Translations under genes and position numbers: made by a program
IMG/VR virus record: IMGVR_UViG_3300044996_000496
Location: 1-64,000 of that record
Reading direction: 5' to 3' (one strand)
DNA: 64,000 nt
Origin: a virus
Part shown: positions 1 to 64,000 of the stretch, piece after piece
How positions within the stretch are numbered: the first letter of the stretch is position 1
Layout: every line of letters begins with the position of its first letter
The notes under the pieces: model-generated
What the model was told of the DNA's origin: nothing
Databases searched by the model: none
Seen by the model: only the letters and a program-made list of their open reading frames with translations

Positions 1-375
1 ACCCCCCCCCATGCTAACATTTGTTTCATGTTTAAAGCTTTAAAAATCAACCTGGGTTGGTCATCTAAAAAAATTTCCCCCTCTTTTCCTGTTTCATTTT
101 TTATCCATCCAGCCCGCTTCAATTCCAAAAATCCTCTCATAACTCCATTACACCTTTCTTTCTTCCCTCCTTTTGTTCTGGCCCCAGGCCCCTCAACCCC
201 TTCTCGCCGCTTATCTTAACTTTCCCTTTCTTTCCCTTGACAGACAATCCCTTCCTATTATAGAACCTACTCCCCCCGTTTCTGCTAATTGGCGTTTTCA
301 AACTTAAAATCAAAAAATCTTTCATCCTAAAAAAATTTCGGGGACTATTTTTTGTTTCTTGATTTATATTAACAG

Positions 376-477
376 TTAACTAGAGTTAAATTAAGTCGTG
401 CTCAGTAGGCAGTTTATCGAGGTGGAGACCGTCCATTTGGCTTCTGGAGGTCAAACTCAAGAGTTGATCTAGATCAA
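376..477. repeat. Cluster of short palindromes in the non-coding left end
   Basis: TTAACT-AG-AGTTAA (376-389), AACTC-AA-GAGTT (454-465) and perfect TTGATCTAGATCAA (464-477). Confidence 0.55.
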
Positions 478-606
478 GTATCAGTAACCAACAAAAAAAA
501 GAAGTGGAAAAAAAATCTGGTAGCAGTATAGAGTCTTCTCTTCTATCTCTCTCCTTGGCCCTCTCCTCCCTACTGACTAACAATAGAACGGTGGGGAGGA
601 TAAATT

Positions 607-1284
607 ATGAGTGTCAAGATTAAGGAGATCGGAATGAGTAGCCATTGGTCAAAGCGTCTTATATCTTTTGGCGTCCCAGAGGAGATTGTTGAATGGGCGC
701 AGGCTCAACCGGATTTTGCGACTGCGTGGCGTGAGTGTAAACGTGGAGATTGGATGTTATTGTTGATAGCGCACATAGATCAGTTTTTGGACGTCGATAG
801 ACTTCCTGTGCGAGCTAACGCCTTTGCCGATGCCGTTCATGATGCCGTTCTCGAAACCGACACTGCTCACACTATGACTCGCAACGAATGGCTTGCGCGT
901 CTTGCGGAAATCGTACGACAACATTTCTCAAATTTTGAGTTACCAAAAGAAAAAGTAATTGATGACGGATTGCGCGAAGCTCTTAAGAAAGCGAATTTCG
1001 AGTGTGTTAGCATGGTCGGGATGTTTTCTGAGGAATTCGACATTTTCGAGCGTCACATTCGGTGGTGGCATGGGCCGATTATCGATGAATTAGAAGATGA
1101 GATTACCTCTCTCCGCATTAAAATTGCTGAATACGAAGAATTGATGAATCTACAGCATGAACGCACTGCCGAAGCAGATAGATTATGGCAAAAAGAAAAT
1201 GGAAAAGAAAATGTTCTGCCTGACTTGGGGACTCTTATTGAATGGTTAATGAAACGAGCCGACCGGAGGACTGTTAATTCATGA
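607..1284 (+). CDS. Phage hypothetical protein, probably composite
   Basis: 225-aa ORF with GGGGAGGA RBS; N-terminal AWRECKRGDWMLLL motif; central segments shared with the 2089..2286 gene. Confidence 0.75.
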   Translation: MSVKIKEIGMSSHWSKRLISFGVPEEIVEWAQAQPDFATAWRECKRGDWMLLLIAHIDQFLDVDRLPVRANAFADAVHDAVLETDTAHTMTRNEWLARLAEIVRQHFSNFELPKEKVIDDGLREALKKANFECVSMVGMFSEEFDIFERHIRWWHGPIIDELEDEITSLRIKIAEYEELMNLQHERTAEADRLWQKENGKENVLPDLGTLIEWLMKRADRRTVNS

Positions 1285-1394
1285 AAAAAAGTACAAGAGA
1301 AACAATATTTAGTATTTTTGTTATTTTGAGTATTCTTTCTTTTGCGGGGCTGGCTGTCACTATTGTGAAAGAAATAGTTAAAAGTGTAAAATGA
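1281..1394 (+). CDS. Small single-TM membrane protein (37 aa)
   Basis: Manual translation MKKSTRETIFSIFVILSILSFAGLAVTIVKEIVKSVK; GGAGG RBS; ATGA overlaps on both sides. Confidence 0.6.
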   Translation: MKKSTRETIFSIFVILSILSFAGLAVTIVKEIVKSVK

Positions 1395-1717
1395 AATACA
1401 CAAAAAAACAAATCAAGGTTATGCGTGCTCGCCTTCAGGAGTACGTGGACATCGGGTGGAACGCGGGGGTGGAGCCGCTTCAGGTGTGCCCGTTCTGCAA
1501 TCTGTTCGGCCCGAAACCTGGGAGTGGGTGCGGCTACTGTCCGGTGTATGGCGGGTGGGGCTGTAACGACTTCACCCCGATGGCTCGTCGCGAGCTGATC
1601 ATGGCCGCAGGCACGCGCTACGAGGAGGCGCATCGCGAGGCCGCTCGGGAGCATGCTCATTGGATGGTGCGTTGTTTCAACGTCGCCGACGAGGGCGGGG
1701 AATGGAGCATCGAATAA
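1391..1717 (+). CDS. Cys-rich (putative Zn-binding) hypothetical protein, paralogue of 5183..5524
   Basis: CPFC/CGYC motifs; shares RLQEYVDIGWN and ADExGEWSIE with 5183..5524. Confidence 0.75.
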   Translation: MKYTKKQIKVMRARLQEYVDIGWNAGVEPLQVCPFCNLFGPKPGSGCGYCPVYGGWGCNDFTPMARRELIMAAGTRYEEAHREAAREHAHWMVRCFNVADEGGEWSIE

Positions 1718-1908
1718 AACTAAAATCGTGCCCGTTCTGCGGGAGCAGTGGAACGCTCAGTTACGAAGCGAGTGGTGAGAAAGGTGTCCGGGTCATCTGT
1801 AATGCGTGGAAAAGTTGTTGTGCCTAGGGTCCAATTGGGTTAACCGAAAAAGAAGCGGCATTGGCCTGGAACCGCCGGACGGGGAGTGGGGTGAAAAGCA
1901 ATGAATGA
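1702..1908 (+). pseudogene. Lar-family restriction-alleviation-like Zn-finger gene with in-frame TAG at 1825-1827
   Basis: Manual translation MEHRIKLKSCPFCGSSG...VICNAWKSCCA*GPIGLTEKEAALAWNRRTG fits the LKxCPFCG...GP...EA..AWNRR pattern on both sides of the stop. Confidence 0.7.
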
Positions 1909-2092
1909 CGGCCAGGGAGATGCGACCAACACCTGTTCCTGCGGGTACGATCTCCGCGTGACTGTCCATTGTGGAACGTGCGGGAAAATCTACTCGCGAT
2001 GTCTTGGATGCTACCTCAAGACGCGCATGAACCGATGTCAATGCGAAGGGCAGATCAAGAAACACCCCGATTACGCGGAGGAGTGGGCATGA
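1901..2092 (+). CDS. Small Cys-rich Zn-finger-like protein
   Basis: 63 aa with CSC, CGTC, CLGC and CQC motifs; overlaps neighbours. Confidence 0.6.
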   Translation: MNDGQGDATNTCSCGYDLRVTVHCGTCGKIYSRCLGCYLKTRMNRCQCEGQIKKHPDYAEEWA

Positions 2093-2286
2093 GTGACGAA
2101 TTGTGCGAAGCGCTTAGGAGAGCGAACTACGAATGTAAAATTGCCTCTCTCCGCATTGAAATTGCTCATCTGCAAGAGATCGCAAGAAAAGCTATAAGCA
2201 AGAATTCCGAGGAAAGTATGGTGGAGTATGTTCTAAGTCTTCGCGCCGCTCTTCGCGAGATAGCGGGAGAGGGAAAACCACGATGA
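2089..2286 (+). CDS. Hypothetical protein related to the middle of 607..1284
   Basis: ATG at 2089 after GGAGGAG; MSDELCEALRRANYECKIASLRIEIA. Confidence 0.65.
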   Translation: MSDELCEALRRANYECKIASLRIEIAHLQEIARKAISKNSEESMVEYVLSLRAALREIAGEGKPR

Positions 2287-2543
2287 ATTTGGCACAGAAA
2301 GCGGCCAAGTTAGACGAGGAAATAGAGTACATTGAGTATGAGTTTTCGTCGTACGAAATTGAACTTGCTAGACTTAATGCCATTCTCCGCGCTTTTCGAG
2401 AGGTGGCAAGAGAGGCATCAAGAAAGACGCTGCTACAACTCGTTCCAACTAATGACAACGTGATTGACCGCGTTCTCGCTGAAATGGAGTCGGAATCACC
2501 TTTTGCGATCTCCAGGGAGTTTGGTCTGGAACAAAAGCCATGA
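2283..2543 (+). CDS. Hypothetical protein
   Basis: 86-aa ORF with ATGA coupling; ends in KP. Confidence 0.65.
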   Translation: MNLAQKAAKLDEEIEYIEYEFSSYEIELARLNAILRAFREVAREASRKTLLQLVPTNDNVIDRVLAEMESESPFAISREFGLEQKP

Positions 2544-2701
2544 TAGAAAAAGTGCTTTTTGTAGGGTTGATGCTTGCGACTTTGGTTTTGCTTATTGATG
2601 CGCTTGAGTCCAGAACTATTTTGGCTTTTGCGAAGTGTGTTTTAGGTATGTGTATTTGTATTTTTTTGGCTGGGGTTGTTGCGACAAAACTCTTACAGTA
2701 A
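2540..2701 (+). CDS. Small two-TM membrane protein (53 aa)
   Basis: Manual translation MIEKVLFVGLMLATLVLLIDALESRTILAFAKCVLGMCICIFLAGVVATKLLQ. Confidence 0.6.
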   Translation: MIEKVLFVGLMLATLVLLIDALESRTILAFAKCVLGMCICIFLAGVVATKLLQ

Positions 2702-2729
2702 ATGTTTGGAGCAGGTCGGAGCAGAATCC

Positions 2730-2972
2730 ATGAAAGATTTTCGCGTTATTGTAACTCTAGAATCACGCAACGGACTTTTGATATCATCGCTTGAGGAAAT
2801 TGACCGCGAGAAAAACAGAAAGATCTCTTCCAGTACGGCGAGTGCCTTGGCTCTAGTAAGGGCTTGTCGAAACAGCAAGGAAAAAACAATCCGGCTATTA
2901 CAACAAAAATGCCTAGATGACTTCTTGCATTATGAACGAGAGTTAGGCGAGGTCATGGAGGAGAAGCCATGA
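2730..2972 (+). CDS. Hypothetical protein
   Basis: ATG 2730 after GGAG; ends EEKP with ATGA overlap. Confidence 0.6.
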   Translation: MKDFRVIVTLESRNGLLISSLEEIDREKNRKISSSTASALALVRACRNSKEKTIRLLQQKCLDDFLHYERELGEVMEEKP

Positions 2973-3148
2973 GGCGTAGATTCTGGGCTGTCGTCGAGAA
3001 GAGTACGGGGAGGGTGCGCATTGTAGCTCAACTGAATCTGCCCTCTGTTTACTGCACGAAAACGGATGCGCAATCGATGTGTCCTCCTGGCGGGGTGTAT
3101 GTTGTCCGAGAGGTCAATATCCTTGTCAAGAGAACTGGAAAGCCATGA
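2969..3148 (+). CDS. Hypothetical protein (59 aa)
   Basis: Manual translation MRRRFWAVVEKSTG...LVKRTGKP; GGAGGAG RBS; ATGA overlaps on both ends. Confidence 0.6.
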   Translation: MRRRFWAVVEKSTGRVRIVAQLNLPSVYCTKTDAQSMCPPGGVYVVREVNILVKRTGKP

Positions 3149-3315
3149 GTGCTTACATTGGGTACGTGATGCTCGTAGTTCTGCTTCTAGCTCTAATCCT
3201 GTCGGTGTGCCGTTCCGTTGGTGCAAGGCTGGCCGGGATCATGCTGGGTCTCGCGGTTGTCATTGTTGCGTGGTTTGTTGTGGCAGTCCGTTTGAGCATG
3301 GGGTCTAAACCATGA
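3145..3315 (+). CDS. Small two-TM membrane protein
   Basis: MSAYIGYVMLVVLLLALILSV...RLSMGSKP. Confidence 0.6.
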   Translation: MSAYIGYVMLVVLLLALILSVCRSVGARLAGIMLGLAVVIVAWFVVAVRLSMGSKP

Positions 3316-3473
3316 GCATTTTCATTGGGTATGTGATGCTATTCCTCGCTCTCGTCGTGCCTCTTGTTTGGAGTTCATGGCGAGAAAGAAGCGGGAAGTT
3401 TATTTTCTGGTTTTTGGTTTTTTTGTCTATATGGGTTATGATCGCTGCGAGGCTTATCGAGGGGTTTAGATAA
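3312..3473 (+). CDS. Small two-TM membrane protein, tandem paralogue of 3145..3315
   Basis: Manual translation MSIFIGYVMLFLALVVPLVW...IAARLIEGFR. Confidence 0.6.
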   Translation: MSIFIGYVMLFLALVVPLVWSSWRERSGKFIFWFLVFLSIWVMIAARLIEGFR

Positions 3474-3497
3474 GGCTCTGAGTGAAGGAAAAACCAA

Positions 3498-3818
3498 ATG
3501 TGTGAATGTTTGAAACGGGCCGATGGAACATGGCATGTTGATGAGTGTTGTGCTTGGCTTATGGACAACTGGCATGGTAAGGGACTTGAAGCCTATGAGG
3601 CTGGCTGGAAAGCTGCTTGTGAGGAATGCGCAAAAGCGTGTAGTACCGAAAAAGATATATTACAAGAACTACATGAGCGCGAGATAAAGACAGAACAGGG
3701 TACAATCTACTGCGAGGGCGCTTCAACCGGGGCTAAAATCTGTGCCGCGTTGTGCAACGCACTTGGAGAGCGTGGGTCGAAACAGGAGCCACAAACCGAT
3801 GCGAGTAATTACTTTTAA
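3498..3818 (+). CDS. Hypothetical Cys-rich protein
   Basis: 106-aa ORF with GAAGGA RBS. Confidence 0.65.
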   Translation: MCECLKRADGTWHVDECCAWLMDNWHGKGLEAYEAGWKAACEECAKACSTEKDILQELHEREIKTEQGTIYCEGASTGAKICAALCNALGERGSKQEPQTDASNYF

Positions 3819-3836
3819 ATTAAAAGAAAGAATAAA

Positions 3837-4109
3837 ATGAGATATCTTAATATTTATCTTAACTCAGCAATTTGTCCACAGTGTGGAGAAAGAGTACCAG
3901 TTTTTAGTTCTTTTGGGGGTTATATATTTGTTAAACACTCTATACTTGCAGAAGAGGAAGTTAGTTCAATTGCATCTATAGAAAAATTTAAATTATGTGA
4001 ACCAGAGGATGGGGTAGAGCGGCGGTACATGAGCGATGAATTGGTTGATTTTATTATCTCGACGCTTGAAAACAATAATCCATTTATTGCAGATGTTCAA
4101 TATGACTAA
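3837..4109 (+). CDS. Hypothetical protein (CPQC motif)
   Basis: 90-aa ORF within the gene run. Confidence 0.6.
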   Translation: MRYLNIYLNSAICPQCGERVPVFSSFGGYIFVKHSILAEEEVSSIASIEKFKLCEPEDGVERRYMSDELVDFIISTLENNNPFIADVQYD

Positions 4110-4166
4110 CGTTATTAAGTTTAACTGGGACAATATACAAAAAGAATACCTCAAAGGGCCGAGACC

Positions 4167-4625
4167 ATGAGTATGGAAAAGAAGTATTGTATAGCGTGTG
4201 TGCGTGGAATGGAATATCCCAAAGATCTTGTCTCTGCTACAACAAATGTAAAGAATATGCTTGATTCAATAGAAATAAGTATAAACATTTCCGATGGATT
4301 AACACTACTTATAAGTGGCTATATAAAAAATAACATAAACATGAAATATAAATGTGTTTTTGTTTATGAGTTTTCTAGTGTTAAATCTAAAAAAGATAAA
4401 AGGTTATCTACAGTTGAGAAACTATTAGTCGGATCATTTCATTTTGATGGATACGTAGATTTAGTAGACGATACAGATTTGTTGGAGAAAACTGTTCCAA
4501 GTCTTAAAAGTAAAGTAAAAGAAAAAGAAAAAGAATTTGCAAATCTAATGCAAAAAATTAAAATGCTATGTAGAGAACGCGATATTGATTTCAGAGAATA
4601 TTGCTCCCTACATTTTGGTGCTTAA
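4167..4625 (+). CDS. Hypothetical protein
   Basis: 152-aa ORF with C-terminal coiled-coil character. Confidence 0.65.
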   Translation: MSMEKKYCIACVRGMEYPKDLVSATTNVKNMLDSIEISINISDGLTLLISGYIKNNINMKYKCVFVYEFSSVKSKKDKRLSTVEKLLVGSFHFDGYVDLVDDTDLLEKTVPSLKSKVKEKEKEFANLMQKIKMLCRERDIDFREYCSLHFGA

Positions 4626-4639
4626 GGAGTATAAACAAC

Positions 4640-4936
4640 ATGGTTCTCTGTAGAAATTGTAAGTTTTGGGAAAGAATAGATAAAAATGATGAAAATTATA
4701 TATTTTGGAACATGGAATTAGAGAAATTTATTGTCCCGAGTCATATTGGTCGTTGTTTGAATGAAAAGTTCATTTATGCCGGGGATCTTATGGACTGGTC
4801 TGACGTTGATCTGGACGGTTTTGGCTATATTGATACAGAAGGGCGTGATGCTTACTTCGGCACTGGTGGACTTTTTGGTTGTATCCATGGGGAGTTGCGC
4901 GATACCGCATTAGACATAAATGACTTCAACGAGTAG
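4640..4936 (+). CDS. Hypothetical protein (CxxCxxW...GC.HG type)
   Basis: ATG 4640 after AAGGAG. Confidence 0.7.
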   Translation: MVLCRNCKFWERIDKNDENYIFWNMELEKFIVPSHIGRCLNEKFIYAGDLMDWSDVDLDGFGYIDTEGRDAYFGTGGLFGCIHGELRDTALDINDFNE

Positions 4937-4945
4937 GTAAGGACA

Positions 4946-5182
4946 ATGTACAAACAATTTGGGGAATGGGGAAAAACACATTTTGTTGTAGATAGTTATT
5001 TTTTCTTAAAGGAAAAAAATGGAATTGAAGAAGAGGTTACCTATGCAATTGGAACACCCCATATACATATATCCATAGCCACAAATGGAGATTGGAACAA
5101 TTCTATTTGTTTGTTTTTGAGTTTGTTTGTTTGGCAGGTTCGCTTTACTTTATACTTACCGTCCAAACGAAGGAAAAGCTAA
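4946..5182 (+). CDS. Hypothetical protein
   Basis: 78 aa; AAGGA RBS. Confidence 0.6.
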   Translation: MYKQFGEWGKTHFVVDSYFFLKEKNGIEEEVTYAIGTPHIHISIATNGDWNNSICLFLSLFVWQVRFTLYLPSKRRKS

Positions 5183-5524
5183 ATGCGGTACTCAGACGAT
5201 CAAATTGCGGTTATGTTAGAAAGGCTTCAGGAATACGTCGATATTGGTTGGAACAATACACCAAGACAACTTGGCTTGTGTCTATTGTGCCAATATATGA
5301 AAAATAGATCTGGATTTGACTGTGAAAAATGTTTTCCGTGCCCATTGGCTTTAAAAAATGGTTCGCCAGGATGTATGGGCAAACATAGACTACGTAGATT
5401 GTCCATACGATATTCGGGTGAGTCAAATGACTCTGAGGCCAGAAAAGCTGCTCGTATTCATGCCCGTTGGCTCATGAAATGCTATAATGCTGCGGACGAG
5501 AATGGAGAATGGAGTATAGAATAA
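5183..5524 (+). CDS. Cys-rich hypothetical protein, paralogue of 1391..1717
   Basis: Shared N- and C-terminal blocks with 1391..1717. Confidence 0.75.
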   Translation: MRYSDDQIAVMLERLQEYVDIGWNNTPRQLGLCLLCQYMKNRSGFDCEKCFPCPLALKNGSPGCMGKHRLRRLSIRYSGESNDSEARKAARIHARWLMKCYNAADENGEWSIE

Positions 5525-5571
5525 TATTTAAAAAATAACAAACTAAAATTACAACCTAAAAGGATAAAAAA

Positions 5572-6054
5572 ATGAAAGACAATACTGTAGTTTTCAACGA
5601 TGGCAAAGATGAAGATGCATATTATGATCCTACTGATTATTTTATTAGTGGATTTCGAGATGATCCTAGAAGAGCGTGTCATTTTCTTATATGCGTAATG
5701 ATAAAGTTGATGCATGAAAGCAACAGAAGTGCAATCAAGGTTACTAATGAGGATTTAGATCTTTTTTCTACTCGTAATATAGCTTGTGCAGGAAATGGAA
5801 AAGATTTTTCTATTATTATGCTTTTGGATGATAAGGATTTTGATGAGAACGATTGGGTCAATATGCATTTAATAAAAGAAAAACTTAAAGATGAATTAAC
5901 AAACAGTGACGTTGACGCTTTATTCGATCATTACGGAAGCCCGTTTGCCAGAAGAAGAAAAACGCCGCAAGAAATTGAGGAACAACGCCAAAAAGAGTTG
6001 TCTCAGTCTGGTTCTGATGACGGCAACGAGCAGAGGGGGCAGGGGGCTGACTAA
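5572..6054 (+). CDS. Hypothetical protein, paralogue of 10258..10635
   Basis: NIACAGNGKDFSI versus NIIIAGNGTDSSI. Confidence 0.7.
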   Translation: MKDNTVVFNDGKDEDAYYDPTDYFISGFRDDPRRACHFLICVMIKLMHESNRSAIKVTNEDLDLFSTRNIACAGNGKDFSIIMLLDDKDFDENDWVNMHLIKEKLKDELTNSDVDALFDHYGSPFARRRKTPQEIEEQRQKELSQSGSDDGNEQRGQGAD

Positions 6055-6149
6055 CAAAGAAAAGCCTTTGCAAACAAAGTGGAACCACTTGACCATTGTG
6101 GGGTACAAGTGTCAGGGGGCGACAGTGGGCAGAAAGGTGTTATTGTAAA

Positions 6150-6842
6150 ATGAATGTTCTGTTAACGCAATACAAATCTGAGTATCATAAAATTCCAAGT
6201 ATATTCAAAAGAAATCTAGAAACTAAAAAGTTTATTTTTGGACAATTTACCTCTCCTGAGCTTGAATTTTTAGCGAATGCTGATATTTGGTATGCAACGG
6301 AAAAAATAGATGGAACAAACATAAGAATTATTTGTGACATATCGGATAAAACTGGCCCAGATAGCGTTAGCATACAGTTTCTTGGGCGACATGATAATGG
6401 CCAAATCCAGCAGCCGTTAATCGGTAGGCTAAGTCTATTATTTGCAAATAGGCAATTAGATTTTCTAAACAAGTTTAAATGTGGACATATTGTACTTTAC
6501 GGAGAAGGTTACGGGCATGGAATTCAAAAATACGGAGATTTGTATAAACAGAATGACGTCGGATTTATTTTATTTGATGTTAAAGTAGATGGCTGGTGGC
6601 TCAGGCGAAAAGATGTGATTAATATTGCTGAGTTTTTTGGAATTCCATATGTTCCCACTCTTTTTATTGGAACTCTTAATAGAATCGTGGATGAAATGGT
6701 TGCAACTAAAGCAGATCAGATTGAGTCCCTTGTGTCCGAGTGTCCTCGCCCAATTGAAGGATTGGTGATTCGCCCTAAAGAAGAGCTGTTTACTCGCGGG
6801 AAACATAGGATAATAACAAAGATCAAGTATTCAGATATTTAG
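6150..6842 (+). CDS. ATP-dependent RNA ligase (Rnl2-like nucleotidyltransferase domain)
   Basis: Motif I TEKIDGTN, LYGEGYG..IQ, LFDV, EGLVIRP and terminal ITKIK. Confidence 0.85.
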   Translation: MNVLLTQYKSEYHKIPSIFKRNLETKKFIFGQFTSPELEFLANADIWYATEKIDGTNIRIICDISDKTGPDSVSIQFLGRHDNGQIQQPLIGRLSLLFANRQLDFLNKFKCGHIVLYGEGYGHGIQKYGDLYKQNDVGFILFDVKVDGWWLRRKDVINIAEFFGIPYVPTLFIGTLNRIVDEMVATKADQIESLVSECPRPIEGLVIRPKEELFTRGKHRIITKIKYSDI

Positions 6843-6866
6843 ATAAAAACACAAAAAGAACAAGTT

Positions 6867-6961
6867 GTTGGGGAGGGGGCAAAAAAGTGAGTTGGGTCTT
6901 GGTTGCCGGGATCGCTTCTTCCGGCCCCTATTTTGCCAAGCCTAACGCCCCCCTCCCCGAC
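6867..6961 (+). ncRNA. Candidate structured RNA (nested three-stem rod)
   Basis: 6867-6880 pairs with 6947-6961, 6891-6903 with 6935-6946, 6905-6911 with 6919-6925; G-U pairs favour the + strand; GC-rich island in AT-rich intergenic DNA. Confidence 0.5.
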
Positions 6962-6982
6962 TTTTGCGTTTAAGGAGAAAAA

Positions 6983-7288
6983 ATGAAAGTAGAGCTTGGT
7001 GAAGGGCTGTTTATAGTACAATGGAAGCATCGAAAACTTACAAAAGCAGAAGAGAGCGTCCACTGTAATAAAAATACAATTACTCATATAACAGAATGTG
7101 ATATTTTTGATGAAAGATATATTTTAATTGGTCATGGAGTTAGTCTCTGTTCTTCGGTTGACCAATTTAAAAAAAGTACAGGTAGAAAGATAAGTTTAAC
7201 AAGGGCTCTTAATGACGCCAATTTTTCAAGAGAACAAAGAACAGAGTTTTGGGACAGGTATATATGGCAAAACGGATGTAGAATTTAA
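6983..7288 (+). CDS. Phage hypothetical protein
   Basis: AAGGAG RBS; C...DQF.K..GR.ISL.RAL motif common in phage ORFs. Confidence 0.75.
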   Translation: MKVELGEGLFIVQWKHRKLTKAEESVHCNKNTITHITECDIFDERYILIGHGVSLCSSVDQFKKSTGRKISLTRALNDANFSREQRTEFWDRYIWQNGCRI

Positions 7289-7340
7289 AACAACATGATT
7301 ATACTGATAGGTTGTTCTATCTGAAGTAAAAGGAGTTAAG

Positions 7341-7589
7341 GTGAAAAAGCTAGTATTTGGAAAGCTTCAAAAAATTAAGCGTGTGTTGTTTTTCTCAACT
7401 GGTAAATGTGAAGTTTATGGAATGAACGGTAAAAGAATTGTAAAACTGGAAGAATCGTGGGCAAATTTATTTTGTAAGAATGCAATTGAAAATGGGTATG
7501 ATCCAAGTAATACAGAGGTACAATTTGCTCTAAATAATGGAAAGAATATAGAATTCGTTAATCGTGGAGATAGGTGGGAGTGGGAATAG
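7341..7589 (+). CDS. Hypothetical protein
   Basis: GTG start with AAGGAG RBS. Confidence 0.65.
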   Translation: MKKLVFGKLQKIKRVLFFSTGKCEVYGMNGKRIVKLEESWANLFCKNAIENGYDPSNTEVQFALNNGKNIEFVNRGDRWEWE

Positions 7590-7636
7590 TACACTAAAAA
7601 ACAAAAACACAATTAATAATTGAAAGAGGTTTACCA

Positions 7637-8005
7637 ATGCGCTGGTGTTACTATCTTCACACAAATGGTTCTCTTATAGGGAAAAATCCGATTGTACTTA
7701 AAGATCCAGATTACTTTGATTCTCCATTTGTAAAAAAACACTGGATTATTGACACGGAGAATAGGGCTGAAGCTTGGGATCTTGTTCTTGAGGCTATCGC
7801 CTTAGGCGCAGATAAAGATCGCTTACGAGAACTAGTTGAAAAATGGGGTTTAACAAAAAAGGATTGTAAGGAATATATCATTAGAACTCCTAACCCTACT
7901 CCGACTCAAAAGGAAGGTCTTAAGCTTTTTTTTGAATATATTTTGGATGAAGATATTAATAATTTTTTTGATGACATTGCGAAAACAGCGAGCAAAGTAA
8001 AATGA
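7637..8005 (+). CDS. Hypothetical protein
   Basis: 122 aa; GAGG RBS; WxYYLHTNG motif. Confidence 0.7.
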   Translation: MRWCYYLHTNGSLIGKNPIVLKDPDYFDSPFVKKHWIIDTENRAEAWDLVLEAIALGADKDRLRELVEKWGLTKKDCKEYIIRTPNPTPTQKEGLKLFFEYILDEDINNFFDDIAKTASKVK

Positions 8006-8235
8006 TACCAAGAAATGCAAAAAAAGGTAGAGTTGATCTGCCAAATGGATATAGTCTTTACTGGAAAGATAACGGTGTAGGTGGGAGAATTTATTATTCC
8101 GATGAAGTAGGTGGTGGGGTATTTTATTGGGATACTTCATCGGTAGATTGGTCTACTTTACTAACTGCCATTTCTCAAGAGCAAATATTGAAAGCAAAAG
8201 AAAAACATAAAAGAGGAGCAAAAGATTGTGTCTGA
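8002..8235 (+). CDS. Hypothetical protein
   Basis: 77 aa; ATGA overlap. Confidence 0.65.
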   Translation: MIPRNAKKGRVDLPNGYSLYWKDNGVGGRIYYSDEVGGGVFYWDTSSVDWSTLLTAISQEQILKAKEKHKRGAKDCV

Positions 8236-8539
8236 GTACAAGACGAGAGAATTTAGTAAGGAATTTCTGTTGAATGTTCTTTACGGTAATAACGATTCTG
8301 CCAAAAAAATATCTGATACAATTGTATCTCACGAAAGGTGGAGTGTAGGTTATAAACTTATTTTTAGTACAGTTGAAGATCCTATTCGTTATTATAGTGT
8401 TTTTTATTCTATTGGGGCCACGGAATCTCAAGATGAGTGTCCATTTGAATACGACAAAGATCCAATTTTGTGTTGTGAGGTTGTGCCAGTCAAAGAAGTG
8501 GTTACAGTATATAAGGAAGTACTAGAGGGTGATTCATGA
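8228..8539 (+). CDS. Phage hypothetical protein
   Basis: RWS...GATESQDE.PFEY pattern; GAGGAG RBS. Confidence 0.7.
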   Translation: MSEYKTREFSKEFLLNVLYGNNDSAKKISDTIVSHERWSVGYKLIFSTVEDPIRYYSVFYSIGATESQDECPFEYDKDPILCCEVVPVKEVVTVYKEVLEGDS

Positions 8540-8608
8540 TTTAGTTGAAACAGCAACCACTCTTAAGCCACTAGCCGTTATAAAAGGATAAAAAATTGGA
8601 GATAACTT

Positions 8609-8848
8609 ATGGAACAGCTTGAATGTAAGTATAGAATTGCCAAAAATGGAAATTTATATAGAATAGAAGAGTATAGGAGATCGCTTTTTGATTGGCGTAA
8701 AAAGTGGCGTGTGGTTTGGATTTCTGGGGTCGGTAGTATATTTCGTGATTTTTTTACAGTTTTAGGGTATTATGACAAGCTAGTAGCTCGATACGAGGAA
8801 AGACAACGCATATATAAAAAACATGGTGAGTGGAAAGAGATTGTATAG
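8609..8848 (+). CDS. Hypothetical protein
   Basis: 79 aa; GGAG RBS. Confidence 0.6.
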   Translation: MEQLECKYRIAKNGNLYRIEEYRRSLFDWRKKWRVVWISGVGSIFRDFFTVLGYYDKLVARYEERQRIYKKHGEWKEIV

Positions 8849-8915
8849 TAGGTAGTTTTGTTCTGCAACACAAGTCTTGTTTGCGGGCAGACGCATCAGG
8901 TAGGAGTGTAGATTT

Positions 8916-9182
8916 ATGAGATGGAGTAAGAGAATTAATCATGAAGAATATTCTAATGGGACTGTTCGTTGTCGTAGAATTTTTTTGTGGTTTCCGTTAT
9001 CGTTCGACAACATTCACTACAGGTGGCTTGAGTACGCTTGGGTAATAGAGAAATATAGTGGTCCGTTCAATTATATGAAATGTGCTTTGAGTCCAGGCAT
9101 CCGGTATGTTTGGATTAAAACCCAATTTCATGATGGTGGAATGGTTCCAAGTATTTTAACTGACAAAGGAAGCGAAGAATGA
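8916..9182 (+). CDS. Hypothetical protein
   Basis: FLWFP...RWLEYA pattern; AGGAG RBS. Confidence 0.65.
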   Translation: MRWSKRINHEEYSNGTVRCRRIFLWFPLSFDNIHYRWLEYAWVIEKYSGPFNYMKCALSPGIRYVWIKTQFHDGGMVPSILTDKGSEE

Positions 9183-9646
9183 TTCGTTATAATGTTTTAA
9201 CGGATTCAAAACTTGAAAAACTTGTTAAAATGGGAATAGATGCTAGAGCAGAACTTAGTAAACGTAAAGATATTTTCGTCTCTAGGGATGGTAAAAAAAG
9301 CGTTGGAAAGGCTTATGTATATTATAATTCTTCTAATTACGGCTATGAGCATACTATTGGAATATGGCCAATTTATTTCTATGTTCTTAATGCAGATGAA
9401 GAAGGTTTGATTTGCTTAAGGTTTGAAAACAATTTTGCACAATATGATGGAAAAATTAAATTTAGTGAAAGTTATTTTTCTATTAGAAAATATGATTTTA
9501 GTACATTTGGAGATACTGATTACAAAGAAATAACCAAAGAAGTATTTTTGAATGCTTGGGAAAAGTTTATAGAGCAATTAGGGAACGATAGAACAAAAAA
9601 ATCAAAACAAAAAAACACGTTGGAGGGGGATAGTGGAAAAATGTAA
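9179..9646 (+). CDS. Hypothetical protein
   Basis: 155-aa ORF; ATGA overlap. Confidence 0.65.
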   Translation: MIRYNVLTDSKLEKLVKMGIDARAELSKRKDIFVSRDGKKSVGKAYVYYNSSNYGYEHTIGIWPIYFYVLNADEEGLICLRFENNFAQYDGKIKFSESYFSIRKYDFSTFGDTDYKEITKEVFLNAWEKFIEQLGNDRTKKSKQKNTLEGDSGKM

Positions 9647-9905
9647 TGCTATTTTAGATATTGGATGGGGTACGTTAAATTGTGAATTGGAACATAATCA
9701 CGATGGTCCCCATAGAACAATGAGTCCAATCAATCATTGTGAATCCTTTATGTGGTATAAAAAATATGAGAAATGGGTCTATACCGTTGGATCAACGTGC
9801 CAATATTGCGGCAAAGAGTCAAAGAGCAGTGGATATATTAAAGTTTTTGAAAGTGATAATTATCCATTAACTATTGAGGAAAGTGTGAATGTTATTACAA
9901 AATGA
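9633..9905 (+). CDS. Hypothetical Cys/His-rich protein
   Basis: C...H.GPH motif; GGAGGGG RBS. Confidence 0.6.
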   Translation: MEKCNAILDIGWGTLNCELEHNHDGPHRTMSPINHCESFMWYKKYEKWVYTVGSTCQYCGKESKSSGYIKVFESDNYPLTIEESVNVITK

Positions 9906-10197
9906 TTGTTTAACTGTTTCATTTAAAGAAAATGATGATGCAGAGGTTGAGACTGCACATGTTATTGTTCACGGAGTGACGGCATCGTTGTTATTATTGC
10001 CAGCAAGAAATGATAAAGAATATCATAGTATTGTAATTGCCTGTGTTAAAAATAGAAATCGTCCAGCAGTCTATAGTCCAATTGAAACAGCTAGATTTAT
10101 TTCTTTTGATGAGACATGTTTTATTAGAAAAGAATTTAGTGATTTTCTTGACAGTGTTGTTAGCGCTGTTGTCGGAAAAGAGGTGGCCGTTAGTTAG
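9889..10197 (+). CDS. Hypothetical protein
   Basis: 102 aa; GAGGA RBS. Confidence 0.6.
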   Translation: MLLQNDCLTVSFKENDDAEVETAHVIVHGVTASLLLLPARNDKEYHSIVIACVKNRNRPAVYSPIETARFISFDETCFIRKEFSDFLDSVVSAVVGKEVAVS

Positions 10198-10257
10198 AAC
10201 AACAAGCTTGTATAACTATATGACAAAGTTGGTTTGGTTTTTATACAAAGGACATTT

Positions 10258-10635
10258 ATGTGGACAAGTAGCTACACAGAGGACAACGACAAGTTTCCAG
10301 AGGCAGCAGCAGTGGCCAGATTTTTTGATAAAAATCCAGTCAAGGCTCTTCAGTTTGTTATTAATGTTGTAAAAGTTATTATGGTCAGATATGGAACTAA
10401 TGTAGAAAGTATTGATGTGAAAGATTTGGCCGAAATATGTTCTGAACATAATATTATCATAGCTGGTAACGGAACTGATAGTTCAATAGTAGCTATTCCA
10501 GATCATGAGGAAACGGCACTGGTAATGTATAAAAACAATTTACAAAAAGGAAACAGCGTTCCGCATGATGCAACAAAAGAATTGTTAAAACATCTTATTG
10601 CAGAAAAGGAGAAAAGGTTAAATGAGGGTTATTAG
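10258..10635 (+). CDS. Hypothetical protein, paralogue of 5572..6054
   Basis: Shared AGNG.D.SI motif; ATG 10258 after AAGGA. Confidence 0.7.
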   Translation: MWTSSYTEDNDKFPEAAAVARFFDKNPVKALQFVINVVKVIMVRYGTNVESIDVKDLAEICSEHNIIIAGNGTDSSIVAIPDHEETALVMYKNNLQKGNSVPHDATKELLKHLIAEKEKRLNEGY

Positions 10636-11437
10636 TGTTATTTTTATTTTTTGTTTGATTGTTTTATCTGGTTGCGATAGAACATGTGAAATTAATGATT
10701 GTGTTATGTTTGATGAATATGCGCTCATTAACAATATGTGGGGAATTTATAGAATAGAGCCTGGAGCAATATATAAACAATGCATAATGCATAATGATTA
10801 TAATCTTCCGGTCGGATGGAGATGGAATTGCACATCAACAATAAATAATGTTAAAGGATTCCCTCAAATTTTGTATGGGAAGAATCCGTTTTCTGGTATA
10901 CAAACAAAATGCGCATTACCTATACAATTAAAAAATATAAAAAATTTACGAGTTGTGCTCAACCAAACCTCTAGTTCAAATGGAATTTATAATCTTGCAT
11001 TTGATATGTGGATATCCTCTTCTCCAGATGATTTAGTTGCCACTCTAACGCATGAAATTATGATATGGATAGATGGAAATATGTTTCCGATTGGAGTTGA
11101 CCAAGGCGCTTATTACACTGATTGTACTATTGATAACAATGAGTACTCTGTATATCGTATACCAAAAAACTCAAATGGGGATTTTCTTATAATTTTTATT
11201 TTAAGTGATCTTATATCTAAGGATAAATACTCGTACCCAAGCCCATATGTATCAAATGTAACGTTGTGGCCATTGGATCTCAATTCCTTCTTCAAGTTTT
11301 TATACTCTGAAAAAATGCTTTCTGATGATTTGTACTTGGATGCCGTAGAACTTGGGACTGAGATATGGTGGGGAAATGGTGGAATAAAGATAAATAAATA
11401 TGACGTTGTACTTATTGAAGATATTGGATTGCCGTAG
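10622..11437 (+). CDS. Glycoside hydrolase family 12 (endoglucanase-like) lipoprotein
   Basis: Lipobox LSGC; NNMWG, KGFPQI.YG, YNLAFDMW, HEIMIW (nucleophile Glu), YL..VELGTE (acid/base Glu). Confidence 0.8.
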   Translation: MRVISVIFIFCLIVLSGCDRTCEINDCVMFDEYALINNMWGIYRIEPGAIYKQCIMHNDYNLPVGWRWNCTSTINNVKGFPQILYGKNPFSGIQTKCALPIQLKNIKNLRVVLNQTSSSNGIYNLAFDMWISSSPDDLVATLTHEIMIWIDGNMFPIGVDQGAYYTDCTIDNNEYSVYRIPKNSNGDFLIIFILSDLISKDKYSYPSPYVSNVTLWPLDLNSFFKFLYSEKMLSDDLYLDAVELGTEIWWGNGGIKINKYDVVLIEDIGLP

Positions 11438-11461
11438 GCTGTCGCACAAATGGAGTAGCGT

Positions 11462-11923
11462 ATGGAAATTACTGCATTTGATATTGCGCAACGTTTCATC
11501 GGAATTAAAGAGATGGGCGGTAATATGAATAATCCGCAGATCATGGCCATGCTTCAGCTGGATAACGGTTGGCCAAAAAATGATGAGGTGCCATGGTGCT
11601 CTGCGTTTGTGAATTATATTTGCTGGCTGTTGAGGCTTCCTAGGTCGAAGAGCCTAGCGGCTAGGTCGTGGCTTGGCGTTGGACAAAAAGTAAGAACCCC
11701 AATTGATGCTGTGGCTGGATTTGACATTGTTGTTCTTAGCAGGGGGGGTGGCGAACAACCGGGGCCTGAGGTTCTAGATGCCCCTGGGCACGTTGGGTTT
11801 TTTGCCGGATATTCAGGGAGCAACAGCCGCATTATTGATGTTTTAGGCGGCAACCAGAATGACTCTGTTAATGTGTCCAAATTTGATACATCTAGAATTT
11901 TAGATATTAGAAGACTTGCCTAA
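11462..11923 (+). CDS. TIGR02594-family (NlpC/P60/CHAP-like) peptidoglycan hydrolase, possible endolysin
   Basis: DEVPWCSAFVN, SLAARSW, GHVGF and LGGNQ motifs. Confidence 0.85.
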   Translation: MEITAFDIAQRFIGIKEMGGNMNNPQIMAMLQLDNGWPKNDEVPWCSAFVNYICWLLRLPRSKSLAARSWLGVGQKVRTPIDAVAGFDIVVLSRGGGEQPGPEVLDAPGHVGFFAGYSGSNSRIIDVLGGNQNDSVNVSKFDTSRILDIRRLA

Positions 11924-11939
11924 AAAATAGTATATACTA

Positions 11940-11975
11940 AAAGGCCGGGGAGAAAACTCCCCGGCCTTTTATTTT
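11940..11975. terminator. Bidirectional intrinsic terminator
   Basis: AAAGGCCGGGGAG-AAAA-CTCCCCGGCCTTT hairpin with a T tract, between convergent genes. Confidence 0.85.
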
Positions 11976-11988
11976 TAGCTGCTCTACT

Positions 11989-12435
11989 CTACCACTTCAA
12001 ACCAACCGACAGGTTAGTTGGCGGCTGTCCGTCCGCGTTATCAGAGTAAAGCTGGAACACTTCGAATGTAGCTGGACCTATCTTTGTCCCAACACCTGCC
12101 AGCGTGCTCCAATCCCCAAGTAGCGAGGAGGAAAACACTGTTCTAGGGTTTCCAAAATCAATATCATCAGTTGGCTTATTGATTCCGGCTGCTGCATCGA
12201 CATGCAGATATAAATCAATTGCCCTAACCCCGAAATACGTATAAGATTCGTAGTTAATTTCATTCAAAAGAGTCGCATTACTCCCGTAATGTACAAAATT
12301 AAGCCAGTTGTCCTGATGGACTCTATAATCACCAACTGTAAACGATGCCGCTTCTGACTTGTTGCATGTAATCCAAAGCAAGAAAATCACAACAATTGCT
12401 GCAATAATAATCATTCCTACTGTTCTCTTGTTCAC
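11989..12435 (-). CDS. Exported protein, possibly a small outer-membrane beta-barrel
   Basis: N-terminal hydrophobic signal; C-terminus LSVGLKW resembles a beta-signal. Confidence 0.6.
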   Translation of the reverse strand: MNKRTVGMIIIAAIVVIFLLWITCNKSEAASFTVGDYRVHQDNWLNFVHYGSNATLLNEINYESYTYFGVRAIDLYLHVDAAAGINKPTDDIDFGNPRTVFSSSLLGDWSTLAGVGTKIGPATFEVFQLYSDNADGQPPTNLSVGLKW

Positions 12436-12684
12436 TTCATTTCCTTTCTTTAGTTAGTATTATTGTTTATTAATTCATAATTATTATCACATTTGTCACC
12501 TCCGTGGTTGCTGCGCTATGTGTTAAAATAATGCTGGCGCAGGTCTATAGAATAGTACACCTCAAGTATAGGGCAGGTTCCACAGACTTGGAACAGTTAA
12601 TTGGCTTTGGGGTGTAAAGTATGTTGTAAAATATGCTGCAAGGAGTTAATATACCATTGCAGGCCACTGCGAAAGGGGTAAAAT

Positions 12685-13074
12685 ATGGGCGAGGAAAACG
12701 GGGCGGCCAACAGTCACAGCAACGACGAGCAGGGCAAAGAGAAGCCAATTAAAGACTTAATGGTGGATCCTTCTGCGTTGTCAGAGGTGCATCCACTAGT
12801 ATCACAAATTTTAGTTATGTGCAATGGAAGTATTACGATTGCCATTTTGACATTATATCATATGGTTTTGACTTCACTAACGGATGCAGGATATGATAAT
12901 TTTTCTTTTGATAAGAAGAAAATGGAGAATGCATTTAAGAGAAGAGCAATAATGTATGTTGATAATGGCATATTAAATGTAAAATTCTTAGATAGTGCAA
13001 AAAAAATAATATTAGCTGGTGGCGGCACGAGTATTGACGATATTAAAAAAATACAAGCAAATTCTAGGGAGTGA
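12685..13074 (+). CDS. Hypothetical protein
   Basis: 129 aa; AAGGGG RBS. Confidence 0.65.
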   Translation: MGEENGAANSHSNDEQGKEKPIKDLMVDPSALSEVHPLVSQILVMCNGSITIAILTLYHMVLTSLTDAGYDNFSFDKKKMENAFKRRAIMYVDNGILNVKFLDSAKKIILAGGGTSIDDIKKIQANSRE

Positions 13075-13400
13075 ATAACTTGGGTAAATGGAAATTAGTT
13101 GCAGTAAGTCGTGACGAAGTTTTAGATATGTCAATTCTTGGAAAAATTTTGTCATCTATTTGGAAAACTTCTATGACTAATCCAAATGAAGGGTTCGTTA
13201 AAATTATCAGTATTGGGGTTAGTAGGAACATTGTCTCGTTCTGTTCGTGTGATTTTGACGGTAAGGCTTATGGACAAATATATACGCAAAATTTATCAGT
13301 GTTTTTGGATTGGCATTATTTATTAGTTAAAAACAGCAATGTTAGTCGAGATAATTCAATCATAACTGATAATGATGGATTTGCTACAGGGGATGCATAA
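13071..13400 (+). CDS. Hypothetical protein
   Basis: 109 aa; GTGA overlap. Confidence 0.6.
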   Translation: MNNLGKWKLVAVSRDEVLDMSILGKILSSIWKTSMTNPNEGFVKIISIGVSRNIVSFCSCDFDGKAYGQIYTQNLSVFLDWHYLLVKNSNVSRDNSIITDNDGFATGDA

Positions 13401-14038
13401 TGTCTAGCTTTAAAGTTAATGATACGATTCCAGATGTTTTAGACAAATATCTTAAAAACAGAAAGATAAAATACAGAAATATTTTAGTTGAATTTTATGA
13501 ACCATATGTTAGAAAGATTATATTTACTGTTACTAAATGTAATACACAATATAGTGATGATTTGTATGGCGCTGGATGTATAGCTCTAATTAGTGCCATA
13601 GAAAAATTTGATGATAATAAAGGAATGTCTTTAAAGTCTTGGATATTTATAAAAGTAAGAAATAAGATAATTGACGAAATAAGAGCAATAACAAAAAACA
13701 GAAAACAAGAAGAAAGAACATTTGTTGATATTAATCTTATTAGAAATTCGGAAATAGAAAACTTATACCTTATGGATATTAATACAATTAATAGAATTGA
13801 CGATATTGATAATATGATATCATATGATAGATTAGTTCATTTTGTTAATAATGCATTATTTCTAAGTGACAAGGAAAAGATATTGTTTAATCTTATATAT
13901 GTTAAAAAACTTAGTTACGGAGAAGCGGCAAAGAGGGTCGGGTATAAGAACGAAGGGTGCGCGTACACTGCCGTAAATTTAATAAGAAGAAAAATAAGAA
14001 AATCAATTAATTGTATCCCAATGGAGAATGCGGCATGA
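13400..14038 (+). CDS. Sigma-70 family RNA polymerase sigma factor
   Basis: Region 2 DDL..AG..AL..AIEKFD..KG.....W.....IIDEIR; region 4 LSDKEK...LSYGEAAKRVG. Confidence 0.85.
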   Translation: MSSFKVNDTIPDVLDKYLKNRKIKYRNILVEFYEPYVRKIIFTVTKCNTQYSDDLYGAGCIALISAIEKFDDNKGMSLKSWIFIKVRNKIIDEIRAITKNRKQEERTFVDINLIRNSEIENLYLMDINTINRIDDIDNMISYDRLVHFVNNALFLSDKEKILFNLIYVKKLSYGEAAKRVGYKNEGCAYTAVNLIRRKIRKSINCIPMENAA

Positions 14039-14406
14039 ACATTAAAATGCTTGGTGATTATGTAATGATAAAAAGAATTAATGTGTATAAAACTACGGGA
14101 GGTCTTCATCTTCCGAATGAGTGGGTTGACGAAAGGCCGAAGGGAATTGTTGTTGCAATAGGCCCAGGTAAATTTAATCGTGACGGTGATTTTATTTCAA
14201 CATCTGTACAAATTAATGATATAGTTGTTTTTCATAAATTTGATGGATCAATCATCGGAATAGACGGTCAAAAATACTATATACTACACGAACATGAAAT
14301 ATTGGTTATATTAGAAAATTATGAATACGAAAAAAACCATGATATACAAGATGATATATTAAATTCCACAGGTTTGGAGGTGAGCATGGATGGCAATTGC
14401 ATTTAA
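14035..14406 (+). CDS. groES: Co-chaperonin GroES with acidic C-terminal extension
   Basis: IKMLGDYVMIK, TTGGLHLP, GIVVAIGPG, YYILHEHEILVIL. Confidence 0.85.
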   Translation: MNIKMLGDYVMIKRINVYKTTGGLHLPNEWVDERPKGIVVAIGPGKFNRDGDFISTSVQINDIVVFHKFDGSIIGIDGQKYYILHEHEILVILENYEYEKNHDIQDDILNSTGLEVSMDGNCI

Positions 14407-14653
14407 AGTTCAGGATATATTTGAAATCATCGGACTTGTTATTAGAATTTGCGCCGAAAAGGGGGCAGAATTAATCAAGTTACCAGATAACGAGTCAAGA
14501 ACAGAGCGAATTATGGAATATATAGTTAATCCAATCGATAATTTATTTGATTTTCCGCCAATAATTGAAAATATTGACGACGATATCATAAAGATAGCTC
14601 TTAAACCAATAATTAAAAACTTTTTAGATGATTACGTCTGGAAAGTAGCCTAG
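14390..14653 (+). CDS. Hypothetical protein
   Basis: 87 aa; GGAGGTG RBS. Confidence 0.65.
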   Translation: MAIAFKVQDIFEIIGLVIRICAEKGAELIKLPDNESRTERIMEYIVNPIDNLFDFPPIIENIDDDIIKIALKPIIKNFLDDYVWKVA

Positions 14654-14678
14654 TACATTTGTGGAGGATAAAGCGCTG

Positions 14679-15062
14679 GTGAAAATATTCAGTGCCATAG
14701 TGTTAATTATTATGTTTTCTAGCGGTGTTTTTGCCGATATTAGAACTTTCTACTTTACCGAACCATTTGACAATAGTTATGGCCCGATAAATGGACCAGT
14801 TGCATCAATAATAGCGAAATGGTCATATACAAATCCCTCCACAATGTCAGATGGTATTTGGTGGAACAGTGCGAACTTAGTTGCTGGAATTATAACAAGA
14901 GCAGCGCCTGGGGGCACTAGTTTACTTAAGTGCTCGGCCTATCCGTCCTCGTACATTATGCTCATGGTTTGTGATGAGGCAAACAATTGTACGTATTCAA
15001 ATGGTTGCTATGTTTCACCAACTGTTTGCACTGTTCCACACTATCTCGGTAACACAAAATGA
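14679..15062 (+). CDS. Secreted Cys-containing hypothetical protein
   Basis: Signal peptide ending VFA|D; GGAGG RBS. Confidence 0.6.
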   Translation: MKIFSAIVLIIMFSSGVFADIRTFYFTEPFDNSYGPINGPVASIIAKWSYTNPSTMSDGIWWNSANLVAGIITRAAPGGTSLLKCSAYPSSYIMLMVCDEANNCTYSNGCYVSPTVCTVPHYLGNTK

Positions 15063-15397
15063 AAAAAATTGCAGTAGTTTTTACAAGAGGATTTGATGAC
15101 ACAGATCTTGTCGAATTTACTCTTAAACAGTATGTTCCCTTTGTGTTAATAACTCATCATGTAAAAAATTTCATTAATCCAGCAGTTGAGTTTGCTAACA
15201 AAAATCGCATGCCGTGTAAGATATGTTATGCATTTTCTGACAAGTATGGAAGAAGGGCGATGTCTGTCCGCAACAATAAAATTGTTAATGACTCTGATGA
15301 GATCGTTGCGTTTTGGGATGGGGAGTCCGAGGATGTTGATAAAATAGTAAAATTAGCTCAATTAAAAATGAAAAAGATATTTATAGTTGAGTATTAG
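15059..15397 (+). CDS. SLOG-family (YspA/DUF2493-like) protein
   Basis: KIAVVFTRGF.D, KYGRRA..VRN.KIV..SD..VAFWDGES. Confidence 0.75.
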   Translation: MKKIAVVFTRGFDDTDLVEFTLKQYVPFVLITHHVKNFINPAVEFANKNRMPCKICYAFSDKYGRRAMSVRNNKIVNDSDEIVAFWDGESEDVDKIVKLAQLKMKKIFIVEY

Positions 15398-15399
15398 GA

Positions 15400-15942
15400 G
15401 TGGTGATGCATTATAATGTATTTATTTTAGATGATAGAAATGATAGAATTGTTGAGTTTATGAATAGATTTAATGAAATTGATAGTAGATTGTTTACTAT
15501 ATTTCATGCAAATAGTTTATGTACTGCAAAATCGATTTTTCTTGGCCCAAATAGTTTTGACGGAGTGTTTGATATAGCGTTTCTTGATCACGATCTTACT
15601 GACACGCCGTACATGGATTGCAGTATGAAAGAAACCGGAAGTGAGTTTGTTAGATGGATTTTAATGAATGGTTTGATTAGTAAGCTATCTTCTGGTGGTG
15701 TTTTTATTCATTCGTTTAATTCTATTGGTGCTAATTACATGAGGGACTTATTGCTGGCGAATTATGTGTTTTCAACTGGTAATAGGTCAGTATTTTGTTT
15801 TCCGGCAATATGGGAGCGTAAAAATTTTCATATGACATTACATTTTGGAGAAGACTGTATTGATTTTTATAATCGTGATGTTTATTATAAGGGATTGTTG
15901 ACGCTATCTAATTTTCACTCTTCTTGTTTGAGTAGTCATTAG
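15400..15942 (+). CDS. Cyclic-phosphate-processing receiver-domain protein
   Basis: FILDD..R, FLDHDL, ETG.EFVRW and IHSFN..GA..M motifs. Confidence 0.7.
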   Translation: MVMHYNVFILDDRNDRIVEFMNRFNEIDSRLFTIFHANSLCTAKSIFLGPNSFDGVFDIAFLDHDLTDTPYMDCSMKETGSEFVRWILMNGLISKLSSGGVFIHSFNSIGANYMRDLLLANYVFSTGNRSVFCFPAIWERKNFHMTLHFGEDCIDFYNRDVYYKGLLTLSNFHSSCLSSH

Positions 15943-16102
15943 CATAAAATCCGGCTCCTTTTAATATCATGAGTCCACCCCACGATGGAACTCTTGACAA
16001 TTTTTCGCCGCATTTACAAAAATATTCTTTTACATCATTGATATTGTGTGAGATTTCTTGCTCAGATTCGCATTTGTTACATCTGTAGATGTAGGTTGGC
16101 AT
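15908..16102 (-). CDS. FmdB-family zinc-ribbon regulatory protein
   Basis: MPTYIYRCNKC...CKCG...LKGAGFYANDY. Confidence 0.85.
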   Translation of the reverse strand: MPTYIYRCNKCESEQEISHNINDVKEYFCKCGEKLSRVPSWGGLMILKGAGFYANDYSNKKSEN

Positions 16103-16644
16103 TTTGCATTTATCCTCATTTTTCTGCGTAATTTTTTTATAGCCTGCTGGTGGAGTGCGCGAATCCATTGTCCACTGCAATTTTTTTGTTTTGCTATTTC
16201 GTCAAATGATAATCCATCATAATATTTTAGTTTTACTATTTCTTTGAGTTGAGGATTTAGCTTTTCGATGGCTTCGCGAATTATGGTTGTATCATGTATA
16301 TCCATTGTATCGTTCGGTATTCCAAAAGTTAATTTATCCATGTCTATTTTGGTGCTCATTTCATCAATTGATATAATTATTGGTTTATATCTTTGTTTAT
16401 TTTTTTGATAGACTTTTCTTCCGTCTTTGTATTTAATGTATGCGTAAATTCTTTTTCTAATTTGAACCCATGCCCAATTTGTAAATGACCCCTTTGACTC
16501 ATCGTATGATCTGGACGCTTCCCACAATCCTATTTCAGATTCTTGCAATATGTCATCACTTTCATGCATTGTTCCAGTTCTTTTCATTATTCTGAATGCA
16601 TACATATGTGCTAATTTCTTATAATCTTTTATGTCTATTTCCAT
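16030..16644 (-). CDS. Sigma-70 family RNA polymerase sigma factor
   Basis: DDILQE..IGLWEA..SYDESKGSFTNWA; region 4 YYDGLSFDEIA...SGQWIR.LHQQAIKKLR. Confidence 0.85.
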   Translation of the reverse strand: MEIDIKDYKKLAHMYAFRIMKRTGTMHESDDILQESEIGLWEASRSYDESKGSFTNWAWVQIRKRIYAYIKYKDGRKVYQKNKQRYKPIIISIDEMSTKIDMDKLTFGIPNDTMDIHDTTIIREAIEKLNPQLKEIVKLKYYDGLSFDEIAKQKNCSGQWIRALHQQAIKKLRRKMRINAKCQPTSTDVTNANLSKKSHTISMM

Positions 16645-16843
16645 GTTGTACCGTTGCTCCTATTTTATCTTTGTGTTGTGTACAATTTGTGTTGTCTGTA
16701 CGCGAGCAGTTGGCTACACCTCAGGCAAGGGGCGACTGTGGTCTTACTTCTTATGCTGTTATACCCTACAGGGGCCAGAGTGGTTCCAGTTTATTTTGGA
16801 GGGTTTTGTGCAAACTGAAAGTCTTTTTAAGACAAATCAAAAA

Positions 16844-17758
16844 ATGAATCCAGAACCGGATATCGTTGTTTATCATGGTGATCAAGATGGGTTTTGTGGT
16901 GCATGGCTTTTGCATCACGTTTTCCCTAATGCGGAGTATGTTAAAGCCAGTTATGGTGATAGAAATTTGTTTGATTTTATTGTGGGGATTTCTAGTAATA
17001 AGATTGTATTTTTTGTTGATTTTACTTTTTCATTGTTACGGGAAAATTATGATATAGCTAAAATAGCAAAACATGTTGTAATAATGGATCATCATAAAAC
17101 AGCAATTGAAAAACTAAATAATCTTGAGTGTAACAATGTAACAAAAATTTTGGATAACAGCAGATCTGGATGTAAAATGGTTTATGATTGGTTAATTGAA
17201 AATGATCCATATGTACCTTTACCATGTAATGCTTCCAGTATAGTCTCTACTGTATGTGATTATGATTTATGGACTTTCAAACTAGCCGGAACACAAAACA
17301 TCTTTGCAGCTATAGCAAGTTACCCGATGACATTTGATTCTTGGAATCGTATGTGTCTTATGTCAAATGGTGCTCTTTATGCAGAAGGTGCCATAATAGA
17401 GCGTTATAGAGCAACATTAGTTGATTCTATTATAAAGGATAACATAGTAATGTTAGATCTTAATGATGAAATTAGGATTTTTGCTGTAAATACTCAAAAT
17501 GAATTTGCCGTAGCTGGTAGCAAATTATCCAAACTTAATTTCAATAAACACAAAATTGGTGCAACATTTTATTTTAACTATGATGGCATGATAGTGTCTT
17601 TGCGGTCGCCGGATGACGGTCCAGATGTTAGCGATATTGCGAAAAAATTTGGTGGTGGTGGCCATGCTCATGCTGCAGGATTTCAGGTAAAATATTGTGA
17701 CATATTAATGTTAAGTAATGGAAAAACCGGGTCAATAAGGATAACTAGAGAACAATGA
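16844..17758 (+). CDS. DHH/DHHA1 phosphoesterase
   Basis: YHGDQDG, FVDF, DHHKTA, DYDLW, SLRS, DVSDIAKKFGGGGHAHAAGF. Confidence 0.9.
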   Translation: MNPEPDIVVYHGDQDGFCGAWLLHHVFPNAEYVKASYGDRNLFDFIVGISSNKIVFFVDFTFSLLRENYDIAKIAKHVVIMDHHKTAIEKLNNLECNNVTKILDNSRSGCKMVYDWLIENDPYVPLPCNASSIVSTVCDYDLWTFKLAGTQNIFAAIASYPMTFDSWNRMCLMSNGALYAEGAIIERYRATLVDSIIKDNIVMLDLNDEIRIFAVNTQNEFAVAGSKLSKLNFNKHKIGATFYFNYDGMIVSLRSPDDGPDVSDIAKKFGGGGHAHAAGFQVKYCDILMLSNGKTGSIRITREQ

Positions 17759-18516
17759 ACAAAATCAATAATAAGCGATTTAATGTATTAGACCGAGGAT
17801 TTATTGAGCTTATTGACATGATGGGTAGTGACAACAGAATTGTCTCATCGGCCAGAGTGTCTTATGGAGAAAAAACAAAAGGCGAAGAATCTGATAAAAA
17901 ATTAATTTATTACCTTCTTAGCAATAAGCACGAAACCCCATTTGAACATGTAGTTTTTACATTCAAAATCAAGTGTCCTATTTTTGTCATGAGACAATGG
18001 ATTCGCCACAGGATAGCATCTGTAAATGAAATTTCTGGGAGATACACAAAGTTTAATGAAGTCGAATATTATGTTCCAGAGTTAGCTCGCGAACAAGATA
18101 AAAAAAATAAACAATCATCCAATATTGCAAAATGGTCTCCAACAGAACATGAGCTATTCAAGAAAATTGTAAGAAGCTCAACCGAGCGATCTGTGCAGGT
18201 TTACAAACAATTGTTGCAATATGGAATCGCCAAAGAAATTGCAAGAATAGTATTGCCAGTAAATATGTATACAGAATTTTACTGGACAATAAATATGCGT
18301 TCGCTTATTAATTTTATCAAATTACGTTGTTCTGATGATGCTCAATTTGAAATACGAGAATATGCTAAAATAATTAGAGATATTGCATTTACTAGATTAC
18401 CCTGGACGGCTGAAGCAATTATAAAATTACAAGAAAAACCAATAAAACAAAAAACAGAACCCGAGTTGATCATAAATAATGACAAGGAGTCCTGCGCCCA
18501 GCAGTCCGCTGTATAG
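17755..18516 (+). CDS. thyX: FAD-dependent thymidylate synthase
   Basis: ARVSY, HETPFEH, RQWIRHR..SVNEISGRY, KEIAR.VLP, AQFEIR. Confidence 0.95.
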   Translation: MNKINNKRFNVLDRGFIELIDMMGSDNRIVSSARVSYGEKTKGEESDKKLIYYLLSNKHETPFEHVVFTFKIKCPIFVMRQWIRHRIASVNEISGRYTKFNEVEYYVPELAREQDKKNKQSSNIAKWSPTEHELFKKIVRSSTERSVQVYKQLLQYGIAKEIARIVLPVNMYTEFYWTINMRSLINFIKLRCSDDAQFEIREYAKIIRDIAFTRLPWTAEAIIKLQEKPIKQKTEPELIINNDKESCAQQSAV

Positions 18517-18530
18517 TATAATATATATAA

Positions 18531-18632
18531 TAACTCTAAGTAATAAACTCTATAGAGTTAACTCTTAAGAGATAACTCTGAAGAGGATCCTATCAAGATT
18601 AAGGTGAAGAACTCTAAATAAGAGGACTCTAA
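18531..18632. repeat. Iteron-like AACTCT repeats with 14-bp period; candidate origin or operator array
   Basis: AACTCT at 18532, 18546, 18560 and 18574, again at 18610, and GACTCT at 18625; units partly palindromic (CTCTnnAGAG); preceded by an AT-only run. Confidence 0.6.
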
Positions 18633-18646
18633 GTTAGGAGAGGGGT

Positions 18647-19132
18647 ATGATATTTAGATCTAGACTTTCTGGTTATTTATACTGGATTATGGGGCGTAGA
18701 ATTCCGGCGTGGTGTAGTGAGGTATCGGTTAATGATGATGCTGATACTATATCGTTTTCGTGTGATTATAATCAATGCAAAAATGAGTTTACGATTTCCG
18801 CAAGCGATGTTGATAAAGTTTTGCGGCTTCCGAATTTGTATACTATGAAGTGCATAAAGGTTATGAAGCTTGAAAAAGACTTTACTAATGGCGATATAGA
18901 ACCGTGGAGAATATTTACTAGTCCTTATCCGCTAAAAAGAGACGTTGTGAATCCGCAAGGTTCGATATGGTTATCGACGACTAGGTTGTTTAAGATAATT
19001 TATGTGTATGATTTTGAATATTTATCAGATATTAAGTATTCTTCTAGACCTGATATGTCATTATTTAATGGTTTATTGTGGGCTGGCCCAATTCCAGTTG
19101 GCGAGTTGCAAGAAGTTGTTTTTAACCGTTAG
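18647..19132 (+). CDS. Hypothetical protein
   Basis: 161 aa; GGAGAGGGG RBS. Confidence 0.65.
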   Translation: MIFRSRLSGYLYWIMGRRIPAWCSEVSVNDDADTISFSCDYNQCKNEFTISASDVDKVLRLPNLYTMKCIKVMKLEKDFTNGDIEPWRIFTSPYPLKRDVVNPQGSIWLSTTRLFKIIYVYDFEYLSDIKYSSRPDMSLFNGLLWAGPIPVGELQEVVFNR

Positions 19133-19666
19133 GTGAGGGGGTGCCGCTTGAGAATTTTGCTTCGTAAGCCAAGAATAAAGTATTATATTGGTAAAGATGC
19201 GTTGTCTCATGGAATACGTATGCGTGCTCCGCAAAAAGGAGATGTTGGTTACGATTTGTATAGCAGTAGAAGTGTTGATTTCTATCATTCAAGAGGTACT
19301 AGATACATTCCGGTCGTAGCGGTTCATACAGATATTTATGTAGCAATACCAAAAGGCTATGTTGGTAAGATATTTGATAGAAGCTCTGTGGCTTTAGACA
19401 AAAATCTTATTGTTTTGGCTGGAGTTATAGATCCTTCGTATCGCGGCGAATTGCTAATAGTTTTTGCTGACATTAGCTTTGGTCACAAGTGTACAACGAA
19501 TATAGAGTTACCCATAAGAACGATCCCAGCAAAGATAAAAATCGCTCAGATGATTGTTTTTGGCAGTGGTGGACTAATTACAAGTGAGCCTGAGATTGTA
19601 GACTCAATAGAGGACCTTGGGACGACAAATAGGGGCAATAAGGGGTTTGGATCTACCGGAAGGTAG
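19133..19666 (+). CDS. dut: Trimeric dUTPase
   Basis: GYDL, DRSS, GVIDPSYRGEL, IAQM and RGNKGFGSTG motifs. Confidence 0.92.
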   Translation: MRGCRLRILLRKPRIKYYIGKDALSHGIRMRAPQKGDVGYDLYSSRSVDFYHSRGTRYIPVVAVHTDIYVAIPKGYVGKIFDRSSVALDKNLIVLAGVIDPSYRGELLIVFADISFGHKCTTNIELPIRTIPAKIKIAQMIVFGSGGLITSEPEIVDSIEDLGTTNRGNKGFGSTGR

Positions 19667-19681
19667 TAGGAGGAAAATGTC

Positions 19682-20074
19682 ATGAGACGACTATTGATCG
19701 CTATGATTTTAATGTTAACACCATTAATGGCTTTCCCGGTGCAGTATGATAAAGATGGCGTGATTCCGTTTGGGGTTGATTTAACATGTAAAACTCCAGG
19801 TAGAACAATGACTGCATTTGAGGTAAAGCCGGTTATACAGCGTGTTTCTGGAGTTTCGGACACTCTGTCTGTGGCTCGTGTAACTGTAAGCAATACGGCA
19901 ACATCTGGTGATTACAGCATAACCATTGCAAGAGGGGAGAGGGTCGCAATAGCATCTAGAATAATTGAAACAGTTGGAGCTATTGAAATTGTTGGAGATT
20001 GGACTCAGTTTTCTGAGTTTGTAGAATATGTTGTGCCAAGTTCTGGCTGCTCGAAGCCGTGGTATAAGGGTTAA
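19682..20074 (+). CDS. Secreted hypothetical protein
   Basis: Signal peptide MRRLLIAMILMLTPLMA; AGGAGG RBS. Confidence 0.65.
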   Translation: MRRLLIAMILMLTPLMAFPVQYDKDGVIPFGVDLTCKTPGRTMTAFEVKPVIQRVSGVSDTLSVARVTVSNTATSGDYSITIARGERVAIASRIIETVGAIEIVGDWTQFSEFVEYVVPSSGCSKPWYKG

Positions 20075-20076
20075 TC

Positions 20077-20352
20077 ATGTCTAAGAAGTATTATAGGTTC
20101 AATTGGTCGAGAGTTGTTGAAGATTTTGATAATTTTCCATTTATTTATGATGTTTGTGGTGATTGTAGAAGTATAGTAATATCATCTGATGATAAAAATG
20201 CATTTATGAATGAGTTAATGGATAACATAAAAACATTCATAGAAGATGAGGCAATGGAAGAGCTTTCTGATGGTTCCGTAGGACGCAGTAATGGCGGGGC
20301 TTTAGATGATGACGATGATGATGCGAATGGTGAATTTGAATCATCATATTAG
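20077..20352 (+). CDS. Acidic hypothetical protein
   Basis: 91 aa with a poly-Asp tail. Confidence 0.6.
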   Translation: MSKKYYRFNWSRVVEDFDNFPFIYDVCGDCRSIVISSDDKNAFMNELMDNIKTFIEDEAMEELSDGSVGRSNGGALDDDDDDANGEFESSY

Positions 20353-20365
20353 GAGAGGTGATTAA

Positions 20366-21313
20366 ATGCGAGTTTCTGGTTTAATGTGTGTGTGGAATTG
20401 TGTTGAATTTGTCGAGCAAGCAATTTTAGGTATTATTGATAAAGTTGATGAACTTGTTGTAGTTGATGGTTCATGGAATCTGGACAACAAAAAAGGCTCC
20501 ACTGACGGCACAGAAGAAAAAATAAAGAAGCTTGCCAAACAGTTTGACAAAAAGATTTTTTTTCTGCAATATACTCCAACTCATCCAGAAGAATATCAGC
20601 ATTACTACAATGATGAGCACAAAGAGCATGTTCTTGGGCATTTTAACAAGCATAAAAATCCGTTCTACAAGCCAGGAAGGTTATCGCAACAACAGCTTGG
20701 AAGGGATTTTGGATTAAATTTTATACGAAGCAGATACTGCGACGACCCGGACGGTCATTGGCTACTTATTGTTGATAGTGATGAATTTTATCCAGAATGG
20801 CAGTTTGTAAATGGTAAGACATTTCATGATATTATAGAGGAATCAGTGGCCGACGCTACAAAAGTAGCCTTTCATGAGCCTACGCTACTGGCCATAGAAG
20901 CCATGAACTTTTACTTTGATAGTAGACATTTTGCTAATGAGAGATTTAACAGAATATTTAGACTAAGGCGCGATTCTTGGTTTGTTGATTCTAATACGAT
21001 AACTGGTTGTATGGATTATAGATATAATATACCAAAGATACAGTGCATGTTTTTTCATTATAGTTATATTGGTTCTGCTTTCAGAATGGAGTCGAAACTA
21101 GACCGTTGGGATGACTCAATTGTAAAGCCTTGGATAGAAAGGGTTTATAATGAGCCAAACTTTTATCAAAAGATGAGGAACAACGGAGGGGGCATCCATT
21201 TGTTAGGCAGCGTACACCCAGGTTACCGTCGTTACATGCTCATGGAGTACGGGGGCGAGCATCCAGCCCTGGCCTCTTTGGCCTTAGGAAAAATTGTAAA
21301 TGAAAATACATGA
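20366..21313 (+). CDS. Glycosyltransferase, GT-A fold (GT2-like)
   Basis: VDELVVVDG...GSTDGT, WLLIVDSDEF (DxD), FHYSY. Confidence 0.85.
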   Translation: MRVSGLMCVWNCVEFVEQAILGIIDKVDELVVVDGSWNLDNKKGSTDGTEEKIKKLAKQFDKKIFFLQYTPTHPEEYQHYYNDEHKEHVLGHFNKHKNPFYKPGRLSQQQLGRDFGLNFIRSRYCDDPDGHWLLIVDSDEFYPEWQFVNGKTFHDIIEESVADATKVAFHEPTLLAIEAMNFYFDSRHFANERFNRIFRLRRDSWFVDSNTITGCMDYRYNIPKIQCMFFHYSYIGSAFRMESKLDRWDDSIVKPWIERVYNEPNFYQKMRNNGGGIHLLGSVHPGYRRYMLMEYGGEHPALASLALGKIVNENT

Positions 21314-22163
21314 ATTACATAAAGGTTTTACAATAGGATTTCCAACTTGGAATAGATTAAATTATGTAAAAGCATGTGTTGAAAGTATTATTAAAAATAG
21401 TGCTTTTGAGCATGAGATTATTGTTCATATTAACGGTTGTACAGACGGAACTGTTGAGTGGGCAACCGATATGAAAAATAAGTATAGTTTTTTTGATTAT
21501 ACATATTCTGATAAAAATCTTGGTGTTGTTTTGGGCCACAATATTGCAATCAATAAAGGAACTAAAGATGTAGTATTAATTTCTGATAATGATATTTTAT
21601 TTTTTCCAGGTTGGGATATTGAGTTAGTAAATTTTGCTGAAAATAATGATGCTGATAAAAAATGGTGGATTAACTCTACTCCAATTGAGCCTCGCGGCGA
21701 CAGTCCATCATGTATTGCCCCTATGAATTACGGCACAACGATTGAAGAATTTAATTGGGATGCTGTTTTGCTTGATATAAATTATTTGCGTGGATTTAAA
21801 AAGTCAGTAAATTCCAATGTGTGCCCTGCGCTACTGTGGAGAGATAGTTTTGATAGCATTAACGGTCTAAATGAAGAGCTTGGGCTTGGGCTTGGCGCAG
21901 AGGATGATTTTGCTTTTAGAATGTGGAAGCATGTTGGTTGCAGAAATTTTGTTACAGTTCCGAATAGTCTAGTTTATCACTTTGCAGCAGGATTGAGCGG
22001 CGTGCAATCTTGGCCAGATAGGCAGAGTCACATGAATTTTCGTGATAATTATTTTATACAGAAATATGCTATGTGCAAAGAAGAGTTTATTTTTAATATT
22101 TTACGTAGAGGTAAACCTTGGACAAAAGATGGAATGGTTAGTTATGAGCAATATAAAAAATAG
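21300..22163 (+). CDS. Glycosyltransferase family 2
   Basis: PTWNR, EIIVHINGCTDGT, SDND, EDDF..R, VYHF. Confidence 0.9.
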   Translation: MKIHELHKGFTIGFPTWNRLNYVKACVESIIKNSAFEHEIIVHINGCTDGTVEWATDMKNKYSFFDYTYSDKNLGVVLGHNIAINKGTKDVVLISDNDILFFPGWDIELVNFAENNDADKKWWINSTPIEPRGDSPSCIAPMNYGTTIEEFNWDAVLLDINYLRGFKKSVNSNVCPALLWRDSFDSINGLNEELGLGLGAEDDFAFRMWKHVGCRNFVTVPNSLVYHFAAGLSGVQSWPDRQSHMNFRDNYFIQKYAMCKEEFIFNILRRGKPWTKDGMVSYEQYKK

Positions 22164-23307
22164 AATTTTATCTCTCGGTAATCAACCTATTGCTAATGGA
22201 TTTTTGGAAAAGCAGCATTATGCTACTGAATTTAGATACGATCTTTCTGTATATTTTGACAATAAAACTAAAATGTTAAAATTATGCAACACTGTTGCAA
22301 AAGAGCGTTTGTTTAATGCCGAATATGCATACAAAACTTCACACTCAAAAACAATGAGGGATCATTTTTATGATCTGGCTTTGATGTACAATTCTGCTAA
22401 AGTTATTGAAATAGGCAGTAACGACGGTGCGTTTATAGGTAATTTTGCTGGTGGTAAGAGCGTGGCGGTTGAGCCATGTGACAATATGGCAGAAATTACT
22501 AGAAAATTAGGAATATTGACATATAATAAATTTTGGGATATTGATTTAGCTGATGATATATTAACAGATTTTGGTAGTAAATTTGATTTGGTGTTTTCTG
22601 CAAATACAATGTGTCATATTGATGATTTAGATGGTGCATTTAGTGCCGTAAGTCACATTCTTGATGACGATGGAGTATTTATTTTTGAAGATCCGACTGC
22701 TTATAATATGATTTTAAATACTTCGTATGATCAAATATATGATGAGCATGTTTATGTGTTTAATTTGCATGGACTTTACGATATTTTGGCAAGAAATGGA
22801 TTGTATGTGTATGATGTTCTTGCATTGCCAAATATACACGGTGGTTCATTAAGGATAATATGCAAAAAACGTAAATATGATATTGATATACCGTGGTTCA
22901 GAAAAGAGGGACTTATTTTTGCAGATTCTGAAATTGGGTATCATATGTTTGCTCGTAATGTTTATGCATCTAGAGATAATCTTATATATTTATTGGAAAC
23001 ATTAAAAAATGATCACAAAAAAATTATAGCATATGGTGCGACATCTAAATCTACTGTTATATTTAATTTTTGTAATATTGGTGTTGATTTAATAGATTAT
23101 ATTATTGACACAACTCCAAGTAAAATAGGCAAGTTTTCTCCAGGTATGCATATTCCAATAGTAAATTTAGAAACTATACCAGATGATGTGGATTATGTAT
23201 TTTTATCTGCATGGAATTATGAAAAGGAAATATTATGTAAAGAGCGTGATTTTATTAAGAGAGGTGGAAAGTTTATTTCCCACGTTCCAATGATAAGGCT
23301 GATATGA
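22144..23307 (+). CDS. NDP-sugar C-methyltransferase (class I SAM)
   Basis: LGNQPIANGF, EIGSNDG, YDQIYDEH, HGGSLR, YGATSKS, KIGKFSPGMHIPI, LSAWNY. Confidence 0.9.
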   Translation: MSNIKNRILSLGNQPIANGFLEKQHYATEFRYDLSVYFDNKTKMLKLCNTVAKERLFNAEYAYKTSHSKTMRDHFYDLALMYNSAKVIEIGSNDGAFIGNFAGGKSVAVEPCDNMAEITRKLGILTYNKFWDIDLADDILTDFGSKFDLVFSANTMCHIDDLDGAFSAVSHILDDDGVFIFEDPTAYNMILNTSYDQIYDEHVYVFNLHGLYDILARNGLYVYDVLALPNIHGGSLRIICKKRKYDIDIPWFRKEGLIFADSEIGYHMFARNVYASRDNLIYLLETLKNDHKKIIAYGATSKSTVIFNFCNIGVDLIDYIIDTTPSKIGKFSPGMHIPIVNLETIPDDVDYVFLSAWNYEKEILCKERDFIKRGGKFISHVPMIRLI

Positions 23308-23735
23308 GGACTACTTGTACAAATACATCCATAGATGATGTTGTTGAATTTAATTTTAAAAATTTTCCAGATAATAGTGGAATACTTGTTCCAGTAGAAT
23401 TTAAATTAGATGTTCCGTTTTATGTTGAAAGAGTATTTTATGTTTATGACTTTGCTAAGGATTGTGTTAGGGCAAAGCATGCTCATATAGAATCATTGCA
23501 GATAATTGTTTGTTTATTTGGGGAAGTTGAACTTAAGGTTAATGATTGTACTAGAGAAAAAAAGATATTATTAAATAGACCATTTAAGGCTGTTTATATT
23601 CCAAGAATGATTTGGGTTGAGATGACATCCATGCAAAATAACTCAATAATTTTATGTTTAACAAATACTCATTATGATAAGCTTGATTATATTATAAATT
23701 ATGAGGAGTTTGTATCATGCAAAAGAAAGTACTGA
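23304..23735 (+). CDS. FdtA/QdtA-family cupin (dTDP-4-keto-6-deoxyhexose 3,4-ketoisomerase)
   Basis: PF.VERVFYVY, RAKHAH, IP.MIW, DYI.NYEEF. Confidence 0.85.
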   Translation: MRTTCTNTSIDDVVEFNFKNFPDNSGILVPVEFKLDVPFYVERVFYVYDFAKDCVRAKHAHIESLQIIVCLFGEVELKVNDCTREKKILLNRPFKAVYIPRMIWVEMTSMQNNSIILCLTNTHYDKLDYIINYEEFVSCKRKY

Positions 23736-24643
23736 TTACTGGCGGTCTTGGTCACATTGGTTCATATTTAATTCATAACTGGAATAAGAATGATCAAATT
23801 ATTGTAATTGATAATCTGTTAACGCAAAGATATTGTTCTTTGTTTTATTTGCCAGAAAATGTAAGATTTATTGAAAAAGATGTAAAACATATTAGTGATG
23901 AAGATTTAAACGGAGTTACACATATTATTCATTTGGCCGCTATAGTTGATGCTGCAAATAGTTTTTCCGATCCGTCTACAATAATGAGTGTTAACTGTGA
24001 GTATACGATAAAACTTTTAGAACTTTCAGAAAAATGCAAATCACTTGAATTTTTTATTTTTCCGTCAACAACTAGTGTTTACGGTTCAGGCACACCAAAA
24101 CAGATCTTTACCGAAGATAATAGTACACTTCTTAACCCGCAGAGTCCGTATGCAGAGTCCAAAGTACTGGCAGAGCGTGCTATAATGAAATCTAGTGTTC
24201 CTTTTCTAATATTAAGATTTGGCACAATATTTGGGCGTAGTATAGGAATGAGGTTTCAGACAGCGGTCAACAAATTATGTTTTCAGGCGGCATTTAATCA
24301 AAAATTAACAGTATGGAAAAAAAATATAGAATACTTTAGACCGTATTTAGGACTACATGATTGCTATAATCTTATCAATGGGTTGGTTTCTGGTAGGCAG
24401 TGCTTGAAATCTAGAAGTACATATAATGTTATAAGTTGCAATGAAAAACTTTCTAATATATTGAATATTATATGTTTCTATGTCGGTAAATTAGCTATTG
24501 ATTATGTTGATTCTCCGCTATTGAATCAAAATAATTATTTTGTTTCTGATGAAAAGATAAGAGAGTTTGGGTTTATTCCAGGCGACATGTTGGAGAATGG
24601 AATTTTTGAAACACTGTCTTATTTAGGTGTTAATAAAGTATGA
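23717..24643 (+). CDS. NAD-dependent nucleotide-sugar epimerase/dehydratase (extended SDR)
   Basis: ITGGLGHIG, IHLAA, SVYG, SPYAESK. Confidence 0.9.
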   Translation: MQKKVLITGGLGHIGSYLIHNWNKNDQIIVIDNLLTQRYCSLFYLPENVRFIEKDVKHISDEDLNGVTHIIHLAAIVDAANSFSDPSTIMSVNCEYTIKLLELSEKCKSLEFFIFPSTTSVYGSGTPKQIFTEDNSTLLNPQSPYAESKVLAERAIMKSSVPFLILRFGTIFGRSIGMRFQTAVNKLCFQAAFNQKLTVWKKNIEYFRPYLGLHDCYNLINGLVSGRQCLKSRSTYNVISCNEKLSNILNIICFYVGKLAIDYVDSPLLNQNNYFVSDEKIREFGFIPGDMLENGIFETLSYLGVNKV

Positions 24644-25302
24644 AAAATATCGTATTTTTTGGTGGTTCTGGACAAGCAATTGTAATGCGCGGTATTGCTG
24701 AAGATTGTGGATTTGGGATTATTGCTATTTTGGATGAGTTTTTAAGTACAAAAAGAGTTTTTGATGATATACCATTTTTTTGTGGACCTTCGTGTATTGA
24801 TGAGTTTGTGGGTTCTGGAGAACTTACCAAAAACGGAGATATTTATTGTGCTGTTACGATAGGCAATCCAAATGGATTTAGACGTATTGAATTATACAAT
24901 AAACTTAAAAATGAATTTGGTTTCTTGCATACTAGTTTAATAGATAAAACAGCGATCTTGCGTTCACCATATTTGATTGGTGCAGGGGTTCAGATTCATC
25001 CTGGTGTTGTTGTTATGCCTAGATCTATGGTTGGGTCTTTTGTTATATTAAATACAAAATCACTGGTAGAGCATGAATGTATTTTAGAGGATGGAGTTGA
25101 GCTTGGCCCAGGGGCAATATTGTGCGGGTGTGTTACGGTGGGGAAGTGTAGTTGGATAGGTGCCGGGGCAGTTGTCAGACAGCGTATTACAATAGGCGAT
25201 AATTCTATTGTTGGAGCCGGGGCCGTGGTCGTTAAGGACGTCCCGAGTAATGTTATTGTTGTTGGTAATCCTGCTAGAATATTGAAGTATAACAAACAAT
25301 AG
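24640..25302 (+). CDS. NeuD/PglD-family sugar acetyltransferase (hexapeptide repeat)
   Basis: GGSGQA, VTIGNP, VEHEC, VGAGAVVVKDVP..VVGNPAR. Confidence 0.9.
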   Translation: MKNIVFFGGSGQAIVMRGIAEDCGFGIIAILDEFLSTKRVFDDIPFFCGPSCIDEFVGSGELTKNGDIYCAVTIGNPNGFRRIELYNKLKNEFGFLHTSLIDKTAILRSPYLIGAGVQIHPGVVVMPRSMVGSFVILNTKSLVEHECILEDGVELGPGAILCGCVTVGKCSWIGAGAVVRQRITIGDNSIVGAGAVVVKDVPSNVIVVGNPARILKYNKQ

Positions 25303-25314
25303 AGGGATAGTATT

Positions 25315-25992
25315 ATGACAAAAAATGAATTTTGTGCTATTTTCAATTCTTTTGACACAACGAAAGTTACGTGTTCTGAGTGTTCGCATTATTCATTATG
25401 TTATTATAAACATTTTTCAGAATTATTAAATTCACAAAAGGTAATAAAAATTCTAGAATTCGGAGTTGATAAGGGGCAATCTCTGCTTATGTGGAATAGA
25501 TTATTCGCCAATTCAGAAGTGGTTGGTGTTGATAACAAAGAAGATAGGGTTGCGAATGCTGGTTTAATTTGTGCAGATATGGATATTACTGTTGTTTGTG
25601 GGGATCAGTCTAATATTTCGTTTTTGTCTGATTTGATAGATAATTTTGGGAAATTTGATATAATTATTGATGACGCTAGTCACATAAGTACTCAACAAAT
25701 AACATGTTTTGAGTATATGTTTGAGCACGGTCTTCTCGATTCTGGGCTTTATGTTATAGAAGATCTTGGCACATCTTATTGGTCGGACTGGTGTGACGGG
25801 GAAACGACAATGATAAAATATTTGCAAAAACTGGTTGACTCTGTGAATCATAGATTTTGGAAGCATGGGCGAATAAATGTAAAGCAATTGCCAGGAACTC
25901 GCGTTGACGGAGCATCCTATCTTGAGGAAAATGTAACCAGTATATGTTTTCACAGAGGAATATGTTTTGTTCAAAAAGGTAATAATTTTTAA
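25315..25992 (+). CDS. Class I SAM methyltransferase (MycE/TylE-like sugar O-methyltransferase)
   Basis: ILEFGV..GQSL..W, GDQS, FDIIIDDASH, YVIEDLGTSYW. Confidence 0.8.
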   Translation: MTKNEFCAIFNSFDTTKVTCSECSHYSLCYYKHFSELLNSQKVIKILEFGVDKGQSLLMWNRLFANSEVVGVDNKEDRVANAGLICADMDITVVCGDQSNISFLSDLIDNFGKFDIIIDDASHISTQQITCFEYMFEHGLLDSGLYVIEDLGTSYWSDWCDGETTMIKYLQKLVDSVNHRFWKHGRINVKQLPGTRVDGASYLEENVTSICFHRGICFVQKGNNF

Positions 25993-26003
25993 TTTTTTAT
26001 GGA

Positions 26004-27116
26004 GTGGTTTTTATGTTTAATTTAATGGATTTTGCCGCTGGTCCAAGTATGACGAGCTTAGAAGAATCGTATGTTTTAGACGCCATGAAGAACTGGTACG
26101 GCAAGGACGCATATAAATATTGTGAAATGTTCCAGAAGCAGTTTGCGGATTATCATGGCAGAAAGTACGGTGTTATGACTACTAATTGCACATCGGCAAT
26201 ACACTTAGCTTTGATAGCTGCCGGGGTTCGTCCAGGTGATGAGGTTATTGTTCCAGAGCTTACTTGGACTGCCACTGCAGAGCCTATTGTCTGGCTTGGT
26301 GCTAAACCAGTTTTTTGTGATGTTGAGTATAGATCTTGGTGTATTAGTCCACGTTCTATTATAAATAAAATAACAAGAAAAACTAAAGCAATAATAGCAG
26401 TTGATCTTTATGGCAATATGCCGGATTTTAATGAAATTGTTGATATTTGTAATGATTATCATTTATCTTTAATAGAAGATTCTGCCGAGGCGCTGGGATC
26501 TAAATATATGGGTAGATTGGCTGGTACATTTGGAGAATCGTCTGTTTTTAGTTTTCATAGAACGAAAACGTTGGTGTGCGGAGAAGGTGGAATATTGTTG
26601 ACTGATGATAAAAAAATATATGATTGTGCTATGTATTTTCGAGATCATTGTAGAGATAAAAATAGAATGTACTATAATTTAAATATTGGATATAAATACA
26701 TGCCTTTTAATGTTCAGGCGGCTATTGCATATGGGCAATTGCAGAGAATAGATGAGTTAATTTCTATTAAGAGAAGACATCTTGATTTGTATAGGACTAG
26801 ATTGGAGAAAATTGGAATGTTAAATATAGATAATGATAATGTGTATAATGGTGCGTGGATAACTTGTTTTATGCCTGAAAAGCGTCTTTATAAAGAGACT
26901 GTTGCTGAGACGGCAGCTAAATTTAATATACCAATAAGACCATTTTATTATCCGTTGTCTTCTTTGCCGGCTTATGGTGAATTTGCTAATAAATGTAAGT
27001 TAAATGAATCGTCATACTATTATAGTCAATATGGAATCAATCTTCCTGGTGCAATGATTTTAAGTGATGATATGATTATGTATATTTGTGATATTTTGGA
27101 GAAATGTTATGATTAA
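26004..27116 (+). CDS. DegT/DnrJ/EryC1/StrS PLP aminotransferase (perosamine-synthase-like)
   Basis: TSAIHLAL, GDEVIVP, IEDSAEALG, FSFHRTKTLVCGEGG. Confidence 0.9.
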   Translation: MVFMFNLMDFAAGPSMTSLEESYVLDAMKNWYGKDAYKYCEMFQKQFADYHGRKYGVMTTNCTSAIHLALIAAGVRPGDEVIVPELTWTATAEPIVWLGAKPVFCDVEYRSWCISPRSIINKITRKTKAIIAVDLYGNMPDFNEIVDICNDYHLSLIEDSAEALGSKYMGRLAGTFGESSVFSFHRTKTLVCGEGGILLTDDKKIYDCAMYFRDHCRDKNRMYYNLNIGYKYMPFNVQAAIAYGQLQRIDELISIKRRHLDLYRTRLEKIGMLNIDNDNVYNGAWITCFMPEKRLYKETVAETAAKFNIPIRPFYYPLSSLPAYGEFANKCKLNESSYYYSQYGINLPGAMILSDDMIMYICDILEKCYD

Positions 27117-28068
27117 GTTATTTAATATTGGAAATTTTGAGATAAATACGTCTAGGTTTGATAATTTGTTGCATGGAAAAGTTGTTTTTGAGTTTGAGCG
27201 TAAATTTTCCGAGTATGTTGGCGCGAAGTATGCGTGTTCTTTTTCAAGTGCGAGTATGGCAATTTTTGCCATTTTTAAGTTATTTGATGATTTGCGTAGT
27301 ATTATAAATATACCAACAATGATACCACATGTTGTTGTTAACTCAATATATAACGCAGGATACAAAATCAATTTTGTTGATAATAACCAGTGGGTGGGCA
27401 ATTGCTACTTATTGCATACATTTCGAGATGGGGTTAAGATATTTGATTCTGCTCAACAGGTTGAACGTTTTCAATATAAAAATATGTGTAATGACAATGA
27501 TATTATGATATTTAGTTTTTATCCAACTAAACCTATTGGTAGTTGCGATGGAGGGATGGTTGTTTCAAATGATATGGATGTAATTAAAAGATTAAGAGAA
27601 TTTTCAATTAATGGAACTGCATTTAGTACAAACAGTTGGGATAGGGTAATTACCATGTGTGGCGGCTGGAAAGTGTATATGAACTCAGTGCAGGCATACA
27701 TGGCCAGTTGTAATTTAGATAATTTTGAGAATAAAATTGAAAAGTTAAATCAAATTAGAAAAATATATAATAAATTTATTGGAGAGATTTCTGTTACAAA
27801 TAATAGTAATCATTTATATAGAATAAGAGTAAGCAATAATAAAGAATTTTGTGCAAAAATGCTTAAAGCTGGAATTATGTGTGGAATACACTATGAAACA
27901 CTTCATAATCATGACAAGTATAGAGATATCTGCGTCAATGATGTTGGTTGTGATTTTGTTAAATCTATATTTGATTCCAAAACAGTGGCAAGCATACCAT
28001 TTCACGATAATATGAGTTATAGCGAAGCAGAGTATGTCGTTAAAAGCGCTATTGCATTAAGTAATTGA
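27109..28068 (+). CDS. Second, divergent DegT-family aminotransferase
   Basis: FDSAQ, FSFYPTKPIGSCDGG, GIHY, SIPFH. Confidence 0.85.
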   Translation: MIKLFNIGNFEINTSRFDNLLHGKVVFEFERKFSEYVGAKYACSFSSASMAIFAIFKLFDDLRSIINIPTMIPHVVVNSIYNAGYKINFVDNNQWVGNCYLLHTFRDGVKIFDSAQQVERFQYKNMCNDNDIMIFSFYPTKPIGSCDGGMVVSNDMDVIKRLREFSINGTAFSTNSWDRVITMCGGWKVYMNSVQAYMASCNLDNFENKIEKLNQIRKIYNKFIGEISVTNNSNHLYRIRVSNNKEFCAKMLKAGIMCGIHYETLHNHDKYRDICVNDVGCDFVKSIFDSKTVASIPFHDNMSYSEAEYVVKSAIALSN

Positions 28069-28932
28069 TTTTGATATTTCAATTATTTTTTTTGCCCAGT
28101 TGTTTCTGCTATATTTTTGAACCCCAATAAATCCATTATATCTTATTCTATTTCTTTCATCTGTATTTTTTAAGTAATATTGTATTTTTTCATTTAGATC
28201 ACTTATGGAGTCGAATATGACCAAGTGTTCTTTATCAATAAATATGTCAGATCTTCCGAGCCAATCATTTGTTAGTAGAAATCCTCCAGCGGCCAATATT
28301 TTGTATACCCTATCCGACATACAGTTAGCTGTACACATATTGAGATTGATTTTACTTCTGCTAACAACGTTTGCATGCTCCTTGGCAAATGCGTTCTGGA
28401 ATACCTGTATTTTTGTTGTTACAGAATTTATAAGATCTGCTCTGTAGCCGTATATACTCCCAATAAATGAAACATCTATGTCCTGTTCAGTGCAATGTCT
28501 TGGCCTGTCAATGTCCTGGTCGAAGCCCTCTGGAACTAAAAAGGTATTTTTGTTGAGCCTGTATGCATCTTGATATACTTGTGGTTTGTCACAGCATACA
28601 AATGAGCAGTAGAGGGCTTTTGTTCTAGCCTCGGCGTCCCAATTTGGTGTTGCATCCATAAACCATAGGCATGTTTTTGAATATTTATTGCACTCATGAA
28701 TTACTCGTATGTTTACAAGATTTCCTTTGCTGAAGATAACTAAGTCTGGAAGTTCGGTTTTGCATACTTCAATTATTTCTAGGTCTCTTTTTTCCCTGCT
28801 GCCAAGCTCGTCTGCGCGTACCCTAAAATTGTATTTTATTACCTCTGCTCCGCTGTGTTCTAGTCCCCTGGCCTGCGAATTGTTCGTTGACTTGTTAAGT
28901 TCGTCAAATACTGCAATAAATAATATTTTCAT
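28057..28932 (-). CDS. CgeB-like glycosyltransferase (GT-B)
   Basis: DVSFIGS..GYR, SKINLN, SDRVYKILAAGGFLLT, KIQYYL. Confidence 0.85.
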   Translation of the reverse strand: MKILFIAVFDELNKSTNNSQARGLEHSGAEVIKYNFRVRADELGSREKRDLEIIEVCKTELPDLVIFSKGNLVNIRVIHECNKYSKTCLWFMDATPNWDAEARTKALYCSFVCCDKPQVYQDAYRLNKNTFLVPEGFDQDIDRPRHCTEQDIDVSFIGSIYGYRADLINSVTTKIQVFQNAFAKEHANVVSRSKINLNMCTANCMSDRVYKILAAGGFLLTNDWLGRSDIFIDKEHLVIFDSISDLNEKIQYYLKNTDERNRIRYNGFIGVQKYSRNNWAKKIIEISKSIT

Positions 28933-29297
28933 TTATTTTGGTATCCTTCATAAAATTTAATATCTTCTTCGGATATTTGTTTGTGATGATTTTTATCTAT
29001 ATGGGCATCAAGATAAACATTTATTGCTTTTAATAATTTTGGGCGTTTTATTCTGCATATAAAGTCTATTTTTCTTTTTATTTTTTTGATTTTATATGCA
29101 TCACTAGTTGCCGATACCTCGTCTTCCATTTTCCAGAGTCTTATGTGCAATATTATTAGTTTTTCTAGCATTTCAGCAAAATTATCACTAAACTCAAGAT
29201 CAAGATCGGACAGTGGCTCTTTGTAAAATCTTTGTGCAATTTCTTGTAATATTAAATCTGCTGCTTGTTCTATGTTTGGTTGTTTTCCGTTTGACAT
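28929..29297 (-). CDS. DUF4254-like helical protein
   Basis: FAEMLEKLIILHIRLWKMED...R..L..AIN pattern seen in glycan loci. Confidence 0.55.
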   Translation of the reverse strand: MSNGKQPNIEQAADLILQEIAQRFYKEPLSDLDLEFSDNFAEMLEKLIILHIRLWKMEDEVSATSDAYKIKKIKRKIDFICRIKRPKLLKAINVYLDAHIDKNHHKQISEEDIKFYEGYQNK

Positions 29298-29298
29298 T

Positions 29299-30231
29299 TT
29301 ATTGATTTTCCAAGATTTCGTTGATTTTTGAGTATACACTATTAGGCTGCGGCTGTCTGCCGATTTCTTGAACTATTTTGATTTTTACATTGAAAGGGTT
29401 CCAGTCTCTGGTGTATCTGTTCAGATACTCTTCTATTCCGATAACAAGAACTCGCGGACATGAACACAGGGCGGCTAGATTGATTGGCCCGCTCGGACAT
29501 CCGATCATACATTTTGCATTGTTTAACATGTATATTTCATTTTCTAGATTAATTCCTCGCATGTCTTCTATCCCAGGTAATGATAGTGACCCATGTATAT
29601 CTCCAATGGTGCATATTGATAGATTTTTGTGTTTTGATTTTTTTATTATATCAATTAGAGATAGCCAATTACCAACGTGCCAATTTTTGTTGGCGGAATT
29701 TCCTTTTGTAGTTGATCGTGCGTGTATTATTATATCAAATGTCTTTTGATTGTCCATTTTTATATTATATGGTATGAATGATTGATTAATTTCGTAAAAT
29801 TGATTTTGGGGATTATTTTGATTAGACCAAAACATTGAATTATAGTTAATAACCTCTTCATTCGGAGGTATCCATATATACTCTTTTTTGTCGGTGCTGC
29901 AGAATGATAAAACGTAGTATTGTCCGCAGTTTAAGGGTGTATTTAGTACAGTAAACTTGGTTTTTATTGGTATATGGGAATTTATTGTGTCTAAAACACT
30001 TTGGTGCATGTGGTCAAATCCCCACATGCGAGACATTGATGTGTCTCCGTACATATATGTTTGATATGGTATAAATTTTTCAGCGAAGTCTTTGTATAAT
30101 ATTTTATGGTTTGGATTATCAACTACTGTTATTTCATATCCAATTTTTGATAGGTATCTAAGGTGGGCCTGCCAGCAGAATAGCTTCCACCCAAACTCTC
30201 CGACAAATGGGCCAGCTATTATTTTTTGCAT
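29299..30231 (-). CDS. GT9-like (heptosyltransferase-fold) glycosyltransferase
   Basis: GEFGW, IIHAR...KNW...W, DMRGINL...IGCPSGPINLAALC. Confidence 0.7.
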   Translation of the reverse strand: MQKIIAGPFVGEFGWKLFCWQAHLRYLSKIGYEITVVDNPNHKILYKDFAEKFIPYQTYMYGDTSMSRMWGFDHMHQSVLDTINSHIPIKTKFTVLNTPLNCGQYYVLSFCSTDKKEYIWIPPNEEVINYNSMFWSNQNNPQNQFYEINQSFIPYNIKMDNQKTFDIIIHARSTTKGNSANKNWHVGNWLSLIDIIKKSKHKNLSICTIGDIHGSLSLPGIEDMRGINLENEIYMLNNAKCMIGCPSGPINLAALCSCPRVLVIGIEEYLNRYTRDWNPFNVKIKIVQEIGRQPQPNSVYSKINEILENQ

Positions 30232-30232
30232 G

Positions 30233-30802
30233 TTAAATTATTTTGTCTATAAACCCGAGCTTGAGTGCTCTTACTGGTGATAAATAAATATCATTGCCCT
30301 CTCTGAGCATTTTGTCTAATGTATTATAGTGCAGTTTGGTGTTGCTTGATATGATTTTGCAGTATATTTTGTGTATTCTGTTGAACTCTTTAAGCATTTC
30401 CTCCATTGCACGCAGGTTCGAGTCTGATATTTCAGTTTCTTTTATTCCATGCATCATTATTGTGCTTTGCTTAAACGCATGTCTGTTTCCGATTGTTCCG
30501 GCAACAAGCGGTAGGACAGCTGCCGATGCTGCTATCCCGAGACAATATGTATTTATTTGACATTTTGCATTTTTTATTAGTTCATATATTCCTATTGAGT
30601 AGTATACATCCCCACCGTCGGATGATATAATTATATCTATTGGATCTGCTTTTTTATCCATAAAATCGAAATCATAAAATTGTTTTGATATTTCCGAGCA
30701 CGTTGATGAGTCTATTATTTTGCCAAAAAATATTTCTCGTTTTTTACGTGGTAATTTTTTTGTCACATACCACCCCCCTTTATTACATAGATACATTATC
30801 AA
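30233..30802 (-). CDS. clpP: ClpP-family protease subunit
   Basis: ISSDGGDV, GIAASAA (catalytic Ser), IMMH, D.YLSP..A.KLGFIDKI. Confidence 0.88.
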   Translation of the reverse strand: MIMYLCNKGGWYVTKKLPRKKREIFFGKIIDSSTCSEISKQFYDFDFMDKKADPIDIIISSDGGDVYYSIGIYELIKNAKCQINTYCLGIAASAAVLPLVAGTIGNRHAFKQSTIMMHGIKETEISDSNLRAMEEMLKEFNRIHKIYCKIISSNTKLHYNTLDKMLREGNDIYLSPVRALKLGFIDKII

Positions 30803-30855
30803 TTGCGTAATTTGTTATTATTCACTATATTATGTTGTGAACCGTTGGAGGGGGT

Positions 30856-31260
30856 ATGGATAAAAAATGTTCTTGCTGTGGGCATGAGATAAAAAAAATA
30901 CACAAATGTGATCTTTGTGGGGAGGATGTGTGTAATAATTGTCTTATTGAGTGGACAGTTGCGCCTGGGTACATAAACAATAATAACTGTTTTGAGTTTA
31001 CGTGTGTATTTGATGCCACCGCAAATGAATATAACAGTGGGGTCGATGGGATGGGGTCTGTCTTCGGTTTGTGCCACATGTGTTATGCGGCCAATCAGGA
31101 TTTGTTTGTAGGATTTTGGAGAGATGCAACTAAAACAATAGTTAGTATATTGAATAAATTTATTGCAGATAATAAAGAGAAGATGAAAGAAGAAATTTTT
31201 AGGAGGGATGAGAGATTAAGTCAGATGGAGAGAAGTCTAAAGAGGGCGGCAGAGGATTAA
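30856..31260 (+). CDS. Zn-finger-like hypothetical protein
   Basis: Multiple CxxC motifs; GGAGGGGG RBS. Confidence 0.7.
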   Translation: MDKKCSCCGHEIKKIHKCDLCGEDVCNNCLIEWTVAPGYINNNNCFEFTCVFDATANEYNSGVDGMGSVFGLCHMCYAANQDLFVGFWRDATKTIVSILNKFIADNKEKMKEEIFRRDERLSQMERSLKRAAED

Positions 31261-31307
31261 TTGAAAAAGATAAAATACCAAGCAATATCGGGAAAAAACT
31301 GGGTTGC

Positions 31308-31580
31308 TTGGCAGATGTTTTACTATGTGATGAAGTAATTGATTTTGTTTCACAGGATTCATTTGAAAAGTTGAAATCTAAAGTAATTGCAAATCTTAGA
31401 AAACTGTATATTGATAACAAAATAGATTTGTCTAATGTTGACGATGATTTAGGCAGCGTTTCAGTTGCCGACAGAGAAAAAAGAATATTAAAAAACAAAA
31501 CTAAAACAGAGCTTTTGAGGAAGGGAAATGCAGGGAAACGAGTTAACACTGGACAGAGGGGCACAGCGAGGATTTATTAG
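31308..31580 (+). CDS. Hypothetical protein
   Basis: 90-aa ORF filling the gap; start uncertain. Confidence 0.5.
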   Translation: MADVLLCDEVIDFVSQDSFEKLKSKVIANLRKLYIDNKIDLSNVDDDLGSVSVADREKRILKNKTKTELLRKGNAGKRVNTGQRGTARIY

Positions 31581-31998
31581 AGATGAGATGATTAGATTCC
31601 AAAATTTGCTTGGGTCAATTACTGAGTCTGTATATGAGGCAGAAGTTGCATACAAAAGACAAGAATTGTTTTGCAAAATTTTGGAGAGGGCGTTATTGGT
31701 TGAGGTGTTTGAGTCCGAAGAGGCGAAGTCTAAAAATTGGTCAGTAGATATGAAAAAGGCCAATGCGTTTCTTGCATCAATATCTAGGGAAAAACTTCTC
31801 AGTCGCCATGGAATAGATAAAATAATCCCGCCAGACAGGGCAACCTTTTCATTGTCAGAGGAAAAAGCGGTAGAGTTAGAGCTTGAGGCTTTGTGGAATC
31901 GTCTTAGAAACCGCATGGCGGCTATAAATGTTACAATAGATGTAGCTAGGAGCGGACTTTCATACGATAAGTCGGAGGCTGAAAACTATGCCAAGTAA
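31528..31998 (+). CDS. Helical hypothetical protein (possibly UvsY-like)
   Basis: All-helical 156 aa; C-terminal RS.LS..K.E pattern; family assignment weak. Confidence 0.55.
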   Translation: MQGNELTLDRGAQRGFIRDEMIRFQNLLGSITESVYEAEVAYKRQELFCKILERALLVEVFESEEAKSKNWSVDMKKANAFLASISREKLLSRHGIDKIIPPDRATFSLSEEKAVELELEALWNRLRNRMAAINVTIDVARSGLSYDKSEAENYAK

Positions 31999-32305
31999 TA
32001 GGGGTGAGTTGAATTTATCCGCATATGAGGAGATTATTACAGAGGCTCGTAAGCTGGCTGAGGAAAAGTATAAGGGTTATGGTCCTGATAATATAGGGGC
32101 TTTTGCTGATTTTGGATGTTTAGTCAGGGCAAATGATAAAATACAAAGAATGAAAACAATTTATTTGCGTCGCTTTAATTCAGGAGTATCTGAAGATAAA
32201 GCGTTGGTTGGGGCCGTTCCAGACGAAAAGATAGATGATGATATTAAGGATGCTATTAATTATTTAGTTTATATGTTGATGTGTCGGAGGGGACAGTGGA
32301 TGTAA
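31988..32305 (+). CDS. DUF1599 / nucleotide-modification-associated domain protein
   Basis: K...YG..NI...G.LVR.NDK..R...DE..DD...D..NY. Confidence 0.75.
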   Translation: MPSNRGELNLSAYEEIITEARKLAEEKYKGYGPDNIGAFADFGCLVRANDKIQRMKTIYLRRFNSGVSEDKALVGAVPDEKIDDDIKDAINYLVYMLMCRRGQWM

Positions 32306-33573
32306 ATGTAAGTAGTGTAAAGAATAATAAAATATGTAGAATAATACGCAATTGTTATCTTGAGAAGAATTTGTCTTGTGATATTTTTGTTGCCGGAGAA
32401 TATCTTGTTGGGCAGCTAATTGGAGATAATAAATTAAATGAAATAAAAATAGTTTTTGATGGGTCATTACCTGATGATAAGATTAGACGATTTGTCGAAT
32501 ATGTAATATCTTCGTTGGGATGGGTACATAAGTTTGATGATCATGATTTGTTAAATTTGATGTATTTTGACAAATATTCTGATAATAATGTATTGTTTAG
32601 ATTTGTTGTTGATATTGAAAATGTTGTTTTTATTTTTTATGTTTATAAGAGTTGTAATTTGTTAAATGATGTATACGATAGAGTTGCCGGGGGATTAAGC
32701 AATGATCTAATTTGTTATGATGTTAAATTAGACGTTGGCGTTGGGGTGGCCAGAAGTTGGGAACAGAACATAATTTCTCCAAAGGGCGATTATATATCGT
32801 GGATTAGGGATGATTTTAGTAGAATTATGAAAGTGTTTCGTTATGCTTGTGATTATAATTGTGATTTGTCGTATATGCTAACTGGATTTATTGGACAACT
32901 CGTTGACTCAAAAGATTCTGAGTTTATTAACTATTTTAAGTTTGATAATTTTGCTGCGTATAGGGCAGAATTTATAAAATGCATTATGTCGGACAATGCT
33001 AGTAAAATTTTCACTAGATTGCATGATTGTGGAGTTTTAAAGTATATTCTTCCGCAGGTTTCCATTCTATCAACAATTAAACAAAATAAACCAACAGCAA
33101 ATAATGCATTTATTCACACAATGCAGGTTTTAAAGTTGTGTCCTAGAGATCTTGGGCTTAGAATAGCTGCAATTTTTCATGATGTCGGGAAGTATGAAAC
33201 CAATTCGGCTGTTGATGATAGATTTTATAGACATGAGGTGATTAGCTCAAATAAAGTAATCAAATGGTTTAAATGTACTGGGTTTGGATCGCAAATTATT
33301 GATGGTAATGTTGAGTTTGTTGTTCCAGTTGTTCCAATATTAATTTCTAATCATATGCATATAGGTGGTTTGGTCAAATCTGGTGTAATTACATCAAATG
33401 CGGTCTCAAGACTTCATACTAGGTGCAGAGGTGAGCATTTAAGATCTGTACTGTTAGCAATGTATGATAGACTATGTAGCGTTAAAGAAGAAAATAGGGT
33501 TAATGAGTCAATAGAATATTATAGGTTAATTTTTGAGCTTAACAAAAGGGAGCTTGAGCTTAAACATGGATGA
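32281..33573 (+). CDS. CCA-adding-enzyme-like protein with degenerate nucleotidyltransferase head and intact HD domain
   Basis: IFVAG..L.G...NEIKI replaces GG.VRD...DxD; RDDFSRIMKVFRY (EDxxR-like); HT..V, AAIFHDVGK, FYRHE and NHM retained. Confidence 0.75.
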   Translation: MSEGTVDVNVSSVKNNKICRIIRNCYLEKNLSCDIFVAGEYLVGQLIGDNKLNEIKIVFDGSLPDDKIRRFVEYVISSLGWVHKFDDHDLLNLMYFDKYSDNNVLFRFVVDIENVVFIFYVYKSCNLLNDVYDRVAGGLSNDLICYDVKLDVGVGVARSWEQNIISPKGDYISWIRDDFSRIMKVFRYACDYNCDLSYMLTGFIGQLVDSKDSEFINYFKFDNFAAYRAEFIKCIMSDNASKIFTRLHDCGVLKYILPQVSILSTIKQNKPTANNAFIHTMQVLKLCPRDLGLRIAAIFHDVGKYETNSAVDDRFYRHEVISSNKVIKWFKCTGFGSQIIDGNVEFVVPVVPILISNHMHIGGLVKSGVITSNAVSRLHTRCRGEHLRSVLLAMYDRLCSVKEENRVNESIEYYRLIFELNKRELELKHG

Positions 33574-33701
33574 TGATATTGTTGATGGCGATTCTGAGTT
33601 TATTGATGCCATAAGTGGGCCATGCATCAATCGTATAAAACGAAAAATGAAAAAGATAAAAAAGAAAAAATTATGGCCGGGGAGGAAGCAAATTATTGAC
33701 A

Positions 33702-34154
33702 ATGAAGAAGAGGGACAAGAAGGAGCCGATAAGTAAATCTAAGGGGCATATTATTGTTGGTGAGATTTTAAAGAATATGTTCCCTATCAGTAAAATTTAT
33801 GAAGAATATAAATATAATAGATTGTTATTAATGTTTTATAAGAAAAATTCATTTGTGGTTAGGGATAATGCATTAATAGCAAAAGCTGGTCGCCTAAGGG
33901 CTGATTGGGTGGTTTTGGATAAAAGGTTGATAGTTGAAATTCAGGGTGATCAGCATTACGGTCCAGTTAGGTTTGGTGGAAGTGTCGATAGTTCTGAAAT
34001 GAGATATTATGATCAAAAAATAAATGACAATACAAAAAGAATTATAGCAAATGAGATGAATTGGTTGTTGGTTGAGATTCCATATATACATGGAGTTAGT
34101 TTGAATGAAAATTATGTGAGGGGGATAATAACAAATACCTTGTTGTCTTCATAG
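33702..34154 (+). CDS. PD-(D/E)xK endonuclease (Vsr/DUF559-like)
   Basis: LRADW...LIVEIQGDQHY...D..K....LVEIPY. Confidence 0.8.
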   Translation: MKKRDKKEPISKSKGHIIVGEILKNMFPISKIYEEYKYNRLLLMFYKKNSFVVRDNALIAKAGRLRADWVVLDKRLIVEIQGDQHYGPVRFGGSVDSSEMRYYDQKINDNTKRIIANEMNWLLVEIPYIHGVSLNENYVRGIITNTLLSS

Positions 34155-34162
34155 GTGTAGAA

Positions 34163-34579
34163 ATGCAGAAAGGTATTGTAACTTCTAATATTCTGGAAGG
34201 CACAGATAGACTGGTTGTGCCTCCTGCGTTTTTTATTGCAAATTTTAAATCCAGGGAAGCCGAACCATTTCCAGTTTTGTATTATCAGTACTTACAAAAA
34301 CCATATCACATAAGAGCCTTGTGTCGTTGCAAATGTTGTAAAACGTATATGTGTGAAAAAGTGCTGGAATATGGTCAGTACATTGGAAAGTATCAAACCA
34401 AATTTGGTTATTTGTCTCCTGGGATGTATGAGGGGATTGAGTTGATAACCATACCATTGAAAGAGTATCCCGGCTCTGTTGGTAGATTGTATAAACGAGT
34501 AGTTAGAATAGAAAATGTAATTGACATGTACGATGGGAGGTTTTTTGCGCACATAAGGGAACTAGGTGATATAAAATGA
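34163..34579 (+). CDS. Hypothetical protein
   Basis: 138 aa; CRCKCC motif. Confidence 0.65.
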   Translation: MQKGIVTSNILEGTDRLVVPPAFFIANFKSREAEPFPVLYYQYLQKPYHIRALCRCKCCKTYMCEKVLEYGQYIGKYQTKFGYLSPGMYEGIELITIPLKEYPGSVGRLYKRVVRIENVIDMYDGRFFAHIRELGDIK

Positions 34580-35337
34580 TAGAAAAAAAACTAAAAGTTA
34601 GTCAAAGTGAAATTGATGAGGTTAGAGATAAATTAATTGGTGCCAAGATTGAAAATGATATGACTGAAAATGAAAAAAAAGAAATAATGAATGAAATTGA
34701 TGTAAAAATACAAAGAGCGATAGATGGATGGAATACTGCTCCAAAAGAATTTAAGATGAGATGTATGATTTTGTTTGGTGTTGATGAGAGTTGGCTTCCA
34801 AGGAACAGAAGAACTCATGATCAAACAGAGGTTGATGATATAGATACAAGTTATGATAGGGAAATGTTGTCTGGGCTTACAAATAGGGAAAAGCGTATAT
34901 TTAAACAAAGAGTTGAATCTTATAAAAAGGAATTTGATTTAAATGACTCATCTGATTATGCCATGATACTGCAAATAGTTGCGGATGAAGTTTTGCAGAG
35001 AAGATATATTAGAGACATACTTTTAGAAAAGAAAAATGATGTCAGTAAGTTAATTGATTTATTAAATAAGCGATTATCTTCTAACTTGGAGACTCTTGGT
35101 ATTACTAGAAGTAAGCGTAAAGAACTTCAAGAAGAGCAGGAGGGGCACGTTGCTCAAATATCTGACTCTCTTGACGAGAAGTTAAGAAGCATAGCGAAAA
35201 TTCATAAAGAACATATGGAAGAAGAAGATATGTATATGAAAATGAAAAACAGTAGATCTGGTCCTGTTAATGTTATTCCGTCTATGCAAGAACTTCAGGA
35301 AACAGCTGAAGAGTTTGGGTACGAGGCGAAAAGCTAG
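34576..35337 (+). CDS. Putative terminase small subunit
   Basis: Helical 253-aa protein immediately upstream of TerL; LGITRSKR motif; mainly positional inference. Confidence 0.55.
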   Translation: MIEKKLKVSQSEIDEVRDKLIGAKIENDMTENEKKEIMNEIDVKIQRAIDGWNTAPKEFKMRCMILFGVDESWLPRNRRTHDQTEVDDIDTSYDREMLSGLTNREKRIFKQRVESYKKEFDLNDSSDYAMILQIVADEVLQRRYIRDILLEKKNDVSKLIDLLNKRLSSNLETLGITRSKRKELQEEQEGHVAQISDSLDEKLRSIAKIHKEHMEEEDMYMKMKNSRSGPVNVIPSMQELQETAEEFGYEAKS

Positions 35338-35338
35338 A

Positions 35339-36946
35339 ATGGCAGATAATAGTATAAAATTAATGAAACATGAAAGATATTATTTGACCAACAGTGAGCA
35401 ACTTATTGATTTATATAGAGCGGATCCCGTTATGGCTGCTCATGATTTATTGGGTATTCGTTTAATTTGGTTACAACGTATTGCATTGAGGACAATGTGG
35501 TTTAAGTTGTATGTTGCTTTAAACTGGGGGCGCGGAACCTCAAAAACATTTATTTTGGCATTGTTTTGTGTATTAAAGGCGATGCTGTACCCAGGTATGC
35601 GTATAGGTGTTTTTGCCCCAAGTTTTAGACAGCAGGGATTTATTTTTGATGAAATAGAACGTATGATGTCAAATAGCCCATTTTTGCGTATGTGTGTTAA
35701 GGGCGGGAAAATATCTAGGGGCCAAGGAAGAATTTACATGCAGATAGGAAAGTCTATGATCGAAGCTTTGCCGACCGGACATGACGGCGGGAAGGCCAGG
35801 GGTAGACGTTATGGTGTTGTGGTATGTGATGAGTATGCGCAAATTCTTCCAGATATAATTAAACTTGTTATAAGACCGATGTTGAACATTAAAATTGGTG
35901 GAGTTTCTAACCAGTTTATAGTTGCCTCGTCTGCATTTTATAAATGGAATCATTTTTATGGATTATGGTGTCATTATAAAGTTATGGAGGAGAAGTTTCC
36001 AGAGCAGTATGGTGTTCTTGATTTTGATTATAGAGATATATTAATGACTAAGAATTCTCCGTTTGAAGTTGATACATCGATTATAGATGCACAAAAAAGT
36101 GACATGCCACATGAGCTTTTTTTGATGGAAAATTTGTCTGTGTTTCCAGATGAAAGTGTTGGATACTTCCCAGCAAAGCTTTTGGAGGAGGCCACACCGA
36201 AAAGAACTCCTATTGCAATAGAGCCAAATAAAGGGGATCACGACGGTATTTATACTCTTGGGATTGATTGTGCTCGAACAAAGGGCGGGGACAATTTCTC
36301 TGTTGCTGTTTCTAAGGTAGTCGGTGGCAAAATACACTTGGTTAGGCTTGAGTCAATGAACGGCAAACCATTTCAGGAGATGGTATATCTAATTAGAGTG
36401 CTGCTACGTGATTACCCGATGGCGCGTATATATAATGATTATGGTGGTGGAGGTCAGGCAATAACCGATTTGCTTAATGAGCCGTGGGCCGACTATTCTA
36501 GTGGGAGAAGAGTGGATTATCCGCCAATTTTAGATATAGATGAATATGACGAGTATTCATCATATGAGGGTAATAGGATTCTTAAGCAGTTTAAATTTAG
36601 TAATGATAGTAAATCTGCTATATTTTCATCCTTTAAGGCAGATTTGGAAAATGGTGTGTTTAAGTTTCCACTCGGTGTTTTTAAAGATGATGATCCAGAT
36701 GTAGAGAGAATTGGTCTTGAGATTAAATGTGCAAAATCCGAGTTTATGGTTGTAATGACTGAGCCGACTAGTCATGGATATAGATTTGTTACTCCAGAAA
36801 ATATGAGAGATGATAGGGCGACTTCCATTATTTTATCTCATGCTGCTGCAAGAGATATTATGAAAATAGAGAGAGAGACTGGTGAAGTTGAAGATGTTCC
36901 AATGCCGTCGGTTGGTGTTTGGGTTGGGGATAGAAGTACATTGTAA
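35339..36946 (+). CDS. terL: Terminase large subunit
   Basis: Walker A variant GRGTSKT, APSFRQ, RGRRYGVVVCDE (Walker B), nuclease LGID.AR and DDRATS. Confidence 0.92.
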   Translation: MADNSIKLMKHERYYLTNSEQLIDLYRADPVMAAHDLLGIRLIWLQRIALRTMWFKLYVALNWGRGTSKTFILALFCVLKAMLYPGMRIGVFAPSFRQQGFIFDEIERMMSNSPFLRMCVKGGKISRGQGRIYMQIGKSMIEALPTGHDGGKARGRRYGVVVCDEYAQILPDIIKLVIRPMLNIKIGGVSNQFIVASSAFYKWNHFYGLWCHYKVMEEKFPEQYGVLDFDYRDILMTKNSPFEVDTSIIDAQKSDMPHELFLMENLSVFPDESVGYFPAKLLEEATPKRTPIAIEPNKGDHDGIYTLGIDCARTKGGDNFSVAVSKVVGGKIHLVRLESMNGKPFQEMVYLIRVLLRDYPMARIYNDYGGGGQAITDLLNEPWADYSSGRRVDYPPILDIDEYDEYSSYEGNRILKQFKFSNDSKSAIFSSFKADLENGVFKFPLGVFKDDDPDVERIGLEIKCAKSEFMVVMTEPTSHGYRFVTPENMRDDRATSIILSHAAARDIMKIERETGEVEDVPMPSVGVWVGDRSTL

Positions 36947-36960
36947 TTTCGGGTGGTATT

Positions 36961-38637
36961 ATGGAGAGTAAAGTTGGCGCTCGTCCTGACAGTAACCAGG
37001 TTTGCGTTGATAGGCGTAAGCGTGAGGTTAAGTTTGTAGAACAGGTTACTGGACAAAAGGTTGAATATGGTATGAATAGCAGGGACGAGCTTGGTGGTCC
37101 TGTTATTGTTTATTATTCTGGTGATGGTCAAAAACTCGGCTCCAGCAGAGATATGCACGATTCTTCAAAATCGCATGGTGATATTGATCCTGTTGTTGGA
37201 TTTGTAGTTCCAAGAAAACAACAAACTGCTATTAAGTATTTAGACGAGGCTAGGGAGTATAATGATCAAAATGCAACAATAAATAAACAAATGGAATTAT
37301 CCAATAAATTATATTTAAATGAGGGAGTTATAGGAACTGCAATAGATATTTTGGTTGAGTTTGCTGTTACTGAACCATATTGGGAGAATGTAGATAACCA
37401 AAACGCTCTTGAAATATTAAATCAGTGGAAAGATTATTTAAATTACGGGAAACCGAATATAGTTCAGGGAATAGAGGGGTTGAGTCGCGAAATGGCTTTA
37501 GATTGGTTTATTTGTGGCAATGTTTTTCCGTTTGTATCTTGGAGTTCTAAGGCTGGAAGGCAATTTAAGTTAAGAAGAGACAATGTGTCTCTTCCAGATT
37601 CTATATCGCTTTTAAATCCTCTTGCTGTAGAGATTCCAGATGGACCAGTTGAGTTTGGGCAAAAAGTAATTTTTCTTAAATTAAGTGATAAAGTTAGGGA
37701 TGCAATTAAATATAAAGGAAACGATGATATTGAATTAAAAATTATTAGGGATAATATGAGTCAGGAATTGATAAATAGTATAATTAAATCAAAAGATGAT
37801 AAATTGTTTATTCCAATTGATCCAAGATATGTTTGTCACCTAAGGAGAAAGGGAAGAAGCTATCAGCCATATGGCGTTCCGTACTTGACGAGATCATTTG
37901 GCGCAGTTGCCCATAAAAGAAAACTGAAAGCTTTGGACGATGCTACTACAGACGGTTTGATAAATAAAATTACTGTTTTTAAGATTGGTGATAAGGACAA
38001 TCCTAAAACATGGAAGCCAGAGCGTATACGTGCATTTGCTCGCTTGTTATCTAGCCCGACCGCTACAATGTACCTAGTATGGGCGTATGATATTGATAAA
38101 ATAGAGGTTGGGCCTAGTGGAGATGTGCTAAATTTTGACAAGAAATATGAGAACGCAAACAGGGATATCCTTGAGGCGCTCGGGGTGCCGACCACACTTA
38201 TTCTTGGGGCGCAAGGCGGAAACCTGCAGGACATTTGGGTTACTGTTTTGGCACTTCTTGAACGTCTTGAAGATTTTAGAAAAAATGCTGCTATATATTT
38301 TAGCAATATTGGTAGAGAAATTATGATAAATAATGGATTTGGTAATATTTATCCAAAGCTAGAATATGGTCCGGTAATGCTTAGAAATGAAGAAAAGGTT
38401 AAAGATCTTATACTTAAGCTTTATGATAGAGGGTTGTTATCGTTTAAGACAGCCATACGTGATGCTGGTTACAGTTATGAGAAGGAACTAAAGATAAGGA
38501 GAGAAGAGGCCAAAGAAGAGCTTGATAAAGTTTTTATGCGCAGAGATCTGCCATATTCTCCTGCAAAAAATAAACAAGAATTAAATAGCCCAGAAGATGG
38601 GAGACCTAGCGATTCGAGTGATGATGGCGTAAAGTGA
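36961..38637 (+). CDS. Portal protein
   Basis: 558 aa directly after TerL; YGVPYL motif, ILEALGVP..L..G, C-terminal GRP motif. Confidence 0.8.
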   Translation: MESKVGARPDSNQVCVDRRKREVKFVEQVTGQKVEYGMNSRDELGGPVIVYYSGDGQKLGSSRDMHDSSKSHGDIDPVVGFVVPRKQQTAIKYLDEAREYNDQNATINKQMELSNKLYLNEGVIGTAIDILVEFAVTEPYWENVDNQNALEILNQWKDYLNYGKPNIVQGIEGLSREMALDWFICGNVFPFVSWSSKAGRQFKLRRDNVSLPDSISLLNPLAVEIPDGPVEFGQKVIFLKLSDKVRDAIKYKGNDDIELKIIRDNMSQELINSIIKSKDDKLFIPIDPRYVCHLRRKGRSYQPYGVPYLTRSFGAVAHKRKLKALDDATTDGLINKITVFKIGDKDNPKTWKPERIRAFARLLSSPTATMYLVWAYDIDKIEVGPSGDVLNFDKKYENANRDILEALGVPTTLILGAQGGNLQDIWVTVLALLERLEDFRKNAAIYFSNIGREIMINNGFGNIYPKLEYGPVMLRNEEKVKDLILKLYDRGLLSFKTAIRDAGYSYEKELKIRREEAKEELDKVFMRRDLPYSPAKNKQELNSPEDGRPSDSSDDGVK

Positions 38638-38664
38638 TACATTAAAACTTAGGGGGTTAAACTG

Positions 38665-39042
38665 GTGGAGCGTACAGAAAATAAAAATGATAGTAATGGT
38701 AGATCATTTAGCATTATTGCCGTTATTACAATGTTAGTTGGATTTGCAACTATATGGAATGTGATGAACGCACAAATAAATTCACTTAAGAGTACCATTG
38801 ATGCAATTGGTGTTAAGGCCGAGGCCCACTCATTTGTTGATAGTCACCCAGGTACTAGTGAAAGACTTGGCAGACTGGAAGAAAGATTATCAGCAACGGA
38901 GGCGTCAATTTGTCACACTCAAGATGTAGCCAATGTTAGACACCAGGAGATACAGATTGACACGCAAATGTTATGGAAAAAGGTTTTTGGTATCGATTAT
39001 CCGTCCAGGGAGTATTGGCCGTTTAAAGGGGGATCAAAATGA
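38665..39042 (+). CDS. Single-TM coiled-coil membrane protein
   Basis: N-terminal TM followed by heptad repeats. Confidence 0.65.
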   Translation: MERTENKNDSNGRSFSIIAVITMLVGFATIWNVMNAQINSLKSTIDAIGVKAEAHSFVDSHPGTSERLGRLEERLSATEASICHTQDVANVRHQEIQIDTQMLWKKVFGIDYPSREYWPFKGGSK

Positions 39043-39146
39043 TTTTGTCATTTGTGTTGGTAGCGTTGGCGATTTTGTTTGCGTTTGAACCCAGGCTCGT
39101 TACCAACCATTTATATCATTTGGCTGATCGAATTTTTGGTAAGTAA
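39039..39146 (+). CDS. Small hydrophobic protein (35 aa)
   Basis: Manual translation MILSFVLVALAILFAFEPRLVTNHLYHLADRIFGK; GGGGGA RBS; ATGA overlap. Confidence 0.5.
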   Translation: MILSFVLVALAILFAFEPRLVTNHLYHLADRIFGK

Positions 39147-39171
39147 TACTTATTTTCTTTAAGGAGGAAAT

Positions 39172-39966
39172 ATGTTTAAGAGAGTTGCTATAGCTATTAT
39201 TTTATGTTTTGTTATGAGTTCTAATGTTTTTGCGGACGCTCTTTCAAACTATTATTTGCAACTTATTTATGAAGAGTTAAATGGAACTGCTCCATTGGGG
39301 CGCGGTGAAGCTGTAACTGACTCTATGCTCCTAGAGTGGATTCTTGATTCTTTGGAGGTTATAACTGTCCAAGATTCTACTCAAATTTCTCTATATAATA
39401 CTTTATTTGAGATTAAGGATTCTTTAGTATCTAAGTTAGATTCGGTAATTTCGTGTAATTTGATTTTGGCGGATAAGCAGGACTCATCTTTAGGCTGGCT
39501 TGGTTCTATAGATTCAACGGCCAATGATATGGAGGTTACTTTGAATGCAATACAGGCTTCTATCGATGATAGTGTTATTGCCAAACTGAATCTTATCTTT
39601 AGGGAACTTGAACCCTCTGATACGATGGCGATATTCCAATATCCAAGTGCATCTCTTGAATTGAACGATTCTTTTACTGTTATTTTAGCGAATACGGATA
39701 GTAGCGTGTATTATCCTTCAAAGTTTTGGGGATATGATCTAGTAAAATATGGAACAAATGATGGACCAATTAGGGCCATTTTACATTTTACAAGTGGTCA
39801 TATTGATACTTTGGATATTCCATTTACTGGCCTGAGTCTTGGTGCGCAGGGGAGTTTTCTTCCTTCTGCCGTTTTTTACCCAATGGAATTGGATTCGATT
39901 CGTATTAAGTGTACGGAGGCACTTGATTACTTGTCTATATTTTGGTTTGCTAAACATACTCAGTAA
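39172..39966 (+). CDS. Secreted protein A, rich in D-(S/T) sequons; paralogue of 41756..42526
   Basis: Signal peptide ending VFA|D; AAGGAGG RBS; 13 of 21 Asp followed by S/T (manual count). Confidence 0.8.
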   Translation: MFKRVAIAIILCFVMSSNVFADALSNYYLQLIYEELNGTAPLGRGEAVTDSMLLEWILDSLEVITVQDSTQISLYNTLFEIKDSLVSKLDSVISCNLILADKQDSSLGWLGSIDSTANDMEVTLNAIQASIDDSVIAKLNLIFRELEPSDTMAIFQYPSASLELNDSFTVILANTDSSVYYPSKFWGYDLVKYGTNDGPIRAILHFTSGHIDTLDIPFTGLSLGAQGSFLPSAVFYPMELDSIRIKCTEALDYLSIFWFAKHTQ

Positions 39967-39972
39967 TGGAGT

Positions 39973-40089
39973 GTGAAAGTGGGCGACGACGAAGGTTGGG
40001 ACATTTTCACCGTATGTTTTAGAAATTTTGTTATTTTTGTTGTTTGTATTTTTATTGCCGTTGTCGTTATTTCTTATGTTTGTAAATAA
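39973..40089 (+). CDS. Small single-TM protein
   Basis: Manual translation MKVGDDEGWDIFTVCFRNFVIFVVCIFIAVVVISYVCK. Confidence 0.45.
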   Translation: MKVGDDEGWDIFTVCFRNFVIFVVCIFIAVVVISYVCK

Positions 40090-40102
40090 GGAGTGGTTTG
40101 AC

Positions 40103-40948
40103 ATGAGGGTTTTGAGTTTATTTTTAATTTTATTGTTTAGTTCTTTAAGTTTTGCCGATACGGCTCGACCTTTGATAAGCACGAGTTTTGAAGATGGTTT
40201 TGCCGGATTGGCCGGATTAGGGGCTGATACGTTAGAGTGGGGTATAGTGTTATACAATGGGGACGGCGCGAGCTGTTATATTGATTCAACGGTTTCTTAT
40301 TTGGGTTCTAAATCTTTAGCGGTTACTGGAGATTCTGGAGCAGCTGGCATAAGGTGCTGGGCTGAGATTTTCTTTCCTATGAGCAAATGGTTACACGTTA
40401 GGTATATGGCTCGTTATGATCGGCCATTTGTTGGTCTTGGAGAGCATCCATCTGGATTGATACACTATTGGAATGACGTTAAAGATAACCCAATTGGTGA
40501 TGGTAAAAAAATGTGCAGAATTGGTTTACAATCCTCAAGTGTAACCCTTATGTCGTGCGGACTGGAAGACACACTTCGAGTGTTGCCGTCAGATTCGTTG
40601 GCGCTTTATTTTGTTACACGCGATGATACATGTGGTTTGAATTCGCAGTTACCGACTAGGTGTTATGGAATTATCAAAAGGGATGAATGGCATCGTTATG
40701 ACATAATAATGAAAAATGAGTCAAGTGGATATATTAAGCGTTATGTTGATGGCAAATTGGTTTATTCTGAATCAGCAGTATTGGATACATCTGCGGCGAA
40801 TTATTTGCATCTTGGAATTTGGAATTCTTTTGGTACTCAGATTGGTGAAGGTTCTTATTATTATGATTGTTTATTAGTTGATACTTCATATAGTATTCCG
40901 TGTCGTGCGGCAGAGTTGGGGCTTGATTCGCTTCCGATGAGAAGGTAG
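40103..40948 (+). CDS. Secreted protein B, ConA/LamG-like beta-sandwich (lectin or lyase-like), D-(S/T)-rich
   Basis: Signal ending SFA|D; SFEDG, G.KSL, EWHRYDI...G.I..YVDGKLV, YYDCL.V; ATG 40103 after AAGGAG. Confidence 0.7.
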   Translation: MRVLSLFLILLFSSLSFADTARPLISTSFEDGFAGLAGLGADTLEWGIVLYNGDGASCYIDSTVSYLGSKSLAVTGDSGAAGIRCWAEIFFPMSKWLHVRYMARYDRPFVGLGEHPSGLIHYWNDVKDNPIGDGKKMCRIGLQSSSVTLMSCGLEDTLRVLPSDSLALYFVTRDDTCGLNSQLPTRCYGIIKRDEWHRYDIIMKNESSGYIKRYVDGKLVYSESAVLDTSAANYLHLGIWNSFGTQIGEGSYYYDCLLVDTSYSIPCRAAELGLDSLPMRR

Positions 40949-40956
40949 GTGTTGAT

Positions 40957-41739
40957 GTGAAGAAAATTATTGTTGGGATTATATGTTTAACTTTTATTTC
41001 AAGTTTAGTTTTTCCGTCCTCTCGGATTTTTTATGCTGGCATGGAAACTGGAGATTTTAGTGAATTTTCTAGCACAAGAACGAACGGGACTGCAACATTA
41101 ACAAATACTGGGGTATATCAGTTTTGCGGAACAAAGAGTGCAATGTCATCTGTCTCATCTGGTGTTAGTAGTAGAGCATTTGCAAACAAAGGAATTACGT
41201 CATCCAGTTATTTGCATATCAAGACAAGATTTTGCAATCAGTGGGATTCTGGTGGCTCAAACCCTAAAACAATTTTTGGATGTTTTAAAGTTAGTGACGG
41301 AACAAATTCAAGATTGACGGTTCGTTTAAAAGATGCAACTCCGAGTAATTATAATAGTAACTTTACATTCAATGTTGCGGTAAAAGATTCTGCGGCTCAT
41401 GCAAATATTTCGACCGACATTGCTACTCCATTGGTTACTGACAGTGTATGGTTTGATTTTGATGTTTTTATTTCAAAGGGTGTATCAGATGGAGAAATTT
41501 CTCTTTGGGTAAACGGAGTTTTACTGCTATCGCTTGATACACTACATACAAGTGGTGCCATGCCAGATAGTATTTCTTGGGGATGCATAGCAGGTTGGAC
41601 CACTGGAGATATTGGTACTGTTTGTTTTGATGAAATTGTTATGGACACGATGAGTTGTGGCCCTCCGTGTGGTTTGGTTTTTAGAAATGGAATTAGACAG
41701 GTTTGGTCTGGGATGAAGAGTTGGTTTTCATGGCTATAG
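40957..41739 (+). CDS. Secreted protein B', ConA/LamG-like beta-sandwich, D-(S/T)-rich
   Basis: Signal peptide; GMETGDFSEF, GTKSA, WF.F.V...DGEISLWVNG, FDEIVM. Confidence 0.7.
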   Translation: MKKIIVGIICLTFISSLVFPSSRIFYAGMETGDFSEFSSTRTNGTATLTNTGVYQFCGTKSAMSSVSSGVSSRAFANKGITSSSYLHIKTRFCNQWDSGGSNPKTIFGCFKVSDGTNSRLTVRLKDATPSNYNSNFTFNVAVKDSAAHANISTDIATPLVTDSVWFDFDVFISKGVSDGEISLWVNGVLLLSLDTLHTSGAMPDSISWGCIAGWTTGDIGTVCFDEIVMDTMSCGPPCGLVFRNGIRQVWSGMKSWFSWL

Positions 41740-41755
41740 ATTGGGGGAGTGTTTC

Positions 41756-42526
41756 TTGAAAAAATTATTTAGTGTTCTATTTTTCTTACTTGTTGTTTTT
41801 CAATCGTTTGGATTCTGCGATCAGGATTTTGATGCAATTTCTAATTATTATTTAAATGAAATTCACAAAATATATATGGGAACAGGAGTGGCGAGGACAG
41901 ATTCTCTACTGTATGAGCTGATCCGCAGTGAATTGGGAAAACAGAAGCTTCAGGATACAACACAAATTAAGGTTTATGATTTAGCCGATACAATATTAAC
42001 TATATTTGTAACAAAAGCGGACTCTATGATTTTGTGTAATCTTGATTATGGTATATTACAAGACAGTATAAACGCTAAATTATACGGAATTGATGGATCT
42101 TTTACTGCAGCAGAGGAAACACTAAATTTTATTCAAAATGTAATTGATGACAGTGTTTCTTCAAAACTTAATTTAATTGAGTATAACATTGCTCCGAAAG
42201 ATACGTGTCTTATAAGGCTTTTCTCTTCTCTTGCTGCGGATTCTACGTTTCTTATTTATTACCCAGGATATCCGTCTTTTCGGTGGAGTTATAATTTTGT
42301 GAGATATACCACAAATGATGGTCCAATTAGGTTTTTGCTATATTTTACTAGTGGGCGTGCCGATACTTTAGACGCTCCGTTTACTGCCCTAAATATTGGT
42401 GCTTTGGGTGGATTTTTACCACAACCCGTTGTTTTTTCGATGGAGCTTGATTCTATTCGAGTTACTGCTACTGGGGCGTTGAGTTACTTGGAGGTTATTT
42501 GGTACGCGAAACATACTTTGCAATAA
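41756..42526 (+). CDS. Secreted protein A', paralogue of 39172..39966
   Basis: TTG start after GGGGGAG; shares DA.SNYYL, IDDSV..KLNLI, TNDGPIR, FTSG..DTLD.PFT, MELDSIR and W.AKHT. Confidence 0.8.
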   Translation: MKKLFSVLFFLLVVFQSFGFCDQDFDAISNYYLNEIHKIYMGTGVARTDSLLYELIRSELGKQKLQDTTQIKVYDLADTILTIFVTKADSMILCNLDYGILQDSINAKLYGIDGSFTAAEETLNFIQNVIDDSVSSKLNLIEYNIAPKDTCLIRLFSSLAADSTFLIYYPGYPSFRWSYNFVRYTTNDGPIRFLLYFTSGRADTLDAPFTALNIGALGGFLPQPVVFSMELDSIRVTATGALSYLEVIWYAKHTLQ

Positions 42527-42595
42527 TTTATTAGCACAATAGTTGTTGATTTTATTGTTATTAATGTATATAGTTTATGAAAGGAGTTTTATACA

Positions 42596-44389
42596 GTGGA
42601 AAACAGTTTGTCCGTAGGCACAGTAAGCGCACTTGACGGCACACTAGTTGTTGATGATTTAATTATTGCGTATGTTAAGAAAACTCCCAATAAAAATGAA
42701 TGGTGTATTTATTCAAAAAGCGGAAAAAAGATGGGATGTTATAAAACTAAGGATGAGGCTGTTGAGAGACTTAGACAAATAGAATATTTTAAACATAATA
42801 AAGCAAATGAATTTATTGATGTTGATGATGTTATTGCGTCATTTGTAATTTATAATTTAGTTTTAAATGGTAGTGAAATTGATGTTTGTGATTATTTTGA
42901 TGAATATTTGTGTGGATGTGATGAGTTAGCAGAGGGTGTTGATGTTACCGAGAATTATTTGCGTTTTAGGCAAACGGAACCAGATAAATATGATTCTTTC
43001 AGAATTATTAACATAAGTGTTAAACAAGGTATTAAAGCCGTTTTGGGGATAATTAATGGACCACCAAAAAAAACAGAAATACAATCTTATTTGTTTGATA
43101 AGAGTAAGTGGACGACCAAGGATGCGACAAAGTGGATTAAAGATCATGGCAAGAAAGCATCAGCGTCAGCTAATTCCAATATGTTAAGAATAAAGTTTAA
43201 TGTATCTGATGTGAAAATTGAACAGCCTGATGCTGTGGCGATTGCTAACATAGACTCATTTTTTGATGAAATTGATAAAAATAGACAAAAAGATTTAATG
43301 TATATAGCATTTAAGCTTGTTCACGAGGGCACGAATGCAAATTTAGATCATTTTTTGTATGATGAGTTAAAGTCTGCGCAAAAAACGCCTATAAATAAAC
43401 CATTGAATTGGCTGCATTGGGAACCAAATATTGGTGTTATTTATGACGCGACTTTAGTTGACGCTACTGATATTGAAGGGGCATATATTGAGGCCCATGC
43501 AGTAGTTTGGAAGTATAAGTATCGCGATTATGCTATGGAAATCGAAAACCGTCATAGCGAGGGAGAGCTTTTCTTTAGCATGGAAGTATGGTATTCGCAG
43601 TCAGAGTGCCCAATTTGTAAGAAAACATACAGTGCTAGGGAAGAAGCTGCTGGCAAAACCTGTGAACATTTGGCTAGTAGATTTTACGAAAGAGCGGAAG
43701 ACCCTAACATGGCAACATGTTACCGCATACTTCGAGGTCTTACATTTGGAGGTGCTGCTGTAGTTGATCTCCCGGCTGATAAGGGAGCGGAGGCTTTGGC
43801 GGTTGCCTCCAAAAACAAAGCTGATAGTGATAAGGAGGTGTTTGATGCTATGAAGCGACTTGATGATGGGACGTTAGTTTATACTGAAGCAGAGATAGAA
43901 GAGCTTAAGGATAAGGTTAGAGCAAGCGTCCGCGAGGAATTGAGTAACGAGGGTGCCCATGCTAAGGAGTTGGAGGATCGCGATAAACAGATAGCTGATC
44001 TGCAAAAGACAATTGAGGGCTTAAACACAGAGTTAGCCGAGGCACAGAAGAAGCTGGATGAAACAATAAAAGAATTTGATGAGCATAAGTCTAGTATAGA
44101 GAAAGAAAAGCTTGTAGCGAAAAGAACGGCTAGTTTGATAGAGGCAGGATATCAGTTTAGTCAAGATGAAAAGGAAAAAGAAGCTGTTATTGCCTCGTTT
44201 GTTGCTATGGATGAGAATGCATTTGAATTTGTATTAAAGACAATTAAGGATAAGAATGAGGAAGTGGCAGCAGCTACTGCAAGTAGAAAAACTGGTGGAG
44301 TTCCAGTTGGTTCTACGGTAACTTCCTCGGGCGGAACAACGCTTGGGCAAAAGATGAGCAAGATTAAGGATTTATTGACAAAGGTTTAA
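42596..44389 (+). CDS. Prohead protease / scaffold fusion with extra N-terminal domains
   Basis: Position before capsid genes; H.GTN.N.D.F, KPLN..H, FSMEV..ECPIC, F.G.AVV..PAD; C-terminal coiled coil. Confidence 0.75.
   Translation: MENSLSVGTVSALDGTLVVDDLIIAYVKKTPNKNEWCIYSKSGKKMGCYKTKDEAVERLRQIEYFKHNKANEFIDVDDVIASFVIYNLVLNGSEIDVCDYFDEYLCGCDELAEGVDVTENYLRFRQTEPDKYDSFRIINISVKQGIKAVLGIINGPPKKTEIQSYLFDKSKWTTKDATKWIKDHGKKASASANSNMLRIKFNVSDVKIEQPDAVAIANIDSFFDEIDKNRQKDLMYIAFKLVHEGTNANLDHFLYDELKSAQKTPINKPLNWLHWEPNIGVIYDATLVDATDIEGAYIEAHAVVWKYKYRDYAMEIENRHSEGELFFSMEVWYSQSECPICKKTYSAREEAAGKTCEHLASRFYERAEDPNMATCYRILRGLTFGGAAVVDLPADKGAEALAVASKNKADSDKEVFDAMKRLDDGTLVYTEAEIEELKDKVRASVREELSNEGAHAKELEDRDKQIADLQKTIEGLNTELAEAQKKLDETIKEFDEHKSSIEKEKLVAKRTASLIEAGYQFSQDEKEKEAVIASFVAMDENAFEFVLKTIKDKNEEVAAATASRKTGGVPVGSTVTSSGGTTLGQKMSKIKDLLTKV
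43850..44389 (+). CDS. Nested in-frame scaffolding protein (internal start)
   Basis: Perfect SD TAAGGAGGTG at 43831-43840 before in-frame ATG 43850, at the start of the coiled coil. Confidence 0.55.
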   Translation: MKRLDDGTLVYTEAEIEELKDKVRASVREELSNEGAHAKELEDRDKQIADLQKTIEGLNTELAEAQKKLDETIKEFDEHKSSIEKEKLVAKRTASLIEAGYQFSQDEKEKEAVIASFVAMDENAFEFVLKTIKDKNEEVAAATASRKTGGVPVGSTVTSSGGTTLGQKMSKIKDLLTKV

Positions 44390-44428
44390 TTTAATTGTTT
44401 TACATTGCACTGCAGGGGGGTGAGATAG

Positions 44429-45079
44429 TTGATAAGTGTAAAGGTTCATGGATTGAATGATTTTGCGTATGCTGGTGAGGCGTTGACGAAAGGTAGATTT
44501 GTTTATTTTGCTGGATTTTTTGCCGCTGGTGACGCCGCAAAAGCAACTCCTGGGTATTCTTCAAATGGAGATAGAAAAGTTTTGGTTGCTAATGGATTCA
44601 CTCTTCATGGAATTCCGTCTATTATGTTTACCGCTGGTGCTCCGACGCTTTCCGGCGGCATGGCCGCTCCAAAGGACGTATACCCGTGCAATAAGCTAGA
44701 GTATACAATTGAGGACTCAGATTATGAGCTAGATGCTATTGCATCAGGGGAGTCGTGCTTGTTCTATCGTTCTGGTCAATATCAGACCGACCAGTGGTCA
44801 CAGGGTGACGCAACTACAACTGACATGACTGCAGCAGAGTTTGGGGCATTGTTGTATCTTGATAATCTTGGTAGGCTAACTCGTTCAACTGGATACACAA
44901 TCAGTGGTTTCGTTGTAGCAAGATTTATTAATTTGACAGCAGAGCCTTCTGCAACTGGCGCTGGTGTTGCGTATCCAAACTGGCAGTACAGTTTTTATAC
45001 CTTGGTAAATCATGCACAGACTGGTACAGCCTCTAACTCGGCTAGATTATTGTGGTTTGATCTAATTTCCGCTGCTTAG
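44429..45079 (+). CDS. Putative capsid decoration/cement protein
   Basis: Lies between scaffold and MCP; AGEALTKG..VY and G..LYLD..G.LT patterns. Confidence 0.6.
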   Translation: MISVKVHGLNDFAYAGEALTKGRFVYFAGFFAAGDAAKATPGYSSNGDRKVLVANGFTLHGIPSIMFTAGAPTLSGGMAAPKDVYPCNKLEYTIEDSDYELDAIASGESCLFYRSGQYQTDQWSQGDATTTDMTAAEFGALLYLDNLGRLTRSTGYTISGFVVARFINLTAEPSATGAGVAYPNWQYSFYTLVNHAQTGTASNSARLLWFDLISAA

Positions 45080-45083
45080 TAAA

Positions 45084-45115
45084 CCTTCAGGGGGGGGCAA
45101 TACCCCCTCCTGAGG
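45084..45115 (+). promoter_or_regulatory. GC-rich stem-loop upstream of the major capsid gene
   Basis: CCTTCAGGGGGGGG-CAATA-CCCCCTCCTGAGG; no U tract, so possibly an mRNA processing or stability hairpin. Confidence 0.5.
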
Positions 45116-45146
45116 CAAATAGTTAGTTTTAAGGGGGTGAAATAGG

Positions 45147-46064
45147 GTGGATATAGAAAAATTAACTTACAGAGAAATTGATATTGAATTACAAAAGGCA
45201 TTGGCGTCTATAAACTGGAGGGATCCGCAAGAACGTTCGGCATTTGCTGAGACTATTGTGGAGGTTGTTAAGTATGATGTTGAAAGAGACAATCTAATAG
45301 ATTTGTTTGCCGAACAGGAGGTTATTCCAGTTGGAGCCTCGAAAGAATGGGTTGTTCGTAAGGGCATAAAAGCTTACATTCATGAGCCTGGTTCATATGC
45401 TCCAAGATCAACGATTACTAACATTACCAACACAATCCAGTCTGAAATGGCATCGGTCCATCCTCAGATGGAGCTTGGCCAGCTAGAGTCCGGTCGCTAT
45501 GGAACCGTTGCTGATATACGAAAAATGTGCAAGGATGAGCTTTTGGGAATGAAGTATGGCACAATTTGGAACGTTATGATAGCGTCAATTGCTTCTAGTG
45601 ATAGCAACTATCAAACGTATTCTGCAACAAATGATAATTTGGTTACAAAGAAAAACGTACTGGTTTCTGGTTTGAAGTGGGTAAATGATATAGGTCAAGG
45701 GGCTAAGGCCATAGTTGGTAGATATTCCCTTGTTTCTGACATTACTGAATTTGATGGATATTCAGAAACGTGGAAAGAGCAGGTAGACAGAGAGGGATTC
45801 CTTGGTGCATTTAGAGGAGTTCCTATTTTGTCACTTAAGCAATACACCAATGGTGATGGCATTAGGATGATTAATGCTGATAACGTATTTATTTCTTCAA
45901 ATGGAACGGCCAAAATTGCAGTAACCCAGGAATTGCGCGTTGAGGAAGATAAGGATATTGATACATTGTTCTGGCATATGCATATGTACGAGAAGTACGG
46001 ATGTGCAGTGTTCTTCCCTGAGCGAAATTACAGAATTGCTGTTACAAGCAGTCCTTGGGGTTAG
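45147..46064 (+). CDS. Major capsid protein (HK97-fold)
   Basis: 305 aa; canonical position; strong RBS; G..G.FRGVPI..L and YEKYG.AV..P motifs. Confidence 0.8.
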   Translation: MDIEKLTYREIDIELQKALASINWRDPQERSAFAETIVEVVKYDVERDNLIDLFAEQEVIPVGASKEWVVRKGIKAYIHEPGSYAPRSTITNITNTIQSEMASVHPQMELGQLESGRYGTVADIRKMCKDELLGMKYGTIWNVMIASIASSDSNYQTYSATNDNLVTKKNVLVSGLKWVNDIGQGAKAIVGRYSLVSDITEFDGYSETWKEQVDREGFLGAFRGVPILSLKQYTNGDGIRMINADNVFISSNGTAKIAVTQELRVEEDKDIDTLFWHMHMYEKYGCAVFFPERNYRIAVTSSPWG

Positions 46065-46083
46065 TATTCGGCAAGTAAGCCGG

Positions 46084-46102
46084 GGCGAGATTTTTCTCGC
46101 CC
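46084..46102 (+). terminator. Stem-loop after the major capsid gene (weak terminator or attenuator)
   Basis: GGGCGAGA...TCTCGCCC inverted repeat without a long U tract. Confidence 0.45.
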
Positions 46103-46123
46103 TCAGTTCGAGGGAAGGAGAGG

Positions 46124-48520
46124 GTGATGAATGGTCAAATTGAATTTAACAAGGATCTTATAACGCTTCTTTGGTATGGAGATTCTCCGTGTGTATCAAC
46201 TGGATTTGGCATAGTCAGTCAGAGTGTATTGTTTAGATTATGGCAAACTGGTAAATATAGAATAGTTGCCGTTGGAATTAATGATCGAGGCGAAGACCAC
46301 CCATTAAAAAAGCTCCCAAATTTCCATGTTATGCCCTGTCCTTATCTTGACAGGGATCCATATGGTTATCAAGTGTTGCCGGAAGCGATTAAGCGATTTA
46401 AACCAGATGTCATTTTTGCTTTAAATGACATTTGGTTACTTGCTGGCGATAGTGGTAAGGGGAATCTAAATTGGTGGGAGAGTTTGTTGCGCCAGCATGC
46501 CCCAGGTGTGCCGTGGGCAATATACTTCCCAATTGATGGTCGTCCTCTTGCTAAGGAGTGGGGGCGCGTTATGCGCTCCTCGTGGTCGCCTGTTGTATAC
46601 AGTAAATACGGATATGATGTTATTAAAGATGAAATACCTGATGTTAATCCTGAGTTGATTTATCATGGAGTTGATCTTGAGACGTTTAGGCCGATAGGTG
46701 ATAAAGAAAAAATACTTTTTGTTAGAAGACATTTGGGTATTCCAGAAGATCATAAACTTATTGGTGTAGTTGGCAGAAATCAGCCAAGAAAGAACATACC
46801 GCTTGCTCTTAGGATATTTAAGTATTTTAAGGATGGGTATAAAAAATGTAAAAATTGTGGTGGATATGCATCATTACATGAAAGATCGTGTGAGTTGTGT
46901 GGTATGAGTGATTTTGATAAAGTATATGATGGATTTAACAAAGTTTCTATGTATTTGCATATGAACTTAAGAGATGGATTTGGATTTAACATTCCTAAGG
47001 TAATAGCTGATGAGAAGGTAAGTGGAATATCTTTTAATCCCGATCATCATATTGCTCATGGCGTTCCGGCTGAGGTTTTGAATTTACTATATAATTCTTT
47101 TGATGTTATGTTTTTGCCAACTATGAGTGAAGGATTTTGTCTTCCAATTTTGGAGTCAATGGCCGCTGGTACACCAGTGATAGCAACAGCCGGAACTGCC
47201 CAAAAAGAATTACTTGTGGATGGTGGCGGAATTCCAATTATTCCACAAGATTATATTATTTTAACCGATGCTGCAAATGTAAGACGACATATTATGCGTA
47301 TACCGGACGCAGTAAATGCTCTTGAAAAGATTCTAACTGATCAAAAATATCATGATGAGTTGGCAATAAAAGGGCTTAGATACGCAGCCTCTCGCGGGTG
47401 GGATGTGTCGGCTCAGCAGTTTGATGAGTTAGTTACTAAAATGTTGAATAAGCGTATATCAGTTGTTGATTCTTTCAATGAAACTAAAGAACCAAAAATT
47501 TTATTCTATAGACCAATAGGTTCTGCTGGAGATATATTAATTACAACCCCAGTAATACACGCTGTTCGTGAATTGTATAAGGATTCAGATATAGTGTATG
47601 CTGTTCCTGAAAAATATATAGAGTTATTAGATGGGAACGATGATATAAATAAAGTTATTCCATGTGATTTTATGTGGGATGGCAGTAGAAGAAAGGGCGC
47701 TGCACAGTCAACCAAAATAGCTAAAGTTGATTTATTTGGAGTCGAGGATAGAATAGAGTCTGCTTTAGCTCCAAATGTTATTTTTAGTAGACAAGAGATT
47801 TATTCTAATCATTGCAAGGTAAAGCCAGAGAGTATGAAGTCGGTGTACAATATTTCTGCACAAGAAAAAGAGTGGGCAGATGCTCTAATTCCGCAGAACG
47901 GTGAGTACAAAATAGGTATAAAGGTTGACACCGAAGAGCCGTATTTGGCTATTAGTGCTGGAGAATGGATAAAATTAATTGAGTTTTTCGTAAAACGTAA
48001 TGATGAGAAAATTTATATTTTCGTACAAGATAGAGCGCATTTCCCAGTTGATGAGTGGATGAGGCTTGTTCCAGATGGAGTTACTGTTTTTTGTTTTGAT
48101 AAAGAAGAAAAACCATACAGAAAAATGATAGCAGCAATGAATAATATGAATATGATCGTTTCTTGTGATGGAAGTTTTATTCACTTTGCTGGGATGCTTG
48201 GGAAACCGCTTGTTGCAATTTATGGACCAAATGATTGGCGACAAAAGTTAAAACATTATAAGAATGTGTTTCCGGTATTTAACTCAATGTGTCAAATGAT
48301 GCCTTGCTGGAGAAATCAGAATTCTCCATGTAGATTAACTGGTCAACAAGAGAGTGTGTGTTTAAGGGAAATGAAGGCCGGGATGATAGTATCCGCTATA
48401 ATTAAGGCAAAAAAAGAATCGCTAATATCTGAAAATAAATCAGTAGCAAAAACACAAGAAGAGATTCAAAGAAAAACAATATTAAGGGAAAAAAGAAAGC
48501 AAAGAAGGAACAGAAGATAA
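46124..48520 (+). CDS. Bifunctional glycosyltransferase: GT4 domain (with Zn-ribbon insert) fused to a GT9-like domain
   Basis: DSP...TGFG, IYHGVD..TF, GRNQPRKN, EGFCLPILESMAAGTPVI; then GDILITTPVI and DGSFIHFAG.LGKP.VAIYGP. Confidence 0.88.
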   Translation: MMNGQIEFNKDLITLLWYGDSPCVSTGFGIVSQSVLFRLWQTGKYRIVAVGINDRGEDHPLKKLPNFHVMPCPYLDRDPYGYQVLPEAIKRFKPDVIFALNDIWLLAGDSGKGNLNWWESLLRQHAPGVPWAIYFPIDGRPLAKEWGRVMRSSWSPVVYSKYGYDVIKDEIPDVNPELIYHGVDLETFRPIGDKEKILFVRRHLGIPEDHKLIGVVGRNQPRKNIPLALRIFKYFKDGYKKCKNCGGYASLHERSCELCGMSDFDKVYDGFNKVSMYLHMNLRDGFGFNIPKVIADEKVSGISFNPDHHIAHGVPAEVLNLLYNSFDVMFLPTMSEGFCLPILESMAAGTPVIATAGTAQKELLVDGGGIPIIPQDYIILTDAANVRRHIMRIPDAVNALEKILTDQKYHDELAIKGLRYAASRGWDVSAQQFDELVTKMLNKRISVVDSFNETKEPKILFYRPIGSAGDILITTPVIHAVRELYKDSDIVYAVPEKYIELLDGNDDINKVIPCDFMWDGSRRKGAAQSTKIAKVDLFGVEDRIESALAPNVIFSRQEIYSNHCKVKPESMKSVYNISAQEKEWADALIPQNGEYKIGIKVDTEEPYLAISAGEWIKLIEFFVKRNDEKIYIFVQDRAHFPVDEWMRLVPDGVTVFCFDKEEKPYRKMIAAMNNMNMIVSCDGSFIHFAGMLGKPLVAIYGPNDWRQKLKHYKNVFPVFNSMCQMMPCWRNQNSPCRLTGQQESVCLREMKAGMIVSAIIKAKKESLISENKSVAKTQEEIQRKTILREKRKQRRNRR

Positions 48521-49629
48521 TGAAAAAGCTAAATGTATTTTTCCCAGTGCCAAGAATTTATGGTCCATCGTTGCACGAGACAAAGAATAAGTTATTTGAA
48601 TACGGTAAAGATTTTGCAAAAGAGGCTGACGATTGGATAGATGCTGATGTTATAGTTTTACAATTAATAGGAGACCCGGACAGAAAAAATTTAGTTCATC
48701 CGTCTGAGGTAGTTTTTAGTGATTTAATTAAAGTAATTATGGATAATATGAATCATATTCCAACTATTGTTTTTCCGTTGTGCAATATAAACAATACCAG
48801 CAATTGGAGATATTTATTTGAAAATGCTTCTATGATTTACAGTTATTTAGATGTTGATTATCAAATTAAGCACGTTGATGGGCAATTATTACCATTTGTG
48901 TTTAATAAGTCAGTTGTTGTGCGAGAGCCTCTTGGGGTGGAACCTGGAGATTTTTTTAGAGAAGACGATATGCAAAAACAATATTTAATTTATACATTTG
49001 GATTTGATAAAGAGACAGAATCAATAGACATAATTTTTGATGCAACAGTATTATTTAACTCAACCAGAGAAAATTTGGGTCTTCCGATATTGAAGATGTT
49101 GCATAGCGGGAGGGACTTTGGTTTTGATAGTAAGTATTATCAATTTGAGACGCCTGCTCCACAAAATCAAAAGGGTATAGTTAGAGCTAGGTACAATAGT
49201 TCTTACTTTGCCAATGCGCTTAGAGCAGACGCTTGGGTTGAGGGTGGATTTGAGATGGCTAACATAGAGGCTCCGTTGTGTGGATGTCAACCTATAACTT
49301 ATAATTTTGAGTGTTATCAGCATTGGTTTAAGGGTATTTCGGAATTTGTTAATGTTCCACTAAACACAGACCCAAGAAGTTTATCTAATAGAAAACACGT
49401 TGTTGAGCAATTGGTTAATATTTTTAATCGTGGAACTAATGGAAGAGATAAAATCTATAAGTATACTGTTTCAGTTAATGATAGTGATGATGAAGATGAA
49501 AAAACTAAAGAAATTGGAAGTAAATTAGATTTGTTTGACGATAAAAGAAACATGATTTATGAAAGATTTTTGTGGGAAAATGTTGCAAGTACATTTTGGA
49601 AAGAGGTGTTGAATAAATGTGCAAAATAA
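48520..49629 (+). CDS. Divergent GT-B (GT4-like) glycosyltransferase
   Basis: PLGV...F, GGFEMANIEA.LCGC.PI, F.WE.VA..FW. Confidence 0.7.
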   Translation: MKKLNVFFPVPRIYGPSLHETKNKLFEYGKDFAKEADDWIDADVIVLQLIGDPDRKNLVHPSEVVFSDLIKVIMDNMNHIPTIVFPLCNINNTSNWRYLFENASMIYSYLDVDYQIKHVDGQLLPFVFNKSVVVREPLGVEPGDFFREDDMQKQYLIYTFGFDKETESIDIIFDATVLFNSTRENLGLPILKMLHSGRDFGFDSKYYQFETPAPQNQKGIVRARYNSSYFANALRADAWVEGGFEMANIEAPLCGCQPITYNFECYQHWFKGISEFVNVPLNTDPRSLSNRKHVVEQLVNIFNRGTNGRDKIYKYTVSVNDSDDEDEKTKEIGSKLDLFDDKRNMIYERFLWENVASTFWKEVLNKCAK

Positions 49630-50354
49630 GTATTGTTACTGTTTTAAGAAATTCAGCTCATATATTTGATAAGTTTATTGATTGTATTGCCAGTAACATG
49701 GGTTTAGATTACGAATTAATCTTAGTTGATAATCATAGTAGAAAAGATTGTGCTAGTTTTTATGATTATGTGTTGTGTAAGCATTCATTGCAAGATAATG
49801 TTTTATTTATTAATAATGATAAAAATTTAATGTTTACAAGAGCCGTAAACCAAGGATTGGAAAAATCCAGTGGACAATACATATGGTTGTTAAATCCAGA
49901 TGTATATATCGAAAAGGATGTTGATAAAAAATCTGTTGATTTTTTTGTTAATCATTTAAATATTGGTATTGCTGGATATAAACTTGTTAAAGTTGATGGA
50001 TTTATTGAGCATGCCGGAATATGGGAAGAGGGTGGCGATCATAGGGGGCGTGGAGAGTTAGACGGTGCCGATAAGTATAATACTCCAGAGTGTTGTAGGT
50101 GGGTTACCTTTGGCGCTGCCATGTTTACTCGTGATCTGTATATTAAGTTAGGAACATTGGATGATAAAATATATCCACATTTTGGATCAGACAGAGAGTA
50201 TTGTGATAGGGCTAAAAAAAGTGGATACGATGTGTGGTATTTGCCGTATAAGTTAATACATGTTTATGGTAACTCTTGTAGACCTTATGTTTTTGATGAT
50301 TTACCTGATTATCTTATGGAAAACGGGAAACCAGCAAGAAAAATATGGAAGTAG
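49617..50354 (+). CDS. Glycosyltransferase family 2
   Basis: ISIV, ELILVDNHS, NQG, LLNPD, SDREYC.RAK.SG. Confidence 0.9.
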   Translation: MCKISIVTVLRNSAHIFDKFIDCIASNMGLDYELILVDNHSRKDCASFYDYVLCKHSLQDNVLFINNDKNLMFTRAVNQGLEKSSGQYIWLLNPDVYIEKDVDKKSVDFFVNHLNIGIAGYKLVKVDGFIEHAGIWEEGGDHRGRGELDGADKYNTPECCRWVTFGAAMFTRDLYIKLGTLDDKIYPHFGSDREYCDRAKKSGYDVWYLPYKLIHVYGNSCRPYVFDDLPDYLMENGKPARKIWK

Positions 50355-50369
50355 GATGGTGGATCTTTT

Positions 50370-51431
50370 ATGTCTTATTCTGATATAACAATTACTTTTG
50401 ATGCTATAGCTGAGGCAGAGTCTATAAACATTTGTAAGGCTGATACTGAAGGCGGGGTATATGCTGTTATAGCGAATGTTGCCGCAGACTCAACAAGTTA
50501 TGTGGATAAATTTGGAACAATAGGAAGTTGGTACGCAGTAGCCCCTGTTATTAGTGGATTTGAGTATGGCTCTTTGAGAAACTGGCAAATGGGGTTTGGC
50601 CGCGATATAGATTTAATGGCGGATCAGGTAAGAAGATTATTGCCAGATCCCAAATCTACGTTTTCCCCGCAGACTCGCGAGGAGCTTGGCACTGCAAGTG
50701 GATCACTAGCATCTCCCACAGATGAGGAATTTGAGGTTGACTATTTGCCGATGGCTGCTTATGGCGTTTTTCTTTGGGTTGACCGATATCCATACGAATT
50801 AATTATTCATTCTGGATTTTTGGACTCTAATCGCAATCAGGCTATTTTGAGCAGGGAGAATGGTACGTTTGTTGTTCCGTATTGTAAACATTCTGGAACG
50901 GTATACGCTAACTATATTTGGGAAGAGCCTAAAGCATATAAATTTTCCGATTATGAGATAAGGCTGTTCTTAAAGGACTCGGTTCCAGAAATCAATAGTA
51001 TGTTTGGATGTTCGATAGCAACCAGTGGACTTGGTGACGATTTAACATTTACGTCAACCCTTACACCAACTCAATCGCAGGCTCTTGTTCTTATGGCTAC
51101 AATATCGGCCAAGCAGGCGCTGAAGTCAACTGGTACTCTTGACGCAATTTACATAAAAGATGGAGACACGGTAATTGATACATCTAGAGCACTAAAGACA
51201 GCAAGAGATGAAATTAGCGACTTACGGCATAGATTGCAGCAATTATTGGAAAATAGTTACATGTATGATCAGGTTGCAGAGTCAGCTGGATATTGGGTTG
51301 GATACCGTATAGACAATTATTCAACCGCCGTAGACGATACTCAAACTGGTTTGATTTCAATAGGGGCATATATGGAGTTGAATAACATAAGCGAAGGGAA
51401 GGCGCTTATGCAAGGATACGATAATTCATAA
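50370..51431 (+). CDS. Putative head-tail adaptor / virion protein
   Basis: Position; VRRLL.D, FSD.EI..FL..S...IN, IKDGDT.IDTS; N-terminal FN3-like segment. Confidence 0.55.
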   Translation: MSYSDITITFDAIAEAESINICKADTEGGVYAVIANVAADSTSYVDKFGTIGSWYAVAPVISGFEYGSLRNWQMGFGRDIDLMADQVRRLLPDPKSTFSPQTREELGTASGSLASPTDEEFEVDYLPMAAYGVFLWVDRYPYELIIHSGFLDSNRNQAILSRENGTFVVPYCKHSGTVYANYIWEEPKAYKFSDYEIRLFLKDSVPEINSMFGCSIATSGLGDDLTFTSTLTPTQSQALVLMATISAKQALKSTGTLDAIYIKDGDTVIDTSRALKTARDEISDLRHRLQQLLENSYMYDQVAESAGYWVGYRIDNYSTAVDDTQTGLISIGAYMELNNISEGKALMQGYDNS

Positions 51432-51445
51432 ACAATGGAGGAAAC

Positions 51446-51691
51446 ATGTCACTGCAAGCTGCTAGTCAAGCAACTATTGGAGTAAGAAAAGTGTTTGCGT
51501 ACTGCGTGTGTATACTTAGCGTCACGCTTCTTGCATATTTTGATAAACCTATTCCAGAGCAGATTATATGGATTACTGGATTTTTCTTTGGCGCTAATTT
51601 AATTGGTCAACAAATTAGTAAATCATCCAATGGAGCCAATGGATCCAGTGTGAGTAATGGCAAAAGCGGAACAGCTGGTGGTGTTAGTTAA
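51446..51691 (+). CDS. Holin-like small two-TM protein
   Basis: RK followed by two hydrophobic helices and GFFFGAN; GGAGG RBS. Confidence 0.5.
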   Translation: MSLQAASQATIGVRKVFAYCVCILSVTLLAYFDKPIPEQIIWITGFFFGANLIGQQISKSSNGANGSSVSNGKSGTAGGVS

Positions 51692-51693
51692 TT

Positions 51694-52170
51694 ATGGGCG
51701 GTAAGTACGTTAAAGATCATCACGTAAAGTTGTTTCAAACAATTACAAGTCAAGTTCGCAGAGATCTTGGACGTACTATATATATTTATGTTGTTAATTC
51801 GGATCCGACAGTTACTACCGAAGATGGATATGATCCAATTAATAAGGAGCAGGTAAACCCGTCTGATACTCTGGAAAGAGATGAAACTGTGTATACTATA
51901 ACCGATGTTTCAATTAAGTACGGCCCAGAGTCTGAGCAATTTATTCTAACGCCAGGAGGTAGGCTCGAAGACGGCGAAGTAAGAGTAAAAATGGATTTAT
52001 CAAAAGTTCTTGTTGATCCGTCTGATGTCAATGGGGACACATTATTTGATAGTGCAAGAATTATAGTTGTTGATGGTAGAGATTATGTTTTAAAGGGTAA
52101 ACCAATCAAGGGGGGGCTTAGGGATCTATACTCTCTGGTAGCCAGACTTAAGCTGGCTGATGTGGATTAG
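51694..52170 (+). CDS. Putative head-closure/stopper protein
   Basis: Beta-rich 158 aa; G.L..G, I.VDGRDY; position. Confidence 0.55.
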   Translation: MGGKYVKDHHVKLFQTITSQVRRDLGRTIYIYVVNSDPTVTTEDGYDPINKEQVNPSDTLERDETVYTITDVSIKYGPESEQFILTPGGRLEDGEVRVKMDLSKVLVDPSDVNGDTLFDSARIIVVDGRDYVLKGKPIKGGLRDLYSLVARLKLADVD

Positions 52171-52178
52171 GAGACAAC

Positions 52179-52421
52179 ATGGAAAGAAATATTATAGAGG
52201 AAATAATTTTAGTTGATGATTCTGTTACTGGTGAGTTAAATATTGCTAAAAACTCTGCTATAAAGCATATCATGAGAGCGATTGAGTTAGTTATTCCAAG
52301 GGATCATCCAAAGAAAAGGGATATTAGAAGTATTGTTTTGGATGAGATAAATGCATATCATAGAATTGTTTGTAAGTTAATGAGTGATACCGCAAAGGAT
52401 GTAGATAAATGTGGGAGTTAG
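52179..52421 (+). CDS. Hypothetical protein
   Basis: 80 aa; AGGAG RBS. Confidence 0.6.
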   Translation: MERNIIEEIILVDDSVTGELNIAKNSAIKHIMRAIELVIPRDHPKKRDIRSIVLDEINAYHRIVCKLMSDTAKDVDKCGS

Positions 52422-53256
52422 AGCATTTGTTGATCCAGAAATAGAAAGTACTTACGCAATTTCTTGTACATTTGCTGTTTCTGAAGGATATATTAAAAAT
52501 CTTATGGACGCGGCTGATTATGTAAGTGCCGCGTTTGTTATTTTTAATAAATCACATGTTCGCAGGTTGTTTTCAGCAGGTGCTGCTGTTAATTTTTATA
52601 AACAAGCAAAATCTTTGTCTGATGGGTTGAAAAAGTTATCAAAAATATCAAATAACAATAGATCAAAAATAATGTTAAATAGAATTGCAAAGAGAATTTG
52701 GAGAAATATTGTTAATAGATATGATGCATATCCAGACAGAACCTCTCCAAAGGAAACTAATCCCCTCAGGGGGGCCGGGGCAATTAGCAGAGTGCTTAAG
52801 GATCCAAGCGTGATGATTAGTGAAGTTAAGGAGCTAAAGCGAGGTCAATCTACACAAGCTATTAATGTTGGAATAGGCAATATAAGTGCTTTGAATGAGT
52901 CTACAAATTGGATTTATAGAAGACCAAGGGGCGCTGGGAATGAAGATGCGGAAGCTCAAAAAATGCCGTTTAGATCTCTTTATCCTGATTACAGTACGAT
53001 ATTTAGTCAAAAGATTGTTGGAAATGTTGAGGGATGGTGGGAGTTTCAACAGACTGGACCATTCCCGCCACCAAATTTTCAATCAAAAAATAGAAAATTT
53101 ATGATTCTTGGAATGACTGGAAGACAGTTCAGTATCCACAGTGAGGATGTTGAGTTATTTGATAGTATTTCTGCTGATGTGTTGTATAATAATTTATTAT
53201 CGGAAGTAGTAAGAATTGCTAAAAAAGTTCATAAATATAAGCAGGCACAACAATGA
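52411..53256 (+). CDS. Putative neck / tail-completion protein
   Basis: Basic 281-aa protein; WWEFQQTG motif; position. Confidence 0.5.
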   Translation: MGVRAFVDPEIESTYAISCTFAVSEGYIKNLMDAADYVSAAFVIFNKSHVRRLFSAGAAVNFYKQAKSLSDGLKKLSKISNNNRSKIMLNRIAKRIWRNIVNRYDAYPDRTSPKETNPLRGAGAISRVLKDPSVMISEVKELKRGQSTQAINVGIGNISALNESTNWIYRRPRGAGNEDAEAQKMPFRSLYPDYSTIFSQKIVGNVEGWWEFQQTGPFPPPNFQSKNRKFMILGMTGRQFSIHSEDVELFDSISADVLYNNLLSEVVRIAKKVHKYKQAQQ

Positions 53257-54602
53257 AGTCTATAGCAGTATATCCAAAATTTGAGACAAGTACTATTGTT
53301 GTTAATGGTTTACCTATTTTATATGGTTATTCTTTTGGGTATTTTATGGGATTCTCTAGAACATCTTATACTAGTTCTCGTTTGTTTGTTTATGATAATT
53401 CATTTGTTGATACTGATGGAATTGTGTTTGGTCAATCGCATACATATAATCCAAGACTTCCTGGTGGCATTAGGGATAATTGGTATGTTATGAGAGGGTT
53501 TGTAAAATTTGATACAAAATGTATAGGAAATCTGTTAACGTCTGGATATAGATTTGCAAGTTGTCAATTGGTAATTAATCCTAATTATGTGTATTATGAT
53601 AATGACTGGAATTTGGTTATTTATTTTGATTCTGGAAAACGCGGGAACAGTGTATCTATGATTGATGCTGGAATGACGAACAATATTTATTATGATCAAA
53701 ATAGTAATTATGCTATTTCTGGATATGATAATATAATTTTTTCTTGGAATGATGTTTTTATAGGCGAGACCGAGTTTGAGCCATATTTTCTTAAAAATTT
53801 ATTTTGGGATTATTTTGCTTCTTGTTTTGATCAAGTTGCTGCAACTGTTTCGGTTAGTGGAAATTTTAGTGCGGGGTTAAATACATTTATTCAAATCCCA
53901 TTATATTGTATTAATGTATCTGGATGTACTGAACTAAAATTTGTTAATGAAAACGAATTTAATCAATCAAGCCCAGGGGGCGCTGGTGAGACTACGGCAT
54001 CGGAGTATATTTCGTGCGGTACTGATGATTTATATTTAAAATTTTCATTGTTTCAGATGAAAACTTTGCGTTTGACTGATATGAGTGTAATATATACTAT
54101 TCAAGATATGTTTAATAATGCTGCATCTATTAGCGGGTATCTTGATAACTCTGTTTCTGATGGTTACCCGGAAACGCCAGATGGTTTGTCGTTACCGGAA
54201 GTTGTCGTTGAACATCTGGCAACTGCCGATGATTCTGTTCAAATAGCTGGAGATTACATGTATTATGTTAGAGATTTTGGTATAGAAATTTTTGCTAAAA
54301 ATTTTGGAGAATTAGATGATATAATAAATATATTGCATAGTGGATTTTCTGATACATTATGGTTTCCGATTTATGACTGGAATATGAGTCCAGATGGTCC
54401 TGCAGATATTTTACCGATAATTGGTTATTTTGAAATAACAGATATAAGGTCAGTGCCAATAAATGATAGAAGCGACCATGTTAATTTAAAAAATAGATCA
54501 TCTCTTATTATTAGCACAAGGTCGAAAATGCATAACTATAAATTTGATAATTTTTATTTAAATATTGGGTATTCAAATTGGTATGATATGGTGAGGGCAT
54601 AA
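53253..54602 (+). CDS. Virion protein: N-terminal beta domain fused to a tail-terminator-like domain
   Basis: C-terminal ~180 aa similar to 54605..55126 (YPE.PD.LS, Q.., RDF.I.IF, G..DD). Confidence 0.6.
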   Translation: MKSIAVYPKFETSTIVVNGLPILYGYSFGYFMGFSRTSYTSSRLFVYDNSFVDTDGIVFGQSHTYNPRLPGGIRDNWYVMRGFVKFDTKCIGNLLTSGYRFASCQLVINPNYVYYDNDWNLVIYFDSGKRGNSVSMIDAGMTNNIYYDQNSNYAISGYDNIIFSWNDVFIGETEFEPYFLKNLFWDYFASCFDQVAATVSVSGNFSAGLNTFIQIPLYCINVSGCTELKFVNENEFNQSSPGGAGETTASEYISCGTDDLYLKFSLFQMKTLRLTDMSVIYTIQDMFNNAASISGYLDNSVSDGYPETPDGLSLPEVVVEHLATADDSVQIAGDYMYYVRDFGIEIFAKNFGELDDIINILHSGFSDTLWFPIYDWNMSPDGPADILPIIGYFEITDIRSVPINDRSDHVNLKNRSSLIISTRSKMHNYKFDNFYLNIGYSNWYDMVRA

Positions 54603-54604
54603 CT

Positions 54605-55126
54605 ATGACGTACTTAATGTCTCCAATAAGGATGGCGAGCCAGTCCATGGTTTACTACACAGTTAGTGGACTTATAGACTCCATGTATTCGCCTAACTTG
54701 ATAGCATATGAAAACATAATAATATCATATCCAGAATTGCCGGATAAACTGTCTAATTCTACGGTTGCTGTTAATATTCATAGATTATCTGAGTATGATT
54801 TTCAGTTGGGAGATAAAAACTCTTTTCAGAGAGATTTTGATATTACTATTTTTGTAACCGCAGATGGTTATAGAGATGATGTTGGACAGGCGTTATTTGA
54901 TCATTTTAAAGAAGCTGAGATATATTTAAAAAATTATAATAATGGATTCCCTCAGCCGTTCGGCGATGCTGCAGAACCCGAGACAATAGGTATAATAGAG
55001 GTTCAAAAGGGTCTTAGTATGTTTCCTATCTATACATATTATTCCACAGGAAGCGCAATTTCTCAGAATTTGTTAAAACATGTTATGCGCATACAAGGTG
55101 TCGTGTGGATTACTTATGAAGTATAG
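54605..55126 (+). CDS. Putative tail terminator protein
   Basis: 173 aa directly before the tail tube gene. Confidence 0.6.
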   Translation: MTYLMSPIRMASQSMVYYTVSGLIDSMYSPNLIAYENIIISYPELPDKLSNSTVAVNIHRLSEYDFQLGDKNSFQRDFDITIFVTADGYRDDVGQALFDHFKEAEIYLKNYNNGFPQPFGDAAEPETIGIIEVQKGLSMFPIYTYYSTGSAISQNLLKHVMRIQGVVWITYEV

Positions 55127-55212
55127 TCCAAACTAAGTAGTTAAATTGTATATAAATGTAGAGAATTAGGGCACTTGTGTACCTTTAATTTGTTCAGGGG
55201 GTGAGATAAAAC

Positions 55213-56571
55213 TTGACAACTACAGCTAAACCAAAACGTGTACGTTATTCTGGTGTTGGCGTATTTGCTGATGGGACTCTACTAAGTAGAGTTCAATCAT
55301 TAAGTAGTGACACAGATCTTGCTACTGAAAATTTGAACGAGTTAACTAACGCCAACATCGTTGAAGTATCTGAGGGTTTGCCGACGATTTCTGTTTCAGT
55401 AGAGACAAATGAGTTTGGATCTTGTCAAAACTTATATGCTTTATGTGGAAGAAATCCAATTGGATATGTTGGCAATAATGCAGTAATTGATGAAACTAGC
55501 TTTGACGGAACATCTGTTGACTTTTCTATTTTGGTTGAGCAGGATAACGTTTTAAAGAGAAGTTCAATTATTGAAGGAGCATTTTGTTCTGCTGTTGCGT
55601 GGTCGTTTGATGTTGGTGGGGTCGCCACTGAGAACTACACGTTTGAGGCGGACAATAGAATATGGTATTTTAACCAGCGAAAAGAAACATATTCAGTTTA
55701 TGCATATAGAATTAATGATTTTGGTAGTGGGTATGTTCTCTTGATATCTGGAGTTAATGCTTCTTCGTGGGGTGCTGGTATAGCCGTCGGCGATTTGCAT
55801 GGTCACAATTTGATAAAAATTACTGAGGATAACGTAGATATTGTTTATAGCGGTGGAACATATGATAAGGGGAATGTTACATTTGTATATTCTAGCAGTT
55901 ATGAGGGACACCAAGGATTGCTAGTGTCTGGTTCAGATTGGGATGCAAATACATTTGCTTCTGATGGTTCTCGCTATAGAGTAATTTTTTCAGTAGATGC
56001 AATAGATAATAGTGTTACCAATACTAGAATTCCAACTACTGGATTTGGAACTATGTTCCCAGGATTGTCCAGTAGTGCAATTGGTGGTATACGTAAGGGT
56101 ATGATACAGATTCTACTTGCTTCAGGTGCTAATATGCTTACTCCTTATTCTGATTCTGATGAAATGCTTAGGTTGCAAACATGCTCCGTTGATGCTGATT
56201 TGTCAAGGGAGGCGCTGGAGGAGCTTGGTAACTACAAAGCCTTTGACCGCTCGTTGACGTTCCCGATTACTGTTACAGTTGGCTTCTCAGCACTTTCATC
56301 TGATCTTGAGGAATGGGCTAAATTTGCACATGTTGGTTTTACTACTGCCACCGATATCGATGTTACTGACTTCGTTCGTGCGGCTGGTGTAGTGATTTAT
56401 ATTTATGACGATAATGAAGGCGCTGCCTCTAGAAATTTGTTAAAGAAGATAGCGGTCGAGAATTTGCGTGTTACAAATGAGTCATTCTCTGTCGATCAGG
56501 GCGGGAATGCTACTCAAGAGTTTACGTGTACAAGTGATAACTTTGCGGTTTCTGGCGGTATTTACGCTTAG
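55213..56571 (+). CDS. Major tail tube protein with internally duplicated fold
   Basis: Position before chaperones and TMP; RVQS.S.D.DL..E.L.EL.N versus RLQT.S.D.DL..E.L.EL.N; SFDVGG.ATE..T...DN versus S.DQGG.ATQE.T...DN. Confidence 0.75.
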   Translation: MTTTAKPKRVRYSGVGVFADGTLLSRVQSLSSDTDLATENLNELTNANIVEVSEGLPTISVSVETNEFGSCQNLYALCGRNPIGYVGNNAVIDETSFDGTSVDFSILVEQDNVLKRSSIIEGAFCSAVAWSFDVGGVATENYTFEADNRIWYFNQRKETYSVYAYRINDFGSGYVLLISGVNASSWGAGIAVGDLHGHNLIKITEDNVDIVYSGGTYDKGNVTFVYSSSYEGHQGLLVSGSDWDANTFASDGSRYRVIFSVDAIDNSVTNTRIPTTGFGTMFPGLSSSAIGGIRKGMIQILLASGANMLTPYSDSDEMLRLQTCSVDADLSREALEELGNYKAFDRSLTFPITVTVGFSALSSDLEEWAKFAHVGFTTATDIDVTDFVRAAGVVIYIYDDNEGAASRNLLKKIAVENLRVTNESFSVDQGGNATQEFTCTSDNFAVSGGIYA

Positions 56572-56587
56572 GCGTTTGCCTAACGCT

Positions 56588-56608
56588 GCGGCGGTTTGTG
56601 CCGCCGCT
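56588..56608 (+). terminator. Stem-loop after the tail tube gene
   Basis: GCGGCGG...CCGCCGC inverted repeat. Confidence 0.45.
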
Positions 56609-56626
56609 TAATTGGAGGTTTGGAAA

Positions 56627-57364
56627 GTGACGGAAAAGGCTGCTAAGAGGAATGTTGCTGCTAAAGATTTTACTGATCCCTCTACTGAAATGAATGTTTC
56701 CGATGAGGCGAAAGTGGAATCGGAAATTGTTTTGGGATACAGAAGAGTGGAAGTTAGCGAGTTTGCAAAGTTTGGTGGGAAGAAAGCTTCTGAAGATAAA
56801 GATAAAAAATATGTTAGAATACATAAAACAACCATAGGCCAGGAATCTACTTTAGATGCTTTTTATTCTGAACAATATTCAGAAATGTTAAAAAATTCTT
56901 CTATTTTAACCGAAGAAGAAACTGAGTGTATTTTGTTAAAACGTGGGATGAATCTAGCAGAATTGCGAGAACAGTTAGATGATTTGGATGAAGAGCAGAA
57001 AAACGTTATTAAGTCTTTGCAGGCGCTTAATGCAGAAAAAGCTAGTGAGAGCTTAATCGCAAAAGCAAAAAATCAAAGGGATGACTTGAAAAAGCAAAGA
57101 ATTGAATTGTGGGAAAAAATTAGAAATTGTTATAAAAATACAATAGAAAGACGTTGTGAAGAATATAGAACATTATGCAAGTTGCAATTATGCGTCAAGG
57201 ATGATAATGATAAATTATTGTGGAACTCTGTTGAAGAACTTAAAAACGAACCAGATGATGAATTTGTGGGGTCGATTTTAAGTAAGGCTCTTTATTTCTG
57301 GGTTGGTATAGACGAGACTTTTTTCGACAAATCGCTAGACGACCTCGCTGGTTTGACAGGATAG
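56627..57364 (+). CDS. Tail assembly chaperone (G-like)
   Basis: GTG after GGAGG; lies between tail tube and TMP; slippery T TTT TTC near the 3' end. Confidence 0.7.
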   Translation: MTEKAAKRNVAAKDFTDPSTEMNVSDEAKVESEIVLGYRRVEVSEFAKFGGKKASEDKDKKYVRIHKTTIGQESTLDAFYSEQYSEMLKNSSILTEEETECILLKRGMNLAELREQLDDLDEEQKNVIKSLQALNAEKASESLIAKAKNQRDDLKKQRIELWEKIRNCYKNTIERRCEEYRTLCKLQLCVKDDNDKLLWNSVEELKNEPDDEFVGSILSKALYFWVGIDETFFDKSLDDLAGLTG

Positions 57365-57663
57365 CTGCGAGTTCCGACGGCGGTCCTCAGATATTTAAAG
57401 GATCTATTTTAGATTGGACTAAAGAGCAGCTTGAGCTTTATAGATGGGCTGGTTTTTATTATAATTTAAGAATGATGCCCAATCGAGAGCGTCCGAGTAA
57501 TGAAATAATAGACAGTGATTACTTGTTAGATAAGTGGTTGATGGAAAGAAATCTTGAAGAGCAAAAAGAAGCGATGGGTCTTCGGTCTCAAAAAACCGTA
57601 GGGAAAGGCAAAGACAGGGAATCATATAGCGAGAATATAATAGGTTCTCACGGGACTTATTAG
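57325..57663 (+). CDS. Tail assembly chaperone, -1 frameshift extension (GT-like)
   Basis: The -1 frame is open from the slippery site (57319-57325) to 57663: RQIARRPRW...WTKEQ...ERPSNEIIDSDYLLDKW. Confidence 0.7.
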   Translation, partial: RQIARRPRWFDRIAASSDGGPQIFKGSILDWTKEQLELYRWAGFYYNLRMMPNRERPSNEIIDSDYLLDKWLMERNLEEQKEAMGLRSQKTVGKGKDRESYSENIIGSHGTY

Positions 57664-57686
57664 CTTAGTTTGGATGGTGTTTAGGT

Positions 57687-60600
57687 TTGGCCAATAACAT
57701 AGAACTAGTTCTTAGTTCAAAACTTACAAATTTTTTGGCACAATTAGAAGTAGCTAGATCTGTATTTGGTAAACTAACATCTGAAATGAAAACAGATTTA
57801 GATGCTTTGTCGAAACGCTCCGCAGAACTTCTTAAAGCTATCTCTCAGGCAAAAAATACTCTTGCTAAAAAAGATCCAACTGGCGAAATGTCCAAGAGTA
57901 TGCAAAGGCAAAGTGAAAAATTTAAAGAACAACAAAGTCAATTAAAATTGATTTTACGGAGTTTGGATTCTTATGCTAAAAAAATGGAAAGGATTGCAAC
58001 GGCGGCAGGAAACGCATCAGCTGTGTTTAAAACAAATAAAAAAGTAGCTGGCGCAATGGGCAGACCTGAGGTGCAGGCCAGATTTACTGCCACCGATCCG
58101 AATTTGGTTCTAAAATTGAAAGACGCTTTTGAGGCATTTAATAGAGCGCTGCTTGCGGTTATTGATACAAGAAAAATATCCGTGCAAACATCTATTGAAC
58201 ACACAAAAGCATTAAAAGAAGAGCTTACCGCTCTTAATGTTCTTACAGGAAGGGCTAAAGTTGTAGCAAATGCAATAAATAACAAAAATAAAGCTACAAG
58301 AGATTCGGCCAAAGCTACACAATCAGCGTCAGTTGAGCAGAGAGATTTTGCAAATATGATGGGTGTTGCTATTGGCAAAATTATACGCTATAGAATTGCC
58401 TATATTGCATTGAGCAGAACTGTTGAAGCATTTAAGGAATCTGCAAATTTATTTATTAAGTTTGAATATGAGCTTGGCCAAATTCACAAGGTGCTTCCAG
58501 ACCTAAGGGCCGACATGGACGCACTAAGATCTTCCGCCACTGAGTTTTCTGCAAAATTTGGTGTTGACTTGCTTAAGGTAGTAGATATAATGAAAATTTG
58601 GGCACAACAGGGTTATGAAGTAAATGATCTAAACCAGTTAACGGAAATTACTTTACGCGCAGTTGTTGGCGCTGGTCTTGACACTACACAAGCTGTGGAA
58701 ATGTTAACCGCCACGATGAGACAGTACGGATTAAGCATAGAGGAAACGATTGGCGTTATTGACAAAATTACATATGTGCAGGCAAAACATGCAGTTACTA
58801 CACAGGACTTGGCCGACTCTATAAAAATCCTTGGAGCAACAGCGGCTGTTGTCGGAGTGTCCATTGATGAATTTCTTGGTCACGTTGCGGCAATGGGTGA
58901 GGTTACTCGTAAATCAGGTAATGCAGTTGCACAAAGCTTAAAAACAATTTATGCAAGAATTTATCGCCCAGAGGCAATTAAGCAGTTTCAAAATCTCGGT
59001 ATTGCAGTGCGATCATCGTTGACAGAGATCCGTCCGGTTAGCGATATTTTGTTTGATTTGAAGCAACAATGGGACGGGTTAACTCAGGCTCAAAAGCTTA
59101 ATATTGCTATGGCTGCTGGTGGCGTTCGTAGGTATGCTGATTTTATTGCTATGATGGAAACATATGACGTTGCTCTTAAAGCCGCTAGTGAGTCTGCTAC
59201 ATCAATTGGATATTCTCAGAGAATGATGTCTATTGAAATGGATTTACTTTATCGTAAAATGGAACAGGCCAAGGCGTCTGTTAAGGCATGGGGGCAAGAG
59301 TATGGTAAAAACTCTACAGCTAAACTCGTTGAATTTTTAGTTGCCTCTCAAAGAGCCGCTGATAATATGGGCTTGTTGTCCAAGGGTGCTGCAAAAGGTG
59401 CTGCATCGTTTTCTGTGTTTGCTGTTAAGGTTGCCGCTGGTTTTGGGGCCATGGCGGCAATGCGCGTTGGAATTAGAGAATTGAATAAGTTAATGATTAG
59501 ATCCGTTGCTTCTACTGGTGTATGGAATTTTGGTTTAGGATCTTTAGCTAAAGCGTATATTAATGTCGGAAAAAATGCTAAAGATATGGCCAGGAGTGCG
59601 AGGATAGCGGAACTTGATATTAGGGTTTTAAATGTTGGTATGAGCAGAGCCGAAATTGCTGCTCTTAAATTTGGAACTGCAATTAGAATTGCTTCAATAA
59701 ATGTTCTTGCTTTTGTGTCCAGGGTTGTCATTGCGGCTGGTGCATTGGTTGCGCTTGCTGCCAAATTTGCAGTATGGACACTGGTTGCTACAGGTGTGTC
59801 CTATGTTCTTGAAAAAATAATTAAAAAGTTTACTAAAGCAAAAGTAGAAATAAAAGAGTTTGACGATTCTGTTTTTGATACAATTGTTACTACAAAAGAT
59901 GCTATTGATGCATATGATAAACAGGCTAGCAGGGGCCAGATGTTAAGTAATCAGATTAAAAAAATGGCCGATTTATATGATGGGGTTAATGCTGGTTCAA
60001 ATGAGCATAAATATATATTGATTGAAATGATTGGAACAATTCAGAAATTAAATTCTGTTTTAGGAACGAATATTGAGTTTAACGGAGATACTAAAAAATT
60101 ATTAGATGACTTAAATAATGCAGAAAAGAAAAGAATAGATTATTTGAATGATAGAGTTGAAAAAGAAGAAAAGTTGTTGTTAATACAAATAAAAAATCAA
60201 AGAGCATCGTTAAGCGGTAAAATAACATCATATAGAAAGGCTGGTCAAGCTCTCGATGAATTGTATAATAAGGCCAGATTATTTGAGGTTAATGACACAA
60301 ATATTTTATCTAAGCTTAGAGGAGAATTAAAAGATCCAGATAAACTTGGTAGAGATTTATCCCAACAGCTTAATGAGGTTTTTAAAGGAACTGATATTAA
60401 ATTTGAATTTGAGCCATTTGCTTTCGGATATGATGAATTTAAAAATACAATTGCTGCCGCTGAAAAAGATTTGATTGATTATGGTATTGTTTCTGAGGAA
60501 ACAATGCATCGAATAGATAAAGCGTGGGAAGATTATTATACAAATGTGTTGCAATATGCCAGTGATGTGGACGCAGAAGCTATTATGGTAGCTCAGGAGA

Positions 60601-63479
60601 GAATGGACAGGCTTGCAGAATCTATAGACAAAATTGGTGAGAAACGAGCCACTCAATTTTTAGGCATGAGTGAAGATGAGTTCCAGGCATTTACTGATAA
60701 ATACGTTGAAGCTGGGGCCAAAATAGTAGAAAGCGCAAGAATACAAATTCGCGAAGCTGATAAATTAAGGGCCAGTTATGAAAGTTTTGGGTTAGGTTAC
60801 GACAAAGTTGGAAGATCTATAGAGACATACGAGAGTGCGGTTGAGGCTTTAATTTCTAAGCAAATTCAACTTAGAGCTGCGGAATATGCTTCAAATAAAT
60901 CAGCTGGAATTTATATGGAAACTATGGCTAAATTAAATAATAGAATGGGTGACGCTGCTAGCCGTGCAGAATTGTGGGAGGAAGTTTTAGAAAGAATAGA
61001 TCATGCATTTGGGACTGCAGTAGGGGCTGGTCCTGGTGGCACGAGGTTTGGCACAAGTTTTGGTTTACCAGAAGGTGGTTATGTTGAGGCGGACGGCAGA
61101 AGTCAGCTTGAAGTCCTTCAAAAACTTGAAGAAGAAAAGACAAAAGTATCTGGAGAAGCAAATAAAAAAAGAATTCAGGAGGAAATAGATAGGTTTAGAA
61201 CATTTATTTCTGAGGCTCATGCCTATTTATCATTTTATAATAATGTAGTTTCAAGAGCTTTAAATGATCCAAAAATGGCCGCGGAACTTAATCTTGATAA
61301 AATTATTCCAAGAATTGAGGCAATTAAAAAATCATATAGTGAACTTGGATTTACTGAGAGTGATCGAACAATGAAAGAAATTAATTTATTACAAGAAATG
61401 TTTTTTACGCTTAAAGTGCTTAAACCTCTTTATGAAGCTAACGTCAATAAGCAGCGTGAAACTGCTGCTACTTTGCGCGAGCAGTCTTATTTGTTTGATG
61501 AAGAACGCGCAAAAATGGAAGGAATAAATAAATTAGCAAGTCATTATGGCGGATCTCTCATTGGTACTTATAGAGAACGATTAAACGCAATCGATCAAAC
61601 ACTTGCTAAAGAAATTGAGGAAACTAATTTAAAGGAAGATTTAACAGATAGTCAAAAAACATATAATAATATGATATCAACGAGTAATGCATTGCACTCT
61701 AAGAGTGTTGCTTTACTTGAATATGAGTATGAAGTTAGGGAACGCAATCTTGCAAAAATTGAAAAATTGTTAAATAATATTAATAGTGCAGAATTGAGTA
61801 GTATTAAGATGCGCGGGAATATGCAGAAAGCATTTGCAATTACCGAGTCTCAAAGAGCAAAGCAAAAAATAAATGAAATTAATGAAGAAATAAGATTAAA
61901 TGATTATTTAACAAATCTTAAAGCTAGAGTTATAAAAAGTGCTGGATTTGATCCAGATGTTGAAGCTGAGTTGCTTAAAGATTTATACAAAGAGTCATAT
62001 TATACATTCGCTGATTATGAGAGAAAAAAGGCAGAGGTCGCTAACGAGGCCGCTGCTGCATATGTATCGGCTTGGTTAAAGGCTGCGGAAAGCGTTACTA
62101 GTGCTATTACTTCTATATTTGTTAATCTTCCAAGAAATAGATCAAGAATTTATGAATCTATTTATGACATGGAGGATAAGATATTTGAAAAAAGAAGAGA
62201 TATATTTGATCTTGAAAAACGACTTACTGAACAAGAGGAAAAATATGCTAACGCAAAAGATAAGACCGCAAGCGGAATAGCTATTGAAAATATTAATATG
62301 CAATTAGACGTTGAAAGACAAAGATTGGAAAGGTTAAATGATGAGATGTCTGATTTGCATGATTGGTGGAGGGCAATTTATAATACTGTTGGTGATGTTG
62401 CCACAAAAATAGCGGATATTTATGTAGAGTCAATTGCAGAGAATCTATCAAATGAAATGACGCAGTTGGTGAGCAGGGGCGCAAATGGTGGAATGATCGG
62501 GAAGATGGTTGAGGTTTTGGGAACTGTTGATAGGGCGCACTACGAGGCTCTGTCTACTCTTAAAACCGAAATGAGAAACGATAATTTTGAATTTCTTAAA
62601 CAAAAAAGAATGTGGGAACAGGAATACTTGAATAGGTTGCAATCCATTTATGCAGGTGCTCCAGGTGGAAGCAGGTCATATGCTGCTTCGATGCCGGGGA
62701 GTGGTGTAGTAATTGGAACCGGGGTTGGGGTTCGATCTCCTGGGTTTGCTAAAAAATATAACTATTCTAGCGATTTACCGTATGCCCCAGCCAACATAGC
62801 AAATGATTATAAAAGCATAATATCTGAAGGTGCAGAAAAAATTGGTGAACAAAAAATAGATCCCGATAAGGGAAAGTGGAAAGATGTTTTCGAGTATGCC
62901 GCGCAGCTTATGGCCGTTAGCATAGGGCAATCAATAGGTGGCGGGGGGCCTGGGGCTGGTACTGGTGCCGCCATAGGATCGGCGTTGGGAATGATGTCTC
63001 CGCTTGGCCCAGTTGGGTCTGTTTTGGGTGGTGGGCTTGGTGGCTGGTTGGGCGGGTTGTTTGATAAGTCAAATAAAAAAGATCCATTAAGAGATCCAAT
63101 TGTTGACAATACGGATGCAACTGATAAAAACACGGATGAGCTTTATAAAGTAAGTACAGCAATTAATGACTTAAGATCTGAAGTTATTAACGCTCCGTCT
63201 AGTTTTATTTTACCACCAGCTGCACGAATGCCGTTCTTTGCTAATGGTGGATATGTTTCTAGGGGTGGGGTTGGAGTTTTGCATAAAGGCGAAAGTGTTG
63301 TTCCAAGAGGCGTTGATATTGGCGGGATCCAAATTCACATTCATGGTAACGTAACAAATGATGTGATTGATCACGCCATAAAGAAAGCAAAAGATGAGTT
63401 TGGAAAAGTAAACATGTCTGATGATAGATTTTCAAATCAGAGAAGGCAGTCATCGGGTTCTAGGGCTAGAGTTTTGTAG
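57687..63479 (+). CDS. Tail tape measure protein (TP901-type core)
   Basis: 1930 aa, helical; WAQQG, G...LKTIYARI, C-terminal glycine zipper and FANGG..LHKGE.VVP. Confidence 0.92.
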   Translation: MANNIELVLSSKLTNFLAQLEVARSVFGKLTSEMKTDLDALSKRSAELLKAISQAKNTLAKKDPTGEMSKSMQRQSEKFKEQQSQLKLILRSLDSYAKKMERIATAAGNASAVFKTNKKVAGAMGRPEVQARFTATDPNLVLKLKDAFEAFNRALLAVIDTRKISVQTSIEHTKALKEELTALNVLTGRAKVVANAINNKNKATRDSAKATQSASVEQRDFANMMGVAIGKIIRYRIAYIALSRTVEAFKESANLFIKFEYELGQIHKVLPDLRADMDALRSSATEFSAKFGVDLLKVVDIMKIWAQQGYEVNDLNQLTEITLRAVVGAGLDTTQAVEMLTATMRQYGLSIEETIGVIDKITYVQAKHAVTTQDLADSIKILGATAAVVGVSIDEFLGHVAAMGEVTRKSGNAVAQSLKTIYARIYRPEAIKQFQNLGIAVRSSLTEIRPVSDILFDLKQQWDGLTQAQKLNIAMAAGGVRRYADFIAMMETYDVALKAASESATSIGYSQRMMSIEMDLLYRKMEQAKASVKAWGQEYGKNSTAKLVEFLVASQRAADNMGLLSKGAAKGAASFSVFAVKVAAGFGAMAAMRVGIRELNKLMIRSVASTGVWNFGLGSLAKAYINVGKNAKDMARSARIAELDIRVLNVGMSRAEIAALKFGTAIRIASINVLAFVSRVVIAAGALVALAAKFAVWTLVATGVSYVLEKIIKKFTKAKVEIKEFDDSVFDTIVTTKDAIDAYDKQASRGQMLSNQIKKMADLYDGVNAGSNEHKYILIEMIGTIQKLNSVLGTNIEFNGDTKKLLDDLNNAEKKRIDYLNDRVEKEEKLLLIQIKNQRASLSGKITSYRKAGQALDELYNKARLFEVNDTNILSKLRGELKDPDKLGRDLSQQLNEVFKGTDIKFEFEPFAFGYDEFKNTIAAAEKDLIDYGIVSEETMHRIDKAWEDYYTNVLQYASDVDAEAIMVAQERMDRLAESIDKIGEKRATQFLGMSEDEFQAFTDKYVEAGAKIVESARIQIREADKLRASYESFGLGYDKVGRSIETYESAVEALISKQIQLRAAEYASNKSAGIYMETMAKLNNRMGDAASRAELWEEVLERIDHAFGTAVGAGPGGTRFGTSFGLPEGGYVEADGRSQLEVLQKLEEEKTKVSGEANKKRIQEEIDRFRTFISEAHAYLSFYNNVVSRALNDPKMAAELNLDKIIPRIEAIKKSYSELGFTESDRTMKEINLLQEMFFTLKVLKPLYEANVNKQRETAATLREQSYLFDEERAKMEGINKLASHYGGSLIGTYRERLNAIDQTLAKEIEETNLKEDLTDSQKTYNNMISTSNALHSKSVALLEYEYEVRERNLAKIEKLLNNINSAELSSIKMRGNMQKAFAITESQRAKQKINEINEEIRLNDYLTNLKARVIKSAGFDPDVEAELLKDLYKESYYTFADYERKKAEVANEAAAAYVSAWLKAAESVTSAITSIFVNLPRNRSRIYESIYDMEDKIFEKRRDIFDLEKRLTEQEEKYANAKDKTASGIAIENINMQLDVERQRLERLNDEMSDLHDWWRAIYNTVGDVATKIADIYVESIAENLSNEMTQLVSRGANGGMIGKMVEVLGTVDRAHYEALSTLKTEMRNDNFEFLKQKRMWEQEYLNRLQSIYAGAPGGSRSYAASMPGSGVVIGTGVGVRSPGFAKKYNYSSDLPYAPANIANDYKSIISEGAEKIGEQKIDPDKGKWKDVFEYAAQLMAVSIGQSIGGGGPGAGTGAAIGSALGMMSPLGPVGSVLGGGLGGWLGGLFDKSNKKDPLRDPIVDNTDATDKNTDELYKVSTAINDLRSEVINAPSSFILPPAARMPFFANGGYVSRGGVGVLHKGESVVPRGVDIGGIQIHIHGNVTNDVIDHAIKKAKDEFGKVNMSDDRFSNQRRQSSGSRARVL

Positions 63480-63487
63480 GAGTACGT

Positions 63488-63922
63488 ATGTCAACAATAA
63501 ATCGTATGATGTTTCAGTATTATGATCCAGTTGCGGCACAGGTGTACTCGTTGACGTTGCCAATAAATCCAATTGAAGTTGATTTTGCCGAATCGTCAAA
63601 TTCAAACATTATTGATACAATAGATGGCGAGCCGATTGAGCAGTTGCCAGCTTTTGACTCAAGGCCAAGAACATTAACGTGGAACAATTTACCAAATAAA
63701 GATAAATATTTGGCAATGCTGCAATTTTTTAGAGATATGCAGGCTGTCGAGTCCGGTGGGCAAATGCAGAGACAGGATCTAGGAATTATTGTTGGCAATG
63801 TTTGGGAACCAATTAAAGTAATAGATGTTTCATATAGTTTAGGGAAAGGGCCTCCTTCAGCAAATAATTCTTTAAAATTTAATTCTTTGATTGTTAAATA
63901 CATAGTAAGGCAAAGCGAGTAA
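63488..63922 (+). CDS. Putative distal tail protein
   Basis: Follows TMP; LPINP motif. Confidence 0.55.
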   Translation: MSTINRMMFQYYDPVAAQVYSLTLPINPIEVDFAESSNSNIIDTIDGEPIEQLPAFDSRPRTLTWNNLPNKDKYLAMLQFFRDMQAVESGGQMQRQDLGIIVGNVWEPIKVIDVSYSLGKGPPSANNSLKFNSLIVKYIVRQSE

Positions 63923-63934
63923 AGGATGGGTTAG

Positions 63935-64000
63935 ATGAAGTACGTAGCTTCGAGTGACGAAGTAAACAAAATACATGTTGCAAGAAGAAAGGTTCCTATT
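63935..64000 (+). CDS. Start of the next tail protein (truncated by the window edge)
   Basis: ATG at 63935 after AAGGA; open to the end of the window. Confidence 0.4.
   Translation, partial: MKYVASSDEVNKIHVARRKVPI

Follow-up and report, generated by a model that had tools for sequence, protein, structure and literature searches.

Organization and phage residence of the cluster

The cluster studied here (20366–30231) lies in a window of 64,000 nt from the record of an uncultured lake-water phage; the full record comprises 87,578 bp, is linear by its IMG/VR class, and is estimated by CheckV to be 61% complete. Gene calling and profile searches revealed nine plus-strand genes converging on a minus-strand operon, which encodes a CgeB-type glycosyltransferase (GT), a weakly DUF4254-like protein, a GT9-fold GT, and a ClpP-family protease. 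The latter gene (30233–30802, minus strand; PF00574, E 1.5e-28) is the first large gene of this operon and is separated from the GT9-like gene by a 1-nt gap, so the cluster extends past 30231. Genes for ThyX and dUTPase are found upstream, and those for terminase, portal and a capsid-like protein, downstream. Gene junctions, as follows from the coordinates, are overlaps or gaps of 11–14 nt.

The cluster is phage-borne and intact. A composition scan shows even GC content (0.30–0.37) with skew consistent with the coding strand, and the cluster has the same composition as the rest of the phage. One contig of 14,859 nt covers 18019–32877 across both borders with no differences, but its run, X1, is possibly the one from which the window itself was derived; contigs from three more lake-water runs cover 30 of 30 bins with even depth and extend across the left border, and identical copies of cluster proteins are present on 4–7 contigs. 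All 12 cluster genes are open, with matches covering most or all of the structures and profiles hit. Exact look-up of seven cluster proteins yielded 90%-identity clusters with no other members, except for the CgeB-type GT (one more member), and no relative found elsewhere exceeds 52% identity.

The presence of only such families as are typical of bacterial surface-glycan clusters, in a linear and incomplete record, could also be expected of a recent, decaying host O-antigen fragment or a phage/bacterial chimeric assembly, but this explanation has been largely refuted and retains almost no probability, given the open genes, near full-span matches, tightly coupled junctions, phage-like composition, even tiling by other runs, and nearly solitary proteins, as well as the identity of the C-methyltransferase to its best cellular relative (45%, compared to up to 50% in viral contigs).

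The sugar-tailoring operon

Seven enzymes are encoded by the plus-strand operon at 22144–28068: a C-methyltransferase, an FdtA-type isomerase, a short-chain dehydrogenase/reductase (SDR), an acetyltransferase, an O-methyltransferase, and two DegT-family aminotransferases. The first (22144–23307; Methyltransf_14, E 6e-38) is an NDP-sugar 3-C-methyltransferase of the TcaB9/KijD1/TylC3 type, whose best PDB match is 5t64, “Sugar 3-C-methyl transferase” (240 bits), followed by TcaB9 (3ndi, 228 bits) and mycarose 3-C-methyltransferase (4rv9, 172 bits); its longest open reading frame begins with GTG at 22042, with ATG at 22144 as the probable start codon. The next gene (23304–23735, plus strand) encodes a cupin, the NDP-4-keto-6-deoxyhexose 3,4-ketoisomerase of the FdtA/QdtA type (PF05523, 126 bits; QdtA 4zu7, 94 bits; FdtA 2pa7, 76 bits), with the His-x-His motif aligned and retained.

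The extended SDR (23717–24643, plus strand; Epimerase, E 2e-26; best PDB match 6vo6, 85 bits) keeps the YAESK motif and, judging from its sequence, probably acts at C4 as a dehydrogenase or ketoreductase. We also considered a 4,6-dehydratase function and rejected it: TIGR01181 scores 70.7–71.3 bits against the cut-off of 365, and the STTSVYG strand has no Asp-Glu pair. The sugar N-acetyltransferase (24640–25302, plus strand) belongs to the NeuD/PglD/VioB/PerB family (TIGR03570, 166.6 bits, above the cut-off of 160.8), with matches to perosamine N-acetyltransferase (4ea7, 90 bits), VioB (7txp, 86 bits) and PglD (3bss, 78 bits). It is followed by a TylE-type sugar O-methyltransferase consisting of the catalytic domain only (25315–25992, plus strand; PDB 3ssm, 73 bits; 8ia9, “demethylmacrocin O-methyltransferase”, 59 bits over query positions 29–224; methyltransferase phrog_21658, 74.5 bits).

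The full-length DegT-family sugar aminotransferase (26004–27116, plus strand; PF01041, 306.7 bits) has the lysine in FSFHRTK and is closest to C4 aminotransferases, that is, perosamine synthase, LegC and PseC (LegC family, 249 bits; PseC, 204 bits; PDB 7b0m, 215 bits; perosamine synthetase 3bn1, 200 bits). The short-form DegT protein (27088–28068, plus strand; PF01041, 111 bits, profile positions 144–358) keeps the lysine in FSFYPTKPIG. A search with it returned 705 clusters at E ≤ 1e-10, and among the best 120 all but two are 303–321 aa long and none is more than 52% identical, which further argues against a host fragment. The short form is the usual partner of the C-methyltransferase and FdtA in viral contigs, being present in 53 of 80 viral loci. 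Most gene calls of the original prediction were reproduced by these searches, the weak ones being noted below.

Glycosyltransferases and neighboring genes

The two genes preceding the operon had been described as GT-A enzymes. This holds for the GT2 protein of 287 aa (21300–22163, plus strand; PF00535, E 6.3e-16), which has the GT-A fold and no hydrophobic or transmembrane segment and is found as an identical protein on six contigs. The call is weak for the 315-aa orphan encoded at 20366–21313 (plus strand): PF00535 (E 0.022) and PF13704 (E 0.041) are both below cut-off, a word-index search for relatives returned the protein alone, and the single-sequence AF2 model has pLDDT 30.8. Its Atlas model neighbors are GT2-named clusters (TM 0.62–0.68). 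Taken together with the PF00535 score, they make it a probable, if weakly supported, GT-A/GT2-like glycosyltransferase.

On the minus strand, the CgeB-type (Glyco_trans_1_2) GT (28057–28932; PF13524, E 3.3e-19), as originally called, is encoded by a gene that shares 12 nt with the short DegT gene where their 3′ ends meet; it has no sequence match in PDB, and its homologue accompanies the GT9-like gene in 47 of 80 viral loci. The small helical protein (28929–29339, minus strand) resembles DUF4254 only weakly (PF14063, E 0.033, 14.5 bits against the cut-off of 27), so that this earlier assignment is tentative, and its homologues are found in just two of the 80 loci. The gene at 29299–30231 (minus strand) has no Pfam match of its own, but the GT9 assignment stands, based on the family alignment, AF2 model and Foldseek: 39 of 58 aligned relatives match PF01075, the model (pLDDT 89.9) best fits WaaC (E 7.3e-10), with further matches to GT9 protein 3tov, TibC (E 9e-7) and WaaF, and the Atlas score to viral clusters labelled GT9 is 0.97. 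The family is large (880 representatives at E ≤ 1e-3), short, and mostly viral. Overall, the cluster indeed encodes NDP-sugar tailoring enzymes and soluble GTs.

Further GT genes occur beyond the cluster, at 46124–50354 and 78774–79493 of the record. Three of these genes lie directly behind the major-capsid-like gene (45147–46064), and four GT domains are inside the head-neck operon. Immediately after the capsid-like gene we find a 798-aa two-domain GT with no transmembrane segment (46124–48520, plus strand; phrog_2170, E 2e-35), consisting of a GT4 domain (PF00534, E 6e-15) and a weakly GT9-like C-terminal half (PF01075, E 2e-4, just below cut-off; PDB 3tov, E 1e-5). A GT2 gene is located within the head-neck module (49617–50354, plus strand; PF00535, E 3.5e-14), and one GT2 sits behind the giant fibre genes. 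Bacillus phage Stills, a distant relative, has small genes and no GT directly after its capsid-like gene. In 22 proteins of the virion module, 47 [VIA]SG tripeptides were counted, compared to 18.6 ± 4.6 in shuffles; most of the excess is found in two giant fibre proteins, where repeat architecture may account for it. The phage also codes for a secreted GH12 protein (with a signal-like N-terminus) and polysaccharide-lyase-like proteins, suggesting that host polysaccharide matters to it.

Export and activation genes

The original prediction named no Wzx, Wzy, GtrA/B, multi-TM or RmlA-like protein in the window, and in the entire 87,578-bp record no activation, flippase, polymerase or ligase gene was found either. 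None of the 113 called ORFs has three or more hydrophobic segments, and an unfiltered six-frame scan yields only three short ORFs of this kind, all antisense inside the tape-measure gene. Nucleotidyltransferases (PF00483, PF12804, PF01467), RmlA, RmlB, Wzx and GtrA were not found in this 61% complete record, nor do Wzx and GtrA occur in three 95–100% complete phage records with related modules. In two of the latter, G004 and G049, the sole ORF of at least 300 aa with at least three hydrophobic segments encodes a 1991-aa protein. Hence, either the acceptor is cytoplasmic, or host export is hijacked.

Related modules in other genomes

The sugar module is colinear in many IMG/VR contigs, including T4-like ones, and often ends with RmlA–RmlB, which points to dTDP chemistry; judging from these sequences, dTDP is the most likely nucleotide carrier. 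RmlA is present in 14 of 48 related viral records, and a strong RmlB adjoins it in four of the five records examined (the fifth being G000). The suggested supply of NDP-sugar by the host is plausible, yet it is based on an incomplete record.

The pair of CgeB-type and GT9-like genes is common in uncultured T4-like phages. On the contrary, among 50,697 GenBank phage records the GT9-like GT has no match and the CgeB-type GT, one partial match, while the C-methyltransferase has matches in only seven, at 21–29% identity. Related modules are also carried by T4-like contigs that have Gp23 capsid genes, and in the five large T4-like contigs with the GT pair, tens of kilobases separate it from the capsid gene. 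Very diverse bacteria, too, have the set of C-methyltransferase, DegT, FdtA and SDR in surface-glycan-like loci.

Comparison with known systems

Mycobacteriophage GTs and an O-methyltransferase are reported to modify capsid and tail tube (PMC11600133, PMC12363180), and virion glycosylation is described for Che8, Corndog and Myrna (Freeman et al., 2023, as cited in PMC11600133, PMC12363180, PMC12619734). According to these sources, soluble phage GTs (in cluster O, together with the O-methyltransferase) act on the phage’s own virion proteins in the cytoplasm with no export machinery. The lake phage, which comes from an aquatic sample and is known here from its genes, differs by the seven-enzyme nucleotide-sugar operon and the GT9-fold and CgeB-type GTs.

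Megavirinae are reported to have clusters of 6–33 genes and rare amino sugars on virion fibrils, with virus-coded bacterial-type pathways and GTs glycosylating the virion surface independently of the host (PMC10117803). Unlike these viruses of eukaryotes, whose genomes are megabase-scale, the virus studied here is a tailed phage with a genome of at least about 88 kb and a module family suggestive of dTDP. To our knowledge, giant-virus enzymes include neither a C-methyltransferase nor an FdtA-type isomerase.

With the bacterial dTDP-Fuc3NAc/Qui3NAc pathways (FdtA–C, QdtA–C) the operon shares the isomerase His pair, a DegT aminotransferase and a left-handed beta-helix N-acetyltransferase, and with C-3-methylation of antibiotic sugars, the TcaB9/KijD1-type enzyme (228–240 bits to TcaB9 and 5t64). 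However, the acetyltransferase groups with PerB/VioB/PglD and not with QdtC (50 bits), there is no 2,3-dehydratase, the C-methyltransferase has no zinc-ribbon cysteines, and the aminotransferase partner is the short form, with relatives of approximately 305–320 aa. The T4-like cyanophages S-SCSM2R and P-SSM2 have cell-wall/LPS gene clusters (PMC12801897), and “O-antigen nucleotide sugar” auxiliary genes are known in viromes (PMC12911398). Here, similarly, lytic phages have many GTs and NDP-sugar enzymes with no transporters, but these two reports list epimerases, RmlB/C/D and Kds genes.

Possible acceptors of the predicted phage-made sugar

The best reading, to which we assign a probability of approximately 0.45, is a self-contained cytoplasmic toolkit glycosylating the phage’s own virion proteins. 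The operon would take an NDP-4-keto-6-deoxyhexose, most likely dTDP-linked and made either by host RmlA/RmlB or by phage genes missing from the incomplete record, and convert it into one or two rare sugars with amino, N-acetyl, C-methyl and probably O-methyl groups; we know of no named sugar with this combination. The keto group would be moved from C4 to C3 by the FdtA isomerase, C3 aminated by the short DegT, C4 re-oxidised or reduced by the SDR, C3 methylated by the TcaB9/KijD1-type enzyme, C4 aminated by the perosamine-synthase-like DegT, and the product N-acetylated by the PerB/VioB-like enzyme and O-methylated by the TylE-like one, possibly after transfer. This order employs every enzyme, but it and the role of the SDR are guesses. 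At least seven soluble GTs might then assemble the glycan on an acceptor accessible from the cytoplasm, namely, the GT-A-like orphan, GT2, CgeB-type and GT9-fold proteins of the cluster, the GT4–GT9 fusion and GT2 behind the capsid gene, and the GT2 behind the fibre genes. The putative acceptors would be proteins of the capsid, tail or fibres, modified before or during assembly, in parallel with mycobacteriophages and giant viruses. GT genes behind the capsid-like and fibre genes add weight to this option, as do the arrangement in phage Stills and the [VIA]SG excess. On the other hand, the sugar operon adjoins nucleotide-metabolism genes outside the structural module, and GT9 enzymes classically work on the LPS core.

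The main rival, possible but less probable, is that phage GTs add the rare sugar, on the cytoplasmic side, to lipid-linked intermediates of the host (lipid A-borne LPS core, O-antigen or capsule units on Und-PP, or precursors of teichoic acid or S-layer glycan), and host MsbA, Wzx or ABC transporters and ligases carry the altered glycan out. GT2, GT4 and GT9 are standard in such pathways, soluble GTs being ordinary in O-antigen, capsule and LPS-core synthesis on lipid carriers, so that solubility does not separate the two readings. This rival also agrees with the fit of the GT9-like model to heptosyltransferase WaaC, the bacterial surface-glycan-like loci, the distance of modules from the capsid gene in T4-like contigs, the GH12 and polysaccharide-lyase-like proteins, and the views published for sugar genes of cyanophage S-SCSM2R (PMC12801897) and for the O-antigen nucleotide-sugar auxiliary genes that Patescibacteriota phages carry (PMC12911398). 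It is weakened by the lack of an initiating transferase, flippase, polymerase or ligase in this record and three near-complete related ones, the frequent selectivity of host flippases and ligases, and the GTs of the head-neck operon and behind the fibre genes, which are hard to explain. Moreover, seroconversion in its classic form belongs to temperate phages, and a non-exhaustive scan of parts of the record revealed neither an integrase nor a lysogeny module.

DNA hypermodification, with GTs placing the sugar on hydroxymethylated pyrimidines of phage DNA to evade restriction, is quite improbable. The operon directly follows ThyX and dUTPase, and virus GTs adding diverse glycans to DNA are reported (Pyle et al., 2024, cited in PMC12619734). 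Still, the suggestion of DNA as an acceptor gained nothing from our analysis: a ThyA-type hydroxymethylase was not found in the 87.6-kb record, no GT matched a DNA-glucosyltransferase family in the Pfam and PHROGs scans, and the GT placement in the structural operon is left unexplained. About seven GTs and a seven-enzyme tailoring pathway also far exceed the needs of the DNA systems known to us.

Returning to glycosylation of virion proteins, the intact rare-sugar operon and many GTs, with no export genes, suggest that the phage’s own particles are probably sugar-coated. If host glycans are edited instead, the cell surface would be altered during infection, which could, e.g., block superinfection or keep progeny off debris.

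Gene Content of the Plus-Strand Operon

The plus-strand genes at 20366–28068 overlap or lie 11–14 nt apart. Family scans and PDB matches demonstrate that the rare-sugar and glycosyltransferase (GT) cluster of the original prediction is real and that its gene calls are good: most of them were reproduced, the weak ones being the DUF4254-like gene, the GT9-like protein (310 aa), which has no Pfam match of its own, and the first gene of the operon. The latter (20366–21313, +) is an orphan with weak GT-A signals only; a word-index homology search returned no match besides itself, and its single-sequence AF2 model, with pLDDT 30.8, is too poor to be of use. It is followed by a GT2 gene (21300–22163, +), identified by the family scan.

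The sugar 3-C-methyltransferase (22144–23307, +) is similar over its full length to 5t64, which we take to be KijD1 (240 bits, query positions 3–381 on chain positions 25–415), and matches TcaB9 with 228 bits; it combines a class I SAM domain with the C-terminal domain (PF08484, Methyltransf_14, E 6e-38; PF13489, E 1e-13). C-3-methyltransferases of the TcaB9/KijD1 kind act beside a 4-keto group, and the N-terminal zinc ribbon of NDP-sugar 3-C-methyltransferases is structural. The four-cysteine zinc ribbon of TcaB9 and 5t64 is missing from the phage protein: profile PF08421 scores 30.6 bits against the cut-off of 31.3, over profile positions 10–62 only, the site reading R-C-H-A-C-G in 5t64 is D-N-K-T-K-M in the phage, and no CxxC occurs upstream in the ORF (22042–22260). 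Taken at its longest, the ORF shares 122 nt with the GT2 gene before it; ATG 22144 is a likelier start codon.

Next comes a FdtA/QdtA-type ketoisomerase (23304–23735, +; PF05523, 126 bits), a cupin where H-A-H is aligned to H-S-H of QdtA; this His-x-His pair is catalytic in FdtA/QdtA. For the short-chain dehydrogenase/reductase (SDR; 23717–24643, +) the closest match among solved structures is 6vo6 (85 bits), presumably the C4-dehydrogenase Cj1427. This gene had been predicted to encode an epimerase or dehydratase of the SDR type, and the SDR assignment holds, while the role of the missing 4,6-dehydratase had to be rejected, as the protein scores 70.7–71.3 bits with TIGR01181 (RmlB; cut-off 365.1) and its active-site strand, S-T-T-S-V-Y-G, lacks the Asp-Glu of the Thr-Asp-Glu (TDE) motif found in the active site of 4,6-dehydratases. 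What Cj1427 does is set out in PMC10680097.

The N-acetyltransferase (24640–25302, +) belongs to the NeuD/PglB/VioB family, with 166.6 bits against 160.8 for TIGR03570 over the full length (query 4–213, profile 2–202 of 202), and its best PDB matches are PerB, a perosamine N-acetyltransferase (4ea7), and VioB (7txp). The sugar O-methyltransferase (25315–25992, +) matches 3ssm, in all likelihood MycE, and the demethylmacrocin O-methyltransferase 8ia9, in line with its earlier description as MycE-like. The operon ends with two DegT-type aminotransferases: a full-length one (26004–27116, +; PF01041, 306.7 bits), closest to perosamine synthase and LegC/PseC, with the PLP-binding lysine in FSFHRTK, and a short one (27088–28068, +; PF01041, 111.4 bits), with the PLP lysine in FSFYPTK, aligned to solved enzymes. 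The predicted C-methyltransferase (its zinc ribbon apart), FdtA/QdtA isomerase, hexapeptide acetyltransferase and both DegT enzymes are all upheld by family-specific features.

The Minus-Strand Operon

The minus-strand set constitutes one operon of a 92-aa ORF, ClpP, the GT9-like gene (29299–30231), a weakly DUF4254-like gene and a Glyco_trans_1_2 (CgeB-type) GT (28057–28932). It converges on the plus-strand operon, the last genes sharing 12 nt at their 3′ termini (28057–28068), and no terminator-like hairpin is seen between the two; promoter and terminator scans of 17000–33000 gave results near the shuffle expectation.

The GT9-like protein has 880 representative relatives at E≤1e-3, and PF01075 is matched by 39 of the 58 relatives aligned. 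Its AF2 model (pLDDT 89.9) is most similar in Foldseek to WaaC, 3tov (GT9 from Veillonella), TibC and WaaF, with TM 0.46–0.59 and 11–14% identity; the family scans gave no sign of a heptose pathway. The DUF4254 assignment of the original prediction is retained as a resemblance only, the match to PF14063 (14.5 bits, E 0.033, profile 3–64 of 144) falling below the cut-off of 27 bits. The CgeB-type GT had no match in the PDB sequence search.

The ClpP-family protease (30233–30802, −) shares its operon with the minus-strand GTs, away from the head module. We considered it as a prohead protease, which is unlikely since it lies on the opposite strand and outside the head module. Separately, a 597-aa protein (42596–44389) has a weak match to the GPO scaffold protease.

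Proposed Sugar Pathway

The enzyme families are observed, and the order of reactions and the product are our reading of the sequence. If the isomerase, the two aminotransferases, the C4-type N-acetyltransferase, the C-3-methyltransferase and the SDR are strung into one path, the product would be an N-acetylated, C-methyl-branched amino or diamino dideoxyhexose. The enzymes might instead make up two shorter paths, one leading to a 3-amino sugar and the other to a 4-acetamido sugar. The O-methyltransferase, of the TylE type, may act after sugar transfer; macrolide relatives of this enzyme methylate post-transfer. The starting 4-keto sugar would be supplied by the host or by unrecovered phage genes.

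The Cluster Resides in a Phage Genome

The record (IMGVR_UViG_3300044996_000496) has 87,578 bp, is of the linear class, and has CheckV completeness of 61%. The ORF listing and family scans reveal the backbone of a long-tailed phage: terminase, portal, a major-capsid-like protein (45147–46064), a 1930-aa tape-measure protein, two giant proteins (2014 and 2813 aa) that carry PA14 and FN3 domains, two sigma factors, RNA ligase, a secreted GH12, ThyX and dUTPase, and, past the window end, GT2, a GuaB-like protein, primase, class II RNR and RuvC. The capsid-like protein is only 22–25% identical to proteins of Slash-, Stills- and Basilisk-like Bacillus siphophages; the word-pattern method found no close relatives of the terminase, the capsid-like protein or the 798-aa GT in IMG/VR, and GenBank phages gave no megablast match to the cluster as a whole. 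Scans for tRNAs found none in the window or in the rest of the record, and so a hint at the host is lacking.

The original prediction would fail if the cluster were a recent, decaying host O-antigen fragment or a chimeric assembly. Composition, contig tiling and identities all speak against this and make it very unlikely. The GC content of the cluster (0.30–0.37) and its strand-consistent skews are the same as in the remaining window. Ten cluster and flanking proteins were looked up, and seven of them have letter-for-letter copies on 4–7 contigs drawn from several collections; the longest of these contigs measures 88,273 bp. The 90%-identity clusters of these seven comprise one or two members each. 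The stretch is present in seven lake-water metagenome runs, four of them possibly its source; in the three others all 30 bins over 16000–34000 are covered with even depth, and their contigs bridge the left border (18301–20509 and 18174–21015). A 14,859-nt contig from a run that may itself be the source extends over 18019–32877 with zero differences. The C-methyltransferase has its nearest cellular relative among 185,579 species genomes at 45% identity, with relatives scattered over very diverse phyla, and relatives in viral contigs at up to 50%; for the short DegT, 705 relatives were found at E≤1e-10, with no identity above 52% among the best 120 of them.

A joint of 23353 to 27128, seen in one contig with a 20-letter side only, and loose ends at 23359, 29086, 30429 and 33660, where contigs match some 20–30 letters, were taken as chance matches and not as cassette variants.

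Several further features of the backbone were recorded. The 88,273-bp contig is close in length to the record itself, and DNA polymerase and helicase were not found in the families scanned; either the CheckV estimate is right and assemblies break at one place, or the phage depends on host replication. Of the two sigma-70-family factors, the one at 13400–14038 (+) has region 2 only, and the one at 16030–16644 (−) is ECF-like with regions 2 and 4; both may govern when the sugar and structural operons are expressed. The GH12 (10622–11437) and two weakly polysaccharide-lyase-like proteins (40028–40948 and 40957–41739) carry hydrophobic, signal-peptide-like N-termini, and the phage thus seems, from these gene predictions, to act on host polysaccharide from outside, too.

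The Module in Other Viruses and in Cells

In IMG/VR, 99 relatives of the C-methyltransferase were confirmed, and 80 of their loci were retained. A tblastn search of all phage proteins against these loci demonstrated that only sugar genes are held in common: FdtA in 66 loci, the short DegT in 53, the SDR in 32, the O-methyltransferase in 26, the long DegT in 21, and the N-acetyltransferase in 8. These genes are colinear on one strand, and in locus L009 the gene order is the same as in this phage, except for the O-methyltransferase. RmlA is present in 14 of 48 records with C-methyltransferase loci, two loci being left out of this count; in four related records (G001, G004, G011, G028) a strong RmlB (316–398 bits) adjoins it, the pair standing directly behind the short DegT where mapped, which points to a module family running on dTDP-glucose. 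T4-type Gp23 capsid genes are present in G011 and G028.

In 80 cellular C-methyltransferase loci the partners are ordinary DegT (65), SDR (62) and FdtA (21), and the short DegT type yields only cross-hits with identity ≤28%. Viral modules seem to favor this short form; we do not call it virus-specific, since some relatives have NCBI sources.

The GT9-like protein has 180 confirmed IMG/VR relatives (80 loci kept). A CgeB-type GT homologue is found in 47 of these 80, directly adjoining the GT9-like gene in 26 of the 40 loci listed, and 31 of the 80 have DegT-like genes no more than 10 kb away; Gp23 is present in every one of the five large contigs tested. A search of 50,697 GenBank phage records returned one partial match for the CgeB-type GT, seven matches at 21–29% identity for the C-methyltransferase and none for the GT9-like protein.

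Some viral arrays are much larger than the cluster studied here: in the 68-kb IMG/VR contig L004 about 25 genes on one strand (1–21164) form a 21-kb glycan-type array around the C-methyltransferase module, ending in RmlA-RmlB. In a T4-like contig, G050, the Gp23 match (90975–91775) crosses two TAG codons within a 659-aa open frame, which could reflect TAG recoding.

Absence of Activation and Export Genes

The absence of Wzx, GtrA, multi-TM and RmlA-like genes, noted in the original prediction for the window, extends to the whole 87,578-bp record. None of its 113 called ORFs has three or more hydrophobic segments, and an unfiltered six-frame scan adds only three short ORFs of this kind, which lie antisense within the tape-measure gene. 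The record was negative for NTP_transferase, NTP_transf_3 and CTP_transf_like, for which all 14 control genomes were positive. The flippase search proposed originally, run on the rest of the genome, likewise returned neither of the two families sought, Wzx-type (PF01943) and GtrA (PF04138), in this record of about 61% completeness. Because of this incompleteness the same was asked of related records, and GtrA and Wzx are absent from G004 (95% complete), G049 and G052 (both 100%) and G011 (78%); in G004 and G049 a 1991-aa protein is the sole product of an ORF of at least 300 aa to have three or more such segments. The missing export genes thus characterise phages that carry modules of this type and do not result from truncation.

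Acceptor of the Glycan

Glycosylation of virion proteins is our main reading, to which we assign a probability of about 0.45. The link to the virion in these data is one of gene arrangement: immediately behind the capsid-like gene there are a 798-aa GT4 and GT9-like fusion, a 369-aa gene without an assigned family and a GT2, and another GT2 follows the fibre genes. In Stills, a distantly related Bacillus phage, small genes directly follow the capsid-like gene. The [VIA]SG tripeptide is enriched in virion-module proteins (47 observed vs. 18.6 ± 4.6 shuffled); the remaining proteome has 15 vs. 12.4 shuffled.

That the cluster edits host glycans is the main alternative, somewhat less likely than virion glycosylation. 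The same soluble GT families assemble host surface glycans on lipid carriers, modules in T4-like contigs lie far from the capsid gene, and published readings of such genes (PMC12801897, PMC12911398) usually favor host-surface remodelling. Modification of phage DNA, for which a ThyA-type enzyme was sought in the record and not found, is highly improbable.

Virion glycosylation has precedents in mycobacteriophages (PMC11600133, PMC12363180, PMC12619734) and Megavirinae (PMC10117803). In the mycobacteriophage kind, phage GTs place glycans on capsid and tail proteins.

Implications

The kind of system is known from glycosylation genes of phages and giant viruses and from auxiliary sugar genes of viromes. 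Several traits set this one apart: its operon for C-methyl amino sugars includes a short-form aminotransferase, a CgeB-type GT is paired with one of the GT9 fold, further GTs are inserted after the capsid gene, and export genes are lacking. In the literature searched, where subscription journals are little covered, we found neither a description of this module in phages nor a paper on a phage 3-C-methyltransferase.

We tentatively propose, as a conjecture that is rather unlikely to hold, that numerous uncultured tailed phages of aquatic origin, both T4-like and of the unrelated long-tailed lineage studied here, share a mobile self-sufficient toolkit, consisting of a dTDP-sugar operon with a zinc-less C-methyltransferase, FdtA and the short DegT and of the CgeB-type/GT9-fold pair, which makes an undescribed C-methyl-branched amino or diamino sugar as a glycan coat of the virion. 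The GT pair is widespread in uncultured T4-like phages and near-absent from GenBank phage records. The zinc-less C-3-methyltransferase, the non-dehydratase SDR and the short-form sugar aminotransferase with its hundreds of uncharacterised relatives offer testable enzymology, and, as the genes are short and the proteins soluble, the pathway could be reconstituted in vitro with no need for a phage culture.

Phage particles are usually regarded as bare protein, and glycosylated virions have been documented so far for a few mycobacteriophages and giant viruses. If true, our proposal would mean that particle glycosylation reaches beyond actinobacteriophages to environmental phages in general and that it includes rare sugars made by the phage. 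Were the toolkit to coat the particle, a shield of phage-synthesised rare sugars would be a common trait of environmental phages, with a bearing on adsorption, stability, grazing and host recognition, and it would change the reading of “auxiliary metabolic” sugar genes in viromes, today almost always interpreted as host-surface remodelling.

Follow-up and report, generated by a model that had tools for sequence, protein, structure and literature searches.

A candidate mobile late cassette of predicted exported, D-(S/T)-rich proteins in the head module of an uncultured tailed phage

The genes considered here lie in an 87.6-kb viral record (IMGVR_UViG_3300044996_000496), positions 1-64,000 of which form the window, that is, the whole 64,000-nucleotide stretch that was analysed. 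The phage is uncultured, and the sequencing runs that contain it are lake-water metagenomes. The locus is organized as follows (arrows mark leader cleavage sites as read from the sequence):

36961..38637, plus strand: portal, upstream flank (phrog_2739, E 4.7e-17; 46% identity to the portal of another phage, L003)
38665..39042, plus strand: 125-aa protein with one N-proximal transmembrane segment, SFSIIAVITMLVGFATIW (weak phrog_1863 match, E 0.0013)
39039..39146, plus strand: putative 35-aa hydrophobic mini-ORF, MILSFVLVALAILFAF..., overlapping the preceding stop, with GGGGG upstream
39172..39966, plus strand: A, an ORF of 264 aa behind the Shine-Dalgarno (SD) sequence AAGGAGG; predicted signal peptide, residues 1-21 (VFA↓D)
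40103..40948, plus strand: B, 281 aa from the ATG behind AAGGAG; predicted signal peptide, residues 1-18 (SFA↓D)
40957..41739, plus strand: B', 260 aa, predicted to be exported and distantly paralogous to B; carries CGPPCGL as a C-terminal motif, and its tail is aromatic
41756..42526, plus strand: A', 256 aa from a likely TTG at 41756 behind GGGGGAG; paralogue of A
42596..44389, plus strand: 597-aa protein, downstream flank (phrog_16389, function unknown, E 2.7e-16)

The longest frame of B begins at a TTG at 40028 and that of A' covers 41741-42526 (261 aa), the version from TTG 41756 being equal to the database call P0002. The first-pass annotation had placed the four genes between portal and prohead protease; the portal side of this claim is borne out by the phrog_2739 match, whereas the other side is weaker, the 597-aa protein being a probable prohead protease/scaffold with low-scoring matches to a scaffold family (phrog_73, E 0.0097), a protease family (phrog_18299, E 0.04) and Pfam Phage_GPO (E 0.0054). 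Its wider point, that proteins of exported type sit inside a late head module, agrees with four ORFs with leader-like N-termini among head genes. The 125-aa membrane protein is possibly part of the same cassette: at the matching position L003 encodes a 103-aa protein with a hydrophobic C-terminal stretch, VVLSAIVAGIISFITAYII (read from the translation), and no similarity was detectable between the two (E 0.18). Promoter-like and terminator-like sites are no more numerous at the locus than in shuffled sequence.

Signal peptides were judged by a rule-based check of n-region charge, h-region and small residues at -3/-1. All four ORFs have predicted n- and h-regions, with an n-region charge of +1 or +2 and an uncharged h-region of 16-18 residues, as had been claimed, and are thus predicted to be extracytoplasmic, like known O-glycosylation substrates. 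The rule finds cleavage candidates in three (VFA↓D in A, SFA↓D in B, GFC↓D in A') and none in B', where PSS↓R was read by eye. Of 11 homologues examined, 10 have leaders as well, the exception being P0005, and leader ends in the family include VFA↓D, SFA↓D, AFA↓D, AQA↓D, VLA↓D and AWA↓A.

The four proteins are set apart by how often Asp is followed by Ser or Thr: 13/21 in A, 10/21 in B, 6/15 in B' and 10/19 in A', exactly as counted by hand in the first pass. The full sequon D-[ST]-[AILVMT] occurs 10 times in A (1.6 expected), 6 times in B (1.2), 5 times in B' (1.3) and 9 times in A' (1.2). When each protein was shuffled 20,000 times with its composition preserved, the fraction of shuffles reaching the observed sequon count was 0 for A, 0.001 for B, 0.007 for B' and 0 for A', so that the sequon is enriched in all four; for the D[ST] dipeptide the fractions were 0, 0.00025, 0.12 and 0.00005, and the enrichment claimed earlier thus holds for A, B and A' and loses significance in B' (P 0.12). 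Ranked by sequon enrichment, the four ORFs take places 1-4 among the 85 plus-strand ORFs of at least 80 aa in the window, and again among the 96 plus-strand ORFs of the whole record, while in the remaining 81 window ORFs the pooled sequon count is 42, with 48.1 expected. At the DNA level, 12 distinct hexamers code for D[ST] here and 8 do so in a 65%-GC relative, which places the signal at the protein level. The spacing of the sites in A (9, 9, 15, 7, 14, 10, 19... residues) fits no fixed repeat. Other exported proteins of the phage behave differently: D[ST] is absent, as reported before, from the exported GH12 protein (10622-11437; 0/20) and from the 11989-12435 protein on the minus strand (0/10), and in the phage's four exported proteins outside the cassette only 1 of 41 Asp residues starts a D[ST], where 5.7 would be expected (P 0.016). 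The exported proteins are therefore split into sequon-packed and D[ST]-avoiding ones, a pattern that a motif-reading system would produce.

Sequence comparisons indicate that A and A' found a new family. They share 47% identity (114/242, E 1e-63), match no Pfam or PHROG family, and have nine further relatives, all derived from metagenomes or viral contigs, which combine a conserved C-terminal domain of ~110 aa (TNDGP...GAQGSFLP...MELDSIR) with a variable N-terminal region. Each family member carries 3-14 sequons (most 6-14) in 140-300 residues. Homologues lacking the sequons had been named as evidence that would speak against the claim; every one of the nine additional members shows enrichment (reaching, for instance, 14 vs 2.4, 12 vs 1.7 and 12 vs 2.0 expected), weakly so in the two shortest (3 vs 0.5 and 3 vs 0.6), and cytoplasmic proteins on the homologues' own contigs contain sequons at expectation. 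In P0007, P0011 and P0012 some sites seem, by eye, to lie in repeated Cys-containing segments and so may not be independent. Across the 11 proteins D[ST] is found 104 times against 29.5 expected (3.5x), whereas the control dipeptides E[ST] (0.94x), [ST]D (0.85x) and N[ST] (0.69x) are not enriched. The site residue is Ser in 63 cases and Thr in 40, and the +2 residue is one of AILVMT at 88 of 103 sites (85%; background 45%).

Conservation of individual sites between A and A', also claimed in the first pass, needs qualifying: 8 of the 13 A sites align exactly with a D-[ST] of A' and another 2 lie 1-3 residues out of register. Ser/Thr swapping is less evident in this pair, with a single exactly aligned example (QDST/QDTT; the other one cited, KDSL/ADTI, is offset by three residues), and becomes clearer in the wider family. 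The sequon-dense N-terminal part of A is predicted, with low confidence, to be helical; the "helical stalk plus head" shape proposed for A has no support beyond a model with pLDDT 35.

B and B' are, from profile comparison, paired ConA-like jelly-roll (PF14099-like) domains. BLASTP finds no similarity between them, and profile-profile alignment relates them over 210 columns (hhalign 92%, E 6.8e-7). Against PF14099, B scores 29.4 bits (E 9.3e-7), 0.5 bits under the gathering cut-off of 29.9, B' scores 16.5 bits (E 0.0082), also below it, and P0014, a B orthologue with 75% identity, scores 32.5 bits, above it; the matches of B and P0014 are partial, spanning positions 138-207 of 210 (about the last 70) of the profile. 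P0016 and a B-B' fusion protein of the phage L002 do not match PF14099, and neither B nor B' has a sequence match in the PDB. PF14099 (Polysacc_lyase) is a ConA-like jelly roll that takes in heparin lyase I and glucuronan lyase, which makes the earlier description of the pair as lectin-like a fair one. In the B fold, which is unrelated to A, D[ST] is enriched 2.1x; the L002 fusion holds 4 sequons against 1.8 expected (P 0.11).

The gene set recurs in other phages. In L002 (65% GC, with a different portal type), an A-like gene is immediately followed by one that encodes B and B' as a single fusion (B matches fusion residues 5-232, E 9e-14; B' matches residues 236-451, E 1e-12), and both genes lie in the stretch from the major capsid protein gene to the head-tail adaptor gene; in L003 the portal is followed by an A-like gene. 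The fusion, following an A-like gene among the head genes of L002, suggests that A-B-B' is a mobile late cassette. The A-B-B'-A' mirror order was considered as a conserved feature and set aside, L002 having a single A-like gene and then the fusion. The cassette proteins have no sequence similarity in 50,697 phage records, nor to any PHROG family.

The motif itself is that of general protein O-glycosylation in Bacteroidota. The passages of PMC12871550 that describe it present it as the sole sequence rule so far known to govern O-glycosylation in bacteria, with the transferase still undiscovered, and state that Asp is required, with no tolerance of Glu in its place in B. fragilis, and that the next residue is preferentially hydrophobic (PMC12871550). 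Enrichment of D[ST] without E[ST], together with the hydrophobic +2 residue, makes the A family fit this rule. The Bacteroidota host implied by the first-pass annotation is nevertheless not supported: SD sites were found upstream of 27 of the 60 ORFs here, and by the same method the counts are 3/33 in crAss001 and 0/23 in Flavobacterium phage 11b, both phages of Bacteroidia, and 21/33 in a Clostridium phage. Gln does not follow any of the cleavage sites read in the four proteins, whereas passages of PMC5837995 place it at +1 in about half or more of substrates in >99% of Bacteroidetes species (PMC5837995). Because the phage uses SD sites and its leaders are without the Gln rule, a classical Bacteroidota host is not supported, and these signals, though indirect, point away from a Bacteroidota cell as the site of synthesis. 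The host is probably of a non-Bacteroidia lineage, and may be another lineage with motif-directed glycosylation; to our knowledge, Fibrobacterota is the one other phylum reported as motif-enriched. In the record, estimated to be only 61% complete, no transferase or flippase was found, and a full-text literature search combining motif and phage terms returned no paper containing the motif term.

Given this, our preferred reading, to which we give a probability of roughly 0.45, is that the cassette encodes Sec-exported proteins that are O-glycosylated by a motif-directed system of the host, probably a non-Bacteroidia one, the glycosylation being inferred from sequence. A-B-B', here with a second A copy, would be a mobile late cassette of tailed phages for Sec-exported proteins. 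After export and leader cleavage, a host oligosaccharyltransferase of the Bacteroidota-like kind would O-glycosylate the motifs, leaving the A proteins densely coated with glycans. Glycosylated A, together with carbohydrate-binding or lyase-like B and B', would then act in the envelope late in infection, where surface polysaccharide might be bound or cut, so that progeny are released and kept off debris, or where a receptor might be masked. Function is the weakest step of this scheme. Against it, the host signals point away from the only phylum with a proven system.

Less probable, if still to be taken seriously, is that the proteins are exported and not glycosylated, D-(S/T)-hydrophobic being a structural or functional motif (amphipathic helix or strand surfaces, or a ligand site) that matches the sequon by coincidence. 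D-[ST] is kept across most of the A family in six alignment columns and its context is strongly hydrophobic (V at -3, L/T/A at -1, V/I at +4), as a structural motif could be; the poor fit of the host signals to Bacteroidia and the part that the apparent Cys-containing repeats play in three of the homologue counts point the same way. Yet enrichment persists in N-terminal regions that cannot be aligned between subfamilies, in helix-like and strand-like segments alike and in the unrelated B fold; Glu is no substitute for Asp, the +2 preference matches the published sequon at most sites, and exported proteins that the phage encodes outside the cassette avoid D[ST].

It is unlikely that the four belong to the virion, as head decoration or fibres, maturing outside the cytoplasm and reaching capsids only at or after lysis; A would then be a glycan-coated stalk held to the capsid by its conserved C-terminal domain, with B/B' as lectin tips. 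This shares export and glycosylation with our preferred reading and differs only in the final location. The cassette lies within head genes in three unrelated contexts (portal-protease here, L003 and L002), and such positions are typical of minor head or decoration genes. A precedent exists in Cellulophaga phage phi18:3 (NC_021794), whose gp085, gp086 and gp087 carry a virion-protein annotation ("experimental MS/MS") and bear leader-like sequences (...YS↓Q, ...SA↓Q and ...NA↓Q). These proteins are, however, depleted in the sequon (1 each against 2.9-3.7 expected; pooled 3 vs 9.8, P 0.012), the lack of similarity to phage records and PHROG families speaks against this reading, and we know of no mechanism that adds exported proteins to a tailed-phage head.

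Decidedly unlikely, in our estimate, is a broader scenario in which motif O-glycosylation also operates in SD-using hosts of low and high G+C (e.g. Fibrobacterota and others of the FCB group) and is exploited by unrelated tailed phages: mobile, sequon-saturated acceptors and the ConA-like pair would assemble extracytoplasmically, forming a structure coated with glycans, either a head decoration or an exit complex, while the lipid-linked glycan destined for the phage's own exported proteins would be remodelled by its many soluble glycosyltransferases and its rare-sugar pathway. That the hydrophobic N-termini stay uncleaved and serve as anchors, holding head-assembly factors of the cytoplasm at the inner membrane, as the membrane-associated prohead initiation of T4 and the adjoining portal and small membrane protein genes might suggest, is very improbable, since charge, length and small-residue pattern are those of cleaved Sec leaders in nearly all family members, positive n-regions would put the protein bulk outside anyway, and the motif would be left unexplained.

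If our preferred reading is true, tailed phages route late head-module proteins through the export and glycosylation machinery of the host, and we know of no standard model of virion assembly or phage release that includes such routing. The A family would then be a compact natural reporter substrate for the motif O-glycosylation system, and its hosts, which may extend beyond classical Bacteroidia, would make the reach and origin of that system directly testable.

Among known systems, a lysis cassette (holin, endolysin, spanins) was considered and rejected: the four ORFs are without a lipobox, the A' leader ending in FGFC and those of A and B in xFA. Away from the cassette, the 10.6-12.4 kb region contains a lysozyme-like gene (phrog_1259, E 1.8e-21) and encodes a lipoprotein. 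The four resemble gp085-gp087 of phi18:3 in coming from a tailed phage, in bearing Sec-type leaders and in being encoded amid structural genes; unlike them, they are rich in the sequon, and the phi18:3 proteins share no sequence similarity with them, are 547-785 aa long and obey the Gln +1 rule. Compared with Bacteroidota O-glycosylation substrates, the differences are that (i) the proteins are phage-encoded in a head module, with a sequon density far above the usual; and (ii) translation signals and leader cleavage sites are not Bacteroidia-like. What they have in common is predicted extracytoplasmic targeting, the D-(S/T)-(A/I/L/V/M/T) motif, Glu not replacing Asp, Thr or a hydrophobic residue at +2, and the use of both Ser and Thr (PMC12871550).

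Four proteins encoded within the head genes, A, B, B' and A' (A/A' and B/B' being paralogue pairs), bear export-type leaders and are packed with the Bacteroidota O-glycosylation sequon D-[ST]-[AILVMT]; leaders, motif density and specificity, and the position in a late module are all shown, as are conservation across the A family, the existence of a cassette and a B-B' fusion. The linear virus record spans 87,578 bp, the window covering its first 64 kb, and is estimated to be 61% complete; G+C is ~35%, and the plus strand carries nearly all genes. The first 4 kb (1-4000) differ in composition, with 46% G+C vs ~35% in the remaining record. All seven runs (seven studies) holding the stretch are labelled lake water metagenome, six of them being the possible source sample; no RNA dataset is among the seven.

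Features of the window, by position
6096-6842: RNA ligase (E 9.8e-20)
10622-11437: GH12 lipoprotein (lipobox LSGC; Pfam E 2e-14)
11989-12435, minus strand: leader-bearing 148-aa protein
14661-15062 and 19682-20074: exported-protein ORFs
16631-17758: DHH/DHHA1 phosphoesterase
17755-18516: ThyX (E 6.5e-60)
32281-33573: CCA-enzyme-like protein with HD domain
35270-36946: large terminase (phrog_2, E 3.7e-21)
36961-38637, plus strand: portal (phrog_2739, E 4.7e-17)
38665-39042, plus strand: single-pass membrane protein, 125 aa
39039-39146, plus strand: hydrophobic mini-ORF, 35 aa
39172-39966, plus strand: A
40103-40948, plus strand: B
40957-41739, plus strand: B'
41756-42526, plus strand: A'
42596-44389, plus strand: 597-aa protein with weak protease/scaffold matches
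between the 597-aa protein and the major capsid protein: 216-aa protein
45147-46064: major capsid protein (phrog_16565, function unknown, E 7e-25; phrog_2522, major head protein, E 6.9e-5)
3' of the major capsid protein gene: glycosyltransferase genes

Across 38000-46500, neither promoter-like nor terminator-like sites exceed their number in shuffled sequence, and the A, B, B' and A' genes thus appear to belong to the transcription unit of the late head genes. Directly 3' of the capsid gene, three glycosyltransferase genes occupy 46124-50354; one encodes a 798-aa protein with a Glycos_transf_1 domain (E 5.8e-15) and a Glyco_transf_9 match just short of the cut-off (21 bits against 22), and another a GT2 (E 3.5e-14). 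Freeman et al. reportedly described in 2023 that virions are glycosylated by mycobacteriophages having glycosyltransferases beside their capsid genes.

The first-pass annotation had counted Asp followed by Ser or Thr in 13/21, 10/21, 6/15 and 10/19 cases (A, B, B' and A'), and our recount is exactly equal. The full sequon occurs 10, 6, 5 and 9 times against 1.6, 1.2, 1.3 and 1.2 expected, the fraction of 20,000 shuffles per protein reaching these counts being 0, 0.001, 0.007 and 0. On D[ST] alone, B' is not significant (shuffle fraction 0.12). A, B, B' and A' take ranks 1-4 for sequon enrichment among the 85 plus-strand ORFs of at least 80 aa in the window, and again among 96 in the entire record, while the remaining 81 window ORFs hold 42 sequons vs 48.1 expected. 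By a rule-based check, all four N-termini are signal-peptide-like and combine a positively charged n-region with an h-region of 16-18 residues that carries no charge. Small-residue cleavage candidates were returned by rule for three of them (VFA, SFA and GFC, each before D), and the B' site (PSS before R) was read by eye. A and A' are 47% identical, and the positional conservation claimed for their sites is partial: eight of the 13 A sites have an exactly aligned D-[ST] in A', and another two are displaced by 1-3 residues, the KDSL/ADTI pair offered as an example being offset and not aligned.

The motif extends to the whole A family. Searching 1.84 billion representative proteins with a profile built from A and A' (E <= 0.001) retrieved 12 proteins, namely A, A', nine homologues (143-303 aa) and a 1442-aa coiled-coil protein. 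The latter (P0010) was rejected as a member and left out of the family alignment and counts: its match covers 39 coiled-coil columns only, and it has 2 sequons vs 4.5 expected. All nine homologues are sequon-enriched (observed/expected 7/1.0, 6/0.8, 3/0.5, 3/0.6, 14/2.4, 7/0.9, 6/0.7, 12/1.7 and 12/2.0), and eight have a leader, the one without being P0005, from a 1.5-kb contig. Pooled over the 11 A-family proteins, D[ST] is observed 104 times vs 29.5 expected, with E[ST], [ST]D and N[ST] at 0.94x, 0.85x and 0.69x expectation. In 88/103 cases the residue after Ser (63 sites) or Thr (40 sites) belongs to the AILVMT set, against a background of 45%. According to a review (PMC12871550), Asp nearly always precedes the modified residue, Glu is not tolerated in B. 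fragilis, a hydrophobic residue is preferred at the following position, and modification is confined to non-cytoplasmic proteins. The pattern of the putative A-family sites is this published O-glycosylation rule.

A DNA-level cause of the dipeptide is ruled out by the many different hexamers that encode it, 12 in the window proteins (commonest GAT-TCT) and eight in the 65%-GC relative (commonest GAC-ACG), so that D[ST] is a protein-level signal. A heptad-locked structural repeat is likewise rejected, the site spacing in A being irregular. Certain sites are retained across the family, with Ser and Thr substituting for each other (for example, the D104 alignment column is followed by Ser in six sequences, Thr in three and Val in one), and N-terminal regions that cannot be aligned between A subfamilies are also sequon-dense. 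The family has no relative among Pfam, PHROG or PDB sequences and no match in the genome collection; a word-indexed search of 5.8 billion proteins matched A to itself alone, and tblastn of A, B and B' found nothing in 50,697 phage records. An AlphaFold2 model of A from a two-sequence alignment (pLDDT 35, pTM 0.26) is usable only as a rough secondary-structure outline, and an ESM Atlas look-up for A gave scores of 0.83 at most with TM <0.5, leads at best.

Against Pfam PF14099, whose cut-off is 29.9 bits, B scores just below threshold (29.4 bits), B' weakly (16.5 bits) and P0014, a 75% orthologue of B, above it (32.5 bits). BLASTP finds no relation between B and B'; a profile-profile comparison relates them (92%, E 6.8e-7). 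The cassette recurs in a 24-kb viral contig of 65% G+C (L002), whose genes run terminase, portal of a different family (phrog_2662), protease (phrog_80), major capsid protein, small ORF, A-like gene (P0007), leader-bearing 465-aa B-B' fusion, two unknown genes and head-tail adaptor (phrog_442). One half of the 465-aa protein matches B (E 9e-14) and the other B' (E 1e-12), and a C-x-P-P-C-G-L tail is common to B' and the fusion (window 41650-41739; L002 11620-11716). The residues after this motif are rich in aromatics (WFSWL / GMWW), and motif and aromatic tail could together be a sorting or anchoring signal. The A-like protein of L002 is strongly enriched (14 sequons vs 2.4 expected), the fusion mildly (4 vs 1.8, P 0.11), and 13 other L002 proteins are at or below expectation. 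In a second contig, L003 (3.2 kb, 35% GC), the portal is 46% identical to that of the window, and behind it come a cupin-like ORF, a small protein and an A-like gene. The small hydrophobic ORFs (125 and 35 aa) at 38665-39146 separate the portal gene from A in the window, and the small protein at the same place in L003 is unrelated, 103 aa long and hydrophobic towards its C-terminus. P0003 (A-like), P0014 (B) and P0016 (B', 84% identical) occur in six contigs each, the longest being 128,076 bp for all three; P0016 was not found in IMG/VR, and an alignment search with B' retrieved no contig beyond L002. Taken together, these occurrences indicate that A-B-B' moves as one unit between phages with differing portals and in every case lies among head genes. 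Their fusion in L002 implies that B and B' act jointly; as far as the contexts show, only the window phage has a second A copy and with it the mirror order.

The other exported proteins of the window phage are instead poor in D[ST]. The GH12 and 11989-12435 proteins had been described as free of D[ST] sequons, which is correct, and the four other exported proteins of the window together have D[ST] at 1/41 Asp vs 5.7 expected (P 0.016), a depletion that possibly reflects motif avoidance. A lysozyme-like protein (phrog_1259, E 1.8e-21) also lies within 10622-12435 and, like the GH12 lipoprotein and the minus-strand 148-aa protein, is without D[ST] sequons; this region, distant from the head module, likely serves lysis or exit. 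Cellulophaga phage phi18:3, a cultured phage with a true Bacteroidota host, encodes three MS/MS-annotated virion proteins (gp085-087, 3892-9584) with Sec-type leaders and Gln at +1 in 3/3; each has one sequon vs 2.9-3.7 expected, together 3 vs 9.8 (P 0.012). Exported phage proteins that are either motif-packed or motif-avoiding would be expected if the host reads the motif.

Three lines disagree with the Bacteroidota host implied by the first-pass annotation: Shine-Dalgarno use, leader cleavage and the 65%-GC occurrence. A 5-mer Shine-Dalgarno match between -20 and -4 relative to the longest start precedes 27/60 of all ORFs of at least 150 aa in the window phage, and the same method gives 21/33 in Clostridium phage Amboise, 3/33 in Bacteroides phage crAss001, 0/23 in Flavobacterium phage 11b and ~7% at random positions. 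The L002 count (8/44) was discarded, many long ORFs being spurious frames in 65%-GC DNA; its listed gene starts likewise have GGAGG-like sites. Late genes of the window have AAGGAGG, GGGGG and similar sequences upstream, and GTG or TTG starts 31/75 long ORFs. According to two studies, Bacteroidetes and Chlorobi genomes have no detectable Shine-Dalgarno signal and Fibrobacteres keep a weak one (PMC3155529), and in >99% of Bacteroidetes species roughly half of the substrates or more have Gln exposed by leader cleavage, a rule not valid for the whole FCB group (PMC5837995). The +1 residues read in A, B, B' and A' are D, D, R and D, and among homologues possibly P0016 alone has Gln. We infer that a host in a motif-enriched lineage outside Bacteroidia, such as Fibrobacterota, would reconcile the data. 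No tRNA genes were found, nor prophage or viral relatives in portal-based scans; the best phage matches of ThyX (Thermus and roseobacter phages) are host-uninformative, and the portal best matches that of a Clostridium phage (23% identity).

We hypothesize that A, B, B' and A' leave the cytoplasm by Sec export, that their leaders are then cleaved, and that a host enzyme directed by the motif would O-glycosylate the exported proteins; the 61%-complete record has no Wzy_C-like gene, PMT_2-like gene or multi-pass membrane protein. Because the B/B' pair is ConA-like and lyase-family, surface polysaccharide is pointed to as the target of the putative glycoproteins, and late expression points to proteins that act in release, mask a receptor, or decorate the head after maturing externally. 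That the exported proteins are themselves head parts is rated slightly below an action on the envelope, mainly because we know of no route by which exported proteins could join a tailed-phage head.

Among known systems, the closest is the general O-glycosylation system of Bacteroidota, whose motif and localisation features are found here and whose host feature is not found in the window phage. A full-text literature search found no paper linking the motif to phage proteins, the motif appearing in reviews and glycoproteome papers. The closest phage precedent that we verified is the set of leader-bearing, MS/MS-detected virion proteins of phi18:3, which resemble the cassette proteins in their leaders but are unrelated in sequence and sequon-poor. 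The novel elements are the A family, conservation of the A-B-B' cassette together with its fused form, a specificity test spanning the family, and host signals that do not fit the motif.
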